Positions 1-51,301 of a stretch of 51,301 nucleotides of DNA are shown here, piece by piece (within the stretch, counting starts at the first letter, position 1; the number at the start of each line of letters is the position of its first letter). The notes under the pieces were generated by a model. That model was not told the DNA's origin. It worked only from the letters and a program-made list of their open reading frames with translations, and ran no database searches. A program made the translations under genes and the position numbers. This stretch comes from an uncultured Eubacteriales bacterium. GTDB lineage: Bacteria; Bacillota; Clostridia; Oscillospirales; Ruminococcaceae. The DNA lies in NCBI GenBank assembly GCA_959605275.1, contig CAUHFD010000001.1:1-51301 (forward strand), written 5' to 3'.

Positions 1-882
1 GGTGCGATCCGGTGCGGCTACCGTTTGTTTGACGGCGCATCCGTTTATGGAAATGAGCCGGAAATCGGACAGGTGTATGCAAACGCCATCCAAAACGGCG
101 AAGTCAAAAGAGAAGAACTTTTCATTACCTCCAAGGTTTGGAACGATATGCACGGAGATGGAAAAGTAATAGAATCCTGCAAAAAAACATTGCAGGATTT
201 ACAGCTTGATTATGTTGACCTGTATTTTGTCCATTGGCCGTTCCCGAACTATCATGCACCGGGCTGCACGATTGACAGCAGAAATCCTGATTCTAAACCA
301 TTTTCCGTTGACCGCTTTATGGCAACTTGGCGTCAAATGGAGCAGTTGGTGGATATGGGATTGACCAGATTCATCGGTATGTCCAACATGACGATACCTA
401 AGCTGGAAGCAGTGCTACCGCTGTGCCGCATTAAGCCGGTAGCCATTGAGATGGAGTTGCACCCCAGTTTCCAGCAGCCGGAGTTGTTTCAGTATTGTCT
501 GGATCGTGGCATTCAGCCGATCGGTTTCTGTCCGATTGGTTCACCGACCCGTCCGGATCGTGACAAAGACCCGAATGATGTTGTAGATATGCAGATGCCG
601 GAACTGGTTGAGATTGCAAAAGCCCACAATGTCCATCCGGCGATTATTTGTTTGAAATGGGCAGTACAGCGTGGACAAACGCCGATCCCATTCTCTATCT
701 ATGAGAATGAATACACCAGCAACCTGCGCTGCGTCACAGAGGATCCCTTGACAGAGGAAGAAATGAAAATCATGACTTCCCTTGACCGCAACTGCCGATT
801 CATTAAAGGTCACGTCTTCTTATGGGAGGGCGCAAAAGACTGGTACGATCTTTGGGATTTAGACGGTACTATTACAAAGTAA
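1..882 (+). CDS. aldo/keto reductase family oxidoreductase (5' end cut by window edge)
   Basis: Frame 1 is open from nt 1 (GAIRCGYRLFDGASVYGNE...). The AKR catalytic tetrad context is visible: D in LFDGA, Y in SVYGNE, K in ITSKVWN, H in YFVHWP. IGMSNM and PIGSP motifs are also present. Confidence 0.85.
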   Translation, partial: GAIRCGYRLFDGASVYGNEPEIGQVYANAIQNGEVKREELFITSKVWNDMHGDGKVIESCKKTLQDLQLDYVDLYFVHWPFPNYHAPGCTIDSRNPDSKPFSVDRFMATWRQMEQLVDMGLTRFIGMSNMTIPKLEAVLPLCRIKPVAIEMELHPSFQQPELFQYCLDRGIQPIGFCPIGSPTRPDRDKDPNDVVDMQMPELVEIAKAHNVHPAIICLKWAVQRGQTPIPFSIYENEYTSNLRCVTEDPLTEEEMKIMTSLDRNCRFIKGHVFLWEGAKDWYDLWDLDGTITK

Positions 883-910
883 AAGACGATCTGGAAAGGG
901 GATTGGTATT

Positions 911-1381
911 ATGCTGAAAGGTATACCTAACATTTTGACACCGGAATTATTGAAAATACTGATGGAAATGGGACATGGAGACGAAATTGTTCTTGCCGAT
1001 GGAAATTTTCCGGCGTTTGCCCATCCGAATAAGGTGGTGCGGCTGGACGGACATGGGATTCCCGAAGTTATGGAGGCTATCCTGCGTTTTATGCCGTTGG
1101 ATCCTTATGTAGAGCATCCGACGATTTTTATGGAGGTACTTCCGGACGACCCATATATTCCCGAAATCTGGGATACATACCGAGAGCTGGCATTTCGATA
1201 TGAAGAAGGCGGTCTGCGGGAACAGCCAATTAACAAGTTTGATTTTTACGAACGTACAAAAAAAGCCTATGCAGTTGTTACAACAAGCGAAAGTGCTCTG
1301 TATGCCAATGTGATTCTCAAAAAAGGTGTGGTAAGGTTGGAAGACACAATTTGCGGAAAGGAAAACAGCAATGAACGGTAA
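911..1381 (+). CDS. fucU: L-fucose mutarotase (RbsD/FucU family)
   Basis: [34 protein letters not shown] ... [29 protein letters not shown] is collinear with E. coli FucU as I remember it ([34 protein letters not shown]...FAFYERAQKAFAIV...YGNILLKKGV). Confidence 0.85.
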   Translation: [156 protein letters not shown]

Positions 1382-2378
1382 AGAAAGGATACAAGCAATA
1401 CTGGATGGCGAAAAGCCGGACAGAACACCGGTTTTTCCTTTGCTGATGGCGTTTTCCGCAAAAAGAATAGGTGCTTCTTATCGGGATTTTGCTTCTAATG
1501 GCAGTGTGATGGCGCAAGCGCAAATTCATGCGCATGAAATGTTTCATCTGGATGCTATTACGGCCTGCTCGGATGCTTTTCGCATTGCAGCAGATTTGGG
1601 AGCGGAAATGGTGTTTCCGGAGGACAAACCTCCTTTTGCTCAAGCTCCGCTCGTCACTTCGGCGGAAGATTTAAAACGACTGAAAAGACCGGATGTCGCA
1701 AATGCCAGAGGACGAATGTATGATCGTGCCCAAGGTGTGAAAGAGATGGTAAATGCTGTCGGCAAGTCCTGTATGGTGTTAGGCTGGGTCGATATGCCTT
1801 TTGCCGAAATATGTTCCTTATGCGGCGTACAGAATATAATGATGATGATGTATGATGAGCCGGAATTGGTTCATCAACTACTGGATTTTGTGACGTCGAT
1901 CGTAATCGATTTTGCCTTATTGCAAATTGAGAACGGAGCAGAAATGATTGGATGCGGTGATGCTGCCGCTTCTTTGATTTCGCCTGAAATGTATCGGGAA
2001 TTTGCGTTGCCGTATGAACAACAAGTGTGTGAAGCGATTCATCATAGACAAGCTAAAATTAAACTGCATATCTGTGGGGATACAACCGCTTTGCTGCAGG
2101 ATATGGTCAAAAGCGGTGCAGATCTTTTCAATGTGGATCATATGGTGGATTTGAAAACGGCTGCAGAGACTTATGGCGCTAAACAATTGGCGTTTAAAGG
2201 TAATTTGGACCCCATCGGAGACATACTACAAGCGTCAGCAGAGGAAAGTTATTGCCGCGCGAAGCGTTGTATTCAATTGACAGAAGGTTATCGATATATT
2301 TTAAGTGCAGGCTGTGAAATTCCTGCCGAAGTCGAGGATGAGGTTTTTTTGGCGTTTTGCCGTGCGGCAGAACAATAA
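1371..2378 (+). CDS. uroporphyrinogen decarboxylase (URO-D)/MtaA-CmuA-like family protein, function unknown in this context
   Basis: 335 aa. The N-terminus MNGKERIQAILDGEKPDRTPVFPLL and the overall length and pattern are typical of URO-D-like methyltransferase/decarboxylase folds. It overlaps the fucU stop by 11 nt and has a GGAAAGGA SD upstream. Confidence 0.65.
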   Translation: MNGKERIQAILDGEKPDRTPVFPLLMAFSAKRIGASYRDFASNGSVMAQAQIHAHEMFHLDAITACSDAFRIAADLGAEMVFPEDKPPFAQAPLVTSAEDLKRLKRPDVANARGRMYDRAQGVKEMVNAVGKSCMVLGWVDMPFAEICSLCGVQNIMMMMYDEPELVHQLLDFVTSIVIDFALLQIENGAEMIGCGDAAASLISPEMYREFALPYEQQVCEAIHHRQAKIKLHICGDTTALLQDMVKSGADLFNVDHMVDLKTAAETYGAKQLAFKGNLDPIGDILQASAEESYCRAKRCIQLTEGYRYILSAGCEIPAEVEDEVFLAFCRAAEQ

Positions 2379-2395
2379 TTGAAATCCCGGAAAAG

Positions 2396-2440
2396 AAAAC
2401 ATCTCCCGTTAGCCTTATGGCTTTCGGGAGATGTTTTTTA
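2396..2440. terminator. bidirectional rho-independent terminator between convergent genes
   Basis: AAAACATCTCCCG (2396-2408) pairs with CGGGAGATGTTTT (2425-2437). There is an inner AGCC/GGCT stem. The hairpin has a T-run on the plus strand and an A-run (T-run on the minus strand) on the other side. It overlaps the last codons of the minus-strand regulator gene. Confidence 0.65.
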
Positions 2441-3560
2441 CACTTTCTCGCTTTATAAAAGAAACCGGGAATATCATATTATGCTTTCCGCCCTTTTTAT
2501 TTTCAATTAATTTGATTAAAATATTTGCAGCTTCTTTTCCGATTGCATAAAGATTTTGGTGCACTGTGGTCAGACCTATGCTGAATTTTTGCGTATCAGA
2601 CAGATCATCAAATCCGGTTAGGGAAAGATCATCCGGAATAGAAATGCCTAAAGACTGACAAGCTTCCATGACCAGAAGAGCAACACCGTCCGAAGAACAG
2701 GCAATGGCAGTTACGCCTTGTTCTATGGCAGAGGATATGCTTTTGACGATGAGGTAAATGCCATCTGTTTCGATATCCAGGCTCTTAGCTATGTTGGTAT
2801 AAATTAAGTTTTGCCGGATAGGAATATTATGGTCTGCCAAGGCGGTGCAGTAGCCGTTAAATCGATCTCGGATAGATGATTTATCATCAATAGCTACGTC
2901 GGAGAAAAAAGCGATTTTTTCATGTCCATTGTCAATCAGATGATTAACAACGGACAACTCGCCGGTAAAATTGTCCGATACGACATGAGAAATATCTACA
3001 CCCGTAAAATATTTATCCACTGTCACAATCGGGTAATTTTGAACGGAGAGTTGAATCATCAAATCGTAGTTTGCATGATCGGAATAAGGGTAATAAATGA
3101 TTCCTTTTACATTATCGCTGATATATTTTTGTAGCAAAATTCTTTCGTTATCCGGATTTCTGCCTGAATTGGAAATAACCATATAATAGCCTTTTGCGGT
3201 TACCACTTCAAGAATACCTTGGATATAATACATCATGTCTCCTTTAGCGGTGTCGATCGGAAATATGATACCGATTAAATTGCTGTTGCCGCTTAGAAGT
3301 CTGCTGTCACTATCGCCATCAGTAATAATAGGATTGTCAAAGTCATAATCCGTACTGATAAAAGAGCCCAGCCTTCTTTTTCGGACAATGATCTTTTTGT
3401 CCGCCAATTCATCCAAAGCTTTTTTGGCAGTGATACGGCTGACGCCGAACTGCTCCATCAGTTCGGATTCGGTTGGTATTTTAGAACCCTTTACCAGTCT
3501 TCCACTTTGCATTTCTTCTAAAATGTAATTGATAATCTTTTCATATAAAAAGCCTTCCAT
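2415..3560 (-). CDS. transcriptional regulator, GntR-type winged HTH fused to a LacI/PBP1-type sugar-binding domain
   Basis: N-terminus IPTESELMEQFGVSRITAKKALDELADKKIIVRKRRLGSFI is a GntR HTH. The C-terminal ~280 aa has a periplasmic-binding-protein-like pattern (IGIIFP..., ITGFDD...). Confidence 0.8.
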   Translation of the reverse strand: MEGFLYEKIINYILEEMQSGRLVKGSKIPTESELMEQFGVSRITAKKALDELADKKIIVRKRRLGSFISTDYDFDNPIITDGDSDSRLLSGNSNLIGIIFPIDTAKGDMMYYIQGILEVVTAKGYYMVISNSGRNPDNERILLQKYISDNVKGIIYYPYSDHANYDLMIQLSVQNYPIVTVDKYFTGVDISHVVSDNFTGELSVVNHLIDNGHEKIAFFSDVAIDDKSSIRDRFNGYCTALADHNIPIRQNLIYTNIAKSLDIETDGIYLIVKSISSAIEQGVTAIACSSDGVALLVMEACQSLGISIPDDLSLTGFDDLSDTQKFSIGLTTVHQNLYAIGKEAANILIKLIENKKGGKHNMIFPVSFIKRESVKNISRKP

Positions 3561-3653
3561 TATTTCGTTTGCTCCTTTTTCAATAGCATTATGTCAATTG
3601 ATCGGCAATTTTTACAGAATAAAGATAAACTATGATGACTAACTGTAAATCAT

Positions 3654-4013
3654 TATTGATATGCAAATGATATGACTACATGCAAATTAATATGTTTTTG
3701 CAGATATATCATAACAATAGTATATTATAAGATTGAAAATATGTCAATACCATATCAATTAATCATCATAATATATTGTCTTAAAACTGTAAAATATTAG
3801 GCAGAATATGTTATCTCCATTATTGTGAATAAATAGGAGTAAAATAATTGATATGCACAAAAACAAAAGAAATATATAATTGTTATGTGCGAAATATACA
3901 TAAAACCATCTCTTAAATGCACATTAAGTTAGAAAAATATTGTGCATATTGACAACGATGCGGAAGTGAATTATAATAAAAACACGGAAGCACAAAAGAA
4001 AGCAATTGATATG
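3654..4013. promoter_or_regulatory. four copies of the 10-mer [A/T]ATTGATATG, a candidate operator set
   Basis: TATTGATATG at 3654-3663 (+). AATTGATATG at 3846-3855 (+) and 4004-4013 (+). CATATCAATT at 3751-3760 is AATTGATATG on the minus strand. Related CAATTGAT at 3595-3602 and 4041-4048. Confidence 0.4.
3949..3977 (+). promoter_or_regulatory. sigma-A type promoter for the 4065 gene
   Basis: Perfect consensus TTGACA (3949-3954), a 17-nt spacer, then TATAAT (3972-3977), about 88 nt upstream of the ATG at 4065, which has a GGAGG SD at 4054-4058. Confidence 0.6.
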
Positions 4014-4064
4014 TTAATTTCCAAATTATACCAGTTGCTTCAATTGATTAAACGGAGGTAAACA

Positions 4065-5387
4065 ATGATGAAAAAACGGTATTTATCTATTTTGCTTGCA
4101 CTGTCTCTTGCAATCAGTATGATTGCGTTTTCTGTTCCGGCATCAGCCGCAGAGACAGGATCCCAAGAAAAGCAGCTTTATCATTTAGCTGTGGAAGACA
4201 AAGCGTTTGGTTCTTATATTTATGGTGATGCAACGCAAGAAGGCGGCGTAGCATTCCCGGACAACTCTATGGCTACTGCTTGCGGCTGGGAAGCTGTAAA
4301 AGACTATAATAGTCAGTACAACGGAGGAGGTTGGTCGGCAAGCGGTGTCATTGTCCGTGTTATGGGTGCTGCAAAAATTACTGCTCTTGGAGATATCTTC
4401 CAGGACGCCACGAAACTGACCGGTGGTTTGGGAGATCGCGGAAAATCTTTTGCACCGCATAAGGTTCAGCTTTGGAAAATAGCCGGTGTAACCGACCTGG
4501 AGGATAATGCTCAAATCACCAATGCTCTTGCCAATCAGGAAAATTGGACCATGACAGCAGAAGTGACCGTTACCCCGGATGAAACCACTGCACTGGGCGC
4601 GGGAAAAGGCTTTAACTGGACAGAGCTCGAGACGCCTGTGATCGTAAAAGCCGGTGAATTGTATGTTATCGTCGTGGAGCAAGGTGTGGGTGCAGAGCCG
4701 GGAGTATCATACGGAAATCCTCGCCAGAATGAATTAAACTACTACTTGGCAATGCATCCGGATAATACGGAAGATGCGGAACCTGCACAGGCCGGCCTGT
4801 TTTATATAGGCGGCGCACCGATCGGCACTTTCGGAGGCAATTTGGTTGATATACAAAATGCGGTTGCTGGTTCTTTCTATGCCGGCGGTAATTTCAAATA
4901 TGAAGAAATCAAACCCGATGAAAAAGCTGCTCCTACCGCAAGCGAGATTACCCAAAATTCTGCAAAACTGACTTGGACCAAAGCAGATAACAATGATTTG
5001 GGTAATGTAGGGGGATATATCATTAACCGTACCAACGGCGAAAACGGTGAAACCTTAAAGGTGAACGGTGCAGATACCCTTTCTTTTTCAGACAGCGGTT
5101 TGACGGAAAACACAACCTACACTTATGAGATAATAGCGGTCGATGACGTTGATGCAGAAACCCCGGTTGTCATTGCTGTTTATGCTGCGGCAGAGGTTAA
5201 AACTTTAGCGGCAGAAAAGGCTCCTGAAGACAATCAAGGTGAAAAAGAGGAAGAGAAAACTCCGGATCAAAAAGATGACGAAACGGTGAAAACCGGTGTG
5301 GCAGACAATGTTACAGCAGCAATACTGCTTCTTGTGTTCGCCGCAGGAGTCGTATTGGCTTTCAAAAAAAAATCTTATATAAAATAA
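4065..5387 (+). CDS. secreted, C-terminally membrane-anchored protein with a fibronectin type III domain; the N-terminal ~280-aa domain is unassigned (possibly DUF4082-like)
   Basis: Signal peptide MMKKRYLSILLALSLAISMIAFSVPASA. Fn3 pattern APTASEITQNSAKLTWTKA...GYIINRTNGE...TYTYEIIAVDD. An E/K-rich linker is followed by the hydrophobic helix AAILLLVFAAGVVLAF and a KKK tail. Confidence 0.7.
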   Translation: MMKKRYLSILLALSLAISMIAFSVPASAAETGSQEKQLYHLAVEDKAFGSYIYGDATQEGGVAFPDNSMATACGWEAVKDYNSQYNGGGWSASGVIVRVMGAAKITALGDIFQDATKLTGGLGDRGKSFAPHKVQLWKIAGVTDLEDNAQITNALANQENWTMTAEVTVTPDETTALGAGKGFNWTELETPVIVKAGELYVIVVEQGVGAEPGVSYGNPRQNELNYYLAMHPDNTEDAEPAQAGLFYIGGAPIGTFGGNLVDIQNAVAGSFYAGGNFKYEEIKPDEKAAPTASEITQNSAKLTWTKADNNDLGNVGGYIINRTNGENGETLKVNGADTLSFSDSGLTENTTYTYEIIAVDDVDAETPVVIAVYAAAEVKTLAAEKAPEDNQGEKEEEKTPDQKDDETVKTGVADNVTAAILLLVFAAGVVLAFKKKSYIK

Positions 5388-5435
5388 TAGAGCGATCTTG
5401 TTTATATAAAAGATAGTGTTTATCACTGACATGAT

Positions 5436-5470
5436 ATTAGGCTGTTTTTCTTATCGAAACGCAGCCTAAT
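5436..5470 (+). other. intergenic stem-loop without a U-tract
   Basis: ATTAGGCTG (5436-5444) pairs with CAGCCTAAT (5462-5470), with a 17-nt loop. No T-run follows on either strand. Confidence 0.35.
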
Positions 5471-5523
5471 GCTGTCTTCGTACAAAACGGTCAAAAAGAT
5501 GACTTGAATGCCAGGAGGTACAT

Positions 5524-7062
5524 ATGAAAAAGATAGTTGCCGGTGTAATGACGGCTGCTTTATTAAGCAGCATGCTGCTCGCTTCTGCGGCTACACCGAA
5601 TTTAGTCAGTAATGGTGATTTTGAAAACGGAATGACCGGTTGGATACCAAAGCATATCGGCAATGCCACTCCCGAGAATCAGCTCGGAACAGCAGGAGGT
5701 AAGGCTGAAATTGTATCGGGCGGTCATAGCGGTAAATGCTTGAAGATTACGCAGGGAAATTTGGTAGAAGGCGGCTCTCTGTCCTATTTCGGGCGTGTAG
5801 AACAAAATTTGATTTCAAAAGAAGTACCCAAAGAAGGTAGCGCTTATATGTTCAGCGCTTGGGTGAAAGCAGAAAGCATTCCGTCTAATGTCTCTAATCC
5901 TAAGGTTCAGCTGATTCTTGATATCGCCGCCGATCAAGGAGATAAAGATAAAAACGGCAATCCGGTCTATCATCATCAGGGAGAGGTAGTGGCTTCTGAG
6001 GAAGTAACTACTTCCTGGAAAAAGATAACCGGCGTTACCAGAATGTTTACTTTTGAACAGCAGGACGGACCGAATACACAATACAAAAATACAATCGGAT
6101 TCCATTCTTCTCCGAAGTATCCGGGCGCTAATCCCGGGTTTGACCAGGGGCTTAAAATGGATACGCCGATTAAGGAATTTACTCCTTATGTTATTCTTTC
6201 CGGTGGTCCTGAAACTGCCGTTCCGCTCTTGATCGATGACATGGAGCTGAAAAAACCGATCTACAATTTTATTTTTAACAAAGCAAATGCAGACAGCAAG
6301 GTGCTGTATAAGGAATCGGGAACCGAAACCTATATTCATGAGGGCACCGACGTTGCTGTTTATCGTGAAGCAAAAGAAGATGCATATTTTATCTATAAAT
6401 TTGATTTTGATAAAAATACCAAAGACGCTATTATTTCCATGAACGTCGGAGATGATTTTAAAATCGATGTAGCAACAGATCCGAACGGTCCTTGGACAAA
6501 TGTCGCTAATGGTAAAGCATTATTAATGACCAATGCCTATAAAGCCGACGAAATTATTGATGTAACCGGTTATCTGAATAAGAACAGCGAAAATGCCGTA
6601 TATATGAAGTTCTCCGATCGCACCAAGGGAACGACGGGAACAAAGAAAAACGGTGTCACGATTCGCGCATTGGAAGTATACAGTGAAACCGGAGCACTTG
6701 AATTTAAATCTACACCTACCAACAATACTTCGACAACGGCATCAAAGAATACTGCAGGACAAACCAGTTCGGCTGCAGGCACTGTTTCCAACGGCAAGAC
6801 ACCGGATAACAACAGTGTAAACACAGAGACAGATGTCATCACCTCCGGAGATGACATCGTAACGGAAAGTGGAGTTGTAGCCGAATCCGGTGAGGATGTT
6901 GTCTCGGAAGAACAGCAGGACAGCTCGGCAGTCATGGCTGATTCGGAAAATGAAGGCGGCTCTTTGCTATGGCTTTGGATCACATTGGCGGTCGTGGTTG
7001 TTTTAGGCGGTGGCGGAGCAGCGCTATACTTTTTGGTTATTAAGAAAAAATTACAGAAATAA
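5524..7062 (+). CDS. secreted, C-terminally membrane-anchored protein with an N-terminal CBM4/9/22-like sugar-binding module
   Basis: AGGAGG SD at 5513-5518. Signal peptide MKKIVAGVMTAALLSSMLLASAA. NLVSNGDFENGMTGW...GGHSGKCLKI is typical of CBM_4_9-type modules. A T/S-rich linker is followed by the TM helix LWLWITLAVVVVLGGGGAALYFLVI and KKK. Confidence 0.6.
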   Translation: MKKIVAGVMTAALLSSMLLASAATPNLVSNGDFENGMTGWIPKHIGNATPENQLGTAGGKAEIVSGGHSGKCLKITQGNLVEGGSLSYFGRVEQNLISKEVPKEGSAYMFSAWVKAESIPSNVSNPKVQLILDIAADQGDKDKNGNPVYHHQGEVVASEEVTTSWKKITGVTRMFTFEQQDGPNTQYKNTIGFHSSPKYPGANPGFDQGLKMDTPIKEFTPYVILSGGPETAVPLLIDDMELKKPIYNFIFNKANADSKVLYKESGTETYIHEGTDVAVYREAKEDAYFIYKFDFDKNTKDAIISMNVGDDFKIDVATDPNGPWTNVANGKALLMTNAYKADEIIDVTGYLNKNSENAVYMKFSDRTKGTTGTKKNGVTIRALEVYSETGALEFKSTPTNNTSTTASKNTAGQTSSAAGTVSNGKTPDNNSVNTETDVITSGDDIVTESGVVAESGEDVVSEEQQDSSAVMADSENEGGSLLWLWITLAVVVVLGGGGAALYFLVIKKKLQK

Positions 7063-7078
7063 AAAAAATTAATTTGAC

Positions 7079-7151
7079 ATCGCCTGTTTTCTCCGGAAAA
7101 TTTCCTGCTCCGGAAATTCCGATAAAGAAAGGGAACAGGCGATTCGTTTTT
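7079..7151 (+). terminator. long-range stem plus T-run enclosing two small palindromes (terminator or cis-regulatory RNA)
   Basis: ATCGCCTGTT (7079-7088) pairs with AACAGGCGAT (7134-7143) and is followed by TCGTTTTT. The 45-nt interior carries GGAAAATTTCC (7095-7105) and CGGAAATTCCG (7111-7121), and the direct repeat CTCCGGAAA (7091-7099, 7108-7116). Confidence 0.45.
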
Positions 7152-7179
7152 CCATATTAAGGAAAGAGAGGCTCTATCT

Positions 7180-9273
7180 ATGGTGTTCCAGAAAAAGAAA
7201 TCTATCCGGACACTGAGTGTTTTAACACTTACTGCCATGTTGTTAACCTGCACCTTTGGGTGTGCTAAAAAGCCTGCTGATACAAGCTCTGTTTCCGGAG
7301 CCTCCTCTGTTGAAAGCAGTCTGAATGGGGAAGATAACAATTCCTTGTCAGAAGATTTTGACAGTTCTGACGCAGATGAAAGCGGATCTTCTGTTAGCAC
7401 GACAGGCTCCGGCAGTAATACATCATCTAAAAACAACAGCGGGCAAAATAATGGCAATACCAACAATTCGCAAGGCAACACCGGCACGCAGACGAAACAG
7501 TATCGTGATTATTTCAGTAATATCAGTTATCAAAATCCGATCCCGCGGTTGAAAAATTCGCCGTCATCTACGCCGATTGCAATTCAGCTAAATTCCTCTA
7601 TGCCGAGATGGCAGCGCTATATGCTGTCTGCCTTTGAAGGTCTTGCCAATCGAAAACAAGCACGCATTTATCTCAACTGGGAAGCATCTGACGCGGAATG
7701 GATGAGAAGATGGTCGGATAAATCTCTTTATGGTTTCCGTTTTCAAGAGAAATCCAGCACGGACGTTTACTCGATGATCATGAATGATGTTGATCACTAT
7801 AATGTAAAAGGTCTTTTGATTTATGACGAGTCGATTATCAACCAATCTACGTGGAGTATGCTGATCAATGTTTATACCGGTATTTGCGGGGCAGAAGATC
7901 TAATTCCGGTCCCGAGTAGTCAGAGAAATAATTTCAAGGATTTGCCGGTTGTATTTGATGCGACTCAAGGTGGCAAAAAACTTGGAAAATGGGACAGTGA
8001 GTCGGAAGCATATATTTGGGTGATCAATCAATACAAAACTTTGAGCAGAAAAGGTGCGCCCATGGCACATCAGCATCCGAGCTGTTTGCGTGAGGTGGAT
8101 TATTATGTTCAAAATAAAATGATCCCGATTTTCTATTGGAATGGGATGACACAAGCCGTTAAGGATAAATTCAGAGAAGTTTTTCTGTCTACCGGAACCA
8201 ACGGTTTGATTGTAGGATGTTGGGACATCCCGACTTATAACGATCCGTATTCAGCGGAGCGCGGGAAACCCGGAGTCGGCGGCGCAATGAATTTTGTTAA
8301 AACAGACGGTGACATGTCCTGTGAGGAACATCGTTATCTGCATTTGATCAGCGGATACGGAAAGGCAACCTTGACAACGGCTGAAAAAGGCGTTCAGAAT
8401 ATGAGCTTCCAAGCAGGTATTCCGTTGAAGTATTCTAAACCTGCTGAAGTTCCGGCGAAACCTACCTATAACAAAAACAAGAATTACATGGCTTTGCACG
8501 TCTCTGACGGAGACAACATGTGTTATATCAATGAAGCGGTTGACGGAAGCTTTGGAATGACTACTTCCAGATGGTGGAGCGAAGCCAGCCGAGGCGTGGT
8601 TCCGGTTTCCTGGTCCATTGGTACAGGAGCGGCGGACTTGCTTCCCGGTGCGGTCAGCTACCTTTATTCTACAGCCACGGAAAATGACACCTTTGTATCG
8701 GCAACATCTGGTTGGGGTTATATTTTGATCAGTGCATACGGGAAGTTTTTGCCGAGCGGCACCGATCGTAATGCAGAACTCCAAAAATTCTATCGGACAA
8801 CCGGTACTTATCAGAAACGAATGGGTATTACCTCTCAACATGTACTTTGGAGTTATTATAAGGATTACGAAACCAATCGCAGTCAGGAGTTGGCTGATAT
8901 GAGGCTGATTGTTGCCGCGATTAAAGAAACCAATCCGTCGTTCTCCGGTTTGATTGCAGAATATGGTACGAATGACCGGAGAAATATTCCGGCGAAATAT
9001 CGGGTGGAGGACATTAACGGAACACCGATGTTTAATGCAGTAAACACCATTGAGAATCATTTGCTGCATGAGCAGACACAGGATACCTATTTGGTGAAGC
9101 TGGTCAATCATCTTAACGGATTAACCGCACAAGAGAAAAAGTTCATGCATGTATTTTGTACCAACTGGTTTGTACGCCCGAATTCTCTGGAGGAATTGGT
9201 GAATCGCATGGGCAGCGGCTACGAAGCGGTTCCGGCAAATTATCTGGGCGATCTTTGGAAACAAGCGAAATAG
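7180..9273 (+). CDS. large lipoprotein of unknown function; possibly a GxGYxYP-type putative glycoside hydrolase
   Basis: Signal peptide with a Cys (LLTCTFGCAKK). S/N/G-rich low-complexity linker (aa ~35-105), then a ~590-aa globular region containing SGWGYILISAYG and HVSDGDNMCY. Confidence 0.45.
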   Translation: MVFQKKKSIRTLSVLTLTAMLLTCTFGCAKKPADTSSVSGASSVESSLNGEDNNSLSEDFDSSDADESGSSVSTTGSGSNTSSKNNSGQNNGNTNNSQGNTGTQTKQYRDYFSNISYQNPIPRLKNSPSSTPIAIQLNSSMPRWQRYMLSAFEGLANRKQARIYLNWEASDAEWMRRWSDKSLYGFRFQEKSSTDVYSMIMNDVDHYNVKGLLIYDESIINQSTWSMLINVYTGICGAEDLIPVPSSQRNNFKDLPVVFDATQGGKKLGKWDSESEAYIWVINQYKTLSRKGAPMAHQHPSCLREVDYYVQNKMIPIFYWNGMTQAVKDKFREVFLSTGTNGLIVGCWDIPTYNDPYSAERGKPGVGGAMNFVKTDGDMSCEEHRYLHLISGYGKATLTTAEKGVQNMSFQAGIPLKYSKPAEVPAKPTYNKNKNYMALHVSDGDNMCYINEAVDGSFGMTTSRWWSEASRGVVPVSWSIGTGAADLLPGAVSYLYSTATENDTFVSATSGWGYILISAYGKFLPSGTDRNAELQKFYRTTGTYQKRMGITSQHVLWSYYKDYETNRSQELADMRLIVAAIKETNPSFSGLIAEYGTNDRRNIPAKYRVEDINGTPMFNAVNTIENHLLHEQTQDTYLVKLVNHLNGLTAQEKKFMHVFCTNWFVRPNSLEELVNRMGSGYEAVPANYLGDLWKQAK

Positions 9274-9305
9274 TGATCTTTCAAAATCCGATTTATGCGA
9301 AAGGA

Positions 9306-10271
9306 ATGGTCAAGGAAATGAACGGAAAGAATACGGTGACCGAAAAAATTCAGAATAACCGTTTGATCAGTAAATACACAAGCAAAAAAGGCGTCATCTG
9401 GATTCTGTATAAAATAGTCAGAGCGGTTATCGTAATTGGTATTTGTTTTATGATCATATATCCTTTTTTGATGAAATTTATTGTTGCGTTTATGTCTGAA
9501 GCGGATTTGTATGATCCTACGGTTCGTTACCTGCCACGTCACTTTTCGCTGGAAAACATCCAATATGTTTTGAATAAGATTGATTGGCTGCATACCGTTC
9601 CGGTCAGCCTGCTGCTTTGTGTGGTGGTGACGCTTTTAACGATAGGCAGTTGTACCACGATTGCATATGGTTTTGCACGGTTCGATTTTTGGGGAAATAA
9701 AATTTTGTTTGCCATGGTCATTTTCACGTTGATTGTTCCGCCGCAAACGATGGTTTTGGCAATCTTTATGAGGTTCAAGGATTTTGATGTGGCGGGTTTA
9801 ATCAATCTTATAACAGGTCATCCGCTTAACTTACTGAACACTTATGTGCCGTTTATTTTGATGAGCATGCTGGGCGTCGGGTTTCGGAACGGACTTTATA
9901 TTTTTCTTCTGCGTCAGTATTTTCGCGGTGTTCCGAGAGTGCTGGATGAGGCGGCGGCAATTGACGGCGCCTCTACATTCCGCATTTTTGTTCAAATTAT
10001 TCTGCCCGGTGCGGTTCCGATGATGGTTACAGTCGGCATGTTTGCTTTCGCATGGCAGTGGACAGATACGTTTTATTCCTCGCTTTTGGCACCGCAAAGC
10101 AATCTGGTTACGGTGGTCATGCCGACGATTACGGCATATATGGATCAAATTATGTCATCTATGGTAAAAAATACGGGGACCTTTTTACTGGTGATTCCGT
10201 TGATCCTGCTTTATATTGTTTCTCAGCGATTTATGGTAGAGGGAATCGAAAGAAGCGGTATTGTCGGATAA
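9306..10271 (+). CDS. sugar ABC transporter permease (MalG/LplC-like; G2 of locus A)
   Basis: EAA loop LDEAAAIDGASTFRIFVQIILPGAVP and six predicted TM segments. The ORF-track start at 9156 overlaps the upstream gene, so in-frame ATG 9306 (or 9318) just after the stop at 9273 was chosen. Confidence 0.8.
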   Translation: MVKEMNGKNTVTEKIQNNRLISKYTSKKGVIWILYKIVRAVIVIGICFMIIYPFLMKFIVAFMSEADLYDPTVRYLPRHFSLENIQYVLNKIDWLHTVPVSLLLCVVVTLLTIGSCTTIAYGFARFDFWGNKILFAMVIFTLIVPPQTMVLAIFMRFKDFDVAGLINLITGHPLNLLNTYVPFILMSMLGVGFRNGLYIFLLRQYFRGVPRVLDEAAAIDGASTFRIFVQIILPGAVPMMVTVGMFAFAWQWTDTFYSSLLAPQSNLVTVVMPTITAYMDQIMSSMVKNTGTFLLVIPLILLYIVSQRFMVEGIERSGIVG

Positions 10272-10324
10272 TCCATGAAACGGAGTAAACCCTAAAAAAT
10301 TTCGAAAGGGATGGGTTGTAAATC

Positions 10325-11815
10325 ATGAAATTAAGAAGATGCTTAGCGGGAGCTTGTATTGCTGCGATATTAATATCCACTTTCGCAAGCTGCGGCGGAG
10401 ACTCTAAAGAACCGACGAACTCCGGTTCTTCCTCCTCGACTCCGTCTGTTACTGATTCTGCGGAAATGGAAAAAATGCGAAATGAAATTTTAAAAGATGT
10501 CACTTTTGAGGAAAGAGAAGCAGAAAAAGACAGCTACGATTTCGGCGGCAAAACCGTCATTATCGGATCTCCCTGGATTCATGAGCTGTTTTTGGAGCCC
10601 GGTACAACAGAAGCCGGAGACAAATGGTTGGCACGAGTAAAAGAAGTTGAAGATAAATACAACGTAAAAATTAAAACTGTATCAACGGAATATGGTTATT
10701 TCTGCGACCAATTAATGACGGCGGCACAGGCAAATACCAAATTTGCTGATATTATTGAACTGGATTCCAGATGGCTGGCGATCCTGGGATATCCCGGCTA
10801 TATCAAGCCGCTCAATAAGGTAAAAACAGGCATTAATATTAAAGATGCCAAATGGCATCCGACACAACTGCGTGCCAGCAAACAGAATAAGAATATTTAC
10901 GGCGTAAAAAAAGATCCGGTCGAAATGCAGAATGTTGTATTTTGGAATAAAACTTTATTTTCGGAACAAGGTTTGCCGAATCTATATGAGCTGGTCGAAA
11001 AGAAAGAATGGACCTGGGATAAAATGAAGGAAATCGCCGTACAGGCAACGAAGGACAGCGATAACGACGGAACACCGGATCAATGGGGCTTCGGCGGGTG
11101 TGAAACGGAAAGAAGCTTCATTCTGTCTAACGGAGGCAGCATCATGAAAGAAACTGCGGACGGAAAGATGGAATTTACGATGAACAATCCGGCTACCATT
11201 GAAGGTCTCGATTTCTTACAGGATTTGATGTATAAAACGAAATGTATGGAAGTAGTAGACGTTAACGCTGACTGGCGGTATCAGTGCGATCCGCAGTTTA
11301 TGAATCGTGTTTATGCAATGGTCAGCTTCCCGTTTTACGGAGCGGATGTCTGGTTCCAGTATATGGAAGATGATTGGGGCGTTGTACCTTTCCCGATCGG
11401 ACCGAAAATGGACGATTATATTATTCCGGCAGAGTACAATCGTAACTGGGCGCTCACCAACAACAATCCGGATGAAGAAATGGCAAGCGTTGTGATGGAT
11501 GCGCTATTTTCTCCGTATGCGGACGAAACGGCAGATTCATGGAAAGATCGTTACACCGAAGTGCTGCGTGACGAAGAATCCATGCATATTATTGAGCAGT
11601 TGCTTTCAGGAGATCATTTTGTTCTGGATATTACGGGATATTTCCCGAAAGTGGGCACCAGTTCTGATATTATCGGCTGGTACAAGAGTGCCAATAATTG
11701 TATTTATTATAATGTTTATACCAATCGAAAAACACCTGCTGCCGCAATTGCAGAAAAACAAGACCAAGCAAAAACGTTAATAGACGATTTCTTTAAAGAT
11801 ATAAAATTACAATAG
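10325..11815 (+). CDS. extracellular solute-binding lipoprotein, sugar ABC transporter (LplA-like, ~500 aa; SBP2 of locus A)
   Basis: Lipobox ISTFASCGGDSK, S-rich linker, SBP family-1 length and pattern. Paralogous to 39195-40820 (KEWTWDKMKEI vs GQWTWDKFEEV). Confidence 0.75.
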   Translation: MKLRRCLAGACIAAILISTFASCGGDSKEPTNSGSSSSTPSVTDSAEMEKMRNEILKDVTFEEREAEKDSYDFGGKTVIIGSPWIHELFLEPGTTEAGDKWLARVKEVEDKYNVKIKTVSTEYGYFCDQLMTAAQANTKFADIIELDSRWLAILGYPGYIKPLNKVKTGINIKDAKWHPTQLRASKQNKNIYGVKKDPVEMQNVVFWNKTLFSEQGLPNLYELVEKKEWTWDKMKEIAVQATKDSDNDGTPDQWGFGGCETERSFILSNGGSIMKETADGKMEFTMNNPATIEGLDFLQDLMYKTKCMEVVDVNADWRYQCDPQFMNRVYAMVSFPFYGADVWFQYMEDDWGVVPFPIGPKMDDYIIPAEYNRNWALTNNNPDEEMASVVMDALFSPYADETADSWKDRYTEVLRDEESMHIIEQLLSGDHFVLDITGYFPKVGTSSDIIGWYKSANNCIYYNVYTNRKTPAAAIAEKQDQAKTLIDDFFKDIKLQ

Positions 11816-11833
11816 TTTTAGGAGCAAGGTATC

Positions 11834-13825
11834 ATGATAAGACGTTCAGAGTCGTTTTTTGGGCTGCACTTGGATTTGCATCCCACCAATGAGGATGTAA
11901 ACCTTGGTGCTGATTTATCGGAAGAAAATATCCGGAAATTGATTCGAGAGGTAAATCCTGATTATATTACTTATGATTGTAAAGGTCATCCCGGATATGC
12001 CGGTTATCCGACCGAGGTCGGAGTGGCCGCGCCAAATATTCAGCAAGACAGCCTCGCGATTTGGAGAAAGGTCACGAAGGAATTTGATAAACCGCTTGCA
12101 ATTCATTATTCCGGTGTGCAGGATTGGATTGAAGTGAGAAATCATCCGGAGTGGGGCGCACAGTCTGCAGACGGCAGGACAGATGCGGTAACCACCAGTA
12201 CTTTTGGTGAATATGTTGATAAGTTATTGATTCCGCAGCTCAAAGAGCTGGTTGATAAATATGATATCAACGGTGTTTGGCTGGACGGAGAATGTTGGGG
12301 CGCACAACTTGATTATTCTCCGATGGCAATAAAAGCCTGGAAAGAGGAAACGGGTGAAGATTTTCCGCCGACGGATAAAAATGATCCTCGTTTTGAGGAT
12401 TACAAAAATTTCAATCGACGGAATTTCGAGAAATATTTGTGTCATTGGACAGAAGAAATGCACAAATACAAAGCGGATCTGGATTGCTGCAGCAATTGGT
12501 CTTATACTACTATGATGCCGAAGCCTAAGGCCGCACAGGTCGATATGATTTCGGGCGATTTCGACCCGTTTTTATCGGTGGATCGCGCGCGCACAGAGTG
12601 CAGATATTTGCAGAACACCGGTCTGCCGTGGGAACTCCAATCATGGGCTTTTGATTGTATCAAGGATCAGGATGAATGCGCAAAAATGCCTGCACAGATC
12701 AAACAGGAAGCGGCAGTAGTTATGATGCATGGCGGCGGGTATATGAATTATTATCTTCCGACCAGAGGCGGTTACATAAACGATCAGATCATTGAGACAG
12801 CAAAAGAAATTGCAGAATTTTGTTTTGCCAGAAAGTCGGTGGCTTACCGAAGCACACCGGTTCCTCAGGTTGCCGTTTTATATCCTACGGAAAGTCAGCT
12901 TCGCCGTTCCGATCGGCTTTACGCTTGGTGGGGCAATCCGCTTGTAGAAGTGGAGGGCGTTTTGCACGCGATGTTGGAGTCTCAATATTCCTGTGATGTG
13001 ATGGCAGAACACCAAATTATGGATAAGATGTCGGATTATCCGTATATTATTATCCCGGAATGCAATGTGCTTTCGGATGCCTTTATTCATAAGGCGATCG
13101 AGTATGTAGAAAACGGCGGCAGTTTATTCTTATGCGGGCTCAAATGTACCAGATTGTTTGAACCCTATATCGGAGCAACCATCGGCGCAAGTAGCTATGT
13201 AAATACCAGTATGGTGACACCGTCAGGGCGTAAAATTTCTGCCCGTGCAGAATGGGCAGAGCCGGAGCTTTCCTGCGCAGAGCCCTTGATTTATCGTTAT
13301 CAGGGAGAAGGCAATGTTTGCCGCAGCTCCTATTTGGATGTTCGTGAAAGCGGTGTCAGCCCTATTACCAGCCGGTATATCCACAAATATCCTGCAATCA
13401 CTGTGAATAAAATCGGTAAAGGTAAACTTGCGGCAGCATATGCAGATCTTGCCAGTTTGTATTTCAACAATCATCATCCGTATATTCGGGAAATTTTTAG
13501 TTCGGTGGCAAAAGAACTCTTTCCGAATCCGGCAGTGCGAGTGGAATCGCCTTATACGGTTGATATATCACTCAGACATACAGCGGCAGGAGAGCTTTGT
13601 GTACATCTAATGAATACCACAAATATGCCGACAGGTGACCGTCGTTCGTTTACGGACTATATTCCGGAAGTTCACAATTTGAAAATCATGATACAAACGG
13701 CGTCAAAGCCGGAAAAGATCGTCTTTGAGCCAGAGGGAACCGAACTCCCGTTTACTTATCATGACGGAATGGCAGAAGTGACACTGCCGAAGCTTCATAT
13801 TCACGGGGCTGTTGTGCTTCGGTAG
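11834..13825 (+). CDS. cytoplasmic putative glycoside hydrolase, family unassigned (TIM-barrel-like N-terminus)
   Basis: No signal peptide. FFGLHLDLHPT...DYITYDCKGHPGYAGYPTEVG...NGVWLDGECWG resembles uncharacterised GH-like (GHL / GH29-like) families I cannot place precisely. AGGAG SD upstream. Confidence 0.4.
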   Translation: MIRRSESFFGLHLDLHPTNEDVNLGADLSEENIRKLIREVNPDYITYDCKGHPGYAGYPTEVGVAAPNIQQDSLAIWRKVTKEFDKPLAIHYSGVQDWIEVRNHPEWGAQSADGRTDAVTTSTFGEYVDKLLIPQLKELVDKYDINGVWLDGECWGAQLDYSPMAIKAWKEETGEDFPPTDKNDPRFEDYKNFNRRNFEKYLCHWTEEMHKYKADLDCCSNWSYTTMMPKPKAAQVDMISGDFDPFLSVDRARTECRYLQNTGLPWELQSWAFDCIKDQDECAKMPAQIKQEAAVVMMHGGGYMNYYLPTRGGYINDQIIETAKEIAEFCFARKSVAYRSTPVPQVAVLYPTESQLRRSDRLYAWWGNPLVEVEGVLHAMLESQYSCDVMAEHQIMDKMSDYPYIIIPECNVLSDAFIHKAIEYVENGGSLFLCGLKCTRLFEPYIGATIGASSYVNTSMVTPSGRKISARAEWAEPELSCAEPLIYRYQGEGNVCRSSYLDVRESGVSPITSRYIHKYPAITVNKIGKGKLAAAYADLASLYFNNHHPYIREIFSSVAKELFPNPAVRVESPYTVDISLRHTAAGELCVHLMNTTNMPTGDRRSFTDYIPEVHNLKIMIQTASKPEKIVFEPEGTELPFTYHDGMAEVTLPKLHIHGAVVLR

Positions 13826-13850
13826 CTGTAAAGCAGTACAGATAGGCAGA

Positions 13851-13875
13851 GCGAAAAAGGAATTTCCTTTTTCGC
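13851..13875 (+). other. perfect 12-bp palindromic hairpin downstream of 11834-13825 (weak terminator candidate)
   Basis: GCGAAAAAGGAA-T-TTCCTTTTTCGC. The following sequence is only moderately T-rich. Confidence 0.4.
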
Positions 13876-13997
13876 ACTGTCTGTCTCTTTCCGAAAACCG
13901 GGCGGCTGTTTTAAGCCGTATCAAGTATATGAAGGGTGGGCATGGCATAGATGCGGTTATGCTTTTGTAAAGCATGGCAGCATAGAACGCCTTAAAC

Positions 13998-16901
13998 ATG
14001 AAGTTGAGAAAAGGTTTCTTAAAAGCAGACTCGCTCATTTTATCTATGCTGTTTGTATTGAGCGTATTTGCGTTCAACGGGTCGTCGGCTTTTGCAGAGG
14101 AAGCAAATCAAACAACAGAAACTTTGCAATCTCAGGACGAATATTCTTATGCCGATTATCAAAAAGAACACAGTGCACAGAAAGCGGCTGAATCTGAAAT
14201 CGTATTGGATCCGCTTCAGTATCAAAATGCAGAACATGTGAAGTCGGAAGAAACCGACGGAAAACTGGCGCTGACTACCGAAGAAAACAGTACGGTGACT
14301 TATGAGTTTGAGTCCCCGGAAGATGGTTTGTATCATTTGATTTTAGAATATTATCCTTTATTAGGTAAAAATACAAAAATTGAGCGAAAGCTGTATATTG
14401 ACGGAAAAATATTGTTCGATGAACTTGGACGAATCGAATTAAATCGAATTTATAAGGATCAAGAGCCTGCCATAGAGAAAGATACCAACGGAAATGAATA
14501 TTTTAACGGATTGATAGAAGCAGCACAGTGGATTTCGTATGCAATTGAGGATAGTTACGGTTACTATAAAGATCCATTTCAGTTTTATCTTGCCAAAGGT
14601 AAGCATACCTTAACGATAGAATCTGTGAAAGAGCCGGTTGCAATTGGCGGAATCACTTTTAAAAATCTGCCGTCGGCACGGTCTTATGCCGAGGTCTTGA
14701 ATGAATGGAAAAAGAACGGGGCGACTGACGCTACCGAAAATCTGCCTATTCTTGAGGCGGAAAAGTCAGACAGAAAATCAGACTCTATCCTGACTCCAAC
14801 CTATGACCGGAATTCCAGCAAGACAACGCCGATATCCTGCGAGACGATTAAAATGAATATTATCAGTTCCGATAAGTGGCAGCAAGCAGGGCAATGGTTG
14901 GAATGGGAGATCGATGTCAAGCAAAGCGGATTATACAAAATGGCATTTCGGGTACGCCAGAATACTAATGATGGTATGCTGTGCACCAGAAAACTGTTGA
15001 TTGACGGGAATGTTCCTTTTGCCGAAGCGGAAAATATTACAGTGGGATATGATACCAAATGGCAGATCGTAACACTCGGAAAGGATCAAGAACCCTATTA
15101 TATCTATTTGGAAAAAGGACGGCATACGCTTCGTCTTCAGAATACGCTGGGAGAGACAGCGGAAGTTCTGGTCAAGGTAAACGGAATCTTGCAACAGCTG
15201 AATCAATGCTATCGTGAGATTATGATGATTACGGGAGCATCCCCCGATACTTATCGGGATTATAAACTGGATAAATTGATTCCTGATACGATTGAAAATC
15301 TAGGTAAACAATCTAAGGCTTTAGAAGAAGCCATGAACGACATGAGGGCGAAAACCGGAATAAAAGGTTCTTATCTCGCTCCGCTGGATCGTTTGATGAT
15401 TGAAACCAAAGAGATGAGTGAGGATCATACCCGAATTCCCAAGCTGTTTGATAGCTTTGAAAACAACATCGGTTCCTTGGCAGCTTGGATCACATCTTCT
15501 CAGGCGCAGCCGCTGGATATCGATAAGATTTATTTGGTGACGCCGGACTATGAGCTGCCGAAAGCAGAAGACAATTTTTTCGTTCAACTATGGCATGACG
15601 TCAAAGTGTTTATCAGTTCTTTCTTTAATAATGTAGACAAGTTTGATGCGGCAAATGAAAAGAAAAACATTAAGGTTTGGATCGGTTCAAGTGCTGCTGC
15701 CGGGCGCGATCAAGCACAGCTGATCAAGCGGATGATTGATTCAAAGTTTACGCCGCAAACCGGGATATCCGTTAATTTTGAGTTGGTGGCGGGCGGATCA
15801 TTGCTGCCGGCGTCCCTAAGCGGAAACGGCCCGGATGTCGCCATGTGGGTTGGTGCCACTGAAACCATGAATTATGCGTTTCGCGGTGCGGTAGAGGATA
15901 TTTCCAAATATGACGGATTCGATGAAATGAAAAGTCAGTTTTTGGACAGTGCGATATTACCTCTCAGCTATGACGGAAAGACATACGGACTGCCGGAGGC
16001 ACAGCAGTTTTCGGTGATGTTTTATCGAAAGGATATTTTGAATGAATTAAAGCTTTCGGTGCCGGAAACGTGGGACGATGTTTATAATATGCTTTCTACT
16101 TTACAGCGGAATAATATGAATTTTGCGCTTCCGGTTAGTTCATTCAGCACAAGCGAAGCATTGAGTGTTTCCAGTAATATTACCCCCGGCGTAAAAAGTT
16201 TTGCAATGTTGCTTTATCAAAACGGCGGTACACTTTATCGTGACGGAGGACGCTCGTCCGCGTTGGATGAGAAAGTGGCGATTGATACCTTTAAGCAATG
16301 GACGGATTTTTATAAAAACTATAAACTTCCGCTCTCTTATGATTTTGCCAACCGTTTTGCTATGGGAGAAATTCCGTTGGGTATTGCGGATTACGGTATG
16401 TATAACAATCTGATGATTTCATTCCCGGAAATAAAAGGCTTATGGGATTTCACCAGCGTTCCGGGTGTAAAGAAACCGGACGGCACCGTAGATCATTCCA
16501 CTACTTGCGACGTACAGTGCTGCATTATGATGTCCAAAGCAAAAGATAAAGAATCAGCGTGGGAGTTTATGAAGTTTTGGACATCTTCCGAACAGCAGAT
16601 CGAATTCGGCAGAGATATTGAAGCATTGCTCGGACCGAGCGGACGGTGGCCCTCCGCAAATATTGAGGCAGTAAAACAGATCCCTTGGAAAACAAATGAT
16701 TTAAACAATCTGATGGCACAGTGGAAATGGGTAAAAGGCATTCCGGAGGTGCCGGGCGGTTATTATACAATTCGTTACCTTGATTTCTCTTTCCGCAGCG
16801 TTGCTTATAACAAACAGAATCAAAAAGATGTTTTGCTGGATAATGTTCGTATTATTAACAACGAGCTTTCCACCAAGCGAGAAGAATTCGGTTATGATTG
16901 A
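13998..16901 (+). CDS. giant (967 aa) extracellular solute-binding protein: two tandem beta-sandwich (CBM-like) modules, a helical linker and an SBP family-1 domain
   Basis: Signal peptide. Internal repeat (GLYHLILEYYP...RKLYIDGKILFDE...FYLAKGKHTLTIESV vs GLYKMAFRVRQN...RKLLIDGNVPFAE...IYLEKGRHTLRLQNT). The C-terminal half is SBP-like (YGLPEAQQFSVMFYRKDIL...WDDV). Paralog of 47574-50438. Confidence 0.75.
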   Translation: MKLRKGFLKADSLILSMLFVLSVFAFNGSSAFAEEANQTTETLQSQDEYSYADYQKEHSAQKAAESEIVLDPLQYQNAEHVKSEETDGKLALTTEENSTVTYEFESPEDGLYHLILEYYPLLGKNTKIERKLYIDGKILFDELGRIELNRIYKDQEPAIEKDTNGNEYFNGLIEAAQWISYAIEDSYGYYKDPFQFYLAKGKHTLTIESVKEPVAIGGITFKNLPSARSYAEVLNEWKKNGATDATENLPILEAEKSDRKSDSILTPTYDRNSSKTTPISCETIKMNIISSDKWQQAGQWLEWEIDVKQSGLYKMAFRVRQNTNDGMLCTRKLLIDGNVPFAEAENITVGYDTKWQIVTLGKDQEPYYIYLEKGRHTLRLQNTLGETAEVLVKVNGILQQLNQCYREIMMITGASPDTYRDYKLDKLIPDTIENLGKQSKALEEAMNDMRAKTGIKGSYLAPLDRLMIETKEMSEDHTRIPKLFDSFENNIGSLAAWITSSQAQPLDIDKIYLVTPDYELPKAEDNFFVQLWHDVKVFISSFFNNVDKFDAANEKKNIKVWIGSSAAAGRDQAQLIKRMIDSKFTPQTGISVNFELVAGGSLLPASLSGNGPDVAMWVGATETMNYAFRGAVEDISKYDGFDEMKSQFLDSAILPLSYDGKTYGLPEAQQFSVMFYRKDILNELKLSVPETWDDVYNMLSTLQRNNMNFALPVSSFSTSEALSVSSNITPGVKSFAMLLYQNGGTLYRDGGRSSALDEKVAIDTFKQWTDFYKNYKLPLSYDFANRFAMGEIPLGIADYGMYNNLMISFPEIKGLWDFTSVPGVKKPDGTVDHSTTCDVQCCIMMSKAKDKESAWEFMKFWTSSEQQIEFGRDIEALLGPSGRWPSANIEAVKQIPWKTNDLNNLMAQWKWVKGIPEVPGGYYTIRYLDFSFRSVAYNKQNQKDVLLDNVRIINNELSTKREEFGYD

Positions 16902-16925
16902 TTCTCCGTCGAAATAAATTTTCCA

Positions 16926-17924
16926 ATGAAAGCAGGAAAGGTGGGGCACGGGCATATTAATGCTCTCCAAAACATGAGAAAGCAATTACAAAGCAATAAA
17001 ACAACACCCGCTGTCGGTGCAAGAGGATATTTTCGTTGGAAGTGGCAGGAAGCAAAAAGGGAACGGCTGATGTATCTGTTCGTTTTGCCGTATGTATTTG
17101 TGTTCTTCCTTTTTACACTGCTTCCGGTCATCATATCCATCATTCTCAGTTTTACAAACTTTAATATGATTCGCACGCCGGAATTTGTCGGGATCAGCAA
17201 TTATTTAAAGATGTTTCTCAAGGACGAAATTTTTACCAAGGCATTGCAGAATACCTTTATTTTTGCGGTGGTAACCGGACCGGTAGGGTATATTCTCAGC
17301 TTTGCTTTTGCTTGGCTGATCAATGAACTGCCGCAGAAATTGCGCGCTTTTATGACGCTGATTTTTTACGGTCCATCCATATCCGGTAACGCTTATTTGA
17401 TTTGGGCGGTATTTTTCAGCGGTGACAGCTACGGTTTTGTCAACGGTACGCTGCGCCGGATGGGATTGATCAGTGAACCGATCCAATGGTTTACGGATGC
17501 CAACTATATGATCCCGGTCTTAATTGTTGTTATGTTATGGATGAGCCTGGGTACTTCATTCTTGGCTTTTCGTGCAGGCTTGCAGGGAATTGATAAATCG
17601 TTGTTTGAAGCGGCTGCCGTGGACGGACTTCGCAATCGCTGGCAGGAGCTTTGGTACATCACCTTGCCGTCTATGCGGCCGCAATTGATGTTTGGTGCGG
17701 TAATGAGCATTACAACGGCATTCGGAACAGGAGATGTTATTACACAACTGTCCGGTTTCCCGACAACGGATTATGCGGCACATACATTGGTACATCATTT
17801 ACAAGATTACGGTACGGTTCGTTTTGAGATGGGATATGCAAGCGCTATTGCTACGATTTTGTTTCTCATGATGATCGCCTGTAATATCGTAATCAAAAAA
17901 TTGATTTCTAAGGTCGGGGAGTAA
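16926..17924 (+). CDS. sugar ABC transporter permease (MalF/LplB-like; F1 of locus A)
   Basis: EAA loop LFEAAAVDGLRNRWQELWYITLP. Paralog of the partial CDS at 50490. The start is uncertain: in-frame ATG 16974 is an alternative, and neither has a good SD. Confidence 0.8.
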   Translation: MKAGKVGHGHINALQNMRKQLQSNKTTPAVGARGYFRWKWQEAKRERLMYLFVLPYVFVFFLFTLLPVIISIILSFTNFNMIRTPEFVGISNYLKMFLKDEIFTKALQNTFIFAVVTGPVGYILSFAFAWLINELPQKLRAFMTLIFYGPSISGNAYLIWAVFFSGDSYGFVNGTLRRMGLISEPIQWFTDANYMIPVLIVVMLWMSLGTSFLAFRAGLQGIDKSLFEAAAVDGLRNRWQELWYITLPSMRPQLMFGAVMSITTAFGTGDVITQLSGFPTTDYAAHTLVHHLQDYGTVRFEMGYASAIATILFLMMIACNIVIKKLISKVGE

Positions 17925-17973
17925 TTGCAAGCGGACGGGCATATACCGGTCGTAATTGGAGGGAACATTTCAA

Positions 17974-18837
17974 ATGAAGAAAAAAATCCTGAAAAGGCGT
18001 ATCAACCGTTCGGTAGCGGGAGATATCGGCGTCTTTTTGGTTTTGCTGATCGGCGGGCTGTTCATGTTCTTGCCGGTACTGTATATTATCAGCAACGCAT
18101 TTAAACCATTGGATGAGCTCTGGATTTATCCGCCGCGATTTTTCGTAAGGAATCCCACGATCAAAAACTTTACCGATCTTTCCATTGTGGCTTCCTCCTC
18201 GTGGGTGCCTTTTATGCGGTATGTTTTTAATACGGTAGCCATCACGGTGATCGGTACGGGCGGTCATGTTATTATTGCGTCGCTTTGCGCATATGCGTTG
18301 GCAAAGCATGTGTTTCCGGGTAGCCGGTTGATTTTCTCTACCATCGTTATTGCATTGATGTTTAATCCGGTCGTGACCAGCATTCCTAATTATCTGATCA
18401 TGTCTGAAATCAAATTGATCGACACGCTTTGGTCATTGATTATACCGGCATTTGCGCTCCCGCTCGGACTTTATCTGATGAAGCAGTTTATGGAGCAGAT
18501 GGTTCCGGATACTGTGCTGGAGGCAGCACGCATCGATGGTGCCGGCGAAGGGAAAATATTTTTTCGTATTGTAATGCCCATTGTAAAACCGGCATGGCTG
18601 ACTCTGATATTATTCTCATTTCAGTCTCTTTGGGCAACGGGAAACAGTTCGTTTATTTACAGTGAGGAATTAAAAACGCTGCAATATGCACTGAATAACA
18701 TTAAGAGTGCGGGACTTGCCCGAGCCGGTGCACATGCTGCCGGTACGCTGATTATGATGTTGGTGCCGATTACTATTTTTCTGTTGACACAAAGCAGGAT
18801 TGTTGAAACAATGGCAACATCCGGAATGAAAGATTGA
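17974..18837 (+). CDS. sugar ABC transporter permease (MalG/LplC-like; G1 of locus A)
   Basis: ATG 17974 is preceded by GGAGGG (17958-17963); the track start at 17956 is a TTG. EAA loop LEAARIDGAGEGKIFFRIVMP. Confidence 0.85.
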   Translation: MKKKILKRRINRSVAGDIGVFLVLLIGGLFMFLPVLYIISNAFKPLDELWIYPPRFFVRNPTIKNFTDLSIVASSSWVPFMRYVFNTVAITVIGTGGHVIIASLCAYALAKHVFPGSRLIFSTIVIALMFNPVVTSIPNYLIMSEIKLIDTLWSLIIPAFALPLGLYLMKQFMEQMVPDTVLEAARIDGAGEGKIFFRIVMPIVKPAWLTLILFSFQSLWATGNSSFIYSEELKTLQYALNNIKSAGLARAGAHAAGTLIMMLVPITIFLLTQSRIVETMATSGMKD

Positions 18838-18899
18838 TAGCTGATTTGTCAATAGGATAAGCAATATAAAACGGTTCCATGAAAGGATTGGTTTCCATA

Positions 18900-20459
18900 A
18901 TGGTGAAAAAAATATGGAAGGTTGCAGTTTGCATCACCGCTGCTTTGCTGCTGTTTTCAACGACAACATTGGCGATTGTACCTTATCAGAGCTATACATA
19001 TAACTACTGGAAAGAAAAGAAAGATATTCCGTCTGCCTATCTTCCGGATCAGGTTTATACGGCGGAGCAGATGAAGACGACTGCTTTAAAAAATCCTTCT
19101 GATCTGTTTATTGCAGCAGACGGTCGGTCATATATTGCAGATACCGACAATAACAGGGTGTTGATATTAAATGCTGATATGACGCTGACGCGGGAGATCA
19201 GGGAAATCACATATCGCGGGGAGACATCGGAGCTGAAAATGCCGGAGGGCGTTTATTGCGATAAGGACGGCGAACTGTATATCTGTGATACCGGAAATTA
19301 CCGTATAATTCGATTTGATGCGAATGGCATGATCAAACAAATTTATTTAAAACCCGATTCTGCTTTGCTGGATGCGGAAACCCCGTTTCAACCGACAAAG
19401 TTAATTGTGGATAAGTCTAAAAAGCTGTATGTGATCGCCAAAGGGATTAATATGGGCTTGTTGGAAATCAGTGAGGAGGGAATTTTAGATAAATTTATTG
19501 GCGCACCGACTGTTTATACAACGCCGGTGGAATATTTTTGGAAAATGATTGCCAGCAAAGAGCAGCGTTCCCGAATGGAAAGTTACGTTCCGACAGAATA
19601 CAATAATCTGTTTCTGGATCATGAGGGATTCATTTATGTGACAAACAATTCCGTTTCCGAGGAACAAATTATGGAAATGGTGGCTGCAAAGGATACCAGC
19701 GGAGATTCTGCACCGATTAAAAAGCTGACGTTATCCGGAGAAGATATTTTGGACAGAAACGGTTATTTTCCTCCGGTGGGAGATTTATTATTCCCGGTAA
19801 AGAATCAAGAGTACAGTACGGAAGACGATGAAACAAAGGACTATCTGAAGGAAAGCGAAAAGGGCCCCTCCAGTTTGATGGATGTTGTTGCTTCAGAGGA
19901 CGGAACATATGCAGTGCTGGACTCTAAACGCGGACAAATCTTTACCTATGACGCCGACGGCAATCTGCTGTTTGTGTTCGGTGGGTTGGGTGGTCAAGAC
20001 GGTACTTTCGTCAGCCCGGTTTCTATATGCCAATATCAGGAAAGATATTATGTACTGGACAAGGTGCTTGGTACGATTACCATGTTTTCCCGTACTTCTT
20101 ACGGTCAGGATGTTCTGGATGCGATACAGGCTTATAACAACAGTGACTATACGAAATCCGAGACCTGTTGGAATAATGTTATCCGAAAGGATGCAAATTC
20201 GGACATTGCTTATTTCGGCCTCGGAAAAATTAAACTGATGGAAAATGATTATCAGCAAGCCATGAAGTATTTTAAACTGGCAAACCGGCGGGATTATTAT
20301 TCCAAAGCATTGAAGCACTATCGCAATGATACGGTCGGAAAGGTAATTGGAATCACCGTTTTTGCGGCAATCGTTCTGGTTATGTTTACGGTGTTTATTT
20401 ATCGCACGATTTGCGGCATCATCCGTGTAGTTAATTTCGGAAAGGGTGGTGAACGATGA
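18900..20459 (+). CDS. extracytoplasmic NHL-repeat beta-propeller protein with a TPR-like region and C-terminal TM anchor (triad member 1, copy A)
   Basis: Signal/TM segment MVKKIWKVAVCITAALLLFSTTTLA. NHL repeats SYIADTDNNRVLILN and LYICDTGNYRIIRFD. C-terminal helical repeats (YQQAMKYFKLA) are followed by the TM helix VIGITVFAAIVLVMFTVFIY. Start chosen by alignment to paralog 40912. Confidence 0.75.
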   Translation: MVKKIWKVAVCITAALLLFSTTTLAIVPYQSYTYNYWKEKKDIPSAYLPDQVYTAEQMKTTALKNPSDLFIAADGRSYIADTDNNRVLILNADMTLTREIREITYRGETSELKMPEGVYCDKDGELYICDTGNYRIIRFDANGMIKQIYLKPDSALLDAETPFQPTKLIVDKSKKLYVIAKGINMGLLEISEEGILDKFIGAPTVYTTPVEYFWKMIASKEQRSRMESYVPTEYNNLFLDHEGFIYVTNNSVSEEQIMEMVAAKDTSGDSAPIKKLTLSGEDILDRNGYFPPVGDLLFPVKNQEYSTEDDETKDYLKESEKGPSSLMDVVASEDGTYAVLDSKRGQIFTYDADGNLLFVFGGLGGQDGTFVSPVSICQYQERYYVLDKVLGTITMFSRTSYGQDVLDAIQAYNNSDYTKSETCWNNVIRKDANSDIAYFGLGKIKLMENDYQQAMKYFKLANRRDYYSKALKHYRNDTVGKVIGITVFAAIVLVMFTVFIYRTICGIIRVVNFGKGGER

Positions 20460-21097
20460 TGACGGCAGTTTTAAGTAAATTTTGGAAGCAATTTCGATAT
20501 AGTTTTCACATTTTGACTCATCCTTTTGACGGATTTTATGATATCAAGCATGAGAAAAAAGGAAGCGCTGCCATTTCTACGCTTTTTGTTTTTCTATTGA
20601 TTGTTACCTTTATCCTTAAAAGACAGTTTACGGGTTTTGTTTTAAATACCAGCCGACCGTCTGATCTTAATATCTTTGCGGAAGCTGCCGGTGTTTTGCT
20701 GCCGTTTGGATTGTGGTGCATCTCTAATTGGTGCTTAACAACCTTAACGGAAGGAGAAGGCAGTTTTCGGGATATTTATATTTATTCCGGCTATGCATTG
20801 TTGCCTATGATTTTAATTAATTTGCCGATGATTGTTTACTCGAATTTTGTTGTGCAAGAGGAAGCGGGCTTTTACAGTTTCTTTATTGGATTGGCTATGG
20901 TATGGAGCGGCTTGCTGTTTATGGTAGGCACGTTAGTGACGCATCAGTTTACTTTATCCAAAACCATTTTTTCTCTTGTGGTGATTATTGTCGGTATGGG
21001 CGTGATTGCTTTTATCGGACTGCTGTTTTTTAATTTGATTCAGCAGATGTATGATTTTGTTTCTAATCTTTATTATGAATACAGTTTCAGAATTTAA
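20456..21097 (+). CDS. Yip1-family multipass membrane protein (triad member 2, copy A)
   Basis: ATGA overlap with the upstream stop and AAAGGGTGG SD. 5 hydrophobic segments. THPFDGFYDIKHEKKGS...WCISNWCLTTLTEGEGSFRDIY is conserved in paralog 42369. Confidence 0.7.
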   Translation: MMTAVLSKFWKQFRYSFHILTHPFDGFYDIKHEKKGSAAISTLFVFLLIVTFILKRQFTGFVLNTSRPSDLNIFAEAAGVLLPFGLWCISNWCLTTLTEGEGSFRDIYIYSGYALLPMILINLPMIVYSNFVVQEEAGFYSFFIGLAMVWSGLLFMVGTLVTHQFTLSKTIFSLVVIIVGMGVIAFIGLLFFNLIQQMYDFVSNLYYEYSFRI

Positions 21098-21112
21098 CGA
21101 GGAGGGTTATGT

Positions 21113-23677
21113 GTGCGTCTGAAAATAAGTAAAAGATGGATCCGTATCATTTCTGTCCTCCTTGTTGTTTTTTTAGTTGTTGGGTTTGCCTTCTTTTTGT
21201 TCAGCAATTCCGGCACTCAGGTGAATCGAGACAAAAGCAGGATCGGGAAAATCGTCAAAAGCACAAAGACTCCTATTAGTGATTCTATGCAAACGGTGGC
21301 GGAAAACGAAAAATATCGTTTTCTTTTTAACGGCGCCAATTGTCAATTCGGTATAGAAGTAAAAGAAACCGGAAAAATTTGGTACTCTAATCCCCAGGAG
21401 TCTGACGAACTGAAAAAAGATGTTAACAAGGCCAATATCAATAAAGTAAATTCGCAGCTTGTTATTCACTATTATAATTCGCTTTCTGAAGACAAAGAAA
21501 TGGACTCACAATCTTATGCCATAGAGCCGAAGCAGTACACGGCAAAAAAAATCAAGAACGGTGTAGAGGTCACCTATTCTTTTGCTTACCCGGAAAGTGA
21601 TGAGATTTATCCGAAAGTTATGACAAAAACGCGGTTTGAAGAGTTAATGAAAAAATTGACTTTCAGTGCCGATCAAAAGCTCATGAAGAAGTTATATTCT
21701 CTGATGAGTAAAAACGGGCTCAGCAAGGAAGATTATGCAAAATTAACCGAAAAGTATCCGATTTTGGCGGAACAGGATATTTATGTACTGCGTGAAGGAC
21801 AGATGAATGTTTCAAACAAGAAGAATCTGTCGAAATTATTTGAAAAGCTGGAATACACCAAGCAGGATGTTAAAAAAGATCATGAGGAGTGTCAATTTTC
21901 CGGCTCAAGCGGGGACGGAGAAAGTTATACGATCCCGGTCAGTTATACTTTGGAGGAAGATGGATTCCGCGCTGAGATCGACGGTCAGAATATCCGTTAT
22001 ACCGAAGCGGATGGTGGATTTTATCCGCTTGTAAGCATTGAATTTCTTGATTATTTCGGCTGTACCAAAAGTACTGATGAGGGATATTTTTTGCTCCCGG
22101 ATGGCAGTGGCTCTTTAGTAGATTTGCAATCAGACAATAAAAACACAAGTTTTGAGGGCTATGTTTACGGGAAAGATAAAGCGATTTTAAGTCTGAATAA
22201 AACTTCGTATAATGAGAACATCACCCTGCCAGTTAAAGGGATAAAGACCGGTAATGAAGCTGTTTTTGCAGTGATAGATGACGGAGACGCCATGGCACGT
22301 ATCCGAATGGAAAAAGCGGGGGACGGGATTCCCTATAATCGAATCAGCACAGCATTTGATGTCATGAATATGGATTATATCCCGATCGGAGACGTGGCAA
22401 CCCGCGAAAATTATTATGTTTATTCTAACGATATTTTCAGCGGAAAAATGTCTGTGAAATATTATTTTCTGTCAGGCGAAAAAGCAAATTACAAGGACAT
22501 GGCGGAACAATATCGGGAACATCTGATTCAAGCAGGAACGCTGCCGAAACAACCGCAGGAAAATAACAGCGCTATGCTGCTGGAATTTCAGGGCGCAGTG
22601 GATGCCATACAAACAGTGGCGGGTGTTCCGGTTCGTACGGTGCTGCCGTTAACTACTTTTTCTCAGATGCAGGAAATTGTGACCGGTTTGCAAGAAAACG
22701 GCGTAAAGCAACTGTCAATCACTTGTACCGGATATTATAAAGGCGGATATAAAACAGGTTTGCAGGATAAGCTTGCAGTGGAAAACAAACTGGGAGGAAC
22801 AGATGGTTTAAAACAGTTTGCCGCTTATCTGAAACAGCAAGGCATCGATTTTTATCCGGGCGTAGATCTGCAAAATGTGTCGAAAGATAGCTTGTGGGAT
22901 CGTTTTAACAGAAAAACGCATGCGGTTCGTAATATGACAAGAGAAGTGTTTCGTTTAAATCAAAAGTATCTTTTGTCGCCTCGATATTTACCGGAAATGT
23001 CCATGTCTTTCTATGAAGGACTGCAGAATAGTCAAATTCAAGGCGTTAGTCTGACCGGTTGGGGTAAACTGCTGTATTCGGATTTTAATACGCAAAGACC
23101 TGTTTTGCGGCAGGACAGTTTAGAGGCACTTGCGCAAAGCGCCGCACAAATAAAAGATGCCGGAGGCAAGCTGCTGATGGACGGACCGAATGCTTATATT
23201 TTGTCTTACGCAGATCAAATATCCAATGTACCGATGAGCGACAGTAGCTATCGCGTGACGGATTCTTCTGTGCCTTTTTATCAAATGGTCATTCATGGGT
23301 ATAAAAGTTATGCGGGAACACCGATCAATTACGAAGGAGAAGCAGAAATTGCTATGCTGCAATCTGTGGCGACCGGATCTATGCTGAATTTTAAACTCAT
23401 GGCTGAGCCGGGATATACGCTGAAAGAGACGGATTACAGTGAGATGTACGCTTCCGGTTACTCAGAATGGAAAGATGAAATTCTTTCTATGTATCGCAGA
23501 ACGGCTGATACGCTTACCAGAATTTCCGGAAAAAGAATGAGCGATTATCATATGCCGGAGACGAAATTGAGCGTTTCGACTTTTGAGGACATCACTGTTG
23601 TAGTAAACTATTCAGATAACGATAAAAATTATCAGGGACATATTGTAAAAGCAAGAGATTTTATTGTCATCGGGTAA
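21113..23677 (+). CDS. N-terminally anchored 854-aa extracytoplasmic protein, DUF5696-like (triad member 3, copy A)
   Basis: GTG start 6 nt after GGAGGG (21101-21106). TM helix WIRIISVLLVVFLVVGFAFFLF. Motifs YFLLPDGSGSLV, GIDFYPGVD and VPFYQMVIHGY are shared with 43069-45690. The DUF5696 label is from memory of how such proteins are annotated and is not verified. Confidence 0.6.
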   Translation: MRLKISKRWIRIISVLLVVFLVVGFAFFLFSNSGTQVNRDKSRIGKIVKSTKTPISDSMQTVAENEKYRFLFNGANCQFGIEVKETGKIWYSNPQESDELKKDVNKANINKVNSQLVIHYYNSLSEDKEMDSQSYAIEPKQYTAKKIKNGVEVTYSFAYPESDEIYPKVMTKTRFEELMKKLTFSADQKLMKKLYSLMSKNGLSKEDYAKLTEKYPILAEQDIYVLREGQMNVSNKKNLSKLFEKLEYTKQDVKKDHEECQFSGSSGDGESYTIPVSYTLEEDGFRAEIDGQNIRYTEADGGFYPLVSIEFLDYFGCTKSTDEGYFLLPDGSGSLVDLQSDNKNTSFEGYVYGKDKAILSLNKTSYNENITLPVKGIKTGNEAVFAVIDDGDAMARIRMEKAGDGIPYNRISTAFDVMNMDYIPIGDVATRENYYVYSNDIFSGKMSVKYYFLSGEKANYKDMAEQYREHLIQAGTLPKQPQENNSAMLLEFQGAVDAIQTVAGVPVRTVLPLTTFSQMQEIVTGLQENGVKQLSITCTGYYKGGYKTGLQDKLAVENKLGGTDGLKQFAAYLKQQGIDFYPGVDLQNVSKDSLWDRFNRKTHAVRNMTREVFRLNQKYLLSPRYLPEMSMSFYEGLQNSQIQGVSLTGWGKLLYSDFNTQRPVLRQDSLEALAQSAAQIKDAGGKLLMDGPNAYILSYADQISNVPMSDSSYRVTDSSVPFYQMVIHGYKSYAGTPINYEGEAEIAMLQSVATGSMLNFKLMAEPGYTLKETDYSEMYASGYSEWKDEILSMYRRTADTLTRISGKRMSDYHMPETKLSVSTFEDITVVVNYSDNDKNYQGHIVKARDFIVIG

Positions 23678-23744
23678 GGCGTCGGTCAAATTATTGGAGG
23701 TAAGGTGGTGACAGGGTACAACCGATTACAAAGGTGAAATCAAA

Positions 23745-23786
23745 ATGACCGGATTTCAGGTTGTACTGTTCAAATGGCAAAGATAA
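23745..23786 (+). promoter_or_regulatory. 13-codon upstream mini-ORF overlapping the permease start codon (possible translational coupling device)
   Basis: ATG 23745 sits 7 nt after AAGGTGA (23731-23737) and encodes MTGFQVVLFKWQR. Its stop is at 23784-23786. The permease ATG at 23774 has no SD of its own. Confidence 0.3.
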
Positions 23787-24667
23787 AGCTAACAATGAAA
23801 CAAAAGCATGATGCAAAAGGATATCTGTTTGTATTGCCCTTTATCCTTGGTCTTCTGCTGATTTTTCTGGTATGTCTCGGTACTTCATTGAAGGATAGTT
23901 TTTTTACCTTTATTCGCGTGGACGGCATAGCGGAACCTAAATTTGTTTGGTTTGAAAATTATTGGAAAGCACTTCGTGTCGATCCTGATTTTGTTCGTAT
24001 TATGCTGACTACGGTAGGCAATATGTTGCTGAATCTGCCAATCATTCTTATTTTCAGCTTTTTTGCGGCAAATTTGCTTAACCAGAAATTTATCGGACGC
24101 TCTTTAGCACGTGCTATTTTTTTCTTCCCGGTCATTGCTTCAATAGGGATTATAGCATCTTTTAACAGCGGAGACCTGTTAATGGGAATGATGGCGACAG
24201 GAGGACAGCAATCCAGTTCCATGATGTCTTCGCAGGTGAAAGATCTGTTGCTACAAACCAATCTGAATCATAATATTGTCGGCTATATTACCGGAGCGGT
24301 CGATCGGATTTATCAAATTGTGAACATGTCCGGTGTCCAGATATTGGTTGCTCTGTCGGGGCTTCAATCCGTTTCTCATTCTCTTTATGAATCGGCTGAT
24401 ATTGACGGAGCGACCGGATGGGAAAAATTCTGGAAGATCACGTTTCCGATGATGGGACCGATCTTAATCGTAAACGGAGTGTATACGATCATTGATCTGC
24501 TGACACAGACCGATAATCAGCTTATGACCATGATAAAGGGAACTGCTTTCAATTCCGGTCAATACGGTTTTGCCAATGCAATGTCATGGATTTACTTTTT
24601 GGTGATTACCGTTATACTCTGTATATTGGTGATCCCTATTTCCAGAAAAGTATTTTATCAGGAATAA
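23774..24667 (+). CDS. sugar ABC transporter permease (MalF-like; F2 of locus A)
   Basis: EAA loop LYESADIDGATGWEKFWKITFP. Paralog of 45683-46606. Confidence 0.8.
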   Translation: MAKIKLTMKQKHDAKGYLFVLPFILGLLLIFLVCLGTSLKDSFFTFIRVDGIAEPKFVWFENYWKALRVDPDFVRIMLTTVGNMLLNLPIILIFSFFAANLLNQKFIGRSLARAIFFFPVIASIGIIASFNSGDLLMGMMATGGQQSSSMMSSQVKDLLLQTNLNHNIVGYITGAVDRIYQIVNMSGVQILVALSGLQSVSHSLYESADIDGATGWEKFWKITFPMMGPILIVNGVYTIIDLLTQTDNQLMTMIKGTAFNSGQYGFANAMSWIYFLVITVILCILVIPISRKVFYQE

Positions 24668-24698
24668 GCCAAAAACATTGACACGAAAGGTGGGAGAC

Positions 24699-24728
24699 GG
24701 TACAGGATTCTGCTCCTGTACCTTTTTT
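24699..24728 (+). terminator. perfect 9-bp hairpin plus T6, ending at the GH29 start codon
   Basis: GGTACAGGA (24699-24707), loop TTCTGC, TCCTGTACC (24714-24722), TTTTTT (24723-24728). The ATG at 24729 follows directly. Confidence 0.55.
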
Positions 24729-26036
24729 ATGTACGAAGCAAATTGGGAATCACTGGATCAACGTCCGCTACCGGACTGGTTTGATCGGGATAAATTCGGA
24801 ATATTTATTCATTGGGGATTGTATTCTGTTCCGGCGTTTGCGCCCAAGCGAAAGGATGTTGCCCAGACCGGAGAAGCCTATGCGGAATGGTACGGTCATT
24901 TTTACCGACAAGAAGGAGGAGTGGTATGGAATTATCATCGACAGCATTATGGAGACCACGTAAAATATCAGGATTTTGCCTCCTCTTTTAAAGCGGAATT
25001 ATTCGATCCGGCGCAATGGGCGGAATTAATTCGAAAAAGCGGCGCACGATATACGACACTGGTATCCAAGCATCATGACGGCTATTGTCTTTGGCCGAGC
25101 AAGTATGCGTGGAATTGGAACACCGTAGATATCGGTCCGCATCGAGATATTTGCGGGGAATTAAAAAGCGCACTGGAAAAGGAAAAAATCAGGTTTGGAC
25201 TTTATTATTCTCTCTATGAATGGGATCGCCCGCTTATTAAAGAGAGTATAGAACGATATGCGTTGGAGCATATGATCCCTCAGATGAAAGAATTAGTGAA
25301 TTTATATCAGCCCAATATTCTTTTTACTGACGGTGAGTGGGATTATGACAGCAGTCAGTTACACAGCACGGAGTTTCTCCAATGGCTTTTCAACGAGTCT
25401 TCTGTAAGAGATAAAATAGTGGTGAATGATCGTTGGGGGAGCGATACCCGAAGCCGCCACGGCGGATATTTTACCACCGAATACGGGGAAGTATATATTG
25501 ATCGCGAATTCGATCCGTCAATACAACGAAAATGGGAAGAAAACCGAGGAATCGGTCATTCTTTCGGATATAACCGAAATGAAACTCTGGAAGATTATTT
25601 ATCGGAACAGGAATTGATTTATTTACTTGTGGATACTGTGAGCAAAGGCGGAAATTTGAATTTGAACATCGGTCCTTGCGCCGACGGCACCATACCCGTT
25701 ATCATGGAGGAACGCTTGCTCCAACTGGGAAAATGGCTTGAAATCAACGGAGAAGCAATATACGGAACATCTATGGTCTGTCGCGAAGGAGAAGGTAAGG
25801 TAAAATATACCCGAAAGGGCACCGATGTTTATGCTGTGTTCTGCGACCGCCCCGAGAAAACCGAAAGATTACATATGATAAAATCGGCAATGCAAGCCCA
25901 AATTCTCGGAACCGATATTTTATTGCCGATATCCAATGAGAAAGACGGAATTTCGCTGGATTTTTCCGATATCAGTTTGGCACATTTGCCGAAAAGCATG
26001 ATTTTTGCGGTTCGATTGACAGAAGCAAAAGTTTGA
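24729..26036 (+). CDS. alpha-L-fucosidase, GH29
   Basis: WFDRDKFGIFIHWGLYSVPAF, SKHHDGYCLWPSKY and LFTDGEWD are classic GH29 motifs. No signal peptide. Start set at the first ATG; the track start at 24678 is a TTG. Confidence 0.85.
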   Translation: MYEANWESLDQRPLPDWFDRDKFGIFIHWGLYSVPAFAPKRKDVAQTGEAYAEWYGHFYRQEGGVVWNYHRQHYGDHVKYQDFASSFKAELFDPAQWAELIRKSGARYTTLVSKHHDGYCLWPSKYAWNWNTVDIGPHRDICGELKSALEKEKIRFGLYYSLYEWDRPLIKESIERYALEHMIPQMKELVNLYQPNILFTDGEWDYDSSQLHSTEFLQWLFNESSVRDKIVVNDRWGSDTRSRHGGYFTTEYGEVYIDREFDPSIQRKWEENRGIGHSFGYNRNETLEDYLSEQELIYLLVDTVSKGGNLNLNIGPCADGTIPVIMEERLLQLGKWLEINGEAIYGTSMVCREGEGKVKYTRKGTDVYAVFCDRPEKTERLHMIKSAMQAQILGTDILLPISNEKDGISLDFSDISLAHLPKSMIFAVRLTEAKV

Positions 26037-26074
26037 TTGTTTGCGTAAAAAGGATGGATATGCATTAGAAAGGA

Positions 26075-28900
26075 ATGAACAAGATAATGGGGAAAGGATA
26101 TTTAATACCGCATACGCATTGGGATAGGGAATGGAGATATCCCATTTGGGAAAACAGGATGTACCTGGTCGAGCTGATCGACAGTCTGTTTGAGACGTTG
26201 GAGAAGAATCCGGGATACAAAAGCTTTTTGTTTGACGGTCAAACGGTTTCGATACGGGACTATCTTGAAGTGCGGCCGGAAAACACCGAAAAAATGAAGC
26301 AGTTTATCCGGGAAGGGCGGATCGTGGTCGGCCCGTGGTATACGCTGCCCGATCTTTATCCGGTCAGCGGGGAGAGCTTGGTGCGTAATCTTCTGAAAGG
26401 GGAACGGACGGCAAAAGAGTTGGGCGGTTGCCTGAAAATCGGCTATGAGTCGTTTGGATGGGGACAGACTGCACAGTTCCCGCAGATCTATAAAGGATTT
26501 TGCATCGACACGGTGGTCGTTGCAAAAAACGTAGATAAAAGCCGGGCTCCGCATTGTGAGTTCATCTGGGAAGGAGCAGACGGGACCAAGGTTTTTGCTA
26601 CCAGACTCGGGAATGATGCCAGAGCCAATTTCTTTATGAATGCATATCTTGAAATTATGAACGGAATGCCATATAAAGAGGATGCGTATCGGTATCGTAT
26701 GGCAGAGCAGGGTATGTCGTTCCACGAAGCGGATCCAGCCGGATATATTCAGGATCACTTTATGCTGGAATCTTCCGAGAAAATCCATACCGAACGAATC
26801 ACCGAAGCGGTCATGAAAGCATGGAAAGGAATGGATGCAACGCTGCTGCCGGAGCACCGCGCAATGATGAACGGTTCGGATTCCACCACGCCGCAGCCGA
26901 AAATGATGGAATTGATCGCGGCAGCCAACGAGGAATTAAAGAAAGCAGGGATCGATATCGAACTGCAAGCTTCCTCGATACAGGAATATGTGGAGCTGCT
27001 CAAGACCATCCCGACCGAACAGCTTCCGGTGGTACAGGGAGAACTGCGTGACGGACCTGCCACCTCGCTGTCAGCTAATGCATTAATGACGCGTCCATAC
27101 ATTAAAATGTTGAACAAGTCAGCGCAAAATATGCTGTTCGGCTGCGCGGAGCCGTTTTCGGTCGCCGGCGTGATGCTGGGCAAAAAATATGATAAGGGAT
27201 TTTTGGATAAAGCAATCGACTATCTGTTGCTGTCCCATCCCCATGATTCCATCAACGGAGTGACGCAGGATAAAACAGTAGATGATGTGATGTACTCCTT
27301 AAATCAATCCCTGGAAATTTCCAAGACCGTATATCATCAAAGCTGTAAAAATATTTTAAAAGCAATTGATACCGGAGCATATGCACCGGATGATGTTTTG
27401 CTGGTGATCTTCAATCCGTTGCCCTTTTCGCGCAGCGAGGTGATTCGGGTATATATTGATACGCCGCGCGATCAGTCGGTGTGGGATTTTGTATTTGAAG
27501 ATGCGGCAGGAAATACATATGAGCCGCAAATAGTCTCGCATCAGGAAGTCACGGTTCCGGTCAGCGATCTGCACGCGCGTCCTTGGCCGAATTTTGCAGA
27601 TAGGCATAGCTGCTATCTGATGGTTTCCGATATTCCCGCAGGAGGATACAAGGTATTAAAGTTGATTCCGAAAAGCAGTTTTAACCGTAATGCAGCATTC
27701 TGGCCGCTGACCCGAAAAACGGCGGGAGATGAGATCGGAAAATCAACGGATGTTTTGGAAAATGAATTTCTGTATGTTAAAGTGAACGCCAACGGAACGG
27801 TGAGCTTGACGGATAAGCGAAGCGGAAAACAGTATGCAAATTTGAATTATTTTGAGGACACGGGGGATGTGGGGGACTATTGGATTTATTTCCCTCCGTA
27901 TCATAATCAGACGTATTCCAGCAAAGGCTGTCAGGCAAAAATATGGACAGAGGATAACGGACCGCTGTCTGCCACTGTTGCGGCACGGATTGAAATGGAA
28001 CTCCCGGCATATGGTTATCGTCCTGAAAACGCGGTGCGGGGAGAGAGCAGACGCAGTGATGAAACCAAGAAAATGCCGGTGACAGTCTATTATACCCTGA
28101 AAAAAGGCAGCGATCAGTTGGATGTTCGCCTGGAAGTAGAAAACACCATAAAAGATCATCGGTTCCGTGTTCTGTTTGACACCGGCGTTTCGGGAGATAC
28201 CGCATACGCACAAGGGCATTTCAATGTGGATGAACGTCCCTATCTGCCGCTGAAAGATCAGGACGGAAAATATTACAACGAATTGACCACGCAGCCGATG
28301 CAGGATTTTATCGACCTGACAGACGGAAAGGAAAACGGATTCGGTATTGTTTCGGACAGCATGATCGAATACGAGGCAATGCCGAATCAAGCAGGAACAC
28401 TGGCATTGACACTGTTTCGTGCGGTCCAGAACATTATCTGTACTGAGATGAGAAGCGGCGGGGTATTTCCGAATCAGGACGGCGGTCAGTCGCTTCGTAA
28501 GCTCACTTACCGCTATGCTATCTGCCCGCACAAAGGAGATTATCGGGATGCAGAGTTGTATCGGCGGGCGAGCGAACTGAACATACCGCTGAAACCGATC
28601 CAGACCAGCAAGCAACTGGAGAACGGCTATTTGCCGGCAGAATATAGCTTTTATCAGGTTGAAGGGCTGACAGTAAGCTGTTTGAAAAAATGTGAAGATA
28701 GTGACAGCTATATTTTGCGGCTGTATAATCCGTCTAGGAAACACAGTTGCGGCAAGGTACGGTTTGCGTCTGAAATAAAAGAAGCATGCTTAACGGATCT
28801 GGATGAAAATGTTATCGGAACAGTGGACTATTCCGGCAACACCTTGACGGTTGAAGCAGCAAGCAACCAAATTATAACCGTTCGGTTTTGCTTTGCGTAA
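26075..28900 (+). CDS. alpha-mannosidase, GH38
   Basis: YLIPHTHWDREWRYP, VGPWYTLPD and LSHPHDSINGV are GH38 signatures; length 941 aa. An alternative start at 26087 (MGKGY) has better SD spacing. Confidence 0.85.
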   Translation: MNKIMGKGYLIPHTHWDREWRYPIWENRMYLVELIDSLFETLEKNPGYKSFLFDGQTVSIRDYLEVRPENTEKMKQFIREGRIVVGPWYTLPDLYPVSGESLVRNLLKGERTAKELGGCLKIGYESFGWGQTAQFPQIYKGFCIDTVVVAKNVDKSRAPHCEFIWEGADGTKVFATRLGNDARANFFMNAYLEIMNGMPYKEDAYRYRMAEQGMSFHEADPAGYIQDHFMLESSEKIHTERITEAVMKAWKGMDATLLPEHRAMMNGSDSTTPQPKMMELIAAANEELKKAGIDIELQASSIQEYVELLKTIPTEQLPVVQGELRDGPATSLSANALMTRPYIKMLNKSAQNMLFGCAEPFSVAGVMLGKKYDKGFLDKAIDYLLLSHPHDSINGVTQDKTVDDVMYSLNQSLEISKTVYHQSCKNILKAIDTGAYAPDDVLLVIFNPLPFSRSEVIRVYIDTPRDQSVWDFVFEDAAGNTYEPQIVSHQEVTVPVSDLHARPWPNFADRHSCYLMVSDIPAGGYKVLKLIPKSSFNRNAAFWPLTRKTAGDEIGKSTDVLENEFLYVKVNANGTVSLTDKRSGKQYANLNYFEDTGDVGDYWIYFPPYHNQTYSSKGCQAKIWTEDNGPLSATVAARIEMELPAYGYRPENAVRGESRRSDETKKMPVTVYYTLKKGSDQLDVRLEVENTIKDHRFRVLFDTGVSGDTAYAQGHFNVDERPYLPLKDQDGKYYNELTTQPMQDFIDLTDGKENGFGIVSDSMIEYEAMPNQAGTLALTLFRAVQNIICTEMRSGGVFPNQDGGQSLRKLTYRYAICPHKGDYRDAELYRRASELNIPLKPIQTSKQLENGYLPAEYSFYQVEGLTVSCLKKCEDSDSYILRLYNPSRKHSCGKVRFASEIKEACLTDLDENVIGTVDYSGNTLTVEAASNQIITVRFCFA

Positions 28901-28908
28901 AAAGAAAT

Positions 28909-29907
28909 ATGGAAGGAAAGAAGATCAGTATGAATGAAAAAATCCCCGGTATCGGAGAAGTGACCAATGACAGCGGACTTATTTATCTGGAACAAGGTGA
29001 GGCATTCACTGTCGGAAAAGACGGAGTGAAAGCTATTTTGACTCCTGCGGACAGAAAGGCGGAATTTATCGTATTTGAGGATAAAACATTGTGCTATGTA
29101 AAATCATCGATGGGATATCCGGCAATCTATCCGATTCGAGACACAGAATTTGAGGCGCCTGTCAAGGCGGTTCTCATGGATTTAGACGGAACCAGTGTGC
29201 ATTCCGAGAGCTTTTGGATGTGGATTATAGAGCAGACGGTTGGCAGATTAATGGGCAACCCGAAATTTCAGTTAGAAAGCATTGATGAGCCTCATGTTTC
29301 GGGACATTCGGTTTCGGAGCACTTACAGTACTGTATTCATAAATACTGTTCGGAAAAAACGGTGGAAGAAGCAAGAAAATATTATTATGAAATTACCGAA
29401 TATGAGATGAAAGAAATCATGGAAGGGCGCGGGAAAGCAGGTGCATTTACACCTGCTCCCGGATTAAAAGAATTTTTGATGACGTTGAAAAAGCACAAAG
29501 TCAAAATCGGACTGGTGACCAGCGGACTTTACACGAAATCGATGCCGGAAATTATCAGTGCGTTTCGAACACTTGACATGGGTGATCCGCTGGCGTTTTA
29601 TGATACTATTATCAATGCGGGAACCGCTTTAAAGAAAGGACAGGCAGGAACGCTGGGAGAGCTGGAAATCAAACCGCATCCATGGCTTTATGCCGAAACG
29701 GCACGTGTCGGATTAGGATTGCAGCCTTATGACAGCCGAGTGATTGGGTTCGAAGATTCTGCAGCCGGAGTGTTATCGGTGCGTTTGGCAGGATTCCCAG
29801 TCATCGGCATCGGCGGCGGAAACATTCAAAAGAGCGGCACAGGAAGCCTATGCTTGCGGCAGTTTGATCATTTATGCGATTCTCTGCCTTTCATTTTGGG
29901 AGAATGA
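28909..29907 (+). CDS. HAD-superfamily hydrolase (beta-phosphoglucomutase/phosphatase-like) with a ~95-aa N-terminal extension
   Basis: Motif I VLMDLDGTS, motif II GLVTSG, motif IV GFEDSAAGV. The start is uncertain (28909 or 28930); the track start at 28888 overlaps the GH38 stop. Confidence 0.7.
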   Translation: MEGKKISMNEKIPGIGEVTNDSGLIYLEQGEAFTVGKDGVKAILTPADRKAEFIVFEDKTLCYVKSSMGYPAIYPIRDTEFEAPVKAVLMDLDGTSVHSESFWMWIIEQTVGRLMGNPKFQLESIDEPHVSGHSVSEHLQYCIHKYCSEKTVEEARKYYYEITEYEMKEIMEGRGKAGAFTPAPGLKEFLMTLKKHKVKIGLVTSGLYTKSMPEIISAFRTLDMGDPLAFYDTIINAGTALKKGQAGTLGELEIKPHPWLYAETARVGLGLQPYDSRVIGFEDSAAGVLSVRLAGFPVIGIGGGNIQKSGTGSLCLRQFDHLCDSLPFILGE

Positions 29908-30110
29908 TCATCCTTTCTGCCTTTCTCACTCTCAAAAAAGGCTTGAATATCGGGAAGAAAACATCTTGCTAACGTTTCCAATTCGTGTTTTGGTATATTC
30001 CATTTGCTCGCTGCCAGCGTGACGCTGGACTCAATTCGTTTTGGGCTCAGCGCTGTTTTTTATCCCTGCGGCTCGCCCGCAAGCGCCATCTTTTTTGTTA
30101 CCTCTTTATA

Positions 30111-30152
30111 TCGCTCAAAACCATTGTTTATACGGTTTTGAGCGATTTTTTT
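30111..30152 (+). terminator. rho-independent terminator (plus strand)
   Basis: TCGCTCAAAACC (30111-30122) pairs with GGTTTTGAGCGA (30134-30145), with an 11-nt loop, followed by TTTTTTT (30146-30152). Confidence 0.65.
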
Positions 30153-30500
30153 CTATTTATTTGGATCAAACAGAGATTCCTGTGTTTCCACAGCTACATC
30201 AGCTGTTAACTGCTTCGCGGCGGTTGCAACTGCCGGTGGCGTCAAACGCAAGTGTTGCGAAGACCGCAGAAACAGGGAGAGATGACGGTGAAGACGGCAG
30301 CACGATCATGTTTCAAGGAGCGCGGTCGTTAGTTCGATTCCTGCGTCTTTGGAGCAAAAGGCGGCGATATAAGTTTCACCGATATCTGAGTTTACTGAAG
30401 CTTCTTTTATAGTAAATATATCACCATCTGAGTTTCGACGTGTATGCATTTTGAACATGTTTTCGTGAATGTTGTTGCATGCGGAAGAGCTGAAACTTCG

Positions 30501-30962
30501 TCAGGCGGAATCAGCCAGCCACGATTGTGACGTGTGTTTTTGTTCATGAACAGAATCATTTTCAAATTCTTCCTCTGTTGTGGAATTACGGCATAGCCGG
30601 TTTTTTGCGTCAAGCGGTGTATTGCGGTAAGAATTATCCACTACTGCACAGGCTTGATATTCTTTCGTACTGTAATAGACGTTTGATTGTTCGACGAGCC
30701 AGTATACATCTCCTATCATCCTAAAAACAACTTGGTTCACAACACTGTAAATGGTAAGTGGATGCCCAATCCCATTCTCCATTTTTATTATACCACAGCT
30801 GCTGAGTTCTTTGAATGTCGCATATACAGAATTCCTGTTCTCTGATTCCCAGAGCCCATCCCCAGATTCAAATGGTATCTTTTCGCTGTATGGCCATATT
30901 GTCCCCGAAAAATTTTGAAACAGTTCACAACCGGGTGTTGTTACGCAGGCAAATCGGAAATG
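30501..30962 (-). pseudogene. fragment resembling the winged-helix N-terminal domain of Firmicutes replication initiator A (RepA_N); no start codon for the first 60 codons
   Basis: The frame is open from 30962 but the first ATG is at 30782. ...LWESENRNSVYATFKELSSCGIIKMENGIGHPLTIYSVVN... resembles the ...EL...GLIERKRQGLGKPN.IYVKNF pattern as I recall it. The downstream part continues in another frame (30407-30613). Confidence 0.3.
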
Positions 30963-31032
30963 TTATAATCTGGGAGATTTGTACTCTTCATTTTAAAAGA
31001 CCTCCAAAGGTTATTAGTTCTGTTATAGTTAA

Positions 31033-31060
31033 CCCCCGTCCATTCATGAATGGACGGGGG
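31033..31060 (-). terminator. 28-nt perfect palindrome downstream of the GH3 gene
   Basis: CCCCCGTCCATTCA/TGAATGGACGGGGG, 73 nt past the minus-strand stop at 31133. The U-tract is weak (TTAACTAT on the minus strand). Confidence 0.5.
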
Positions 31061-31132
31061 AAAGATCACAAATCTTTGGAAACAATACAGCGTTTATTGT
31101 TTATTCGGCGTATGAAGGGGACTTTTGATTGC

Positions 31133-33346
31133 TTATAGGATTTTAAATTCTCCTGTAAGACCCATTGATGAGTCATGACCAATTTGAACGCGAAATGTTC
31201 CCGGTTCGACAATATATTGCATTTCGTTATTGTAAAAACCTAAATCTTGGTAGTTAACTCTGATGGTTGCCTTTTTCACGTCAGATGGTTCCAGCCATAT
31301 TTTTTGATATCCCTTCAGCTCCAGCACGGGACGGCAACGGCTTGCGACTAAATCGCGAATATATAGTTGCACTGTTTCCTCCCCGGCAAAAGTCCCGGTG
31401 TTTTTTACATCTACGGATACTTCTATATAGGAGTCAGACTGGAAAATTTGCAAGTTATCATATGTATATGAAGTATAACTTAATCCAAACCCAAAAGGAA
31501 AGAGTGGTGCTAAAGGAGCATCCAGATATTTACAAGAAAATCGTGCATCAGATATAGGACGGCCGGTGTTGGTATGATTATAGTAAAGAGGACATTCGCC
31601 GGAATTGTTCGGAAAAGTGGTGGTTAACCTGCCGCTTGGATTATAGACACCAAAAAGAATATCACTTAGAGCGTTCCCTGATTCCGTGCCCAGATGCCAT
31701 GCTTCTATCACGGCATCAGATTGTTTGATAATAGAAGGAATAGCGAGGGGTCTTCCGTTAAAAAGAATGGTGATAAGCGGAATATTATACATAGATGCTG
31801 CTTCGATCATTTCACGCTGAGAGTTTGACACCGTAATTTCCGATAATGAAGAGGCTTCTCCACTGAGATCTGCCAGTTCGCCTACTGCTGCGACAATAAC
31901 GTCTGCGTCCTTTACCACTTTGTTCAATTGAGCACGGTTAAACGGCATAACAGGACCAGAACAGGGAAGATAGCAAACATCGGCGCCGGCTTGTTTCAAA
32001 CCTTCTTGAAGAGTTATAACATCCTCCGGATGTCCTTGTAAATTCCATGTTCCGAGCATTTCATTGGCGTTTTGGGCAAGCTCACCTATTAAAGCAATTT
32101 TCATTTTCTTTTTTAGGGGAAGTACGTTGTTGTTCTTTAATAAGACAACAGAACGTGCTGCTGCGTTTCGGGCAATTTTTCTATGTTCATCACATAATAA
32201 AACTTGTTTTTCTTTGTGAGGCTGGGCGTAAGGGTTTTCAAATAATCCTTTGGCAAATTTAATACGCAGAATATGTCTCACTGCCGAATCAATAGCATTC
32301 ATTGTTGCAGAACCGTTCTCTACTGATTCGCTTAAATTTTGTATGTAGCATGCAGAGCCCATATCCATGTCAACACCGGATAGTAGTGACTGTTCGGCGG
32401 CATCTGAACGATTTGCAGCAGTACCATGGTTGACACATTCCATGATTGCGTTGGCATCGCTGACGGTAAAGCCTTCAAACCCGAAATCTTTTCTTAAAAT
32501 GTCTTGAAGAAGATAACGGTTGGCAGTACAAGGAACACCGTTAATATCGTTAAAAGCAGGCATAACCGTTGCTACGCCAGCTTCGACAGCTGCACGAAAT
32601 GGCGGCAGATAAACTTCTGCCAGTGTTTGCAGACTAATGTCCACAGAATTATAGTCTCTACCGCCGATGGCTCCGCCATATGCTGCAAAATGCTTTGCAC
32701 AAGCGGCTAGTTTATCTTGCTCACCAAGGTGGTCACCTTGAAAACCCTTTACTTTGGCTGCCGCCATGCGTGAGGTGAGATAGGTGTCCTCTCCGCCTCC
32801 CTCAGCAATTCTTCCCCAACGGGCATCACGTGCGATGTCGACCATAGGTGCAAAAGTCCAATGGATACCTTGGGCTGAAGCTTCTTTGGCGGCAACAGAA
32901 GCAGTCTCTTCCCATAATTTCTCATCCCAAGAACATGACTCTCCAAGAGGAATAGGAAATATAGTTCGTTGACCGTGAATAACGTCAAGTCCAAAAAGGA
33001 GAGGAATACCCAAACGGGACTCATTTACTGCAATTCGTTGTAAATGATTACAGTGTTCCGTGCCAATTACGCCCAGAAAAGAACCTATTTTTCCTGCTCG
33101 AATATCATCCTCTTGTTGATCCCAGACGGTTCCGTCAATTGCTTTTTGGTATTCTTCTTGCGAAATTCTACCCTCATCAAATAACTTTTTTTGTTCTGCT
33201 AAAGAAATTTCAAAACCACCTACTGCAGATGGTCCGACCTGGTTCAACTGCCCTATTTTTTCTTCTAATGTCATTTTTGCTAACAAAATATCTATTTTTT
33301 TTTCAACATCGCAACATACAAATTGCTTTTGTTTAGATTGTTTCAT
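31133..33346 (-). CDS. GH3 exo-glycosidase (BglX-type beta-glucosidase/beta-xylosidase family)
   Basis: LEEKIGQLNQV, GIPLLFGLDVIHG, ARDARWGRIAEGGGEDTYL and GFEGFTVSDANAI (nucleophile Asp context). Start set at ATG 33346 with a GAAAGG SD 9 nt upstream; the track start at 33442 is an unsupported extension. Confidence 0.85.
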   Translation of the reverse strand: MKQSKQKQFVCCDVEKKIDILLAKMTLEEKIGQLNQVGPSAVGGFEISLAEQKKLFDEGRISQEEYQKAIDGTVWDQQEDDIRAGKIGSFLGVIGTEHCNHLQRIAVNESRLGIPLLFGLDVIHGQRTIFPIPLGESCSWDEKLWEETASVAAKEASAQGIHWTFAPMVDIARDARWGRIAEGGGEDTYLTSRMAAAKVKGFQGDHLGEQDKLAACAKHFAAYGGAIGGRDYNSVDISLQTLAEVYLPPFRAAVEAGVATVMPAFNDINGVPCTANRYLLQDILRKDFGFEGFTVSDANAIMECVNHGTAANRSDAAEQSLLSGVDMDMGSACYIQNLSESVENGSATMNAIDSAVRHILRIKFAKGLFENPYAQPHKEKQVLLCDEHRKIARNAAARSVVLLKNNNVLPLKKKMKIALIGELAQNANEMLGTWNLQGHPEDVITLQEGLKQAGADVCYLPCSGPVMPFNRAQLNKVVKDADVIVAAVGELADLSGEASSLSEITVSNSQREMIEAASMYNIPLITILFNGRPLAIPSIIKQSDAVIEAWHLGTESGNALSDILFGVYNPSGRLTTTFPNNSGECPLYYNHTNTGRPISDARFSCKYLDAPLAPLFPFGFGLSYTSYTYDNLQIFQSDSYIEVSVDVKNTGTFAGEETVQLYIRDLVASRCRPVLELKGYQKIWLEPSDVKKATIRVNYQDLGFYNNEMQYIVEPGTFRVQIGHDSSMGLTGEFKIL

Positions 33347-33514
33347 AAATTTCTGCCTTTCATGGAATATAAACGCAATTTTACGGACCGTTTTTATGTT
33401 GGTACGAGGTCTTTCAAAAAAAGTCAGCATGGACTTGTACATTGTTACTGTTATTTAGACTGAAAACAATGTTCGCATTAAAATATCTGCGCCGAAAGAA
33501 AGATAAAATAAGAC

Positions 33515-34528
33515 TCATTTACAAGGGGGTGCAGTAGATTGTCCTATGTACAATGACACAGTTGCTTTGTAAAAGCCCGTAATGCCGGATCGTATGTTAT
33601 TTAAAAGCATCTCGCAAGCTTTCTTACCAAAGTCTTGCGTGTTATGACTGACTGAAGTGATGGAAGGAGACCAACACTGGCTGTAAATCAAATTGTCAAA
33701 TCCAACAACAGAAATATCCTTGGGGACAGAGAGTCCGGCCTCATGAAACGCCTTGATGGCACCGATTGCCATTAAGTCGTTCGTACAAATTACGGCAGTA
33801 AATTCCTTGCCGGACATCAAGAGCTTCTTTGCTATTTGATACCCGTCATTGATACCGCTTTTATAAAGCAAATCCAATTTTACCACATTTTGGCGAGGAT
33901 TAGAAACACCGTGTTTTTCCAGTTCTTTCAAAAAAACTCGTTCTCTGGAATCTGATTGTTCTATTCCTTGTAAGGCACTTAAATATATGATTTTTCGATG
34001 TCCTAAATCATAGAGATGATTGTATGCCAAAAGCATTCCTTCACCGTAGTTGCCATCTAACAAAGAAATTCTTTTTAAGTCGATGTCATCGATGCCGCCT
34101 GAAACAATTTTAATTCCCGCATCAGCAAGATCATATAATTTTTCTATGTGAAATTTATCTGGCAGCGCTAATATCAATAATCCATCTATCCGCCTGCTGA
34201 TGAAAGTATCAAAATATCCGTCCAGGTTGTTTTGACCTGAACAAATATTGATAAAATAGCCGTTTTTTACTGCTTCGTTTTCAAATCCAAGAACAATTTC
34301 ACCATAATATGGATTTAATATGTTGTCAAAAACAATTCCAAGCTGATGAGTTTCACTTTTTACCATGCTGCGAGCAATCATATCAGGTTTGTAACCTAAT
34401 TTTTTAACAGCAGCATGAACCCGTTGTACTGTTGCATCAGAAAAGTGACGGGTACCATTTAGTACATAGGACACTGTAGCATTAGAAACTCCGGCTTCAC
34501 GTGCTACATCTTCTCTGGTTACGCGCAT
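33515..34528 (-). CDS. LacI-family transcriptional regulator
   Basis: MRVTREDVAREAGVSNATVSYVLNG is the HTH, followed by a PBP1 sugar-binding domain (VVGFDNL). GAAAGGAG SD upstream of ATG 34528. Confidence 0.85.
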   Translation of the reverse strand: MRVTREDVAREAGVSNATVSYVLNGTRHFSDATVQRVHAAVKKLGYKPDMIARSMVKSETHQLGIVFDNILNPYYGEIVLGFENEAVKNGYFINICSGQNNLDGYFDTFISRRIDGLLILALPDKFHIEKLYDLADAGIKIVSGGIDDIDLKRISLLDGNYGEGMLLAYNHLYDLGHRKIIYLSALQGIEQSDSRERVFLKELEKHGVSNPRQNVVKLDLLYKSGINDGYQIAKKLLMSGKEFTAVICTNDLMAIGAIKAFHEAGLSVPKDISVVGFDNLIYSQCWSPSITSVSHNTQDFGKKACEMLLNNIRSGITGFYKATVSLYIGQSTAPPCK

Positions 34529-34858
34529 TACTATAAGAACTCCTTTCAAAAAGCAAACAATTGCTACATGTGTAGTATAATGTAAAAACAAAAGATTTTT
34601 TAACTAAAAAATCCAATAATTTCATATAGAAACATAGAGCATATTTTCCTTTCTTTATAATTATAACTTTTTTTTATCTAATGGTCAAGTCTTTTTTGCT
34701 ACTTTTTTAAAAAATAGTAGCAAAAATAAGCTGGAAAACGACTATATTTATTGTTTACATAGTCATAAGAAAAAGTATTTTTGTAAGCATATAGAATATA
34801 ATAGCTAAAAAAAGAAAAATAAAAAAGATAAATTTTAAAACAAATTATATGTTTTCTA

Positions 34859-34887
34859 TTGACAAACATATTGATATGCGGTATACT
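34859..34887 (+). promoter_or_regulatory. sigma-A type promoter for the 35016 gene
   Basis: TTGACA (34859-34864), a 17-nt spacer, then TATACT (34882-34887), 129 nt upstream of ATG 35016 (AGGAGG SD at 35003-35008). Confidence 0.55.
34869..34878 (+). promoter_or_regulatory. fifth copy of [A/T]ATTGATATG, inside the promoter spacer
   Basis: TATTGATATG at 34869-34878. The extended palindrome is CATAT-TG-ATATG at 34867-34878. This is the same 10-mer family as at 3654, 3751(-), 3846 and 4004. Confidence 0.4.
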
Positions 34888-35015
34888 GACGATAAAAGAA
34901 AAGAGAATTTTTGACCACACGAGTAACTAACGCGCTTTGCGATTGCGTTGTATCTGTTGGTTATGAATTCAGGTCAGTTTCAGTACATATTATTATATTG
35001 CTAGGAGGATTACTG

Positions 35016-38000
35016 ATGAAAGTGCGTAAAAAAATTATTGCAGTTTTACTTTCTGTTGCTATGTTGTCAACAACAACCATACATTCATTGTTGTTGGCAG
35101 GCGCAGGCGATGTCCCCGAAAAAACAGCGTATGCAACCTACCGGGTGGAAGATGCAGATGGATTTTCCGAACAGTTTGATTTTGAAAATGCCAATGATGG
35201 AACAGGAGGAAAAAGCGCCTGCGGTAACGCTTTGGGGCGATATTTCATGTTTAAAAACGTGGATTTCGGGGATAACGTTCTTAATGGTGTTGTTTTTGAA
35301 GCAGCGTGTGCTGCCGGTGGTGCAGGTGCGGATGGATATTACAGCCAACTACTTGAAATTCGCATTGATTCTTTGGATGGTCCGATTATTGGTGGATACA
35401 CCTCGAAGAATACCGGCGGATGGCAGAATTGGCAAGACCAGAATGGTTTTATTAATGATAAAATCAGTGGTAAACATGATGTGTATTTTCGTTATTTAAA
35501 CAACGCGGGAAATATTAACCGTGTAAAGTTTACCAGCGGAGAACGCTTTAAATATGCTTATGATTGGTATAATGCAGTAGAGGATGCTGATTCGGAATTA
35601 ACGTATGCGCCGATTATCTCTGGTGCAGAAAATTACGGTCAGTCGGAATATGGAAACAAAAATATTTCTGATGCGGATTATACAGGTCACTCTTTTGCTA
35701 TTAAAGATGTTGATTTTTGCAAGGGCATTTTAGGCGGCGTAGCGGTACGCTATACTACAGCCGCCGGTGGTCCTGACGGTGTTCCGTTGGGACAGCAAAT
35801 GGAAATTTGGATTGATGGTGATTCCACAGATGCGGGAGGCACTCAGATTGGTGCTTTTTACGGTCGTTCGACAGGCGGCTGGACGGATTCATGGAAAACC
35901 ATTAATGGTGTAATTACTGAAGAAGTCGACGGGGTACATACGGTTTATTTTAAATTTTTGAAGCATGATGGTCGTATCAATGCAATTTCTTTTTTGAAAA
36001 AAAATACGACTGTCATAGACCCCTTTGCAGCTCCTTTTAACGCAGTTGATGCGGATATTAACGTAGGACTTGGTTACGAAGGCGATACGAATTTACGCGG
36101 AACCGGTGGTTCTGGTTGGGTTGGTCAGTATTTCGGGTTTGAAAATCTAGATTTTGGAAGAGATGGACTGGGCGCTATCACCATTAGCCAGGCGACACCT
36201 AATGATTTAGATGGCGTATGCATTGAAGTGTACATGGACAGCCCAAATGGTACAAAAATAGGCGAATTTAGTGGATTGAAAACCGGCAACTGGAACAATT
36301 GGCAGGATGCCAATGTTACGGCGCTGACAAAGATTACCGGTGTGCACACTATCTATTTTGTTTTTAAACAGCAGGTAGATTTAAATATTCATACAGTGAA
36401 GTTTACCAAAGCAGAAAAAGTAAATCGCAGTGCCTATAAGCGATTTTATATCTTTAACGAGTGGGACGATCAGCAAGATATGTACAACGAAACCCACTCT
36501 ACCAGTGACGGCGGTACAGAAGCCAATGTAAATGCTAAAACGGCCGGAGCATGGTGGAAATTCGAAGATATTGATTTTGGTGAAAATGAGTTGGGCGGAG
36601 TAACCTTCTCCGAAGCAACCGCTACTGCCGGCGAGGTTGGTACTATGCTGAATACTCGTTTAAGCATTTGGGTAGACGGTAAAAATGCGAATGAAGGCGG
36701 CACAAAAATCGGCAGCTTTGCGCCGAAGCAAACTGGCGGTTGGCACAATTATGAAAATGTGGATGGAAAAATTGTGCAGAGCGTTAGCGGTGTCCATGAT
36801 GTTTATTTTGTTTGTGATGATGGTCAGTATAACCTGACTTGGGTGCAGTTTAAAAAAGGCACTGTGGATGACAATCAAGATCCGGAAGCTGATCTGACGC
36901 AATATGATATCACAGTAAACAGTAATTTTGATGGCTATAATTCGGTGATAGATCGTTCGATGACAGGTGTTGGCGATGATTTACATCCAGCCTATAACTA
37001 TGGTGTATTTTTGATGAAATTGGACGATGGCACCTATCGCGCTTACAGCGGTGGTCGCTGGCGTTCGGAAAAAGGCGATGGAGATCACGTCATTCTGTAT
37101 GCTTCCGATACCGGCAAGGGATATACATGGAATATGGTTGGTGATGGTCCCGTTTTCTGGCAGGGTCAGGAAGAAGGCGTAGCTGATAAATGGTATTCCA
37201 AAAATCAGCTGGAACCGGAAGTAATGAAGTTGCCGGATGGCACCTGGATTATGTACTCTCAGTGTGAAATCGAGGGCGGCACGCCAATCGATGATGTGGC
37301 GGGAACACCTTCGCAAAATGGCATCTGGGCGGATCGTATTCAGTTATTAACCAGCAAAGATGGTATTACTTGGACGCGAAAGACCGATCGTGGTGTAATT
37401 ACCAATATTCCGGAGGCACAAACCACATCGTTCCATCATCAGGAAATGCTTTATGTTCCATGGGATAAAGATGGGAAATGCTATTGGATGTATGTGGCTT
37501 TAGCATATAAAGGTGTAAACCAAGGCTTTATACGTATTCGCTCTTCCAGCTATGATACATTTAATTTTAATGATCGAGAAGCAGTTGGCGGTATGACACA
37601 GTTGGGAAATCAAATCGGATATTTAAAAGAAGCTCCTGGCGGTGTGATTTTTGTTCGTACCACCATGATGGATTCCAATGGTCGCATTGTGCCAGCGTTA
37701 CAGTATTCAGGGGATGGATTAACCTGGAATGCGCCGCAAACGATGTTGAAAGGATCAGAGAATAACGAATTTAACAAGAATTGTTATTTCGTGGGTTTCT
37801 CCACTATTAATGGTACCGGTCAAATTGAGTATCTGGGCAATAATAAATGGGCATTCCTGTACGCCGCAACCACAGCCAACAGTCCGGTGGCCTTAAGCGA
37901 AAATGAAGGTTGGGGCATTTGGAAATCGCAGATTGGCGGCGGTAGTGCCACGCTCACGCTGAGTGTAAAAGATCAGCCGCAAAATCCCAATTACAATCTG

Positions 38001-39182
38001 TATAAAATCAGCACCGGTAAAACAGATGATATTATTTCCACCCTCTTCCCGGTACAAATGCAGGTGGAAGAAGACGCGCAATCTGCTATTATTCATGAGT
38101 GGAGTGTGGATGATACCTCTGTTGCCATTATTGATAATAAAGGCGTGTTGACACCGAAAAAAGCCGGAACCGTTTTAGTTACATTGAAAGCGGACGGCCG
38201 AAGCAAAACTTGCATGATTTCCATCAAAGAAGGAATCCCAACTTTGGAGACAGATGATGTCAGAGTGCTTAAAGGAAGCACGAAGCAAATGACATTCAAG
38301 ATTGCTCTGAAGGATGCAGAGGAAAAATATACTACTACATTGGATGCTTCCAAAGTTGATTGGTCTGTTTCGAATACCGGTCTTGCAACTATCAACGAGA
38401 CAGGATTGGTAACGGCTAAATCAAATGGAAAAGTCAAAGTTGTTGCCGGCTTAAAAGATAATCCTAAGATAAAAGCAGAATTAGAATTAACGATTGTGAA
38501 TGGCTATATCGATATAGAATTACAAAATTCTTCCAACATCGATTCGATTTCTGCTGATATGACCCCACGTATGACGGCAATATCGTATTCCATTGGCAGC
38601 AAAGAAATTGTCTGGAGCGTGGATGAGAAAAAAGCAACTATAAAAGATTTAAACAATGTTGATACACCCGAAAACAATTCTAATATTAAGGTGATGTTTA
38701 AAGACAGCGGAAAAATTGTGTTCCGTGCATCTTTAAAAGATTATCCGGAGGTGTATTCCGAAGTAGTATTTACAGTAATTCCGACAAAGTTGGAATTAAG
38801 TATGGCGTTGGATAATGCAACTTATTTTGATATGAATGATTATACTGCACTTCGATGGAATAACTTGCAAAAGGCAATCAAAGTGGCACGTGCAGTGTAT
38901 GATGATGCGGATGCGACACAAGCTGAAATTAATGAAGCCGTTGCTTTATTGGAACGTGTTGTTTCTGAACTGGAGCTGGCAGATGATGTACAGACGCCGG
39001 CGATTCCGGATCAAATCGGAGGTTCTGCAACAAAACCTGAAAATTCAGAGAAACCAAGTGATCCTTCGATTCCTGATACCTTTAATGATAGTTTGGAAAT
39101 TTTCATGAAATTATTGCTTTTGGGCGCTGCTGCCGCAGTCATTTATAAAACATCCATGAAGAAAAAAAAGTTTGCAGAATAG
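35016..39182 (+). CDS. 1388-aa cell-surface multi-domain protein: 4 CBM6/35-like modules, an Asp-box (BNR-like) beta-propeller putative glycosidase, Ig-like (Big_2) domains, a helical module and a C-terminal TM anchor
   Basis: Signal peptide MKVRKKIIAVLLSVAMLSTTT. CBM6 hallmark TGGWQNWQD / TGGWTDSWK / TGNWNNWQD / TGGWHNYEN. Asp-box SKDGITWT and the related GDGLTW. Big_2-like VDDTSVAIIDNKGVLTPKKAGTVLVTLKA. The C-terminus is LLLLGAAAAVIYKTSMKKKK. Confidence 0.7.
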   Translation: MKVRKKIIAVLLSVAMLSTTTIHSLLLAGAGDVPEKTAYATYRVEDADGFSEQFDFENANDGTGGKSACGNALGRYFMFKNVDFGDNVLNGVVFEAACAAGGAGADGYYSQLLEIRIDSLDGPIIGGYTSKNTGGWQNWQDQNGFINDKISGKHDVYFRYLNNAGNINRVKFTSGERFKYAYDWYNAVEDADSELTYAPIISGAENYGQSEYGNKNISDADYTGHSFAIKDVDFCKGILGGVAVRYTTAAGGPDGVPLGQQMEIWIDGDSTDAGGTQIGAFYGRSTGGWTDSWKTINGVITEEVDGVHTVYFKFLKHDGRINAISFLKKNTTVIDPFAAPFNAVDADINVGLGYEGDTNLRGTGGSGWVGQYFGFENLDFGRDGLGAITISQATPNDLDGVCIEVYMDSPNGTKIGEFSGLKTGNWNNWQDANVTALTKITGVHTIYFVFKQQVDLNIHTVKFTKAEKVNRSAYKRFYIFNEWDDQQDMYNETHSTSDGGTEANVNAKTAGAWWKFEDIDFGENELGGVTFSEATATAGEVGTMLNTRLSIWVDGKNANEGGTKIGSFAPKQTGGWHNYENVDGKIVQSVSGVHDVYFVCDDGQYNLTWVQFKKGTVDDNQDPEADLTQYDITVNSNFDGYNSVIDRSMTGVGDDLHPAYNYGVFLMKLDDGTYRAYSGGRWRSEKGDGDHVILYASDTGKGYTWNMVGDGPVFWQGQEEGVADKWYSKNQLEPEVMKLPDGTWIMYSQCEIEGGTPIDDVAGTPSQNGIWADRIQLLTSKDGITWTRKTDRGVITNIPEAQTTSFHHQEMLYVPWDKDGKCYWMYVALAYKGVNQGFIRIRSSSYDTFNFNDREAVGGMTQLGNQIGYLKEAPGGVIFVRTTMMDSNGRIVPALQYSGDGLTWNAPQTMLKGSENNEFNKNCYFVGFSTINGTGQIEYLGNNKWAFLYAATTANSPVALSENEGWGIWKSQIGGGSATLTLSVKDQPQNPNYNLYKISTGKTDDIISTLFPVQMQVEEDAQSAIIHEWSVDDTSVAIIDNKGVLTPKKAGTVLVTLKADGRSKTCMISIKEGIPTLETDDVRVLKGSTKQMTFKIALKDAEEKYTTTLDASKVDWSVSNTGLATINETGLVTAKSNGKVKVVAGLKDNPKIKAELELTIVNGYIDIELQNSSNIDSISADMTPRMTAISYSIGSKEIVWSVDEKKATIKDLNNVDTPENNSNIKVMFKDSGKIVFRASLKDYPEVYSEVVFTVIPTKLELSMALDNATYFDMNDYTALRWNNLQKAIKVARAVYDDADATQAEINEAVALLERVVSELELADDVQTPAIPDQIGGSATKPENSEKPSDPSIPDTFNDSLEIFMKLLLLGAAAAVIYKTSMKKKKFAE
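35127..36860 (+). repeat. four tandem ~140-aa CBM6-like modules (protein-level repeat)
   Basis: Each module ends with ...HDVYFRYLNNAGNINRVKF / HTVYFKFLKHDGRINAISF / HTIYFVFKQQVDLNIHTVKF / HDVYFVCDDGQYNLTWVQF. The DNA copies are diverged. Confidence 0.6.
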
Positions 39183-39194
39183 GGGGAAACCAGA

Positions 39195-40820
39195 ATGAAA
39201 TTTAGAGGGAAAAGTTGTTTGACAATTATTATTTCATTGTTGATGACAGTTTCTATGGTTGGATGCGGAGGAGGAGGCAACACCTCTTCCGTTGTCAGCA
39301 AAAACAACAATGATTCATCTGTTGAGAGTTCTGCAGACACAGAAGGTGCGAACTCCGGTGATGCATCGCTTAACGGTACGATATCTGAAAATACTTCCGG
39401 TGCCGCAAACAATGAAGCTTCGGATAAAGACACGGCAAATAATAGCGGAACCAATAATGCAGCCACTTCCAGCAAAGCAAATAATGATAAAATACTGGAT
39501 AAGATTCCAGGGGCAGGTACTATTATTAATTCCAAAAATTACGACATGAAGGGAGCTACTGTAAAAATCGGTAAATGGTACGGTTTCCATGAAGCAACCG
39601 GTACCGACGAAACCGCGAAACGGCAAAAAGCAATCAACGAAAAAATCGAAAAAACCTTTAATTGCAAGTTGCAATTTGTTGAAGTAAAATCCGGCTCTGA
39701 TCCTTCTTTGAAGGCATCTATTTTGTCAGGAAAGCCCAAAGTGGATTTCTTTGGCGTTCAAGGAATCGGCACTTTTTATGATTTATATTCCGCCGGATGT
39801 TTAATGCCGTTAGATAGCGTTTCTGGAATGAATATCAAGGATACTTCCAGATTTATTTTGCATGACGAGACAAAATTCAATGGGAAATATTATGGAGTAG
39901 GTCAAAAAGTTTATGGATGGTTAAATTTAAATTTCAATAACATCTTAATGTGTAATTTTGATTTAACAGCACAAGCCGGTTATCCCGCCAGTACTATTTA
40001 TGGTTGGATGAACAGTGGTCAATGGACTTGGGACAAATTTGAGGAAGTCTGCAAGGCTGTTTCCAAAATCAGTGGAAAATATGGCATCAGTGATTTGGAT
40101 CAGAATAAAATGTATGGCTTTGATTTGAGTTATGAACTTTATTCTTCCATGTTATATTCCAATAATACCGACTGGGTTATTAAGAAAAATGACGGTTTTG
40201 TTTTCAACGGTGGGTCTAAAGAAGCACTGGATGTTTTAAATCGATATGCGTCTTGGGCAAATCCCAACACTGGGTTTGTGAAATTTACCAAAACGGCATA
40301 TGACGATTTCCAAAACGGAAAAACAGCTTTTCTGGCGAATATTTATCCGTTGCCGATTATTGCTACATGGGCTTCCGGATCTTATAAAACCGGTGCGTTG
40401 TATTTCCCGAAAGGTCCGAATGCGACCAATTACGTTTCTAAAGCCTATGAATCATTATTTGTTGTTATACCGAAAGGTGTAAGCAACTTTAATGCAATCG
40501 GTGCAATCGCAAATGCGTTTTGCACACCGCTTTATTCCGATGCGGAAAGCCGTACATTGTGTAAAAATGATGTTATGAAGACCGCAAAGCTAACAGAATC
40601 AGTTAATGCAATGATGAAAATGTTTGATGATAAGAGTGCATATTCTTATCCCACGTCGTTATATGGTACAGCGGCCGGGTTAGGTATTGGTGAAAGCAGC
40701 AGTAAACTCGGATGGTTTGATTATGTGCGTAAAGTGGCACAAGGAGAAATGACAGCTCAGTCCGCAATAGATGCCTTTAGTTCGCGTGCAAATAACGTGC
40801 TGGCATCTACTTATAACTAA
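39195..40820 (+). CDS. extracellular solute-binding lipoprotein, sugar ABC transporter (SBP2 of locus B)
   Basis: Lipobox TVSMVGCGGGGN, N/S-rich linker. Paralog of 10325-11815. Confidence 0.75.
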   Translation: MKFRGKSCLTIIISLLMTVSMVGCGGGGNTSSVVSKNNNDSSVESSADTEGANSGDASLNGTISENTSGAANNEASDKDTANNSGTNNAATSSKANNDKILDKIPGAGTIINSKNYDMKGATVKIGKWYGFHEATGTDETAKRQKAINEKIEKTFNCKLQFVEVKSGSDPSLKASILSGKPKVDFFGVQGIGTFYDLYSAGCLMPLDSVSGMNIKDTSRFILHDETKFNGKYYGVGQKVYGWLNLNFNNILMCNFDLTAQAGYPASTIYGWMNSGQWTWDKFEEVCKAVSKISGKYGISDLDQNKMYGFDLSYELYSSMLYSNNTDWVIKKNDGFVFNGGSKEALDVLNRYASWANPNTGFVKFTKTAYDDFQNGKTAFLANIYPLPIIATWASGSYKTGALYFPKGPNATNYVSKAYESLFVVIPKGVSNFNAIGAIANAFCTPLYSDAESRTLCKNDVMKTAKLTESVNAMMKMFDDKSAYSYPTSLYGTAAGLGIGESSSKLGWFDYVRKVAQGEMTAQSAIDAFSSRANNVLASTYN

Positions 40821-40832
40821 TATGTAGATAAA

Positions 40833-40870
40833 GGCAAATCCGGAGAAATCTCCGGATTTGCCGGTGTTTT
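40833..40870 (+). terminator. strong rho-independent terminator/attenuator after the SBP gene
   Basis: GGCAAATCCGGAGA (40833-40846) pairs with TCTCCGGATTTGCC (40849-40862), followed by GGTGTTTTATGTTGTTTT. Confidence 0.75.
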
Positions 40871-40911
40871 ATGTTGTTTTAATTTTGTTTTAAAGGCAAG
40901 GAGTGCTGTAC

Positions 40912-42372
40912 ATGAGAGGACGACAAGGTATTTTGACAGCAGTGATAGCCATATGTTTGACCACTTCGGCTGCTGCTGCCACGCCATATCAAAATTACAC
41001 CTATGATAAAAGTCAAGAACCCCAAGCAGAACCACAGGCTTATGTACCGGTACAAGCTGTTAGCGGCGTGATGGCCGGAACTATCGATTTTTCTGAACCG
41101 CAGGATATTTTTGTTGCTGAAAATTCCAACATTTATATTGCTGATACCGGCAATAATCGAATTGTTGTTTTAAATAAAGAGATGCATTTTGTAGAAGAAA
41201 TCAAAGAATTTCAAAATAATGGGCAGATTGATACCTTTCGAAAACCTTCGGGCGTTTACGTTACAGAGGAAAATGAACTTTATATAGCAGATACAGAAAA
41301 CCAGAGAATAGTTGTGTTACAGGCAAACGGTTCTTTGAAAAAAATTGTCAGAGAGCCGAAAACATTGGATGGAGAACTTCCATATACTTACAATCCGATT
41401 AAAATTGCTGTAGATTTTGCAGACAGGATTTATGTGGTTTCTAAGAATTGCAGTAATGGGATTATTGAATTTGACAGGGACGATTCTTTCCTCGGATATT
41501 ACGGGGCAGTTCAAACACAACCAGATTTAATGTATTTGTTTTGGAAATCTATTGCAACTGAGGCGCAAAAGGCAGCTATGACGTTGACTATTCCTACTGA
41601 ATACAGCAGTCTGGATATTGATGCTAAAAGTTTCATTTACGGAACTGTTAGTGCAATCGATACCGATAATTTTAGTTCGTCTATGTTTATTCATAAGTTG
41701 AACCCGATAGGATCCGATGTTCTCAAGAGAAATGGTTTCGCAGATCCGATGGGAGATGTCAAATACATAAAAGAAAATGAAAATGGGATACCTGACATTT
41801 CTAAATTGTGTGATGTATCTGTGCAGGGCAATGGAGTGTATTCGGTATTGGATTCAAATAAAGGTCGGGTTTTTACCTATAATGATGCCGGAGAGTTGCT
41901 TTATATTTATGGGGGTATCGGTGAAAATTTAGGTACGTTCGGGAATCCGATTGCTATTGATGTTACTGCAGATAAACACAGCCTGGTGTTGGACAGTAAG
42001 TATAACCAAATTGTCGAATTTAAGCCGACAGAATATGCTAAATTGACGCTTCAAGCGATTCAATCTCATGCTGAACGGAAATATGATGATGCAGCAAATT
42101 TTTGGAAAGACGCCTTAAAGTACACTTCTGAATCCAGTGTTGTATTTAAAGAAATCGGTAATGTTTATTATAATCAAGGGTTATATGATAAAGCAATGCA
42201 ATATTACAAATTGGCATATGATAATGTAAGTTACTCGAATGCATACAAATATTGGAGAATGGAGTTCCTTTCCAAAAATTTCGGTATATTTATGACTTCT
42301 CTGATAGTGATTATCGGGATATTGATTGTGATTAAGGTCATCTTTAGAAAAAGAGCAAAAGAAAGGCTGTGA
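40912..42372 (+). CDS. extracytoplasmic NHL-repeat beta-propeller/TPR protein with C-terminal TM anchor (triad member 1, copy B)
   Basis: AAGGAG SD 8 nt upstream of ATG 40912. IYIADTGNNRIVVLN, LYIADTENQRIVVLQ. YDKAMQYYKLA is followed by the TM helix IFMTSLIVIIGILIVIKVIF. Confidence 0.75.
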   Translation: MRGRQGILTAVIAICLTTSAAAATPYQNYTYDKSQEPQAEPQAYVPVQAVSGVMAGTIDFSEPQDIFVAENSNIYIADTGNNRIVVLNKEMHFVEEIKEFQNNGQIDTFRKPSGVYVTEENELYIADTENQRIVVLQANGSLKKIVREPKTLDGELPYTYNPIKIAVDFADRIYVVSKNCSNGIIEFDRDDSFLGYYGAVQTQPDLMYLFWKSIATEAQKAAMTLTIPTEYSSLDIDAKSFIYGTVSAIDTDNFSSSMFIHKLNPIGSDVLKRNGFADPMGDVKYIKENENGIPDISKLCDVSVQGNGVYSVLDSNKGRVFTYNDAGELLYIYGGIGENLGTFGNPIAIDVTADKHSLVLDSKYNQIVEFKPTEYAKLTLQAIQSHAERKYDDAANFWKDALKYTSESSVVFKEIGNVYYNQGLYDKAMQYYKLAYDNVSYSNAYKYWRMEFLSKNFGIFMTSLIVIIGILIVIKVIFRKRAKERL

Positions 42373-43019
42373 TAAAATTGGTGAGTGATTTTCAGTTGAA
42401 ATCAAGTCTGAAAATGGCAATCTATACTATTTTTCATCCATTTAATGGTTTTTGGGATTTGAAACATGAAAAAAAGGGAAGCTTTTTAAAAGCAAATATC
42501 ATCTTGATTATGTTGATTATCACCTTTACATTGCGCAGCCAGTTTACGGGGTTTGTATTAGACATGTCGGAGCCGACAGATTTTAATTTGTTCTATCAAA
42601 TTACCAGCCTTGTGTTGCCTTTCTTGATATGGTGTATCGCTAATTGGTGTATTACAACACTTGTTGATGGAGAAGGAAATTTTCGAGATATTTATATTAC
42701 TACTGCATATGCGTTGATTCCATTGATTTTGTTCAATATTCCGATGGTGATCATCAGTAATATCATTACCATCGAAGAAAGCGCGTTTTATTCGATTCTT
42801 GATACAGCGTCAATCATATGGTCTGCATTTTTACTATTTTCCGGAATTTTGACCATTCATCAATTTTCAGTAAAAAAGACGTTGTTAACGATAGTCATCG
42901 CTGTACTTGGAATGATGATTATGATTTTTATTTTGCTTTTGTTTTTTACGTTGGTTCAAAATATGTTTAATTTTTGTCGATTGATTTGGGCTGAAATCAG
43001 TATTCGCCTCGGCTCTTGA
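42369..43019 (+). CDS. Yip1-family multipass membrane protein (triad member 2, copy B)
   Basis: GTGA overlap with the upstream stop; alternative starts are TTG 42378 and GTG 42381. FHPFNGFWDLKHEKKGS...WCIANWCITTLVDGEGNFRDIY. Confidence 0.7.
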   Translation: MIKLVSDFQLKSSLKMAIYTIFHPFNGFWDLKHEKKGSFLKANIILIMLIITFTLRSQFTGFVLDMSEPTDFNLFYQITSLVLPFLIWCIANWCITTLVDGEGNFRDIYITTAYALIPLILFNIPMVIISNIITIEESAFYSILDTASIIWSAFLLFSGILTIHQFSVKKTLLTIVIAVLGMMIMIFILLLFFTLVQNMFNFCRLIWAEISIRLGS

Positions 43020-43068
43020 TGAACCGCTATGATTATGAAATTGCAAAAAAGAAAGGATCGATCGCGGT

Positions 43069-45690
43069 ATGAAACGAAAACTGAGGTATCAAGCTGTTTC
43101 CATTGCTTTGGTACTGATTTTGACAATGATTGCCATTCCAGGCTGCGGCAAACAGGAAACAGAAAAATCAGACGATATAATCGATGGCTTCACCGGATTG
43201 AATGATGTGTATGATACTGAAATCAAAACGAGAGGAAATTTGCAGGAGGTTGCCGCTCAAGGAGAATATTCTTTGTTGGTGAACGGCGCTACTGCTGAAA
43301 TTACGGTAAAAAACCAAAGGTCAGGAAATGTTTGGACTACCAATCCGGTTAATCGAAGTGAAGATACAACAGCAAACGGTACAAATATGGAATTGTTGCA
43401 TTCACAGGTTGCTGTGGAATACATAAGAACGAAAGACAATTTGCTTGTTCCGGTTAATAGCTATTCCGGCTGTATAGCATACGGACGTTATTGCTATTAT
43501 CAGGTGGATAACGGCATCGGAGTGCGATATGCACTGGGAGAGCCGATAACTATTTATATGATGCCTGAAGTGATTTCGGTAGAACGTTTTGAACAATTTG
43601 TTTCAAAATTGGACTCATTAGATCAAGACACCTTGCGTTATAACTATACTAAATTTTCTCTTCGGGAAATGACCGATGAAGGTACAAAAACAGCGTTGCT
43701 GGAAAAATATCCAATTTTGAAAAAAAGAGATATTTATGTTTTGGGCGGCAGTTCAATTGGTGCAGTAGAGGTTGGTGAAATTCTTGCACAGCAAATTGAC
43801 GAAACCTTTCGAAAAGCCGGATATGACATGGAGGACTTAAGGTTTGATTATGCTGATAATGGCATGGAAATGGAAGAAAAGGAAGATTATACGATTTATT
43901 TGTCAATAGAATATACGATTGATCAAGGTAAATTGAAAGTAACCATTCCACAAGATAGTATTCAGTATAATGATAAATATCTTTCTGTAAGCACCATTTC
44001 ATTACTCCCCATGTTCGGCGCAGAGGACAAAAAAGCAGAAGGAGATATTTTGCTTCCGGACGGATCCGGAGCCCTGATTCATTTTAACAACGGGAAAAAG
44101 AATGTACCTGCTTATAGCCGTCTTTTGTATGCTTCTGATAAAACGCTGGAGTCAAAAACGTATGATGCAACTCAGAATACATTGCTTCATATGCCGATTT
44201 TTGGATTAAGAACAACAGAAAAAGCTTTTGTAGCTGTCATAGAAAGCGGCGATACCGTTTCTGCTTTGCATGCAGATTCCAGTGGAAAATCCAATGATTA
44301 TAACTATGTTTATTCCAGCTTTAAAATGAAAGAATTTGACACGGTTAATGAATCTATTTTAAACATAGCCGGAAACCGGGTATATCAAAAAGTCCCCTTT
44401 GATAGTGATTTGCAAATTTCCTATCTGTTTTTGGAGGGATCAATCTCTTATGCAGATATGGCGGCAGCATATCGGAACTATTTAATAGAGAATAAATGTT
44501 TGTCAGTTCATCCGGCAGATGATACGGTTCCGTTATATCTTGATGTTGTTGGAGCGGTCACCTATAAAACTACCTTTGCCGGAATTCCATATGAAACCAA
44601 TAAGCCGTTAACTACCTACCAACAAACAATCGACATTCTCAATGATTTGAAAAGTGCGGGCATTGAAAATCTTATGTTAGGGTATATCGGTGGTTTGAAC
44701 GGAGGATTAAGCAATACCGTCGGAAATAAAGTGTCCGCAATTAATCAATTAGGCGGGCGAAAAGCATTTCAGAGACTATTGAATTATGTGAAAGAAAATG
44801 ATATTGATTTTTATCCCGAAATAGAGTTTCAATATGTGAAAAACGATAAATGGTTTGATGGATTCAGCAGCAAAAGTGACGTTTCCAAAAATCTTTTGCA
44901 AAATCCTGCCAAGGATTACACTTACGATCTGGCAACCAAGCAAAAAGCAGCAGGGAAATTTCGTTGGATAGTCACACCGTCTAAGTTGGCAGAGAACACT
45001 GATAAATTGTTAGAATCAGCAAAAAAATCACAACTGAATAGTTGGAATATTGCCTCCTTAAGTTCGGAATTAAACTCAGATTTTTCCGAAAAAAATATTA
45101 TAGATCGTCAGCAGGTTCAGGATATTGTAAAAGAACAGCTCCAAAAAATGCAATCCGCCGGTGTTTCTTTGTCGGTAAGCGGGGCAAATGTGTATACATT
45201 ACAATGGGCAGATATCGTGAAAAGCATGCCGATGGGGTCAGGCGGGAGCTATATATTGGATGCAAGCATTCCTTTTTATCAGATTGTTTTGCATGGCGTG
45301 TTGCCGTATACCTCTATTGCACTCAACTTAGGGGAAAACGGACAGGACGATTATCTTCGGGCAATCGAATATGGAGCGATTCCATATTATCAAATAATGG
45401 ATGCGGAAAACTTTGCATTAAAGGATACGGATTCCACATATTACGGAATTAATTATGATATGTGGAGGTTGCAGATGCTAAAATCTTATCAGGATGCCAA
45501 TAAAGTACTTGCTGATTTGCAAGACAAACGGATTATTGACCATAAACAGTTCATGCAAGATGTTGCCGTAACTACGTATGAGAATCATGAATCTATCATT
45601 GTAAACTATTCGGAACAACCTGTTACTGTTGCAGGCACGGATGTCCCTGCAAAAAGTTATGTCAGAGTAGGAGGAAATGTGAATGAATAA
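43069..45690 (+). CDS. 873-aa DUF5696-like extracytoplasmic lipoprotein (triad member 3, copy B)
   Basis: Lipobox-like LTMIAIPGCGKQ. DILLPDGSGALI, DIDFYPEIE and IPFYQIVLHGV are shared with 21113-23677. Confidence 0.6.
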   Translation: MKRKLRYQAVSIALVLILTMIAIPGCGKQETEKSDDIIDGFTGLNDVYDTEIKTRGNLQEVAAQGEYSLLVNGATAEITVKNQRSGNVWTTNPVNRSEDTTANGTNMELLHSQVAVEYIRTKDNLLVPVNSYSGCIAYGRYCYYQVDNGIGVRYALGEPITIYMMPEVISVERFEQFVSKLDSLDQDTLRYNYTKFSLREMTDEGTKTALLEKYPILKKRDIYVLGGSSIGAVEVGEILAQQIDETFRKAGYDMEDLRFDYADNGMEMEEKEDYTIYLSIEYTIDQGKLKVTIPQDSIQYNDKYLSVSTISLLPMFGAEDKKAEGDILLPDGSGALIHFNNGKKNVPAYSRLLYASDKTLESKTYDATQNTLLHMPIFGLRTTEKAFVAVIESGDTVSALHADSSGKSNDYNYVYSSFKMKEFDTVNESILNIAGNRVYQKVPFDSDLQISYLFLEGSISYADMAAAYRNYLIENKCLSVHPADDTVPLYLDVVGAVTYKTTFAGIPYETNKPLTTYQQTIDILNDLKSAGIENLMLGYIGGLNGGLSNTVGNKVSAINQLGGRKAFQRLLNYVKENDIDFYPEIEFQYVKNDKWFDGFSSKSDVSKNLLQNPAKDYTYDLATKQKAAGKFRWIVTPSKLAENTDKLLESAKKSQLNSWNIASLSSELNSDFSEKNIIDRQQVQDIVKEQLQKMQSAGVSLSVSGANVYTLQWADIVKSMPMGSGGSYILDASIPFYQIVLHGVLPYTSIALNLGENGQDDYLRAIEYGAIPYYQIMDAENFALKDTDSTYYGINYDMWRLQMLKSYQDANKVLADLQDKRIIDHKQFMQDVAVTTYENHESIIVNYSEQPVTVAGTDVPAKSYVRVGGNVNE

Positions 45691-46606
45691 AAGAAAAAAG
45701 CTGGTATCTTTGGCGAATAAAAGGGCGGTTTGCGGTTATTTCTTTATTTTGCCTTTTTTAATCGGCTTTGTTTTTCTGATTCTATCTCCTTTTTTGCTCT
45801 ATATGGTAATGGGATTTAATAAGATCACTGCGGGAGAATCCGGTATTACTTTAACAAATGTAGGATGGAAAAATTATGTTGATGTTCTATTCAATGAGCC
45901 TGATTTTTTTCAAAATGTAGCATCCAGTATCGGCAATCTGCTTATTACCGGAATATGTGTCATTATTTTCAGCTTTTTTATGGCGGTTATTTTGAATCAA
46001 AAATTTCATGGTCGCGGTATAGCTCGTGCAGTGTTTTTTCTGCCGGTGGTAATAGCCTCCGGTGCGTGTGCACTGAGTCAAAACGATGCACTGTCCAGTT
46101 CTGCGTTGGCAGCAATTACAGATATCAGCACATCTCTGGGTGACGGAACCGGAACCTCTACTTTGTCAACCATATTCATTGACATGTTGGGCGTCTCTTT
46201 CGGAGATGGTTTTGTTGAGATCATTGGGCAGGTACTGGATCAGTTTTACAACATTGTTATGATGTCAGGCGTACAGATATTAATTTTTTTGGCAGGATTG
46301 CAGGGGATTTCTCCATCTTTATATGAAGCTTCTCAAATTGACGGTGCGACCGGATGGGAAAATTTTTGGAAAATTACCTTTCCCTTGATTAGTCCGTTAA
46401 TATTAGTAAACAGCGTTTATACTATTGTTGATTATATGGGTGGTGCAAGTAATTCTGTTATCAACCAATTATATAAATATTCGACAGAAGGTTCTAAATA
46501 CGGATTAAGTTCAGCTATGGGAACGATTTATTTTGCAATCGTATATGTTATATTAGGCGTCGTATTTGTCGTGATGTCTCGCTTTGTGCATTATGAAGAA
46601 CGATAA
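45683..46606 (+). CDS. sugar ABC transporter permease (MalF-like; F2 of locus B)
   Basis: 8-nt overlap with the upstream gene and a GGAGGAA SD. LYEASQIDGATGWENFWKITFP. Confidence 0.8.
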   Translation: MNKRKKLVSLANKRAVCGYFFILPFLIGFVFLILSPFLLYMVMGFNKITAGESGITLTNVGWKNYVDVLFNEPDFFQNVASSIGNLLITGICVIIFSFFMAVILNQKFHGRGIARAVFFLPVVIASGACALSQNDALSSSALAAITDISTSLGDGTGTSTLSTIFIDMLGVSFGDGFVEIIGQVLDQFYNIVMMSGVQILIFLAGLQGISPSLYEASQIDGATGWENFWKITFPLISPLILVNSVYTIVDYMGGASNSVINQLYKYSTEGSKYGLSSAMGTIYFAIVYVILGVVFVVMSRFVHYEER

Positions 46607-46618
46607 AGGAGAAAAACA

Positions 46619-47548
46619 ATGAAAAAAATAGATATTGTTAAAGCAAAACGAATGACGCAGAATATTTGGCCGATCATTCGCATGGTGTTAGTCGTTGGAA
46701 TTGCTTTTATGATTCTGTATCCTTTATTTGTGAAATTTTCCACATCAATAAAAAGCGATGCTGACATGCATGATCCAACCGTGTTTTTTATTCCCAAGAA
46801 TCCTACACTGGGAAATTTTCGCACAGTAATACAAAGTGTTTCTTATTTATCGACTATGTTTAAGACCATTCTTTTTGTTGGATGTGTTGCATTGATGCAG
46901 CTGGCATCTTGTACGCTGACAGCATATGGTTTTGCCAGATTTCGCTTTCCGGGCAGGAATTTCCTGTTTGCTTTGGTGGTTTTTACTTTAGTTATACCGC
47001 CACAGGCAATTTTCCTTCCTTTGTATTTAAAATTTCGCTTTTTCAATATTTTGGAGATTTTTAAATTCGGAGGGACTTTAAGCGGAATTGCCTTAACCGA
47101 TACTATATGGCCGTTTGTTTTGTTATCCATTACTGCGGTAGCCTTTAAAAATGGGTTATATATCTTTATGCTGCGGCAACATTTTTATAATATTCCAGCT
47201 TCTTTGGAGGAAGCTGCATATATTGATGGCTGCGGTGTCTTTAAAACATTTTATCGGATTATTCTGCCGGGTGCGATACCGATGCTTATTACCGTTTTTC
47301 TATTTGCTTTTGTTTGGCAATGGAATGACTTTTATTATACGCAGATGTTGGCACCAAGTTTACCGACATTGAACGTAAAGCTTGCAGGGATGACATTAAG
47401 CGGTTTGGATTCTGCAGCAGGCAGTATGATGGGAAGTATGCTGCAAGCACCAAAATTTTTGCTGTTAATAGCACCGCTGGTTGTTTTATATTTATTTACA
47501 CAGCGCTTTTTCACTGAAAGTGTAGAACGAAGCGGTTTGGTAGGATGA
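46619..47548 (+). CDS. sugar ABC transporter permease (MalG-like; G2 of locus B)
   Basis: AAGGAG SD. LEEAAYIDGCGVFKTFYRIILPGAIP. Paralog of 9306-10271. Confidence 0.8.
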   Translation: MKKIDIVKAKRMTQNIWPIIRMVLVVGIAFMILYPLFVKFSTSIKSDADMHDPTVFFIPKNPTLGNFRTVIQSVSYLSTMFKTILFVGCVALMQLASCTLTAYGFARFRFPGRNFLFALVVFTLVIPPQAIFLPLYLKFRFFNILEIFKFGGTLSGIALTDTIWPFVLLSITAVAFKNGLYIFMLRQHFYNIPASLEEAAYIDGCGVFKTFYRIILPGAIPMLITVFLFAFVWQWNDFYYTQMLAPSLPTLNVKLAGMTLSGLDSAAGSMMGSMLQAPKFLLLIAPLVVLYLFTQRFFTESVERSGLVG

Positions 47549-47573
47549 TACAATAAGAAAGGGTAAAAGGATT

Positions 47574-50438
47574 ATGCGGCGGGTAAGAAGAAAAACAAAT
47601 CGAATAGGAATCGTATTACTGGTCGGAATATTATTTTGGCAAAGTATAGTTGGAACGGTCTCGGCGGAGCAAGAGGTATCTGGTTCTGCGGCAGATGATA
47701 TTTCTGCGACCTCCCAAATGACATATCGCACTTATTTGCAACAATATACGGACAAAATATCCCCGCAAACTACGATTTTCATACCGTTAGAGAATTATTC
47801 TGCATCGCAAAATAACGGTGCAGAAATGACCGACGATCTTTTGCTTGAAGGAAATCCTGTTTTAAAAACAGGAGAGACCGGTTATGTAGAATGGGAATTT
47901 TCAGTAGAACAAGAAGGATTGTATAATCTCTCAATGGATTATTATCCGATAGAGGGAAAAGGCGCTTCCATTGTCCGAAAGTTGTTTATTGACGGAAAAG
48001 TCCCGTTTGAAGAATGTAAAAATTTAACGTTTAGCCGCTCTTTTCAAAACAAAGACGAAATTCAAACTGATGAATCAGGTAATCAAATTCGTCCGCAACA
48101 AGAAGAAAAGCCCCGATGGTTGAGAACAGATTATTATGATCATATTGGTTATTACCAGGATCCGCTTTGTTTTTATCTTACGCAAGGAACGCATATCATT
48201 CGTTTAGAATCGGTGCGTGAGCCGGTGACAATCGGAAGTTTGAAATTTTATCAAGCTCGGAAACCCCAAAAGTATCAAGCTCCGGCTCGGGCGGATGACA
48301 GCAGCGGATATATCCGTATACAAGGAGAGGATGCAGACTATAAATCAGATAATCTGGTTTACCCGATTAACGATAAATCTTCTCCGGCAACCGATCCCAG
48401 CAGCTATGATACCATTTTGCTCAATGTCATTGGAGGAACAAAATGGCAGAACAACGGACAATGGTTAGAGTGGAACTTTAATATTACACAAGCAGGATAT
48501 TACAAAATAGGAATAAAATTTCGACAAAATGTAAATGCCGGGCAGGCATCATACAGAAAAGTGTATCTGGATGGAGAGGTTCCCTGCGAAGAATTAAACA
48601 GTGTTTCTTTTCCGTATAATTCTAAATGGCAAACCAAAGTACTTGGAGACGGAAAACAAGATTTTTATTTTTATTTGGCTGCAGGAGAACATCAAATTAA
48701 ATTGGAGGTCGTTTTGGGCGAGCTTTCTGATTTAGTGCAGGAGGTGAATGACAGCATTACTCGCCTAAATCAAATTTATCGTAATCTTTTGATGATTATC
48801 GGCAAAAATCCGGATACCGGTCGTGATTACCAATTCCAAAAGACCTCTTCTGCCGAAATACAAGGATTGAAAGATGAATGCCAACGATTACGGAAAATAT
48901 ACGATCGTTTTACACAGCTTAATGATATGGGCGGTTATCAATCTCAAATTTTAGAAACGATTATTGACCTTACTGACCAAATGAGCAGCAAACCGGATAA
49001 AATAGCTAAAATGTTCGGTACATATGCGGATAATATCAGTTCACTCGGAAATTGGCTGACAACGGCGAAAAGCCAACCTCTGGAAATAGATTTTATTGAA
49101 ATTGCGACGCATGAAAAACAGTTTGCATCTCCATCGGCTGGTTGGTTTTCGTATCTGTCATTTGTTTGGAATCAATTTATTGCCTCGTTTGTTGTGGATT
49201 ACAATGCAATCGGTACCATGGGAACTAATAACAAAACTGTCAGCGTTTGGCTGAGTACCGGTCGAGATCAGGCAAATGCACTAAATCAAATGGCAAGCAA
49301 CTATTTTACTGCTGAAACCGGAATCGGCGTAAATTTGCAACTTGTGGCAGCGAACACCTTGCTCACAGCCACCTTGGCGGGAAAAGGACCTGATGTTGCT
49401 TTGTCTATGTCCCAAAGTGATCCGATGAATTACGCAATCCGCGGAGCAGTGAAAGACATTTCAGGTATGGAAGGTTTTGCAGAAGTCAAAAAGCGCTTTC
49501 AGGAAAGTGCAATGACACCGTTAACCTTTGATGGAAAAGTATATGGATTGCCTGAAACACAGACGTTTCCGATGATGTTTTATCGGGAAGACATTTTACA
49601 GCAACTAGGTTTAGAAGTGCCGCAGACATGGGAAGATGTAATAGCAATGCTCCCGGTTTTACAGAAGAAAAACCTGAATTTTGCACTTCCGTTGCCGATG
49701 AGCACTACTGCGGTCGGTGTAGGACTGCCGGTATATGCAACATTGTTTTACCAGCTGGGAGGTAAGTTTTATAACGAGGACAGCACAGCAACAGTCCTTA
49801 ATACCAGCATGGCTGCCGAAGCATTTGAACAATGGGTCAGTTTTTATAATGACTATTCTCTGCCTAGTCAATTTGACTTTAACACTAGATTTCGCTCCGG
49901 AGAAATCCCGATAGGAATTGCTGATTACGGAACATACAATGCACTATCTGTTTTTGCGCCGGAATTAAACGGCATTTGGAAATTTGCACCGATTCCCGGA
50001 ATACGGATGGAAGATGGGACAATTAACAGAACCGCTGCAAGCAGTATTACAGCCAGTGTTATTATGAACGGTGCCAAAGACGTGGACAGCGCATGGGAAT
50101 TTTTAAAGTGGTGGACCTCTGCAAAAACACAAGAAGATTATGGGAAGGAATTGGAAAGTATCATGGGTACTGCCGCACGTTACCAGACTGCAAATGTAGA
50201 AGCATTATACCATATACCATGGAATACAGAGGATTTTGACACCCTAATGATACAGTGGAAGCAGACCAAAGGAATTCCGGAAATTCCGGGCAGTTATATG
50301 ACTTCTCGTTATATTGATTTTGCCTTTAAGCAAATGGTTGTTAACGGTGCAGAAGACAGCGGACGTGCATTGCTTGATGCTGCTAGGCTGATAGACAACG
50401 AAATCACTGCAAAACGAGAAGAGTTTGGCTTATCCTGA
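47574..50438 (+). CDS. giant (954 aa) extracellular solute-binding protein with two N-terminal beta-sandwich modules (paralog of 13998-16901)
   Basis: GLYNLSMDYYPIEGKGASIVRKLFIDGKVPFEE, KWQNNGQWLEWNFNITQAGYYKIGIKFRQN and YGLPETQTFPMMFYREDIL are collinear with copy A. Confidence 0.75.
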   Translation: MRRVRRKTNRIGIVLLVGILFWQSIVGTVSAEQEVSGSAADDISATSQMTYRTYLQQYTDKISPQTTIFIPLENYSASQNNGAEMTDDLLLEGNPVLKTGETGYVEWEFSVEQEGLYNLSMDYYPIEGKGASIVRKLFIDGKVPFEECKNLTFSRSFQNKDEIQTDESGNQIRPQQEEKPRWLRTDYYDHIGYYQDPLCFYLTQGTHIIRLESVREPVTIGSLKFYQARKPQKYQAPARADDSSGYIRIQGEDADYKSDNLVYPINDKSSPATDPSSYDTILLNVIGGTKWQNNGQWLEWNFNITQAGYYKIGIKFRQNVNAGQASYRKVYLDGEVPCEELNSVSFPYNSKWQTKVLGDGKQDFYFYLAAGEHQIKLEVVLGELSDLVQEVNDSITRLNQIYRNLLMIIGKNPDTGRDYQFQKTSSAEIQGLKDECQRLRKIYDRFTQLNDMGGYQSQILETIIDLTDQMSSKPDKIAKMFGTYADNISSLGNWLTTAKSQPLEIDFIEIATHEKQFASPSAGWFSYLSFVWNQFIASFVVDYNAIGTMGTNNKTVSVWLSTGRDQANALNQMASNYFTAETGIGVNLQLVAANTLLTATLAGKGPDVALSMSQSDPMNYAIRGAVKDISGMEGFAEVKKRFQESAMTPLTFDGKVYGLPETQTFPMMFYREDILQQLGLEVPQTWEDVIAMLPVLQKKNLNFALPLPMSTTAVGVGLPVYATLFYQLGGKFYNEDSTATVLNTSMAAEAFEQWVSFYNDYSLPSQFDFNTRFRSGEIPIGIADYGTYNALSVFAPELNGIWKFAPIPGIRMEDGTINRTAASSITASVIMNGAKDVDSAWEFLKWWTSAKTQEDYGKELESIMGTAARYQTANVEALYHIPWNTEDFDTLMIQWKQTKGIPEIPGSYMTSRYIDFAFKQMVVNGAEDSGRALLDAARLIDNEITAKREEFGLS

Positions 50439-50489
50439 GCACTTCATCTGTCATAAAAACCGGTTATCCGAAAGGTGTTGAGAAATTCT

Positions 50490-51301
50490 ATGGAGTCTAT
50501 TATTCATACCGACAAAAACAGAAAAAGCAGTGTGAACAAGCGGGGGAAAGTTTCTTTAAGCAGGCGTATCTGGGAGTACCGTGCCTCTTATGTTTTGATT
50601 GCGCCGTTTTCCATTGTATTTTTTCTGTTTACCATCATTCCGGTGGTCATTGCGATTTGTTTTAGCTTTACATATTATAATGTTTTGCAATCACCGAAAT
50701 TTATCGGTTGGAATAACTATGTTAAATTGTTTTTTCAGGATGAAATATTTTTTACCGCAATAAAAAATACGTTGATTTTTGCGGTTGTTACCGGACCAAT
50801 CGGATATTTGCTTAGCTTTATCCTTGCATGGTTCGTTAATGAGCTGAATCCGAGGCTACGTGCATTTATGACGTTGTTGTTTTATGCACCGGCACTTTCC
50901 GGTGTCACTTATATTTGGACCATTATTTTTAATGGCGACCAATATGGCTATTTAAACTCTGTCTTATTGAATTTAGGATTACTGCAATCACCGATACAGT
51001 GGTTTGTAGATCCAGCGTATATGAAAATGGCAGTTATTGTTGTTATTTTGTGGAGCAGTATGGGCGTTGGATTTTTGGCGTTTATTGCAGGATTCCAAAA
51101 TGTAGATCGCACAATGTATGAGGCGGCGGCTGTGGATGGAATTAAAAACCGATTTCAGGAACTGTGGTATGTTACTTTGCCTGCAATGAAAGGACAGTTA
51201 ATGTTTTCTGCAGTGATGACGATTACCAGTTCTTTTAATATTGGGGATATTATCACACAGCTTTGCGGATTCCCGAGCTCTAACTATGCGGCGCATACCA
51301 T
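50490..51301 (+). CDS. sugar ABC transporter permease (MalF/LplB-like; F1 of locus B), 3' end cut by window edge
   Basis: It is not in the ORF track because no stop is reached. My own translation from ATG 50490 gives MESIIHTDKNRKSS...YVLIAPFSIVFFLFTIIPVVIAICFSF...MYEAAAVDGIKNRFQELWYVTLP, collinear with 16926-17924. Confidence 0.8.
   Translation, partial: MESIIHTDKNRKSSVNKRGKVSLSRRIWEYRASYVLIAPFSIVFFLFTIIPVVIAICFSFTYYNVLQSPKFIGWNNYVKLFFQDEIFFTAIKNTLIFAVVTGPIGYLLSFILAWFVNELNPRLRAFMTLLFYAPALSGVTYIWTIIFNGDQYGYLNSVLLNLGLLQSPIQWFVDPAYMKMAVIVVILWSSMGVGFLAFIAGFQNVDRTMYEAAAVDGIKNRFQELWYVTLPAMKGQLMFSAVMTITSSFNIGDIITQLCGFPSSNYAAHT

Follow-up and report, generated by a model that had tools for sequence, protein, structure and literature searches.

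DagB (ZgGH129; PDB 5opq and 8rzg-8rzk) is a GH129-like alpha-1,3-(3,6-anhydro)-D-galactosidase in which a TIM barrel stands between two beta-sandwich domains, an architecture common to the DUF5696 proteins considered here. DagB is a periplasmic exo-enzyme of a Bacteroidota PUL. The intracellular GH129 enzyme NagBb (5wzn-5wzr) also has the three-domain architecture of DUF5696, whereas GH101 EngBF/SpGH101 and GH36 are more distant. The DagB and NagBb genes are located neither in ABC importer operons nor beside NHL or Yip1 genes. In Bacillus, the Yip1-family protein YknW is reported to modulate assembly of YknXYZ through contacts both with the membrane subunits and with a partner outside the cytoplasm (PMC4887032). 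CUT1 importers (MalEFG/MsmEFG type; the Listeria Lin1841 sophorooligosaccharide SBP system) have an SBP_bac_1/8 domain and MalF/MalG-like EAA permeases, as does the module described below.

The window, that is, the whole stretch of 51,301 nucleotides that was analyzed, contains three consecutive plus-strand genes at 18900-23677 that encode an NHL/TPR protein, a Yip1-family protein and a DUF5696 protein. As the earlier note had claimed, all three are extracytoplasmic or membrane proteins, and their genes are embedded in a CUT1-type importer operon with BPD_transp_1 permease genes on both flanks. The NHL/TPR gene (18900..20459) encodes a six-blade propeller followed by a short TPR-like stretch and, towards the C-terminus, a TM helix. 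It has two in-frame ATG codons, at 18879 (526 aa) and 18900 (519 aa), and public gene calls use both. This gene and that of the 213-residue, 5-TM Yip1 protein (20456..21097; PF04893) are translationally coupled via the ATGA overlap reported at 20456-20459, which is present. The next junction also reads as described previously: a 15-nt gap in which GGAGGG (21101-21106) is followed, after 6 nt, by the GTG at 21113 that begins the DUF5696 gene (21113..23677; 854 aa; PF18952; N-terminal TM anchor). A literature search found no publication on this gene cluster, and the trio plus importer appears to form a glycan capture-and-import machine not described before. Our reading of the whole, to which we give a probability of about 0.55, is that a membrane-tethered, GH129-like DUF5696 protein, which processes or binds glycan, and a Yip1-anchored NHL/TPR scaffold joined to it serve an ABC glycan importer with two SBPs.

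Upstream of the trio are the genes of the p1 permease (MalF/UgpA-like class 1; 16926..17924; EAA-x2-DG motif at residue 228) and the p2 permease (MalG/UgpE-like class 1; 17956..18837; EAA motif), both assigned by BPD_transp_1 matches and orthogroup clustering. Downstream is the p3 permease gene (MalF-like class 2; 23774..24667; BPD_transp_1 E=1.7e-7; p3 orthogroup; ESADIDGA motif). A fourth permease gene, missed by the earlier note, lies upstream at about 9303-10271 and gives copy A all four types. This p4 (MalG-like class 2; 9303..10271; BPD_transp_1 E=2.5e-13) is listed as an ORF from 9156, its true start being uncertain, and is 42% identical to the p4 of a second copy of the module in the window, 30-37% identical to those of other loci and about 25% identical to the p2 class. 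The EAA coupling motif is retained in all four permease classes. The permease, SBP and trio genes of both copies are all on the plus strand. Two SBPs are encoded: a 496-residue lipoprotein (10325..11815; SBP_bac_1 E=4e-18; lipobox FASC with N-terminal Cys) and a giant SBP of 967 residues (13998..16901), whose signal peptide is type-I-like and which lacks a lipobox. The C-terminal oligosaccharide-binding domain of the latter (SBP_bac_1/8 at residues 576-873) has Lin1841 as its best PDB match (E=1.3e-17), and its roughly 550 N-terminal residues form two tandem beta-sandwich repeats that are CBM6/35-like at sub-threshold level. The previous description of this SBP as CBM-fused is tentative, its basis being an internal repeat (E=3e-6) and CBM35-like or Golvesin_C matches that are all sub-threshold.

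Directly after p3 is a terminator-like hairpin (24699..24722, plus strand; 9-bp stem with 5 GC pairs, then the T-run TTTTTTATGT), which places the start of the following GH29 gene at an ATG near 24729. No terminator was found within the trio-bearing operon, nor does the operon contain an ATPase gene, as is often the case with the CUT1 systems of Bacillota. The downstream glycosidases (GH29, GH38 and a GH29-like protein) are without signal peptides. Another exported candidate, a GxGYxYP lipoprotein, is encoded at 7180-9273, and thus DUF5696 need not be the sole surface enzyme of the locus. FucU and aldo-keto reductase genes are also found in the window.

The domain assignments proposed earlier for the first two proteins were borne out. 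The NHL match scores 43 bits against a Pfam cut-off of 20, and the protein aligns with the PknD-derived 'Pizza' six-blade propellers over 5-6 repeats (E=1e-27). The TPR match (18 bits) is under the Pfam cut-off of 27, but designed TPR proteins match (E=3e-4) and the AF2 model of a homologue has helices at 385-445. A signal peptide (...TLA|IVPY) and a TM segment (residues 489-507, counted in the 526-aa form) orient the ectodomain outward and the tail inward. Foldseek searches with the propeller returned only ligand- or protein-binding NHL propellers. Copy A Yip1 scores 60.5 bits against PF04893 (cut-off 28.6) and has 5 hydrophobic segments. In six loci (L004, L005, L006, L051, L052 and L057) NHL/TPR and Yip1 are a single fused polypeptide of 669-710 residues, and such fusions make up roughly a quarter (about 27 of 120) of the homologues among the matches listed; one of them, P0130, has an AF2 pLDDT of 89. 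The NHL/TPR ectodomain is anchored by its C-terminal helix and joined to Yip1 genetically and often covalently.

The 854-residue protein, previously called only DUF5696-like, is a true full-length family member (PF18952, E=1.3e-170, match to profile positions 2-612 of 612). Its single TM segment, at residues 12-30, is N-terminal. Clustered at 50% identity, the family comprises 4275 clusters or more. In the AF2 model (pLDDT 88, pTM 0.85) a TIM barrel (residues about 480-805) is flanked by an N-terminal and a C-terminal beta-sandwich, the former of which contains a helical insert (residues about 162-262). Foldseek matched the model to DagB (5opq; E=1e-32, TM 0.70), NagBb (E=4e-25, TM 0.71) and GH101 (E about 1e-17 to 1e-19). 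The DUF5696 profile matched PDB sequences at E=1.4e-11, although no PDB entry matched the catalytic half of the barrel at the sequence level, and hhalign aligned the DUF5696 and DagB families collinearly across 645 columns (Prob 100, E=2e-41). DUF5696 thus almost certainly has the three-domain fold of the GH129 superfamily, as found in GH129-like and GH101 glycosidases. The relationship is one of remote homology within the superfamily and does not make DUF5696 a member of a characterized CAZy family.

In the hhalign alignment D657 of DUF5696 pairs with DagB D483, which lies three positions before the nucleophile D486; R666 pairs with R493; and P721-F-Y-Q-M-V-I-H pairs with P549-L-F-N-L-V-Y-H. 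Among 255 DUF5696 sequences D657 is 90% conserved (5% Asn), D355 92%, D717 82% and D330 80%. Column 753 is 85% Glu, but Ala in copy A. P329, G331, G333, P721, N739 and N832 are 98-100% conserved, whereas no carboxylate is invariant in this set. The family as a whole does not conserve counterparts of DagB E517, E531 and D202, although D690, which aligns with E517, is Asp throughout the copy A clade. From these alignments D657 is the probable nucleophile, and we put the chances that DUF5696 is a catalytically active glycosidase at about even. The statement that the trio lacks any catalytic signature consequently needs qualification: DUF5696 is a remote GH129-like homologue carrying D657, although the other catalytic residues of DagB are indeed not conserved. 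The idea of a glycan capture or processing complex survives, with DUF5696 now a concrete candidate for the processing step.

A diverged second trio is present in the window at 40903-45690, and the two copies of the module are 22-46% identical. The second trio comprises an NHL/TPR gene (40903..42372; NHL 54.7 bits; 34% identical), a Yip1 gene that overlaps it by 4 nt (42369..43019; PF04893 60.6 bits; 46% identical) and a DUF5696 gene (43069..45690; PF18952 E=7e-176; 27% identical). The copy B DUF5696 is probably a lipoprotein, given a lipobox-like Cys (IPGC). DUF5696 lies on the outer face of the membrane, tethered through its TM segment in copy A and through a putative lipid anchor in copy B. 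The p3 and p4 genes (45683-46606 and 46619-47548, plus strand; assigned by orthogroups and EAA motifs) follow, p1 and p2 being absent from copy B. A giant SBP of 954 residues (47574..50438; SBP_bac_8 E=3e-25; signal peptide without lipobox) is 38% identical to the 967-residue SBP over its full length. Ahead of the trio is an SBP-like lipoprotein of 541 residues (39195..40820; lipobox VGC), which has no Pfam match and is 22% identical to the 496-residue SBP (E=4e-10). A CBM6-rich surface protein is also encoded at this locus.

The trio is not a local oddity, as the module is widespread and stays with the importer in distant bacteria. External loci (n=18) were collected by three independent queries (DUF5696 homologues, NHL/TPR homologues and a DagB fragment). 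In 17 of these, as well as in the second copy in the window, the trio is co-conserved. The block reads NHL/TPR-Yip1-DUF5696-p3-p4, preceded by giant SBP-p1-p2 where the flanks allow, with gene overlaps of 4 to 8 nt inside the module. It occurs in Clostridia, in Lederbergia and Caldibacillus (Bacillaceae), in a Mycoplasmatota genome and in a Spirochaetales MAG. The giant SBPs are non-lipoproteins of 940-1060 residues, homologous along their full length in 9 loci with a canonical lipobox in 0 of 9, and in most loci a lipoprotein SBP of 430-560 residues is beside the module. Flanking CAZymes vary by locus (GH29/GH38; GH35/PF10091/GH94/GH3; GH16; GH26; GH43; GH36), and a constant module amid varying CAZymes acts like a generic uptake cassette. 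DUF5696 and the small SBP evolve fastest, as expected of specificity determinants, and conservation is strongest in Yip1 and the permeases, in keeping with a role as core machinery. LacI-, GntR- or AraC-type regulators are encoded beside many loci. At L055 the module adjoins zapA, maf, mreC and a PBP gene, with few CAZymes adjacent, and L056 contains one very divergent DUF5696 gene, solitary among housekeeping genes.

The trio proteins are in all likelihood dedicated accessory parts of an importer module made up of a giant secreted SBP, in most cases a small lipoprotein SBP as well, the CUT1-type permeases p1/p2 and p3/p4, NHL/TPR, Yip1 and DUF5696. In the mechanism we propose, DUF5696 would bind glycan outside the cell, at the surface of the membrane, and most members of the family would also cleave it with D657 as nucleophile, the copy A clade having D690 at the DagB E517 position. 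The Yip1-anchored NHL/TPR scaffold would keep DUF5696 and the non-lipidated giant SBP beside the translocons; this scaffold or docking role, suggested by analogy with the effect of YknW on YknXYZ assembly, is tentative. The assembly or gating function for the giant SBP that the earlier note proposed is likewise conjectural. Freed oligosaccharides would enter via p1/p2 and p3/p4, energized by an ATPase encoded elsewhere, and would be finished by exo-glycosidases in the cytoplasm.

A different account of DUF5696, which we think unlikely but give real weight, is that of a catalytically dead, GH129-derived glycan-binding protein that presents substrate to the SBPs while other exported enzymes do the cleaving. 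The lack of an invariant acidic residue, the replacement of Asp by Asn at 657 in about 5% of members and the unconserved E517, E531 and D202 counterparts are all consistent with this, as is the constancy of the module while the substrate context changes. Alternative surface proteins are also available, an exported putative hydrolase at locus A and the CBM6-rich protein at locus B. However, conservation of D657, D355, D717 and E753 at 82-92% each exceeds the expectation for a pure scaffold, and the copy A clade retains both D657 and D690. The acid/base occupies different positions in NagBb and DagB (PMC5698469), so that a shift of this residue is nothing unusual for the superfamily.

The other alternatives concern the trio or the module as a whole. 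It is improbable that, instead of handling a nutrient glycan, the module serves turnover or assembly of the cell's own envelope polymer (an exopolysaccharide or a wall glycopolymer). The surroundings of L055 and the orphan DUF5696 of L056 would fit such a role, but the module has importer-type TMDs with EAA motifs and SBPs, most loci encode catabolic regulators plus cytoplasmic exo-glycosidases or phosphorylases, and FucU and aldo-keto reductase are encoded in the window. We regard as highly improbable an envelope sensor outside the transport path, in which NHL would sense ligand as in PknD and Yip1 would transduce the signal, telling a regulator of glycan availability. Although the sensor domain of PknD is the source of the bacterial structures most closely related to the propeller, and regulators are encoded near many loci, those regulators are soluble sugar-binding types for which a membrane sensor is unnecessary. 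Moreover, the trio contains no kinase, HTH, GGDEF or anti-sigma domain, its cytoplasmic parts are only short loops, and its genes are always between permease genes and never adjoin a regulator. Chance insertion of a functionally unlinked trio has a negligible probability given an order and orientation kept in 17 of 18 loci across phyla, overlapping and fused genes, a paralogous second copy and the absence of an internal terminator.

The module differs from each of the described systems. DUF5696 and DagB have in common the P-x3-G motif of the N-domain, P-[FL]-[YF]-x-[ML]-V-x-H after barrel strand five and an Asp by the nucleophile position. However, DUF5696 is about 12-16% identical to DagB and NagBb, does not conserve the counterpart of the NagBb acid/base and, unlike these enzymes, is anchored in the membrane and contains a helical insert about 100 residues long. 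The likeness to Sus-like systems of Bacteroidota (SusCD) is a functional analogy only: in both, a constant cassette is combined with CAZymes that vary, and a GH-fold protein is tethered to the surface beside the transporter. There is no homology, Sus having an outer-membrane TonB-dependent transporter whereas the module has a cytoplasmic-membrane ABC importer; a catalytically dead DUF5696 would functionally resemble SusE/F or SGBPs. By family and gene context the module can be likened to YknWXYZ, in which a Yip1-family protein is also encoded with an ABC transporter. However, YknYZ belongs to the MacB-type exporters and has a membrane-fusion protein, the module is a CUT1-type SBP-dependent importer, and its Yip1, unlike YknW, has an NHL/TPR ectodomain coupled or fused to it. 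Gram-positive CUT1 loci resemble the module in having no ATPase gene in the operon and cytoplasmic exo-glycosidases downstream. The module differs from them in its two permease pairs, two SBPs and three extra conserved envelope genes, and its giant SBP differs from CUT1 SBPs in its length of 940-1060 residues, its lack of a lipid anchor and its N-terminal extension of about 550 residues.

The three consecutive envelope genes described in the earlier note were all found as ORFs on the forward strand of copy A: an NHL/TPR gene with two candidate starts (18879/18900-20459), a Yip1 gene (20456-21097) and a DUF5696 gene (21113-23677). The ATGA overlap, the 15-nt spacer and the GGAGGG-N6-GTG arrangement are likewise all present in the sequence. 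The trio was said to lie inside a transporter operon, and Pfam assigned permease genes to both sides of it (p1, 16926-17924, and p2, 17956-18837, upstream; p3, 23774-24667, downstream). No convincing terminator was found within 13998-24667, and a strong terminator-like hairpin plus T-run (24699-24722) lies immediately 3' of the stop codon of p3, the last permease gene. Note that the GH29 ORF as listed, with its TTG start, includes this hairpin; the start of that gene is probably the ATG near 24729 (MYEANWES...).

A second, diverged trio is present in the window (copy B, 40903-45690), followed by two permease genes and the gene for a 954-aa SBP. In all-against-all BLAST the permeases fall into four orthogroups (p1 to p4), of which copy B has only p3 and p4. 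The copy B order over positions 40903-50438 is NHL/TPR, Yip1, DUF5696, p3, p4 and giant SBP, and as p1 and p2 are absent the trio is able to work with one permease pair. In copy A p1, p2 and p3 surround the trio and p4 lies upstream, at about 9303-10271 (listed ORF 9156-10271), 5' of the gene for the small lipoprotein SBP. The reading of copy A as having three permeases was replaced by four once this upstream p4 had been identified. The same rearrangement with p4 first was seen in one external locus, L057. All four permease classes keep the EAA-x2-DG coupling motif and hence, as judged from sequence, look like functional importer subunits.

The transporter is of the CUT1 type, having a cluster-B/D-type SBP and two MalF/MalG-like TMDs with the EAA motif. 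The usual view of SBP-dependent sugar ABC importers is that an SBP, two permeases and an ATPase suffice, and CUT1 systems usually have the ATPase encoded away from the importer operon. An ABC_tran domain was absent from the 31 window ORFs scanned against Pfam (all non-nested ORFs of 150 aa or more), and the cognate ATPase, of the MsmK/MsmX/MalK type, is presumed to be encoded elsewhere.

External loci were reached from three independent queries: DUF5696 homologues (taken down to 23% identity), NHL/TPR homologues and a fragment of DagB (ZgGH129), a GH129-like 3,6-anhydro-D-galactosidase. The last of these gave six Lachnospiraceae loci, which surfaced by accident with the Zobellia enzyme fragment. 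The order NHL/TPR-Yip1-DUF5696-permease-permease was found in 17 of the 18 distinct external loci, and a giant SBP (936-1064 aa) and two more permeases precede the trio wherever the flank is long enough. The loci came from uncultured Clostridia, Anaeromassilibacillus, Lederbergia citri, Caldibacillus lycopersici, a Mycoplasmatota genome and a Spirochaetales MAG. Besides L. citri and C. lycopersici, cultivable bacteria with the module include Neobacillus bataviensis and Paenibacillus spp. Together with the second copy in the window, these loci strongly support the proposed co-conservation of the trio with the importer, and an accessory role of the trio in the importer is also strongly supported. 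The sole exception, L056, holds the most divergent DUF5696 member amid housekeeping genes. There an orphan 701-aa homologue (10001-12106) has phoH, ybeY, era and recO as neighbours, with no NHL, Yip1 or permease gene. The Spirochaetales locus (L053) holds the full eight-gene module. We take its host to be diderm, from general knowledge of the group, and exported module parts there would therefore be periplasmic rather than surface-exposed.

The module is very common: Bacillota from gut, soil and rumen carry it, as do bacteria outside that group. At E<=1e-30, a search of 1.84 billion clusters at 50% identity gave at least 4275 DUF5696 representatives; a single-protein scan of genome contigs with DUF5696 gave no match. 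Identity between copies A and B decreases from Yip1 (46%) through p4 (about 43%), the giant SBP (38%), p3 (37%) and the NHL/TPR protein (34%) to DUF5696 (27%) and the small SBP (22%), as would be anticipated if substrate contact falls to DUF5696 and the small SBP and the other parts are core machinery.

Across nine loci the giant SBPs show homology along their entire length, at 24-53% identity, and have signal peptides or anchors and no canonical lipobox; the small SBPs of 430-560 aa that accompany them all have a lipobox. Giant SBPs lacking the lipobox are encoded in the window at 13998-16901 (copy A, SBP967) and 47574-50438 (copy B) and in loci L001-L006, L051 and L052. The C-terminal domain of SBP967 is nearest to the Listeria sophorooligosaccharide binder Lin1841, and in its first 550 residues there are two beta-sandwich-like repeats, related to each other, of which the similarity to CBM35/Golvesin_C is sub-threshold only. 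Just upstream of copy B, positions 39195-40820 encode an SBP-like lipoprotein having no Pfam match.

The NHL/TPR protein carries a signal peptide and a single TM helix at its C terminus, and its nearest named relative is from a "Saccharofermentanales bacterium" MAG (57% identity). That it contains a six-blade NHL propeller is indicated by the Pfam NHL score of the copy A protein (43 bits, above cut-off), by matches of 5-6 repeats to the PknD-derived six-blade Pizza propellers (Pizza6/7, PknD; E=1e-27) and by an AF2 model of a fused homologue. The putative TPR part is sub-threshold in Pfam (18-22 bits versus cut-offs of 27-33), yet recurs in both copies; designed TPR proteins match it at E=3e-4, and the model gives just about four helices, or about two repeats. 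The Yip1 protein belongs to PF04893 (60.5 bits versus a cut-off of 28.6, model positions 1-172 of 173) and has five hydrophobic segments; no model for it was found in NCBIfam.

In six of the external loci (L004, L005, L006, L051, L052 and L057) the NHL/TPR and Yip1 parts are one protein of 669-735 aa, and about 27 of 120 NHL/TPR homologues among the matches listed are such fusions, which is strong evidence that the separate proteins of the window work together as a unit. For one natural fusion the AF2 model (pLDDT 89, pTM 0.78) consists of the propeller (residues 31-383, about 24 strands), the TPR-like helices, a long helix with a membrane span and then the Yip1 helices. In Foldseek searches it aligned with NHL domains at TM 0.73-0.78, and the only matches were NHL propellers that bind ligands or proteins (such as TRIM71, Thin, Brat and Pizza), with no match to the Yip1 part and no enzyme template. 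The data fit a topology in which, after signal-peptide cleavage, the propeller and TPR part are outside, the C-terminal helix crosses inward and, in the fusions, the Yip1 helices directly follow. The mechanism by which the trio would serve the importer is one that we infer. For the NHL/TPR-Yip1 unit we tentatively favor a role in docking of the giant SBP, mainly because an SBP with no lipid anchor must be held at the surface of a monoderm cell by something. The trio would offer a testable explanation of how monoderm cells keep non-lipidated SBPs at their surface.

The third protein, previously labeled DUF5696-like, proved to be a full-length member of DUF5696 (PF18952), a Pfam family with no assigned function, and has a single TM helix at its N terminus. 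The copy A protein scored 569 bits (E=1.3e-170, model positions 2-612 of 612) and the copy B protein, a probable lipoprotein, 587 bits, against a gathering threshold of 25.6. The interpretation in the earlier note is partly supported: there is strong support for co-conservation and an accessory role, but its statement that none of the trio has a recognizable catalytic signature is incorrect at the fold and superfamily level, as Foldseek, profile and hhalign comparisons all relate DUF5696 to DagB. The AF2 model, built with 46 family members (pLDDT 88, pTM 0.85), has the beta-sandwich, TIM barrel, beta-sandwich fold of GH129 and GH129-like enzymes, with TM scores of 0.70-0.72 and detectable homology. 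Foldseek against the PDB returned DagB (E=1e-32, TM 0.70), Bifidobacterium NagBb of GH129 (E=4e-25, TM 0.71), GH101 endo-alpha-GalNAc-ases (E about 1e-17 to 1e-19, TM 0.28-0.35) and GH36 (E about 1e-14 to 1e-16, TM 0.43-0.47).

At the sequence level the DUF5696 family profile retrieved DagB in three collinear stretches (E=1.4e-11) and NagBb (E=6e-7) from the PDB sequences. A DagB set of 34 family proteins was extracted from genome loci, the DagB-fragment search among proteins having given only an 82-aa fragment. When a 109-sequence DUF5696 alignment was compared with this set by hhalign, the match had Prob 100 and E=2e-41 over 645 columns. The sequence signal is carried by the N-domain, the first strands of the barrel and the C-domain of DUF5696, and a profile of the catalytic barrel half alone retrieved no glycosidase among PDB sequences. 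In a Pfam scan of the 46 members at E<=1 no second family was detected, neither Glyco_hydro_129 nor Glyco_hydro_101; NCBIfam has no DUF5696 model, and no informative fused domain was found when longer DUF5696 proteins (970-1370 aa) were scanned. Within the GH129/GH101 superfamily DUF5696 forms a new branch, and it is not a GH129 member because defining catalytic residues other than the nucleophile are not retained.

The catalytic residues of DagB are published as D202, D486, E517 and E531 (PMC5698469), a numbering confirmed on the Zobellia uliginosa orthologue (L007). The nucleophile Asp is D486 in DagB and D435 in NagBb. In the hhalign comparison D657 of copy A DUF5696 pairs with DagB D483, three residues off the nucleophile and in a low-confidence stretch of the alignment; R666 pairs with DagB R493 and P721-FYQMVIH with DagB P549-LFNLVYH. 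D657 is conserved in 90% of 255 sequences, with Asn in 5%. The remaining GH129 machinery (DagB E517, E531 and D202; NagBb E478) was not found in DUF5696. DagB E517 aligns with column 690, which is acidic in just 39% of members (Asp in copy A and its orthologues), E531 with S704, a hydrophobic or variable column, and D202 with a gap.

None of the carboxylates is invariant in the 255 sequences, unlike several Pro, Gly and Asn positions that are 98-100% conserved. Besides D657, acidic columns include D355 (92%), D717 (82%) and D330 (80%), plus column 753, which is Glu in 85% but Ala in copy A. These residue patterns bear on whether DUF5696 is a non-catalytic glycan binder, a proposal that we consider less likely than an active glycosidase; loss of catalysis in part of the family is plausible. 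The acid/base residue already differs between the characterized NagBb and DagB (PMC5698469), and hence a displaced acid/base in DUF5696 is plausible. Our preferred reading is that DUF5696 may be an active glycosidase, to which we assign a probability of about 0.5-0.55.

The view that DUF5696 is the only exported candidate enzyme of locus A was withdrawn when a GxGYxYP-family lipoprotein and two secreted proteins were found upstream. These are encoded at 4065-9273 and comprise a 440-aa secreted fn3 protein, a 512-aa secreted protein with no Pfam match and the 697-aa GxGYxYP lipoprotein, a putative glycoside hydrolase. Also upstream of copy A are genes encoding a GntR-type regulator with a sugar-binding domain, FucU, an aldo-keto reductase and a URO-D-like protein. 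The URO-D (uroporphyrinogen decarboxylase family) gene lies beside the FucU and aldo-keto reductase genes (25-2378), and another was seen near the module in L003 (20750-21904); the family is unexpected in sugar loci. Downstream of copy A are genes for a GH29 fucosidase, a GH38 mannosidase, a GH29-like protein and a HAD hydrolase, all without signal peptides; the predicted substrates of these enzymes are imported oligosaccharides that contain fucose or mannose. As listed, the HAD-family gene (339 aa, TTG start) shares 13 nt with the 3' end of the GH38 gene (28888-28900), and its real start may be further downstream. At the head of copy B (34911-39182) is a gene for a 1423-aa surface protein with four CBM6 domains, CBM35-like, Big_2 and FIVAR domains and a C-terminal hydrophobic segment, in which no catalytic domain was recognized. 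Elsewhere the module is joined to GH35/PF10091/GH94/GH3, GH16, GH26, GH43, GH36 or GH92 genes. As the CAZyme partners vary between genomes, the module behaves as a generic cassette.

Our literature searches found nothing relevant on DUF5696, PF18952 or the Yip1/NHL/SBP/permease combination. The module always extends a textbook transporter by three envelope proteins, and in most cases by a further pair of permeases and a giant SBP as well; so common, conserved and wholly uncharacterized an addition would surprise specialists. Should the trio prove to link glycan processing at the cell surface with import, it would establish a new family of glycoside hydrolases, provide the first nutrient-uptake function for a bacterial NHL-TPR-Yip1 protein and serve as a genomic marker of Gram-positive complex-glycan utilization loci, comparable to susC/susD pairs in Bacteroidota.

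More speculatively, the eight-gene block might represent an unrecognized class of glycan-uptake machine in monoderms and some spirochaetes. A Yip1-anchored NHL/TPR scaffold would couple surface GH129-like enzymes (the new GH family), a secreted giant SBP, perhaps with CBM-like domains, and a lipoprotein SBP to two ABC translocons, in a modular cassette that recombines with CAZyme sets. With characterized CUT1 importers the module shares the SBP domain type and the permeases, but it differs from all of them in its two permease pairs, giant anchorless SBP, NHL/TPR-Yip1 unit and tethered GH-like protein. A precedent for a Yip1 protein in ABC transporter assembly is YknWXYZ, of which the bacterial Yip1 protein YknW is an assembly-modulating subunit (PMC4887032). 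Should the tentative reading of the eight-gene block be true, the module would be a functional counterpart of the Sus-like systems.

Follow-up and report, generated by a model that had tools for sequence, protein, structure and literature searches.

Gram-positive polysaccharide utilisation loci co-localise binding proteins (SBPs), permeases, a surface-anchored protein with a GH fold, CBM modules and LacI/GntR regulators. The cassette described here shares these components, and it shares a logic of capture, trimming and import with such loci and, by analogy, with the Sus-like utilisome of Bacteroidota. It differs from the Gram-positive loci in fixing two permease pairs and two SBPs together, one of the SBPs being about 960 aa long with CBM35-like modules. 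It differs from the Sus-like utilisome in having no TonB-dependent transporter, because the outer membrane is absent. To our knowledge, its conserved pair of NHL-TPR and Yip1 proteins has no counterpart in described loci.

Individual components also resemble characterised proteins. YknW of the Bacillus YknWXYZ exporter is a polytopic membrane protein of the Yip1 family, encoded in an ABC-transporter operon, that modulates assembly of the YknXYZ transporter (PMC4887032, PMC4338810). The Yip1 protein of the cassette can be likened to this non-transporting accessory subunit by family and operon context. YknWXYZ, however, belongs to the MacB-type exporters and has both a membrane-fusion protein and an ATPase of its own, whereas the cassette Yip1 is partnered by CUT1-type sugar importers that use binding proteins and have no ATPase gene in the locus, and this Yip1 is coupled, often fused, to an NHL-TPR ectodomain. 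The DUF5696 protein resembles GH129 NagBb (an alpha-N-acetylgalactosaminidase, 5wzn) and the 'GH129-like' DagB (a 3,6-anhydro-D-galactosidase, 5opq) in its N-terminal beta-sandwich, (beta/alpha)8 barrel and C-terminal beta-sandwich. GH129 and DUF5696 also have in common a G-W motif after barrel strand 2, the motif P-(F/L)-Y-x-x-V-x-H and a C-terminal-domain His. In contrast, the sequences are only about 10-18 % identical, DUF5696 is ~200 residues longer N-terminally and has an invariant polar residue set of its own, and it is predicted to be extracellular and membrane- or lipid-anchored, NagBb being a soluble enzyme.

The window analysed is a stretch of 51,301 nucleotides from an uncultured bacterium of the Ruminococcaceae. 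The original prediction held that genes for NHL, Yip1 and DUF5696-like proteins occur in it twice and in identical order, and gene coordinates and BLASTP confirm this. Pfam identifies the trio as NHL with weak TPR, Yip1 (PF04893) and DUF5696 (PF18952, E 1e-170 and 7e-176). Each trio is the middle of a nine-gene cassette that is present in hundreds of Firmicute species and consists of two ABC permease pairs (P1/P2 and P1'/P2'), a large and a small binding protein, NHL-TPR, Yip1 and DUF5696. Copies A and B each have all nine parts, circularly rotated; P2 of copy B lies past the window end, and P1 and P2 of this copy are complete on a near-identical contig, L001. The features of the two copies are as follows.

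9156..10271, + strand: P2'_A permease, displaced upstream (Pfam BPD_transp_1; 42 % to P2'_B); the true start is probably near 9350-9400, as the alignment to P2'_B begins at ORF residue 84
10325..11815, + strand: sSBP_A, small SBP, 496 aa (sSBP HMM E 1e-120; Pfam SBP_bac_1)
13998..16901, + strand: large SBP_A, 967 aa
16926..18837, + strand: permeases P1_A (16926-17924) and P2_A (17956-18837) (Pfam BPD_transp_1; EAA-type loops in translations)
18879..20459, + strand: NHL-TPR_A, 526 aa (Pfam; BLASTP against copy B)
20456..21097, + strand: Yip1_A, 213 aa (Pfam); start overlaps the NHL_A stop by 4 nt
21113..23677, + strand: DUF5696_A, 854 aa, N-terminal TM anchor, without family-consensus W542, N544, E767 and H825
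23774..24667, + strand: P1'_A permease (Pfam BPD_transp_1; 37.8 % to P1'_B)
39195..40820, + strand: sSBP_B, small solute-binding lipoprotein, 541 aa, signal ...MVGC (sSBP HMM E 1e-62)
40833..40862, + strand: terminator-like hairpin between sSBP_B and NHL_B, 13-bp stem with 8 G-C pairs, plus T-run
40912..42372 (40903 by ORF-finder), + strand: NHL_B, beta-propeller and TPR (Pfam NHL 7e-15, weak TPR)
42369..43019, + strand: Yip1_B, 216 aa, five predicted TM helices (Pfam Yip1 2.3e-16)
43069..45690, + strand: DUF5696_B, 873 aa, lipobox-like IPGC (Pfam PF18952 7e-176)
45683..46606, + strand: P1'_B, first of the second permease pair (Pfam BPD_transp_1; 37.8 % to P1'_A)
46619..47548, + strand: P2'_B permease (Pfam BPD_transp_1; 42 % to P2'_A)
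47574..50438, + strand: large SBP_B, 954 aa (Pfam SBP_bac_1, SBP_bac_8; 38.5 % to copy A)
50490..51301, + strand: P1_B permease, cut by the window end (57 % to P1_A)

The paired proteins align along their full length, beyond TM and low-complexity segments: NHL at 34-36 % identity (BLASTP E 3e-91), Yip1 at 45-46 % (E 2e-76) and DUF5696 at 27 % across 834 residues (E 3e-103). All eight motif pairs quoted in the original prediction were found, with matching protein positions, and the GTGA overlap at 42369-42372 between the NHL_B stop and the Yip1_B start is real; an in-frame second GTG at 42381 is the Yip1_B start picked by the gene caller on L001. The NHL_B start given in the original prediction, ATG 40912, is preferred over the alternative ORF-finder start GTG 40903, given an AAGGAG 10 nt before the ATG. 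The dN/dS between the copies, proposed as a check, is unusable because of saturation at synonymous sites (dS 1.8 to 3.1 or undefined). Neither copy carries a stop or frameshift, as had been noted, but copy A deviates at 12 of 73 family-conserved DUF5696 positions. The supposed ancient divergence is borne out by a DUF5696 NJ tree, in which each copy is closer to orthologues from other taxa and their common ancestor covers 70 of 77 leaves. The most conserved parts are the membrane proteins P1 (57 % identity), Yip1 (45 %) and P2' (42 %), followed by P1' and the large SBP (38 % each) and NHL (36 %). DUF5696 and the small SBP (23 %), both extracellular, are the most diverged.

A Yip1 profile found at least 591 related genome loci, and 80 of them were examined. 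The three genes of the trio are mutually adjacent in essentially all 80. The predicted functional unit thus stands insofar as its genes stay together, but the unit is the nine-gene cassette and not the triad. The full order SBP-P1-P2-NHL-(Yip1)-DUF5696-P1'-P2' is found in 59 loci and is circularly rotated in 4; the remainder are subsets, mostly ended by a contig edge. A permease lies directly 3' of DUF5696 in essentially all loci with a long enough contig, and the small SBP, present in 61 of the 80, is directly 5' of the large SBP or directly 3' of P2'. The gene set is constant through every rearrangement, window copies included, and rotations are the only ones seen. The trio is accompanied by P1'/P2' and the small SBP alone in at least one locus (L038), so the large SBP system can be dispensed with. 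Cassettes occur in habitats as different as those of soil Paenibacillus, gut and rumen Clostridia and halophiles, and two or more diverged cassettes per genome are common (this window, UMGS856, Pristimantibacillus PTI5). Neighbouring genes include LacI/GntR/AraC regulators and GH genes of the foraging type (GH29, GH38, GH3, GH10, GH30, GH43, CBM6 proteins). Since the flanking CAZymes differ by locus (GH10, GH30, GH38, GH43), no single substrate is indicated. In searchable papers, we found no description of the cassette and no mention of DUF5696 or PF18952.

NHL_B has a predicted cleavable signal peptide and C-terminal TM helix, and its PDB sequence matches are NHL propellers and consensus TPR proteins. 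Unfused NHL and Yip1 genes overlap by 4 nt. The two proteins probably form a complex, because 25 of 79 loci encode them as one fused ORF; the Paenibacillus baekrokdamisoli fusion (685 aa) has Pfam NHL, TPR and Yip1 domains together. Yip1_B is modelled by AF2 at pLDDT 90.3, and W88, N92, W93, T96, T97, L98, G101, G103 and I108 are invariant in 38 sequences. The Cys pair once singled out as constrained does not hold up as such: C89 is present in 36 of the 38, and C94 is replaced by S, G or A in 9.

The sSBP HMM was built from the conserved ~470-aa SBP of the 61 loci that carry it; sSBP_B has no match in Pfam alone. The large SBP (~960 aa) of copy B has a signal peptide without a lipobox (64 of 69 orthologues also lack a lipobox), N-terminal CBM35/Golvesin_C-like modules and a C-terminal CUT1-type SBP domain. 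This domain is closest to the Lin1841 sugar-binding protein, and PDB matches are restricted to residues 559-888. CBM_35 is matched in the N-terminal half of 9 of 25 orthologues and Golvesin_C in 11 of 25. The hairpin downstream of sSBP_B may be an attenuator that gives excess SBP.

The AF2 model of DUF5696_B (pLDDT 91.5) finds its best PDB matches by Foldseek in GH129 (5opq, E 1.7e-29; 5wzr, E 1.5e-25). GH129 matches overall span E 1.7e-29 to 1e-24 at TM 0.68-0.73, followed by GH101, GH36, GH31 and GH13. A DUF5696 profile retrieves GH129 from PDB sequences at E 2.6e-10, hhalign pairs DUF5696 with NagBb at 97.9 % probability (E 5.6e-13; high-confidence anchors W542~W324, H742~H520 and H825~H597), and GH129 fragments in the protein database have precomputed PF18952 matches. 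Judged by sequence and model, DUF5696 is a diverged protein of the GH129/GH101 glycosidase superfamily and a putative enzyme. NagBb acid/base Glu478 lies opposite Ala/Gly706-Asn707 (moderate confidence in hhalign), and Asp521 lies opposite invariant Gly743. The nucleophile region is aligned at zero confidence, with no invariant carboxylate at 663-667; the candidates 663 and 667 vary, and in 12 of 67 sequences none of the residues at 663, 666 and 667 is acidic.

Among the acidic DUF5696 motifs proposed as functional sites, LLPDGSG is conserved family-wide, but DFYP is not. LLPDGSG and PFYQ rank with the strongest motifs across the family, with P330, G334 and P735 invariant and F736 at 97 %. Only Y-P of DFYP recurs, in a family consensus Y-P-D, and the acidic residue that follows is Gly in copy A. 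The lipobox ascribed to copy B (...MIAIPGC) aligns with the family consensus L-x-G-C, although its Pro at -2 is atypical. Copy A lacks the Cys and has, as predicted, only an N-terminal hydrophobic anchor. Its deviations include W542Y, N544K, E767A and H825Y, and two of these four positions, W542 and H825, are conserved in GH129 too. The copy A orthologue L056 likewise lacks all four residues, and the cassette is intact in both.

DUF5696 could be a catalytically dead, GH129-derived glycan-binding protein in a trio that serves as tether or assembly factor only. The trio would then anchor the lipid-less large SBP and organise or gate the two ABC translocons, in the role that YknW has for YknXYZ (PMC4887032, PMC4338810), and flanking GH genes would do the hydrolysis. 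The replaced acid/base and Asp521, the acid-free sequences and the losses in copy A and L056 all agree with this, and large SBPs without a lipobox may need a tether. We nevertheless consider it rather unlikely. The near-invariant polar residues (D357 99 %, D671 about 90 %, E767 97 %; R680, N753 and N846 100 %) are more usual in an active site than on a binding surface. DagB, the nearest relative of DUF5696 by structure, does not conserve the NagBb acid/base either, and the partner monomer supplies one of its catalytic residues from an N-domain helix (PMC5698469); a missing canonical Glu therefore need not mean an inactive protein.

Constant adjacency, partial fusion, ORFs intact in both copies and the family-wide LLPDGSG and PFYQ motifs would also suit a self-contained three-protein machine that is independent of its neighbours, with the Yip1 Cys pair and DUF5696 acidic motifs as constrained residues. 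This appears very improbable, since the same ABC genes flank the trio wherever the contig reaches in essentially all loci, rotations move the whole set, and even L038 retains P1'/P2' and the small SBP. A trio without a nearby ABC permease or binding-protein gene is absent among the 80 loci, and neither the second Yip1 Cys nor the Asp of DFYP is conserved. The cassette might instead serve the cell's own envelope, in recycling or remodelling of cell-wall or capsular glycopolymers, with DUF5696 trimming and the importers as salvage. Its composition is highly conserved across disparate habitats while flanking CAZymes differ, and its extracellular parts are all membrane-proximal. We find this very improbable, however, given the multiple diverged cassettes in one genome, the adjoining regulators and foraging-type GH genes, and the CBM35-like modules, which are typical of polysaccharide capture.

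The best explanation as a whole, held with slightly better than even confidence, is that the cassette acquires extracellular glycans in Bacillota and that the trio is its accessory core. The CBM35-carrying large SBP with P1/P2 and the small lipoprotein SBP with P1'/P2' would form two CUT1-type importers without their own ATPase. Between them would lie the five-helix Yip1, the anchored extracellular DUF5696 and a type-I membrane protein whose NHL beta-propeller and TPR region are extracellular. NHL-TPR and Yip1, united as the fusions suggest in one membrane complex, may act as a scaffold that keeps DUF5696, and perhaps also the lipid-less large SBP, beside the permeases. DUF5696 would bind oligosaccharide and most likely trim or release it from polymer caught by the CBM modules, and the products would pass to the two importers. 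In the window, copy A is surrounded by fucosidase and mannosidase genes and copy B by genes for a CBM6 surface protein, a GH3 and a GH20. The two copies are old lineages, paralogous or xenologous, that probably differ in glycan specificity.

Three neighbouring, co-directional genes encode an NHL-repeat protein with a TPR region (NHL-TPR), a Yip1 protein and a DUF5696 protein. The trio occurs in the window in two diverged versions, copy A and copy B.

Genes of the two trios
18879-20459, + strand, NHL-TPR protein, copy A
20456-21097, + strand, Yip1 protein, copy A
21113-23677, + strand, DUF5696 protein, copy A
40903/40912-42372, + strand, NHL-TPR protein, copy B
42369-43019, + strand, Yip1 protein, copy B
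43069-45690, + strand, DUF5696 protein, copy B

Both trios match NHL repeats, Yip1 (PF04893) and DUF5696 (PF18952, E 1e-170 and 7e-176) in Pfam. BLASTP between the copies gives 34 % identity for NHL-TPR (E 3e-91), 46 % for Yip1 (E 2e-76) and 27 % over 834 residues for DUF5696 (E 3e-103). The original prediction that the trio is present twice is borne out by these three comparisons, and by alignment the similarity spans the full length and is far above chance. All eight motif pairs quoted for it were found at equivalent positions. The GTGA stop/start overlap at 42369-42372 is likewise confirmed, and copy A has an identical 4-nt overlap. For the NHL-TPR gene of copy B, the ATG at 40912, with AAGGAG ahead of it, is a likelier start than 40903. 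A strong terminator-like hairpin (40833-40862; 13-bp stem with 8 G-C pairs, followed by a T-run) lies between this gene and the small binding-protein gene before it; it may terminate transcription in part and so yield binding protein in excess over the downstream genes.

The trio had been read as the whole functional unit, and this does not stand, as the same nine-gene set recurs across loci. Scanning one genome per species with a Yip1 profile gave at least 591 loci, 80 of which were fetched; their ORFs were called and scored against the window proteins. The recurrent order in these 80 loci is large binding protein (large SBP), permeases P1 and P2, NHL-TPR, Yip1, DUF5696, and permeases P1' and P2'. 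Of these loci, 59 show it in full, 4 show a rotation of it, and the others hold subsets that are mostly ended by a contig edge. Clustering of the leftover flanking ORFs added a ninth conserved gene in 61 loci, a lipoprotein binding protein of about 470 aa (small SBP) that lies directly upstream of the large SBP or directly downstream of P2'. All nine parts are present for both copies, in the following orders.

Gene order of the two cassettes
Copy A: P2' (9156-10271), small SBP (10325-11815, E 1e-120), GH29-like insert, large SBP, P1, P2, NHL-TPR, Yip1, DUF5696, P1'
Copy B: small SBP (39195-40820, HMM E 1e-62), NHL-TPR, Yip1, DUF5696, P1', P2', large SBP, P1

The P1 of copy B, 57 % identical to that of copy A, is truncated by the window end, and the P2 of copy B was located on a near-identical contig (L001). 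The ORF taken as P2' of copy A (9156-10271) is 42 % identical to P2' of copy B. Its TTG start, from the ORF finder, lies 118 nt inside the preceding gene (7180-9273), and its true start is probably near 9350-9400, because similarity to P2' of copy B begins only at ORF residue 84. All cassette arrangements are circular rotations of a single gene set. One locus (L038, 8453-16841) carries a reduced cassette of an NHL-Yip1 fusion, DUF5696, P1', P2' and small SBP; neither a large SBP nor P1 or P2 lies within 20 kb. This locus hints at the importer made of P1', P2' and the small SBP as the primary partner of the trio. Two diverged cassettes in one genome are also seen in UMGS856 (L002 and L061) and in Pristimantibacillus PTI5 (L021 and L028); it is therefore common in this family for a genome to have more than one cassette. 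The inference that the three genes function together was right, given their linkage across loci and the NHL-Yip1 fusion. The description that fits the trio best is a conserved accessory core within a dual-importer glycan cassette that is widespread and uncharacterised. We regard the cassette as a variant of the known Gram-positive glycan-uptake loci; the searched literature holds no mention of a Yip1-centred cassette.

The importers are of the CUT1 type, with a binding protein of the SBP_bac_1/8 families and two BPD_transp_1 permeases by Pfam, and EAA-type motifs occur in the translations of all four permease types. Pfam finds no ABC ATPase domain among the larger ORFs of the window, and no ATPase gene was seen in the conserved cassette of related loci. 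In Firmicutes it is common for CUT1 systems to share an ATPase of the MsmX type whose gene lies elsewhere. The C-terminal ~400 residues of the large SBP are a CUT1 binding protein, with Lin1841 as the best PDB match (E 1e-29); sequence searches found no solved relative of the N-terminal half. In 9 of 25 orthologues this half matches CBM_35, and in 11 of 25 it matches Golvesin_C. A lipobox is absent from 64 of 69 orthologues, and it is for this reason that the scaffold may be what tethers the large SBP.

The NHL-TPR protein is an NHL-repeat beta-propeller with TPR. Pfam matches to NHL have E values of 2.8e-11 and 7e-15, with TPR matches under the gathering score, and a search against PDB sequences finds the NHL propellers of TRIM71, Thin and PknD together with consensus TPR proteins, down to 2.8e-25. 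A blade motif, A-D-T-x-N-x-R, is repeated in 79 orthologues. The protein has a signal peptide, a propeller and TPR region predicted to be extracellular, and a TM helix at the C-terminus with basic residues after it. Yip1 scores 60.5 and 60.6 bits against PF04893 (cut-off 28.6), and its AlphaFold2 model (pLDDT 90.3) has an amphipathic N-terminal segment, which carries an invariant H-P-F...K motif, followed by five long helices. A Foldseek search of the PDB with this model gave nothing below E = 1, single-sequence searches of PDB sequences with Yip1 and DUF5696 gave no matches, and NCBIfam has no family for either protein. One ORF encodes both NHL-TPR and Yip1 in 25 of 79 loci; in Paenibacillus baekrokdamisoli, whose genome is complete, its product of 685 aa has NHL (62-85), TPR (370-399) and Yip1 (490-659). 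The predicted topologies of the two proteins fit the fusion. Both copies of Yip1 keep all 22 invariant columns. The proposed constraint on its Cys pair does not hold, C94 being S, G or A in 9 of 38 sequences; the invariant residues include W88, N92, W93, T96-L98, G101, G103 and I108. A Yip1-family subunit, YknW of YknWXYZ, modulates the assembly of an ABC transporter (PMC4887032, PMC4338810). In that system the Yip1 gene lies beside a MacB-type permease, an ATPase and a membrane-fusion protein, whereas the cassette has CUT1 importer components only, and YknWXYZ can therefore serve as an analogy for the role of Yip1 and not as a sign of class membership.

DUF5696 has the fold of GH129 (GH101/GH129 superfamily) and is homologous to it, with three domains and a central (beta/alpha)8 barrel. 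Both copies match PF18952 over its full length, at 569 bits (copy A, model positions 2-612 of 612) and 587 bits (copy B, 7-612), against a cut-off of 25.6, and, clustered at 50 % identity, the family has 4263 representatives at E<=1e-30. The searched literature does not mention DUF5696 or PF18952, and likewise holds nothing relevant on Yip1 with NHL and ABC. An AlphaFold2 model from a 67-sequence alignment (pLDDT 91.5, pTM 0.89) finds GH129 first in a Foldseek search of the PDB, at E 1e-29 to 1e-24 (the 3,6-anhydro-D-galactosidase DagB, 5opq, 1.7e-29; the alpha-N-acetylgalactosaminidase NagBb, 5wzr, 1.5e-25) and TM 0.68-0.73 on the target, followed by GH101, GH36, GH31 and GH13. The family profile retrieves GH129 chains from PDB sequences with hmmsearch at E 2.6e-10 and 3.9e-07. 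The GH129 sequences found by a protein search with a NagBb fragment are frameshifted fragments, and hhalign and hmmsearch against them ended at barrel strand 3; the full NagBb gene was recovered from gut metagenome contigs, and its numbering was checked by Trp398 (PMC8106489). Against this NagBb, hhalign gives a probability of 97.9 % (E 5.6e-13, residues 257-858). With DUF5696 numbered as in copy B, the high-confidence anchors are W542~W324, H825~H597 and E392~E184, and IPFYQIVLHG~VPLYNLVYHD, which pairs H742 with H520 and the invariant G743 with D521.

The GH129 acid/base is not kept. Glu478 of NagBb, after barrel strand 5, aligns with Ala706 (Gly/Ala in the family), and Glu479 with Asn707 (Asn in 64 of 67) in a family context of G-G-N-A-Y; hhalign confidence here is moderate (3-4), with the invariant R680~R454 as anchor. 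Alignment confidence is 0 for the stretch after barrel strand 4 that holds the nucleophile (Asp435 of NagBb, Asp486 of DagB). Asp occupies position 663 in 42 of 67 sequences, but copy B has Ser there and copy A Gly; position 667 varies. A shift of the acid between the two, by which the nucleophile would be kept, was considered and rejected, as 12 of 67 sequences have neither. D671, close to this stretch, is shared by the two copies and about 90 % conserved. The near-invariant polar set of the family is D260, D331, D357, E392, D671, R680, N707, D731, N753, E767, H825 and N846. The DFYP motif, previously proposed to be constrained, drops out, since its Asp is not conserved. The main rival to an enzymatic role is that DUF5696 is a binding-only pseudo-enzyme, the trio then being an assembly and tethering factor. 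The loss of the acid/base Glu does not prove inactivity, to judge by DagB, the best structural match: of the two catalytic residues of NagBb it conserves only the Asp435 equivalent, the acid/base being absent, and for catalysis it uses, among others, Glu517, Glu531 and, contributed by an N-domain helix of the partner monomer, Asp202 (PMC5698469).

The two DUF5696 copies differ at conserved positions. Of 73 strongly conserved columns, copy B keeps 68 and copy A 61, and the changes in copy A (21113-23677) include W542Y, N544K, E767A and H825Y. Its orthologue in a Saccharofermentanales MAG (L056, 10693-13266) has lost the same four positions (I, K, M, F), and W542 and H825 are also conserved in NagBb. 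The changes in copy A are lineage-specific remodelling of a site partly conserved in GH129, not decay, and suggest that copy A and its L056 orthologue make up a subfamily whose active site is altered or lost. The lipobox ascribed to DUF5696 of copy B is upheld to the extent that its ...AIPGC aligns with the family consensus L-x-G-C, and copy A has, as described, an N-terminal hydrophobic anchor only; a lipobox-like motif occurs in 19 of 78 orthologues, with a plain hydrophobic N-terminus in the remainder.

A neighbour-joining tree built from 77 DUF5696 proteins places copy A beside L056, where gene order is the same. Copy B clusters with L002, L005 and L006; the first two have the same rotated order, and L006 is too short for order to be read. 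The tree indicates that the copies are old lineages, not a recent duplication, because their last shared ancestor covers 70 of the 77 leaves. Third-position identity between them is 31-43 %, and dN/dS is meaningless because dS (1.8 to 3.1 or undefined) is saturated. Protein identity varies across the cassette.

Identity between copy A and copy B
P1, 57 %
Yip1, 45 %
P2', 42 %
Large SBP, 38 %
P1', 38 %
NHL-TPR, 36 %
DUF5696, 27 %
Small SBP, 23 %

The most diverged proteins, DUF5696 and the small SBP, are both predicted to be extracellular, and the most conserved, P1, Yip1 and P2', are all membrane proteins. This pattern fits a common chassis with different substrates.

Copy A has FucU, GxGYxYP, GH29-like, GH29, GH38 and HAD genes and a GntR/LacI-type regulator as neighbours. 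A 663-aa GH29-like / GH42M-like protein (11834-13825) lies between its small and large SBP genes, and L056 has such an insertion at 1559-3547. Upstream of the cassette and of the putative glycosidase GxGYxYP lie ORFs at 4065-5387 (440 aa, with only an fn3 match) and 5524-7062 (512 aa, with no Pfam match). Copy B is preceded by a LacI regulator, a GH3 and a 1423-aa surface protein, and on L001 it is followed by a further ABC system and GH20. The surface protein (34911-39182) has four CBM6, one CBM35, Big_2, FIVAR and a C-terminal TM anchor, and its central ~350 residues match no Pfam family. Its gene may head the copy B operon, because the best sigma-70-like promoter of the region (34859-34887) is directly upstream. 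Flanking CAZymes differ between loci (GH10, GH30, GH38, GH43), and naming one glycan substrate from the flanks was dropped as they are too variable across loci.

The analysis shows that the genes are linked across the loci, that NHL-TPR and Yip1 are fused in some of them, that DUF5696 shares the fold of the GH129 superfamily and is homologous to it, and that the large SBP has CBM-like modules. Signal or anchor sequences place the NHL-TPR protein, DUF5696 and the binding proteins, by prediction, outside the cell. NHL-TPR and Yip1 would form a scaffold adjoining the permeases, DUF5696 would trim or release oligosaccharide off a captured polymer, and the products would be imported by both importers with an ATPase encoded elsewhere. 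A bolder version, which we hold only tentatively and consider rather doubtful, is that the cassette products form a stable surface-membrane supercomplex, which would be the Gram-positive equivalent of the utilisome of Bacteroidota. There NHL-TPR/Yip1 would nucleate the two ABC importers, tether the lipid-less, CBM-bearing SBP and position DUF5696, an enzyme that would found a new family of glycoside hydrolases and whose catalytic residues would have moved relative to those of GH129.

If the supercomplex reading is true, a bacterial Yip1 protein would for the first time have a defined role in nutrient import. The cassette is found in soil, gut, rumen and halophilic Bacillota, at no fewer than 591 loci among species-representative genomes. 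Should the model hold, many Firmicutes would forage for glycans through a fixed machine that joins two importers to a dedicated scaffold in the membrane, a concrete function would be assigned to the Yip1 and NHL-TPR proteins of bacteria, and a new GH family would be defined, akin to the GH129/GH101 enzymes that act on mucin and carrageenan. With its two diverged copies, of which one has a remodelled DUF5696 site, this genome provides a natural experiment on specificity.
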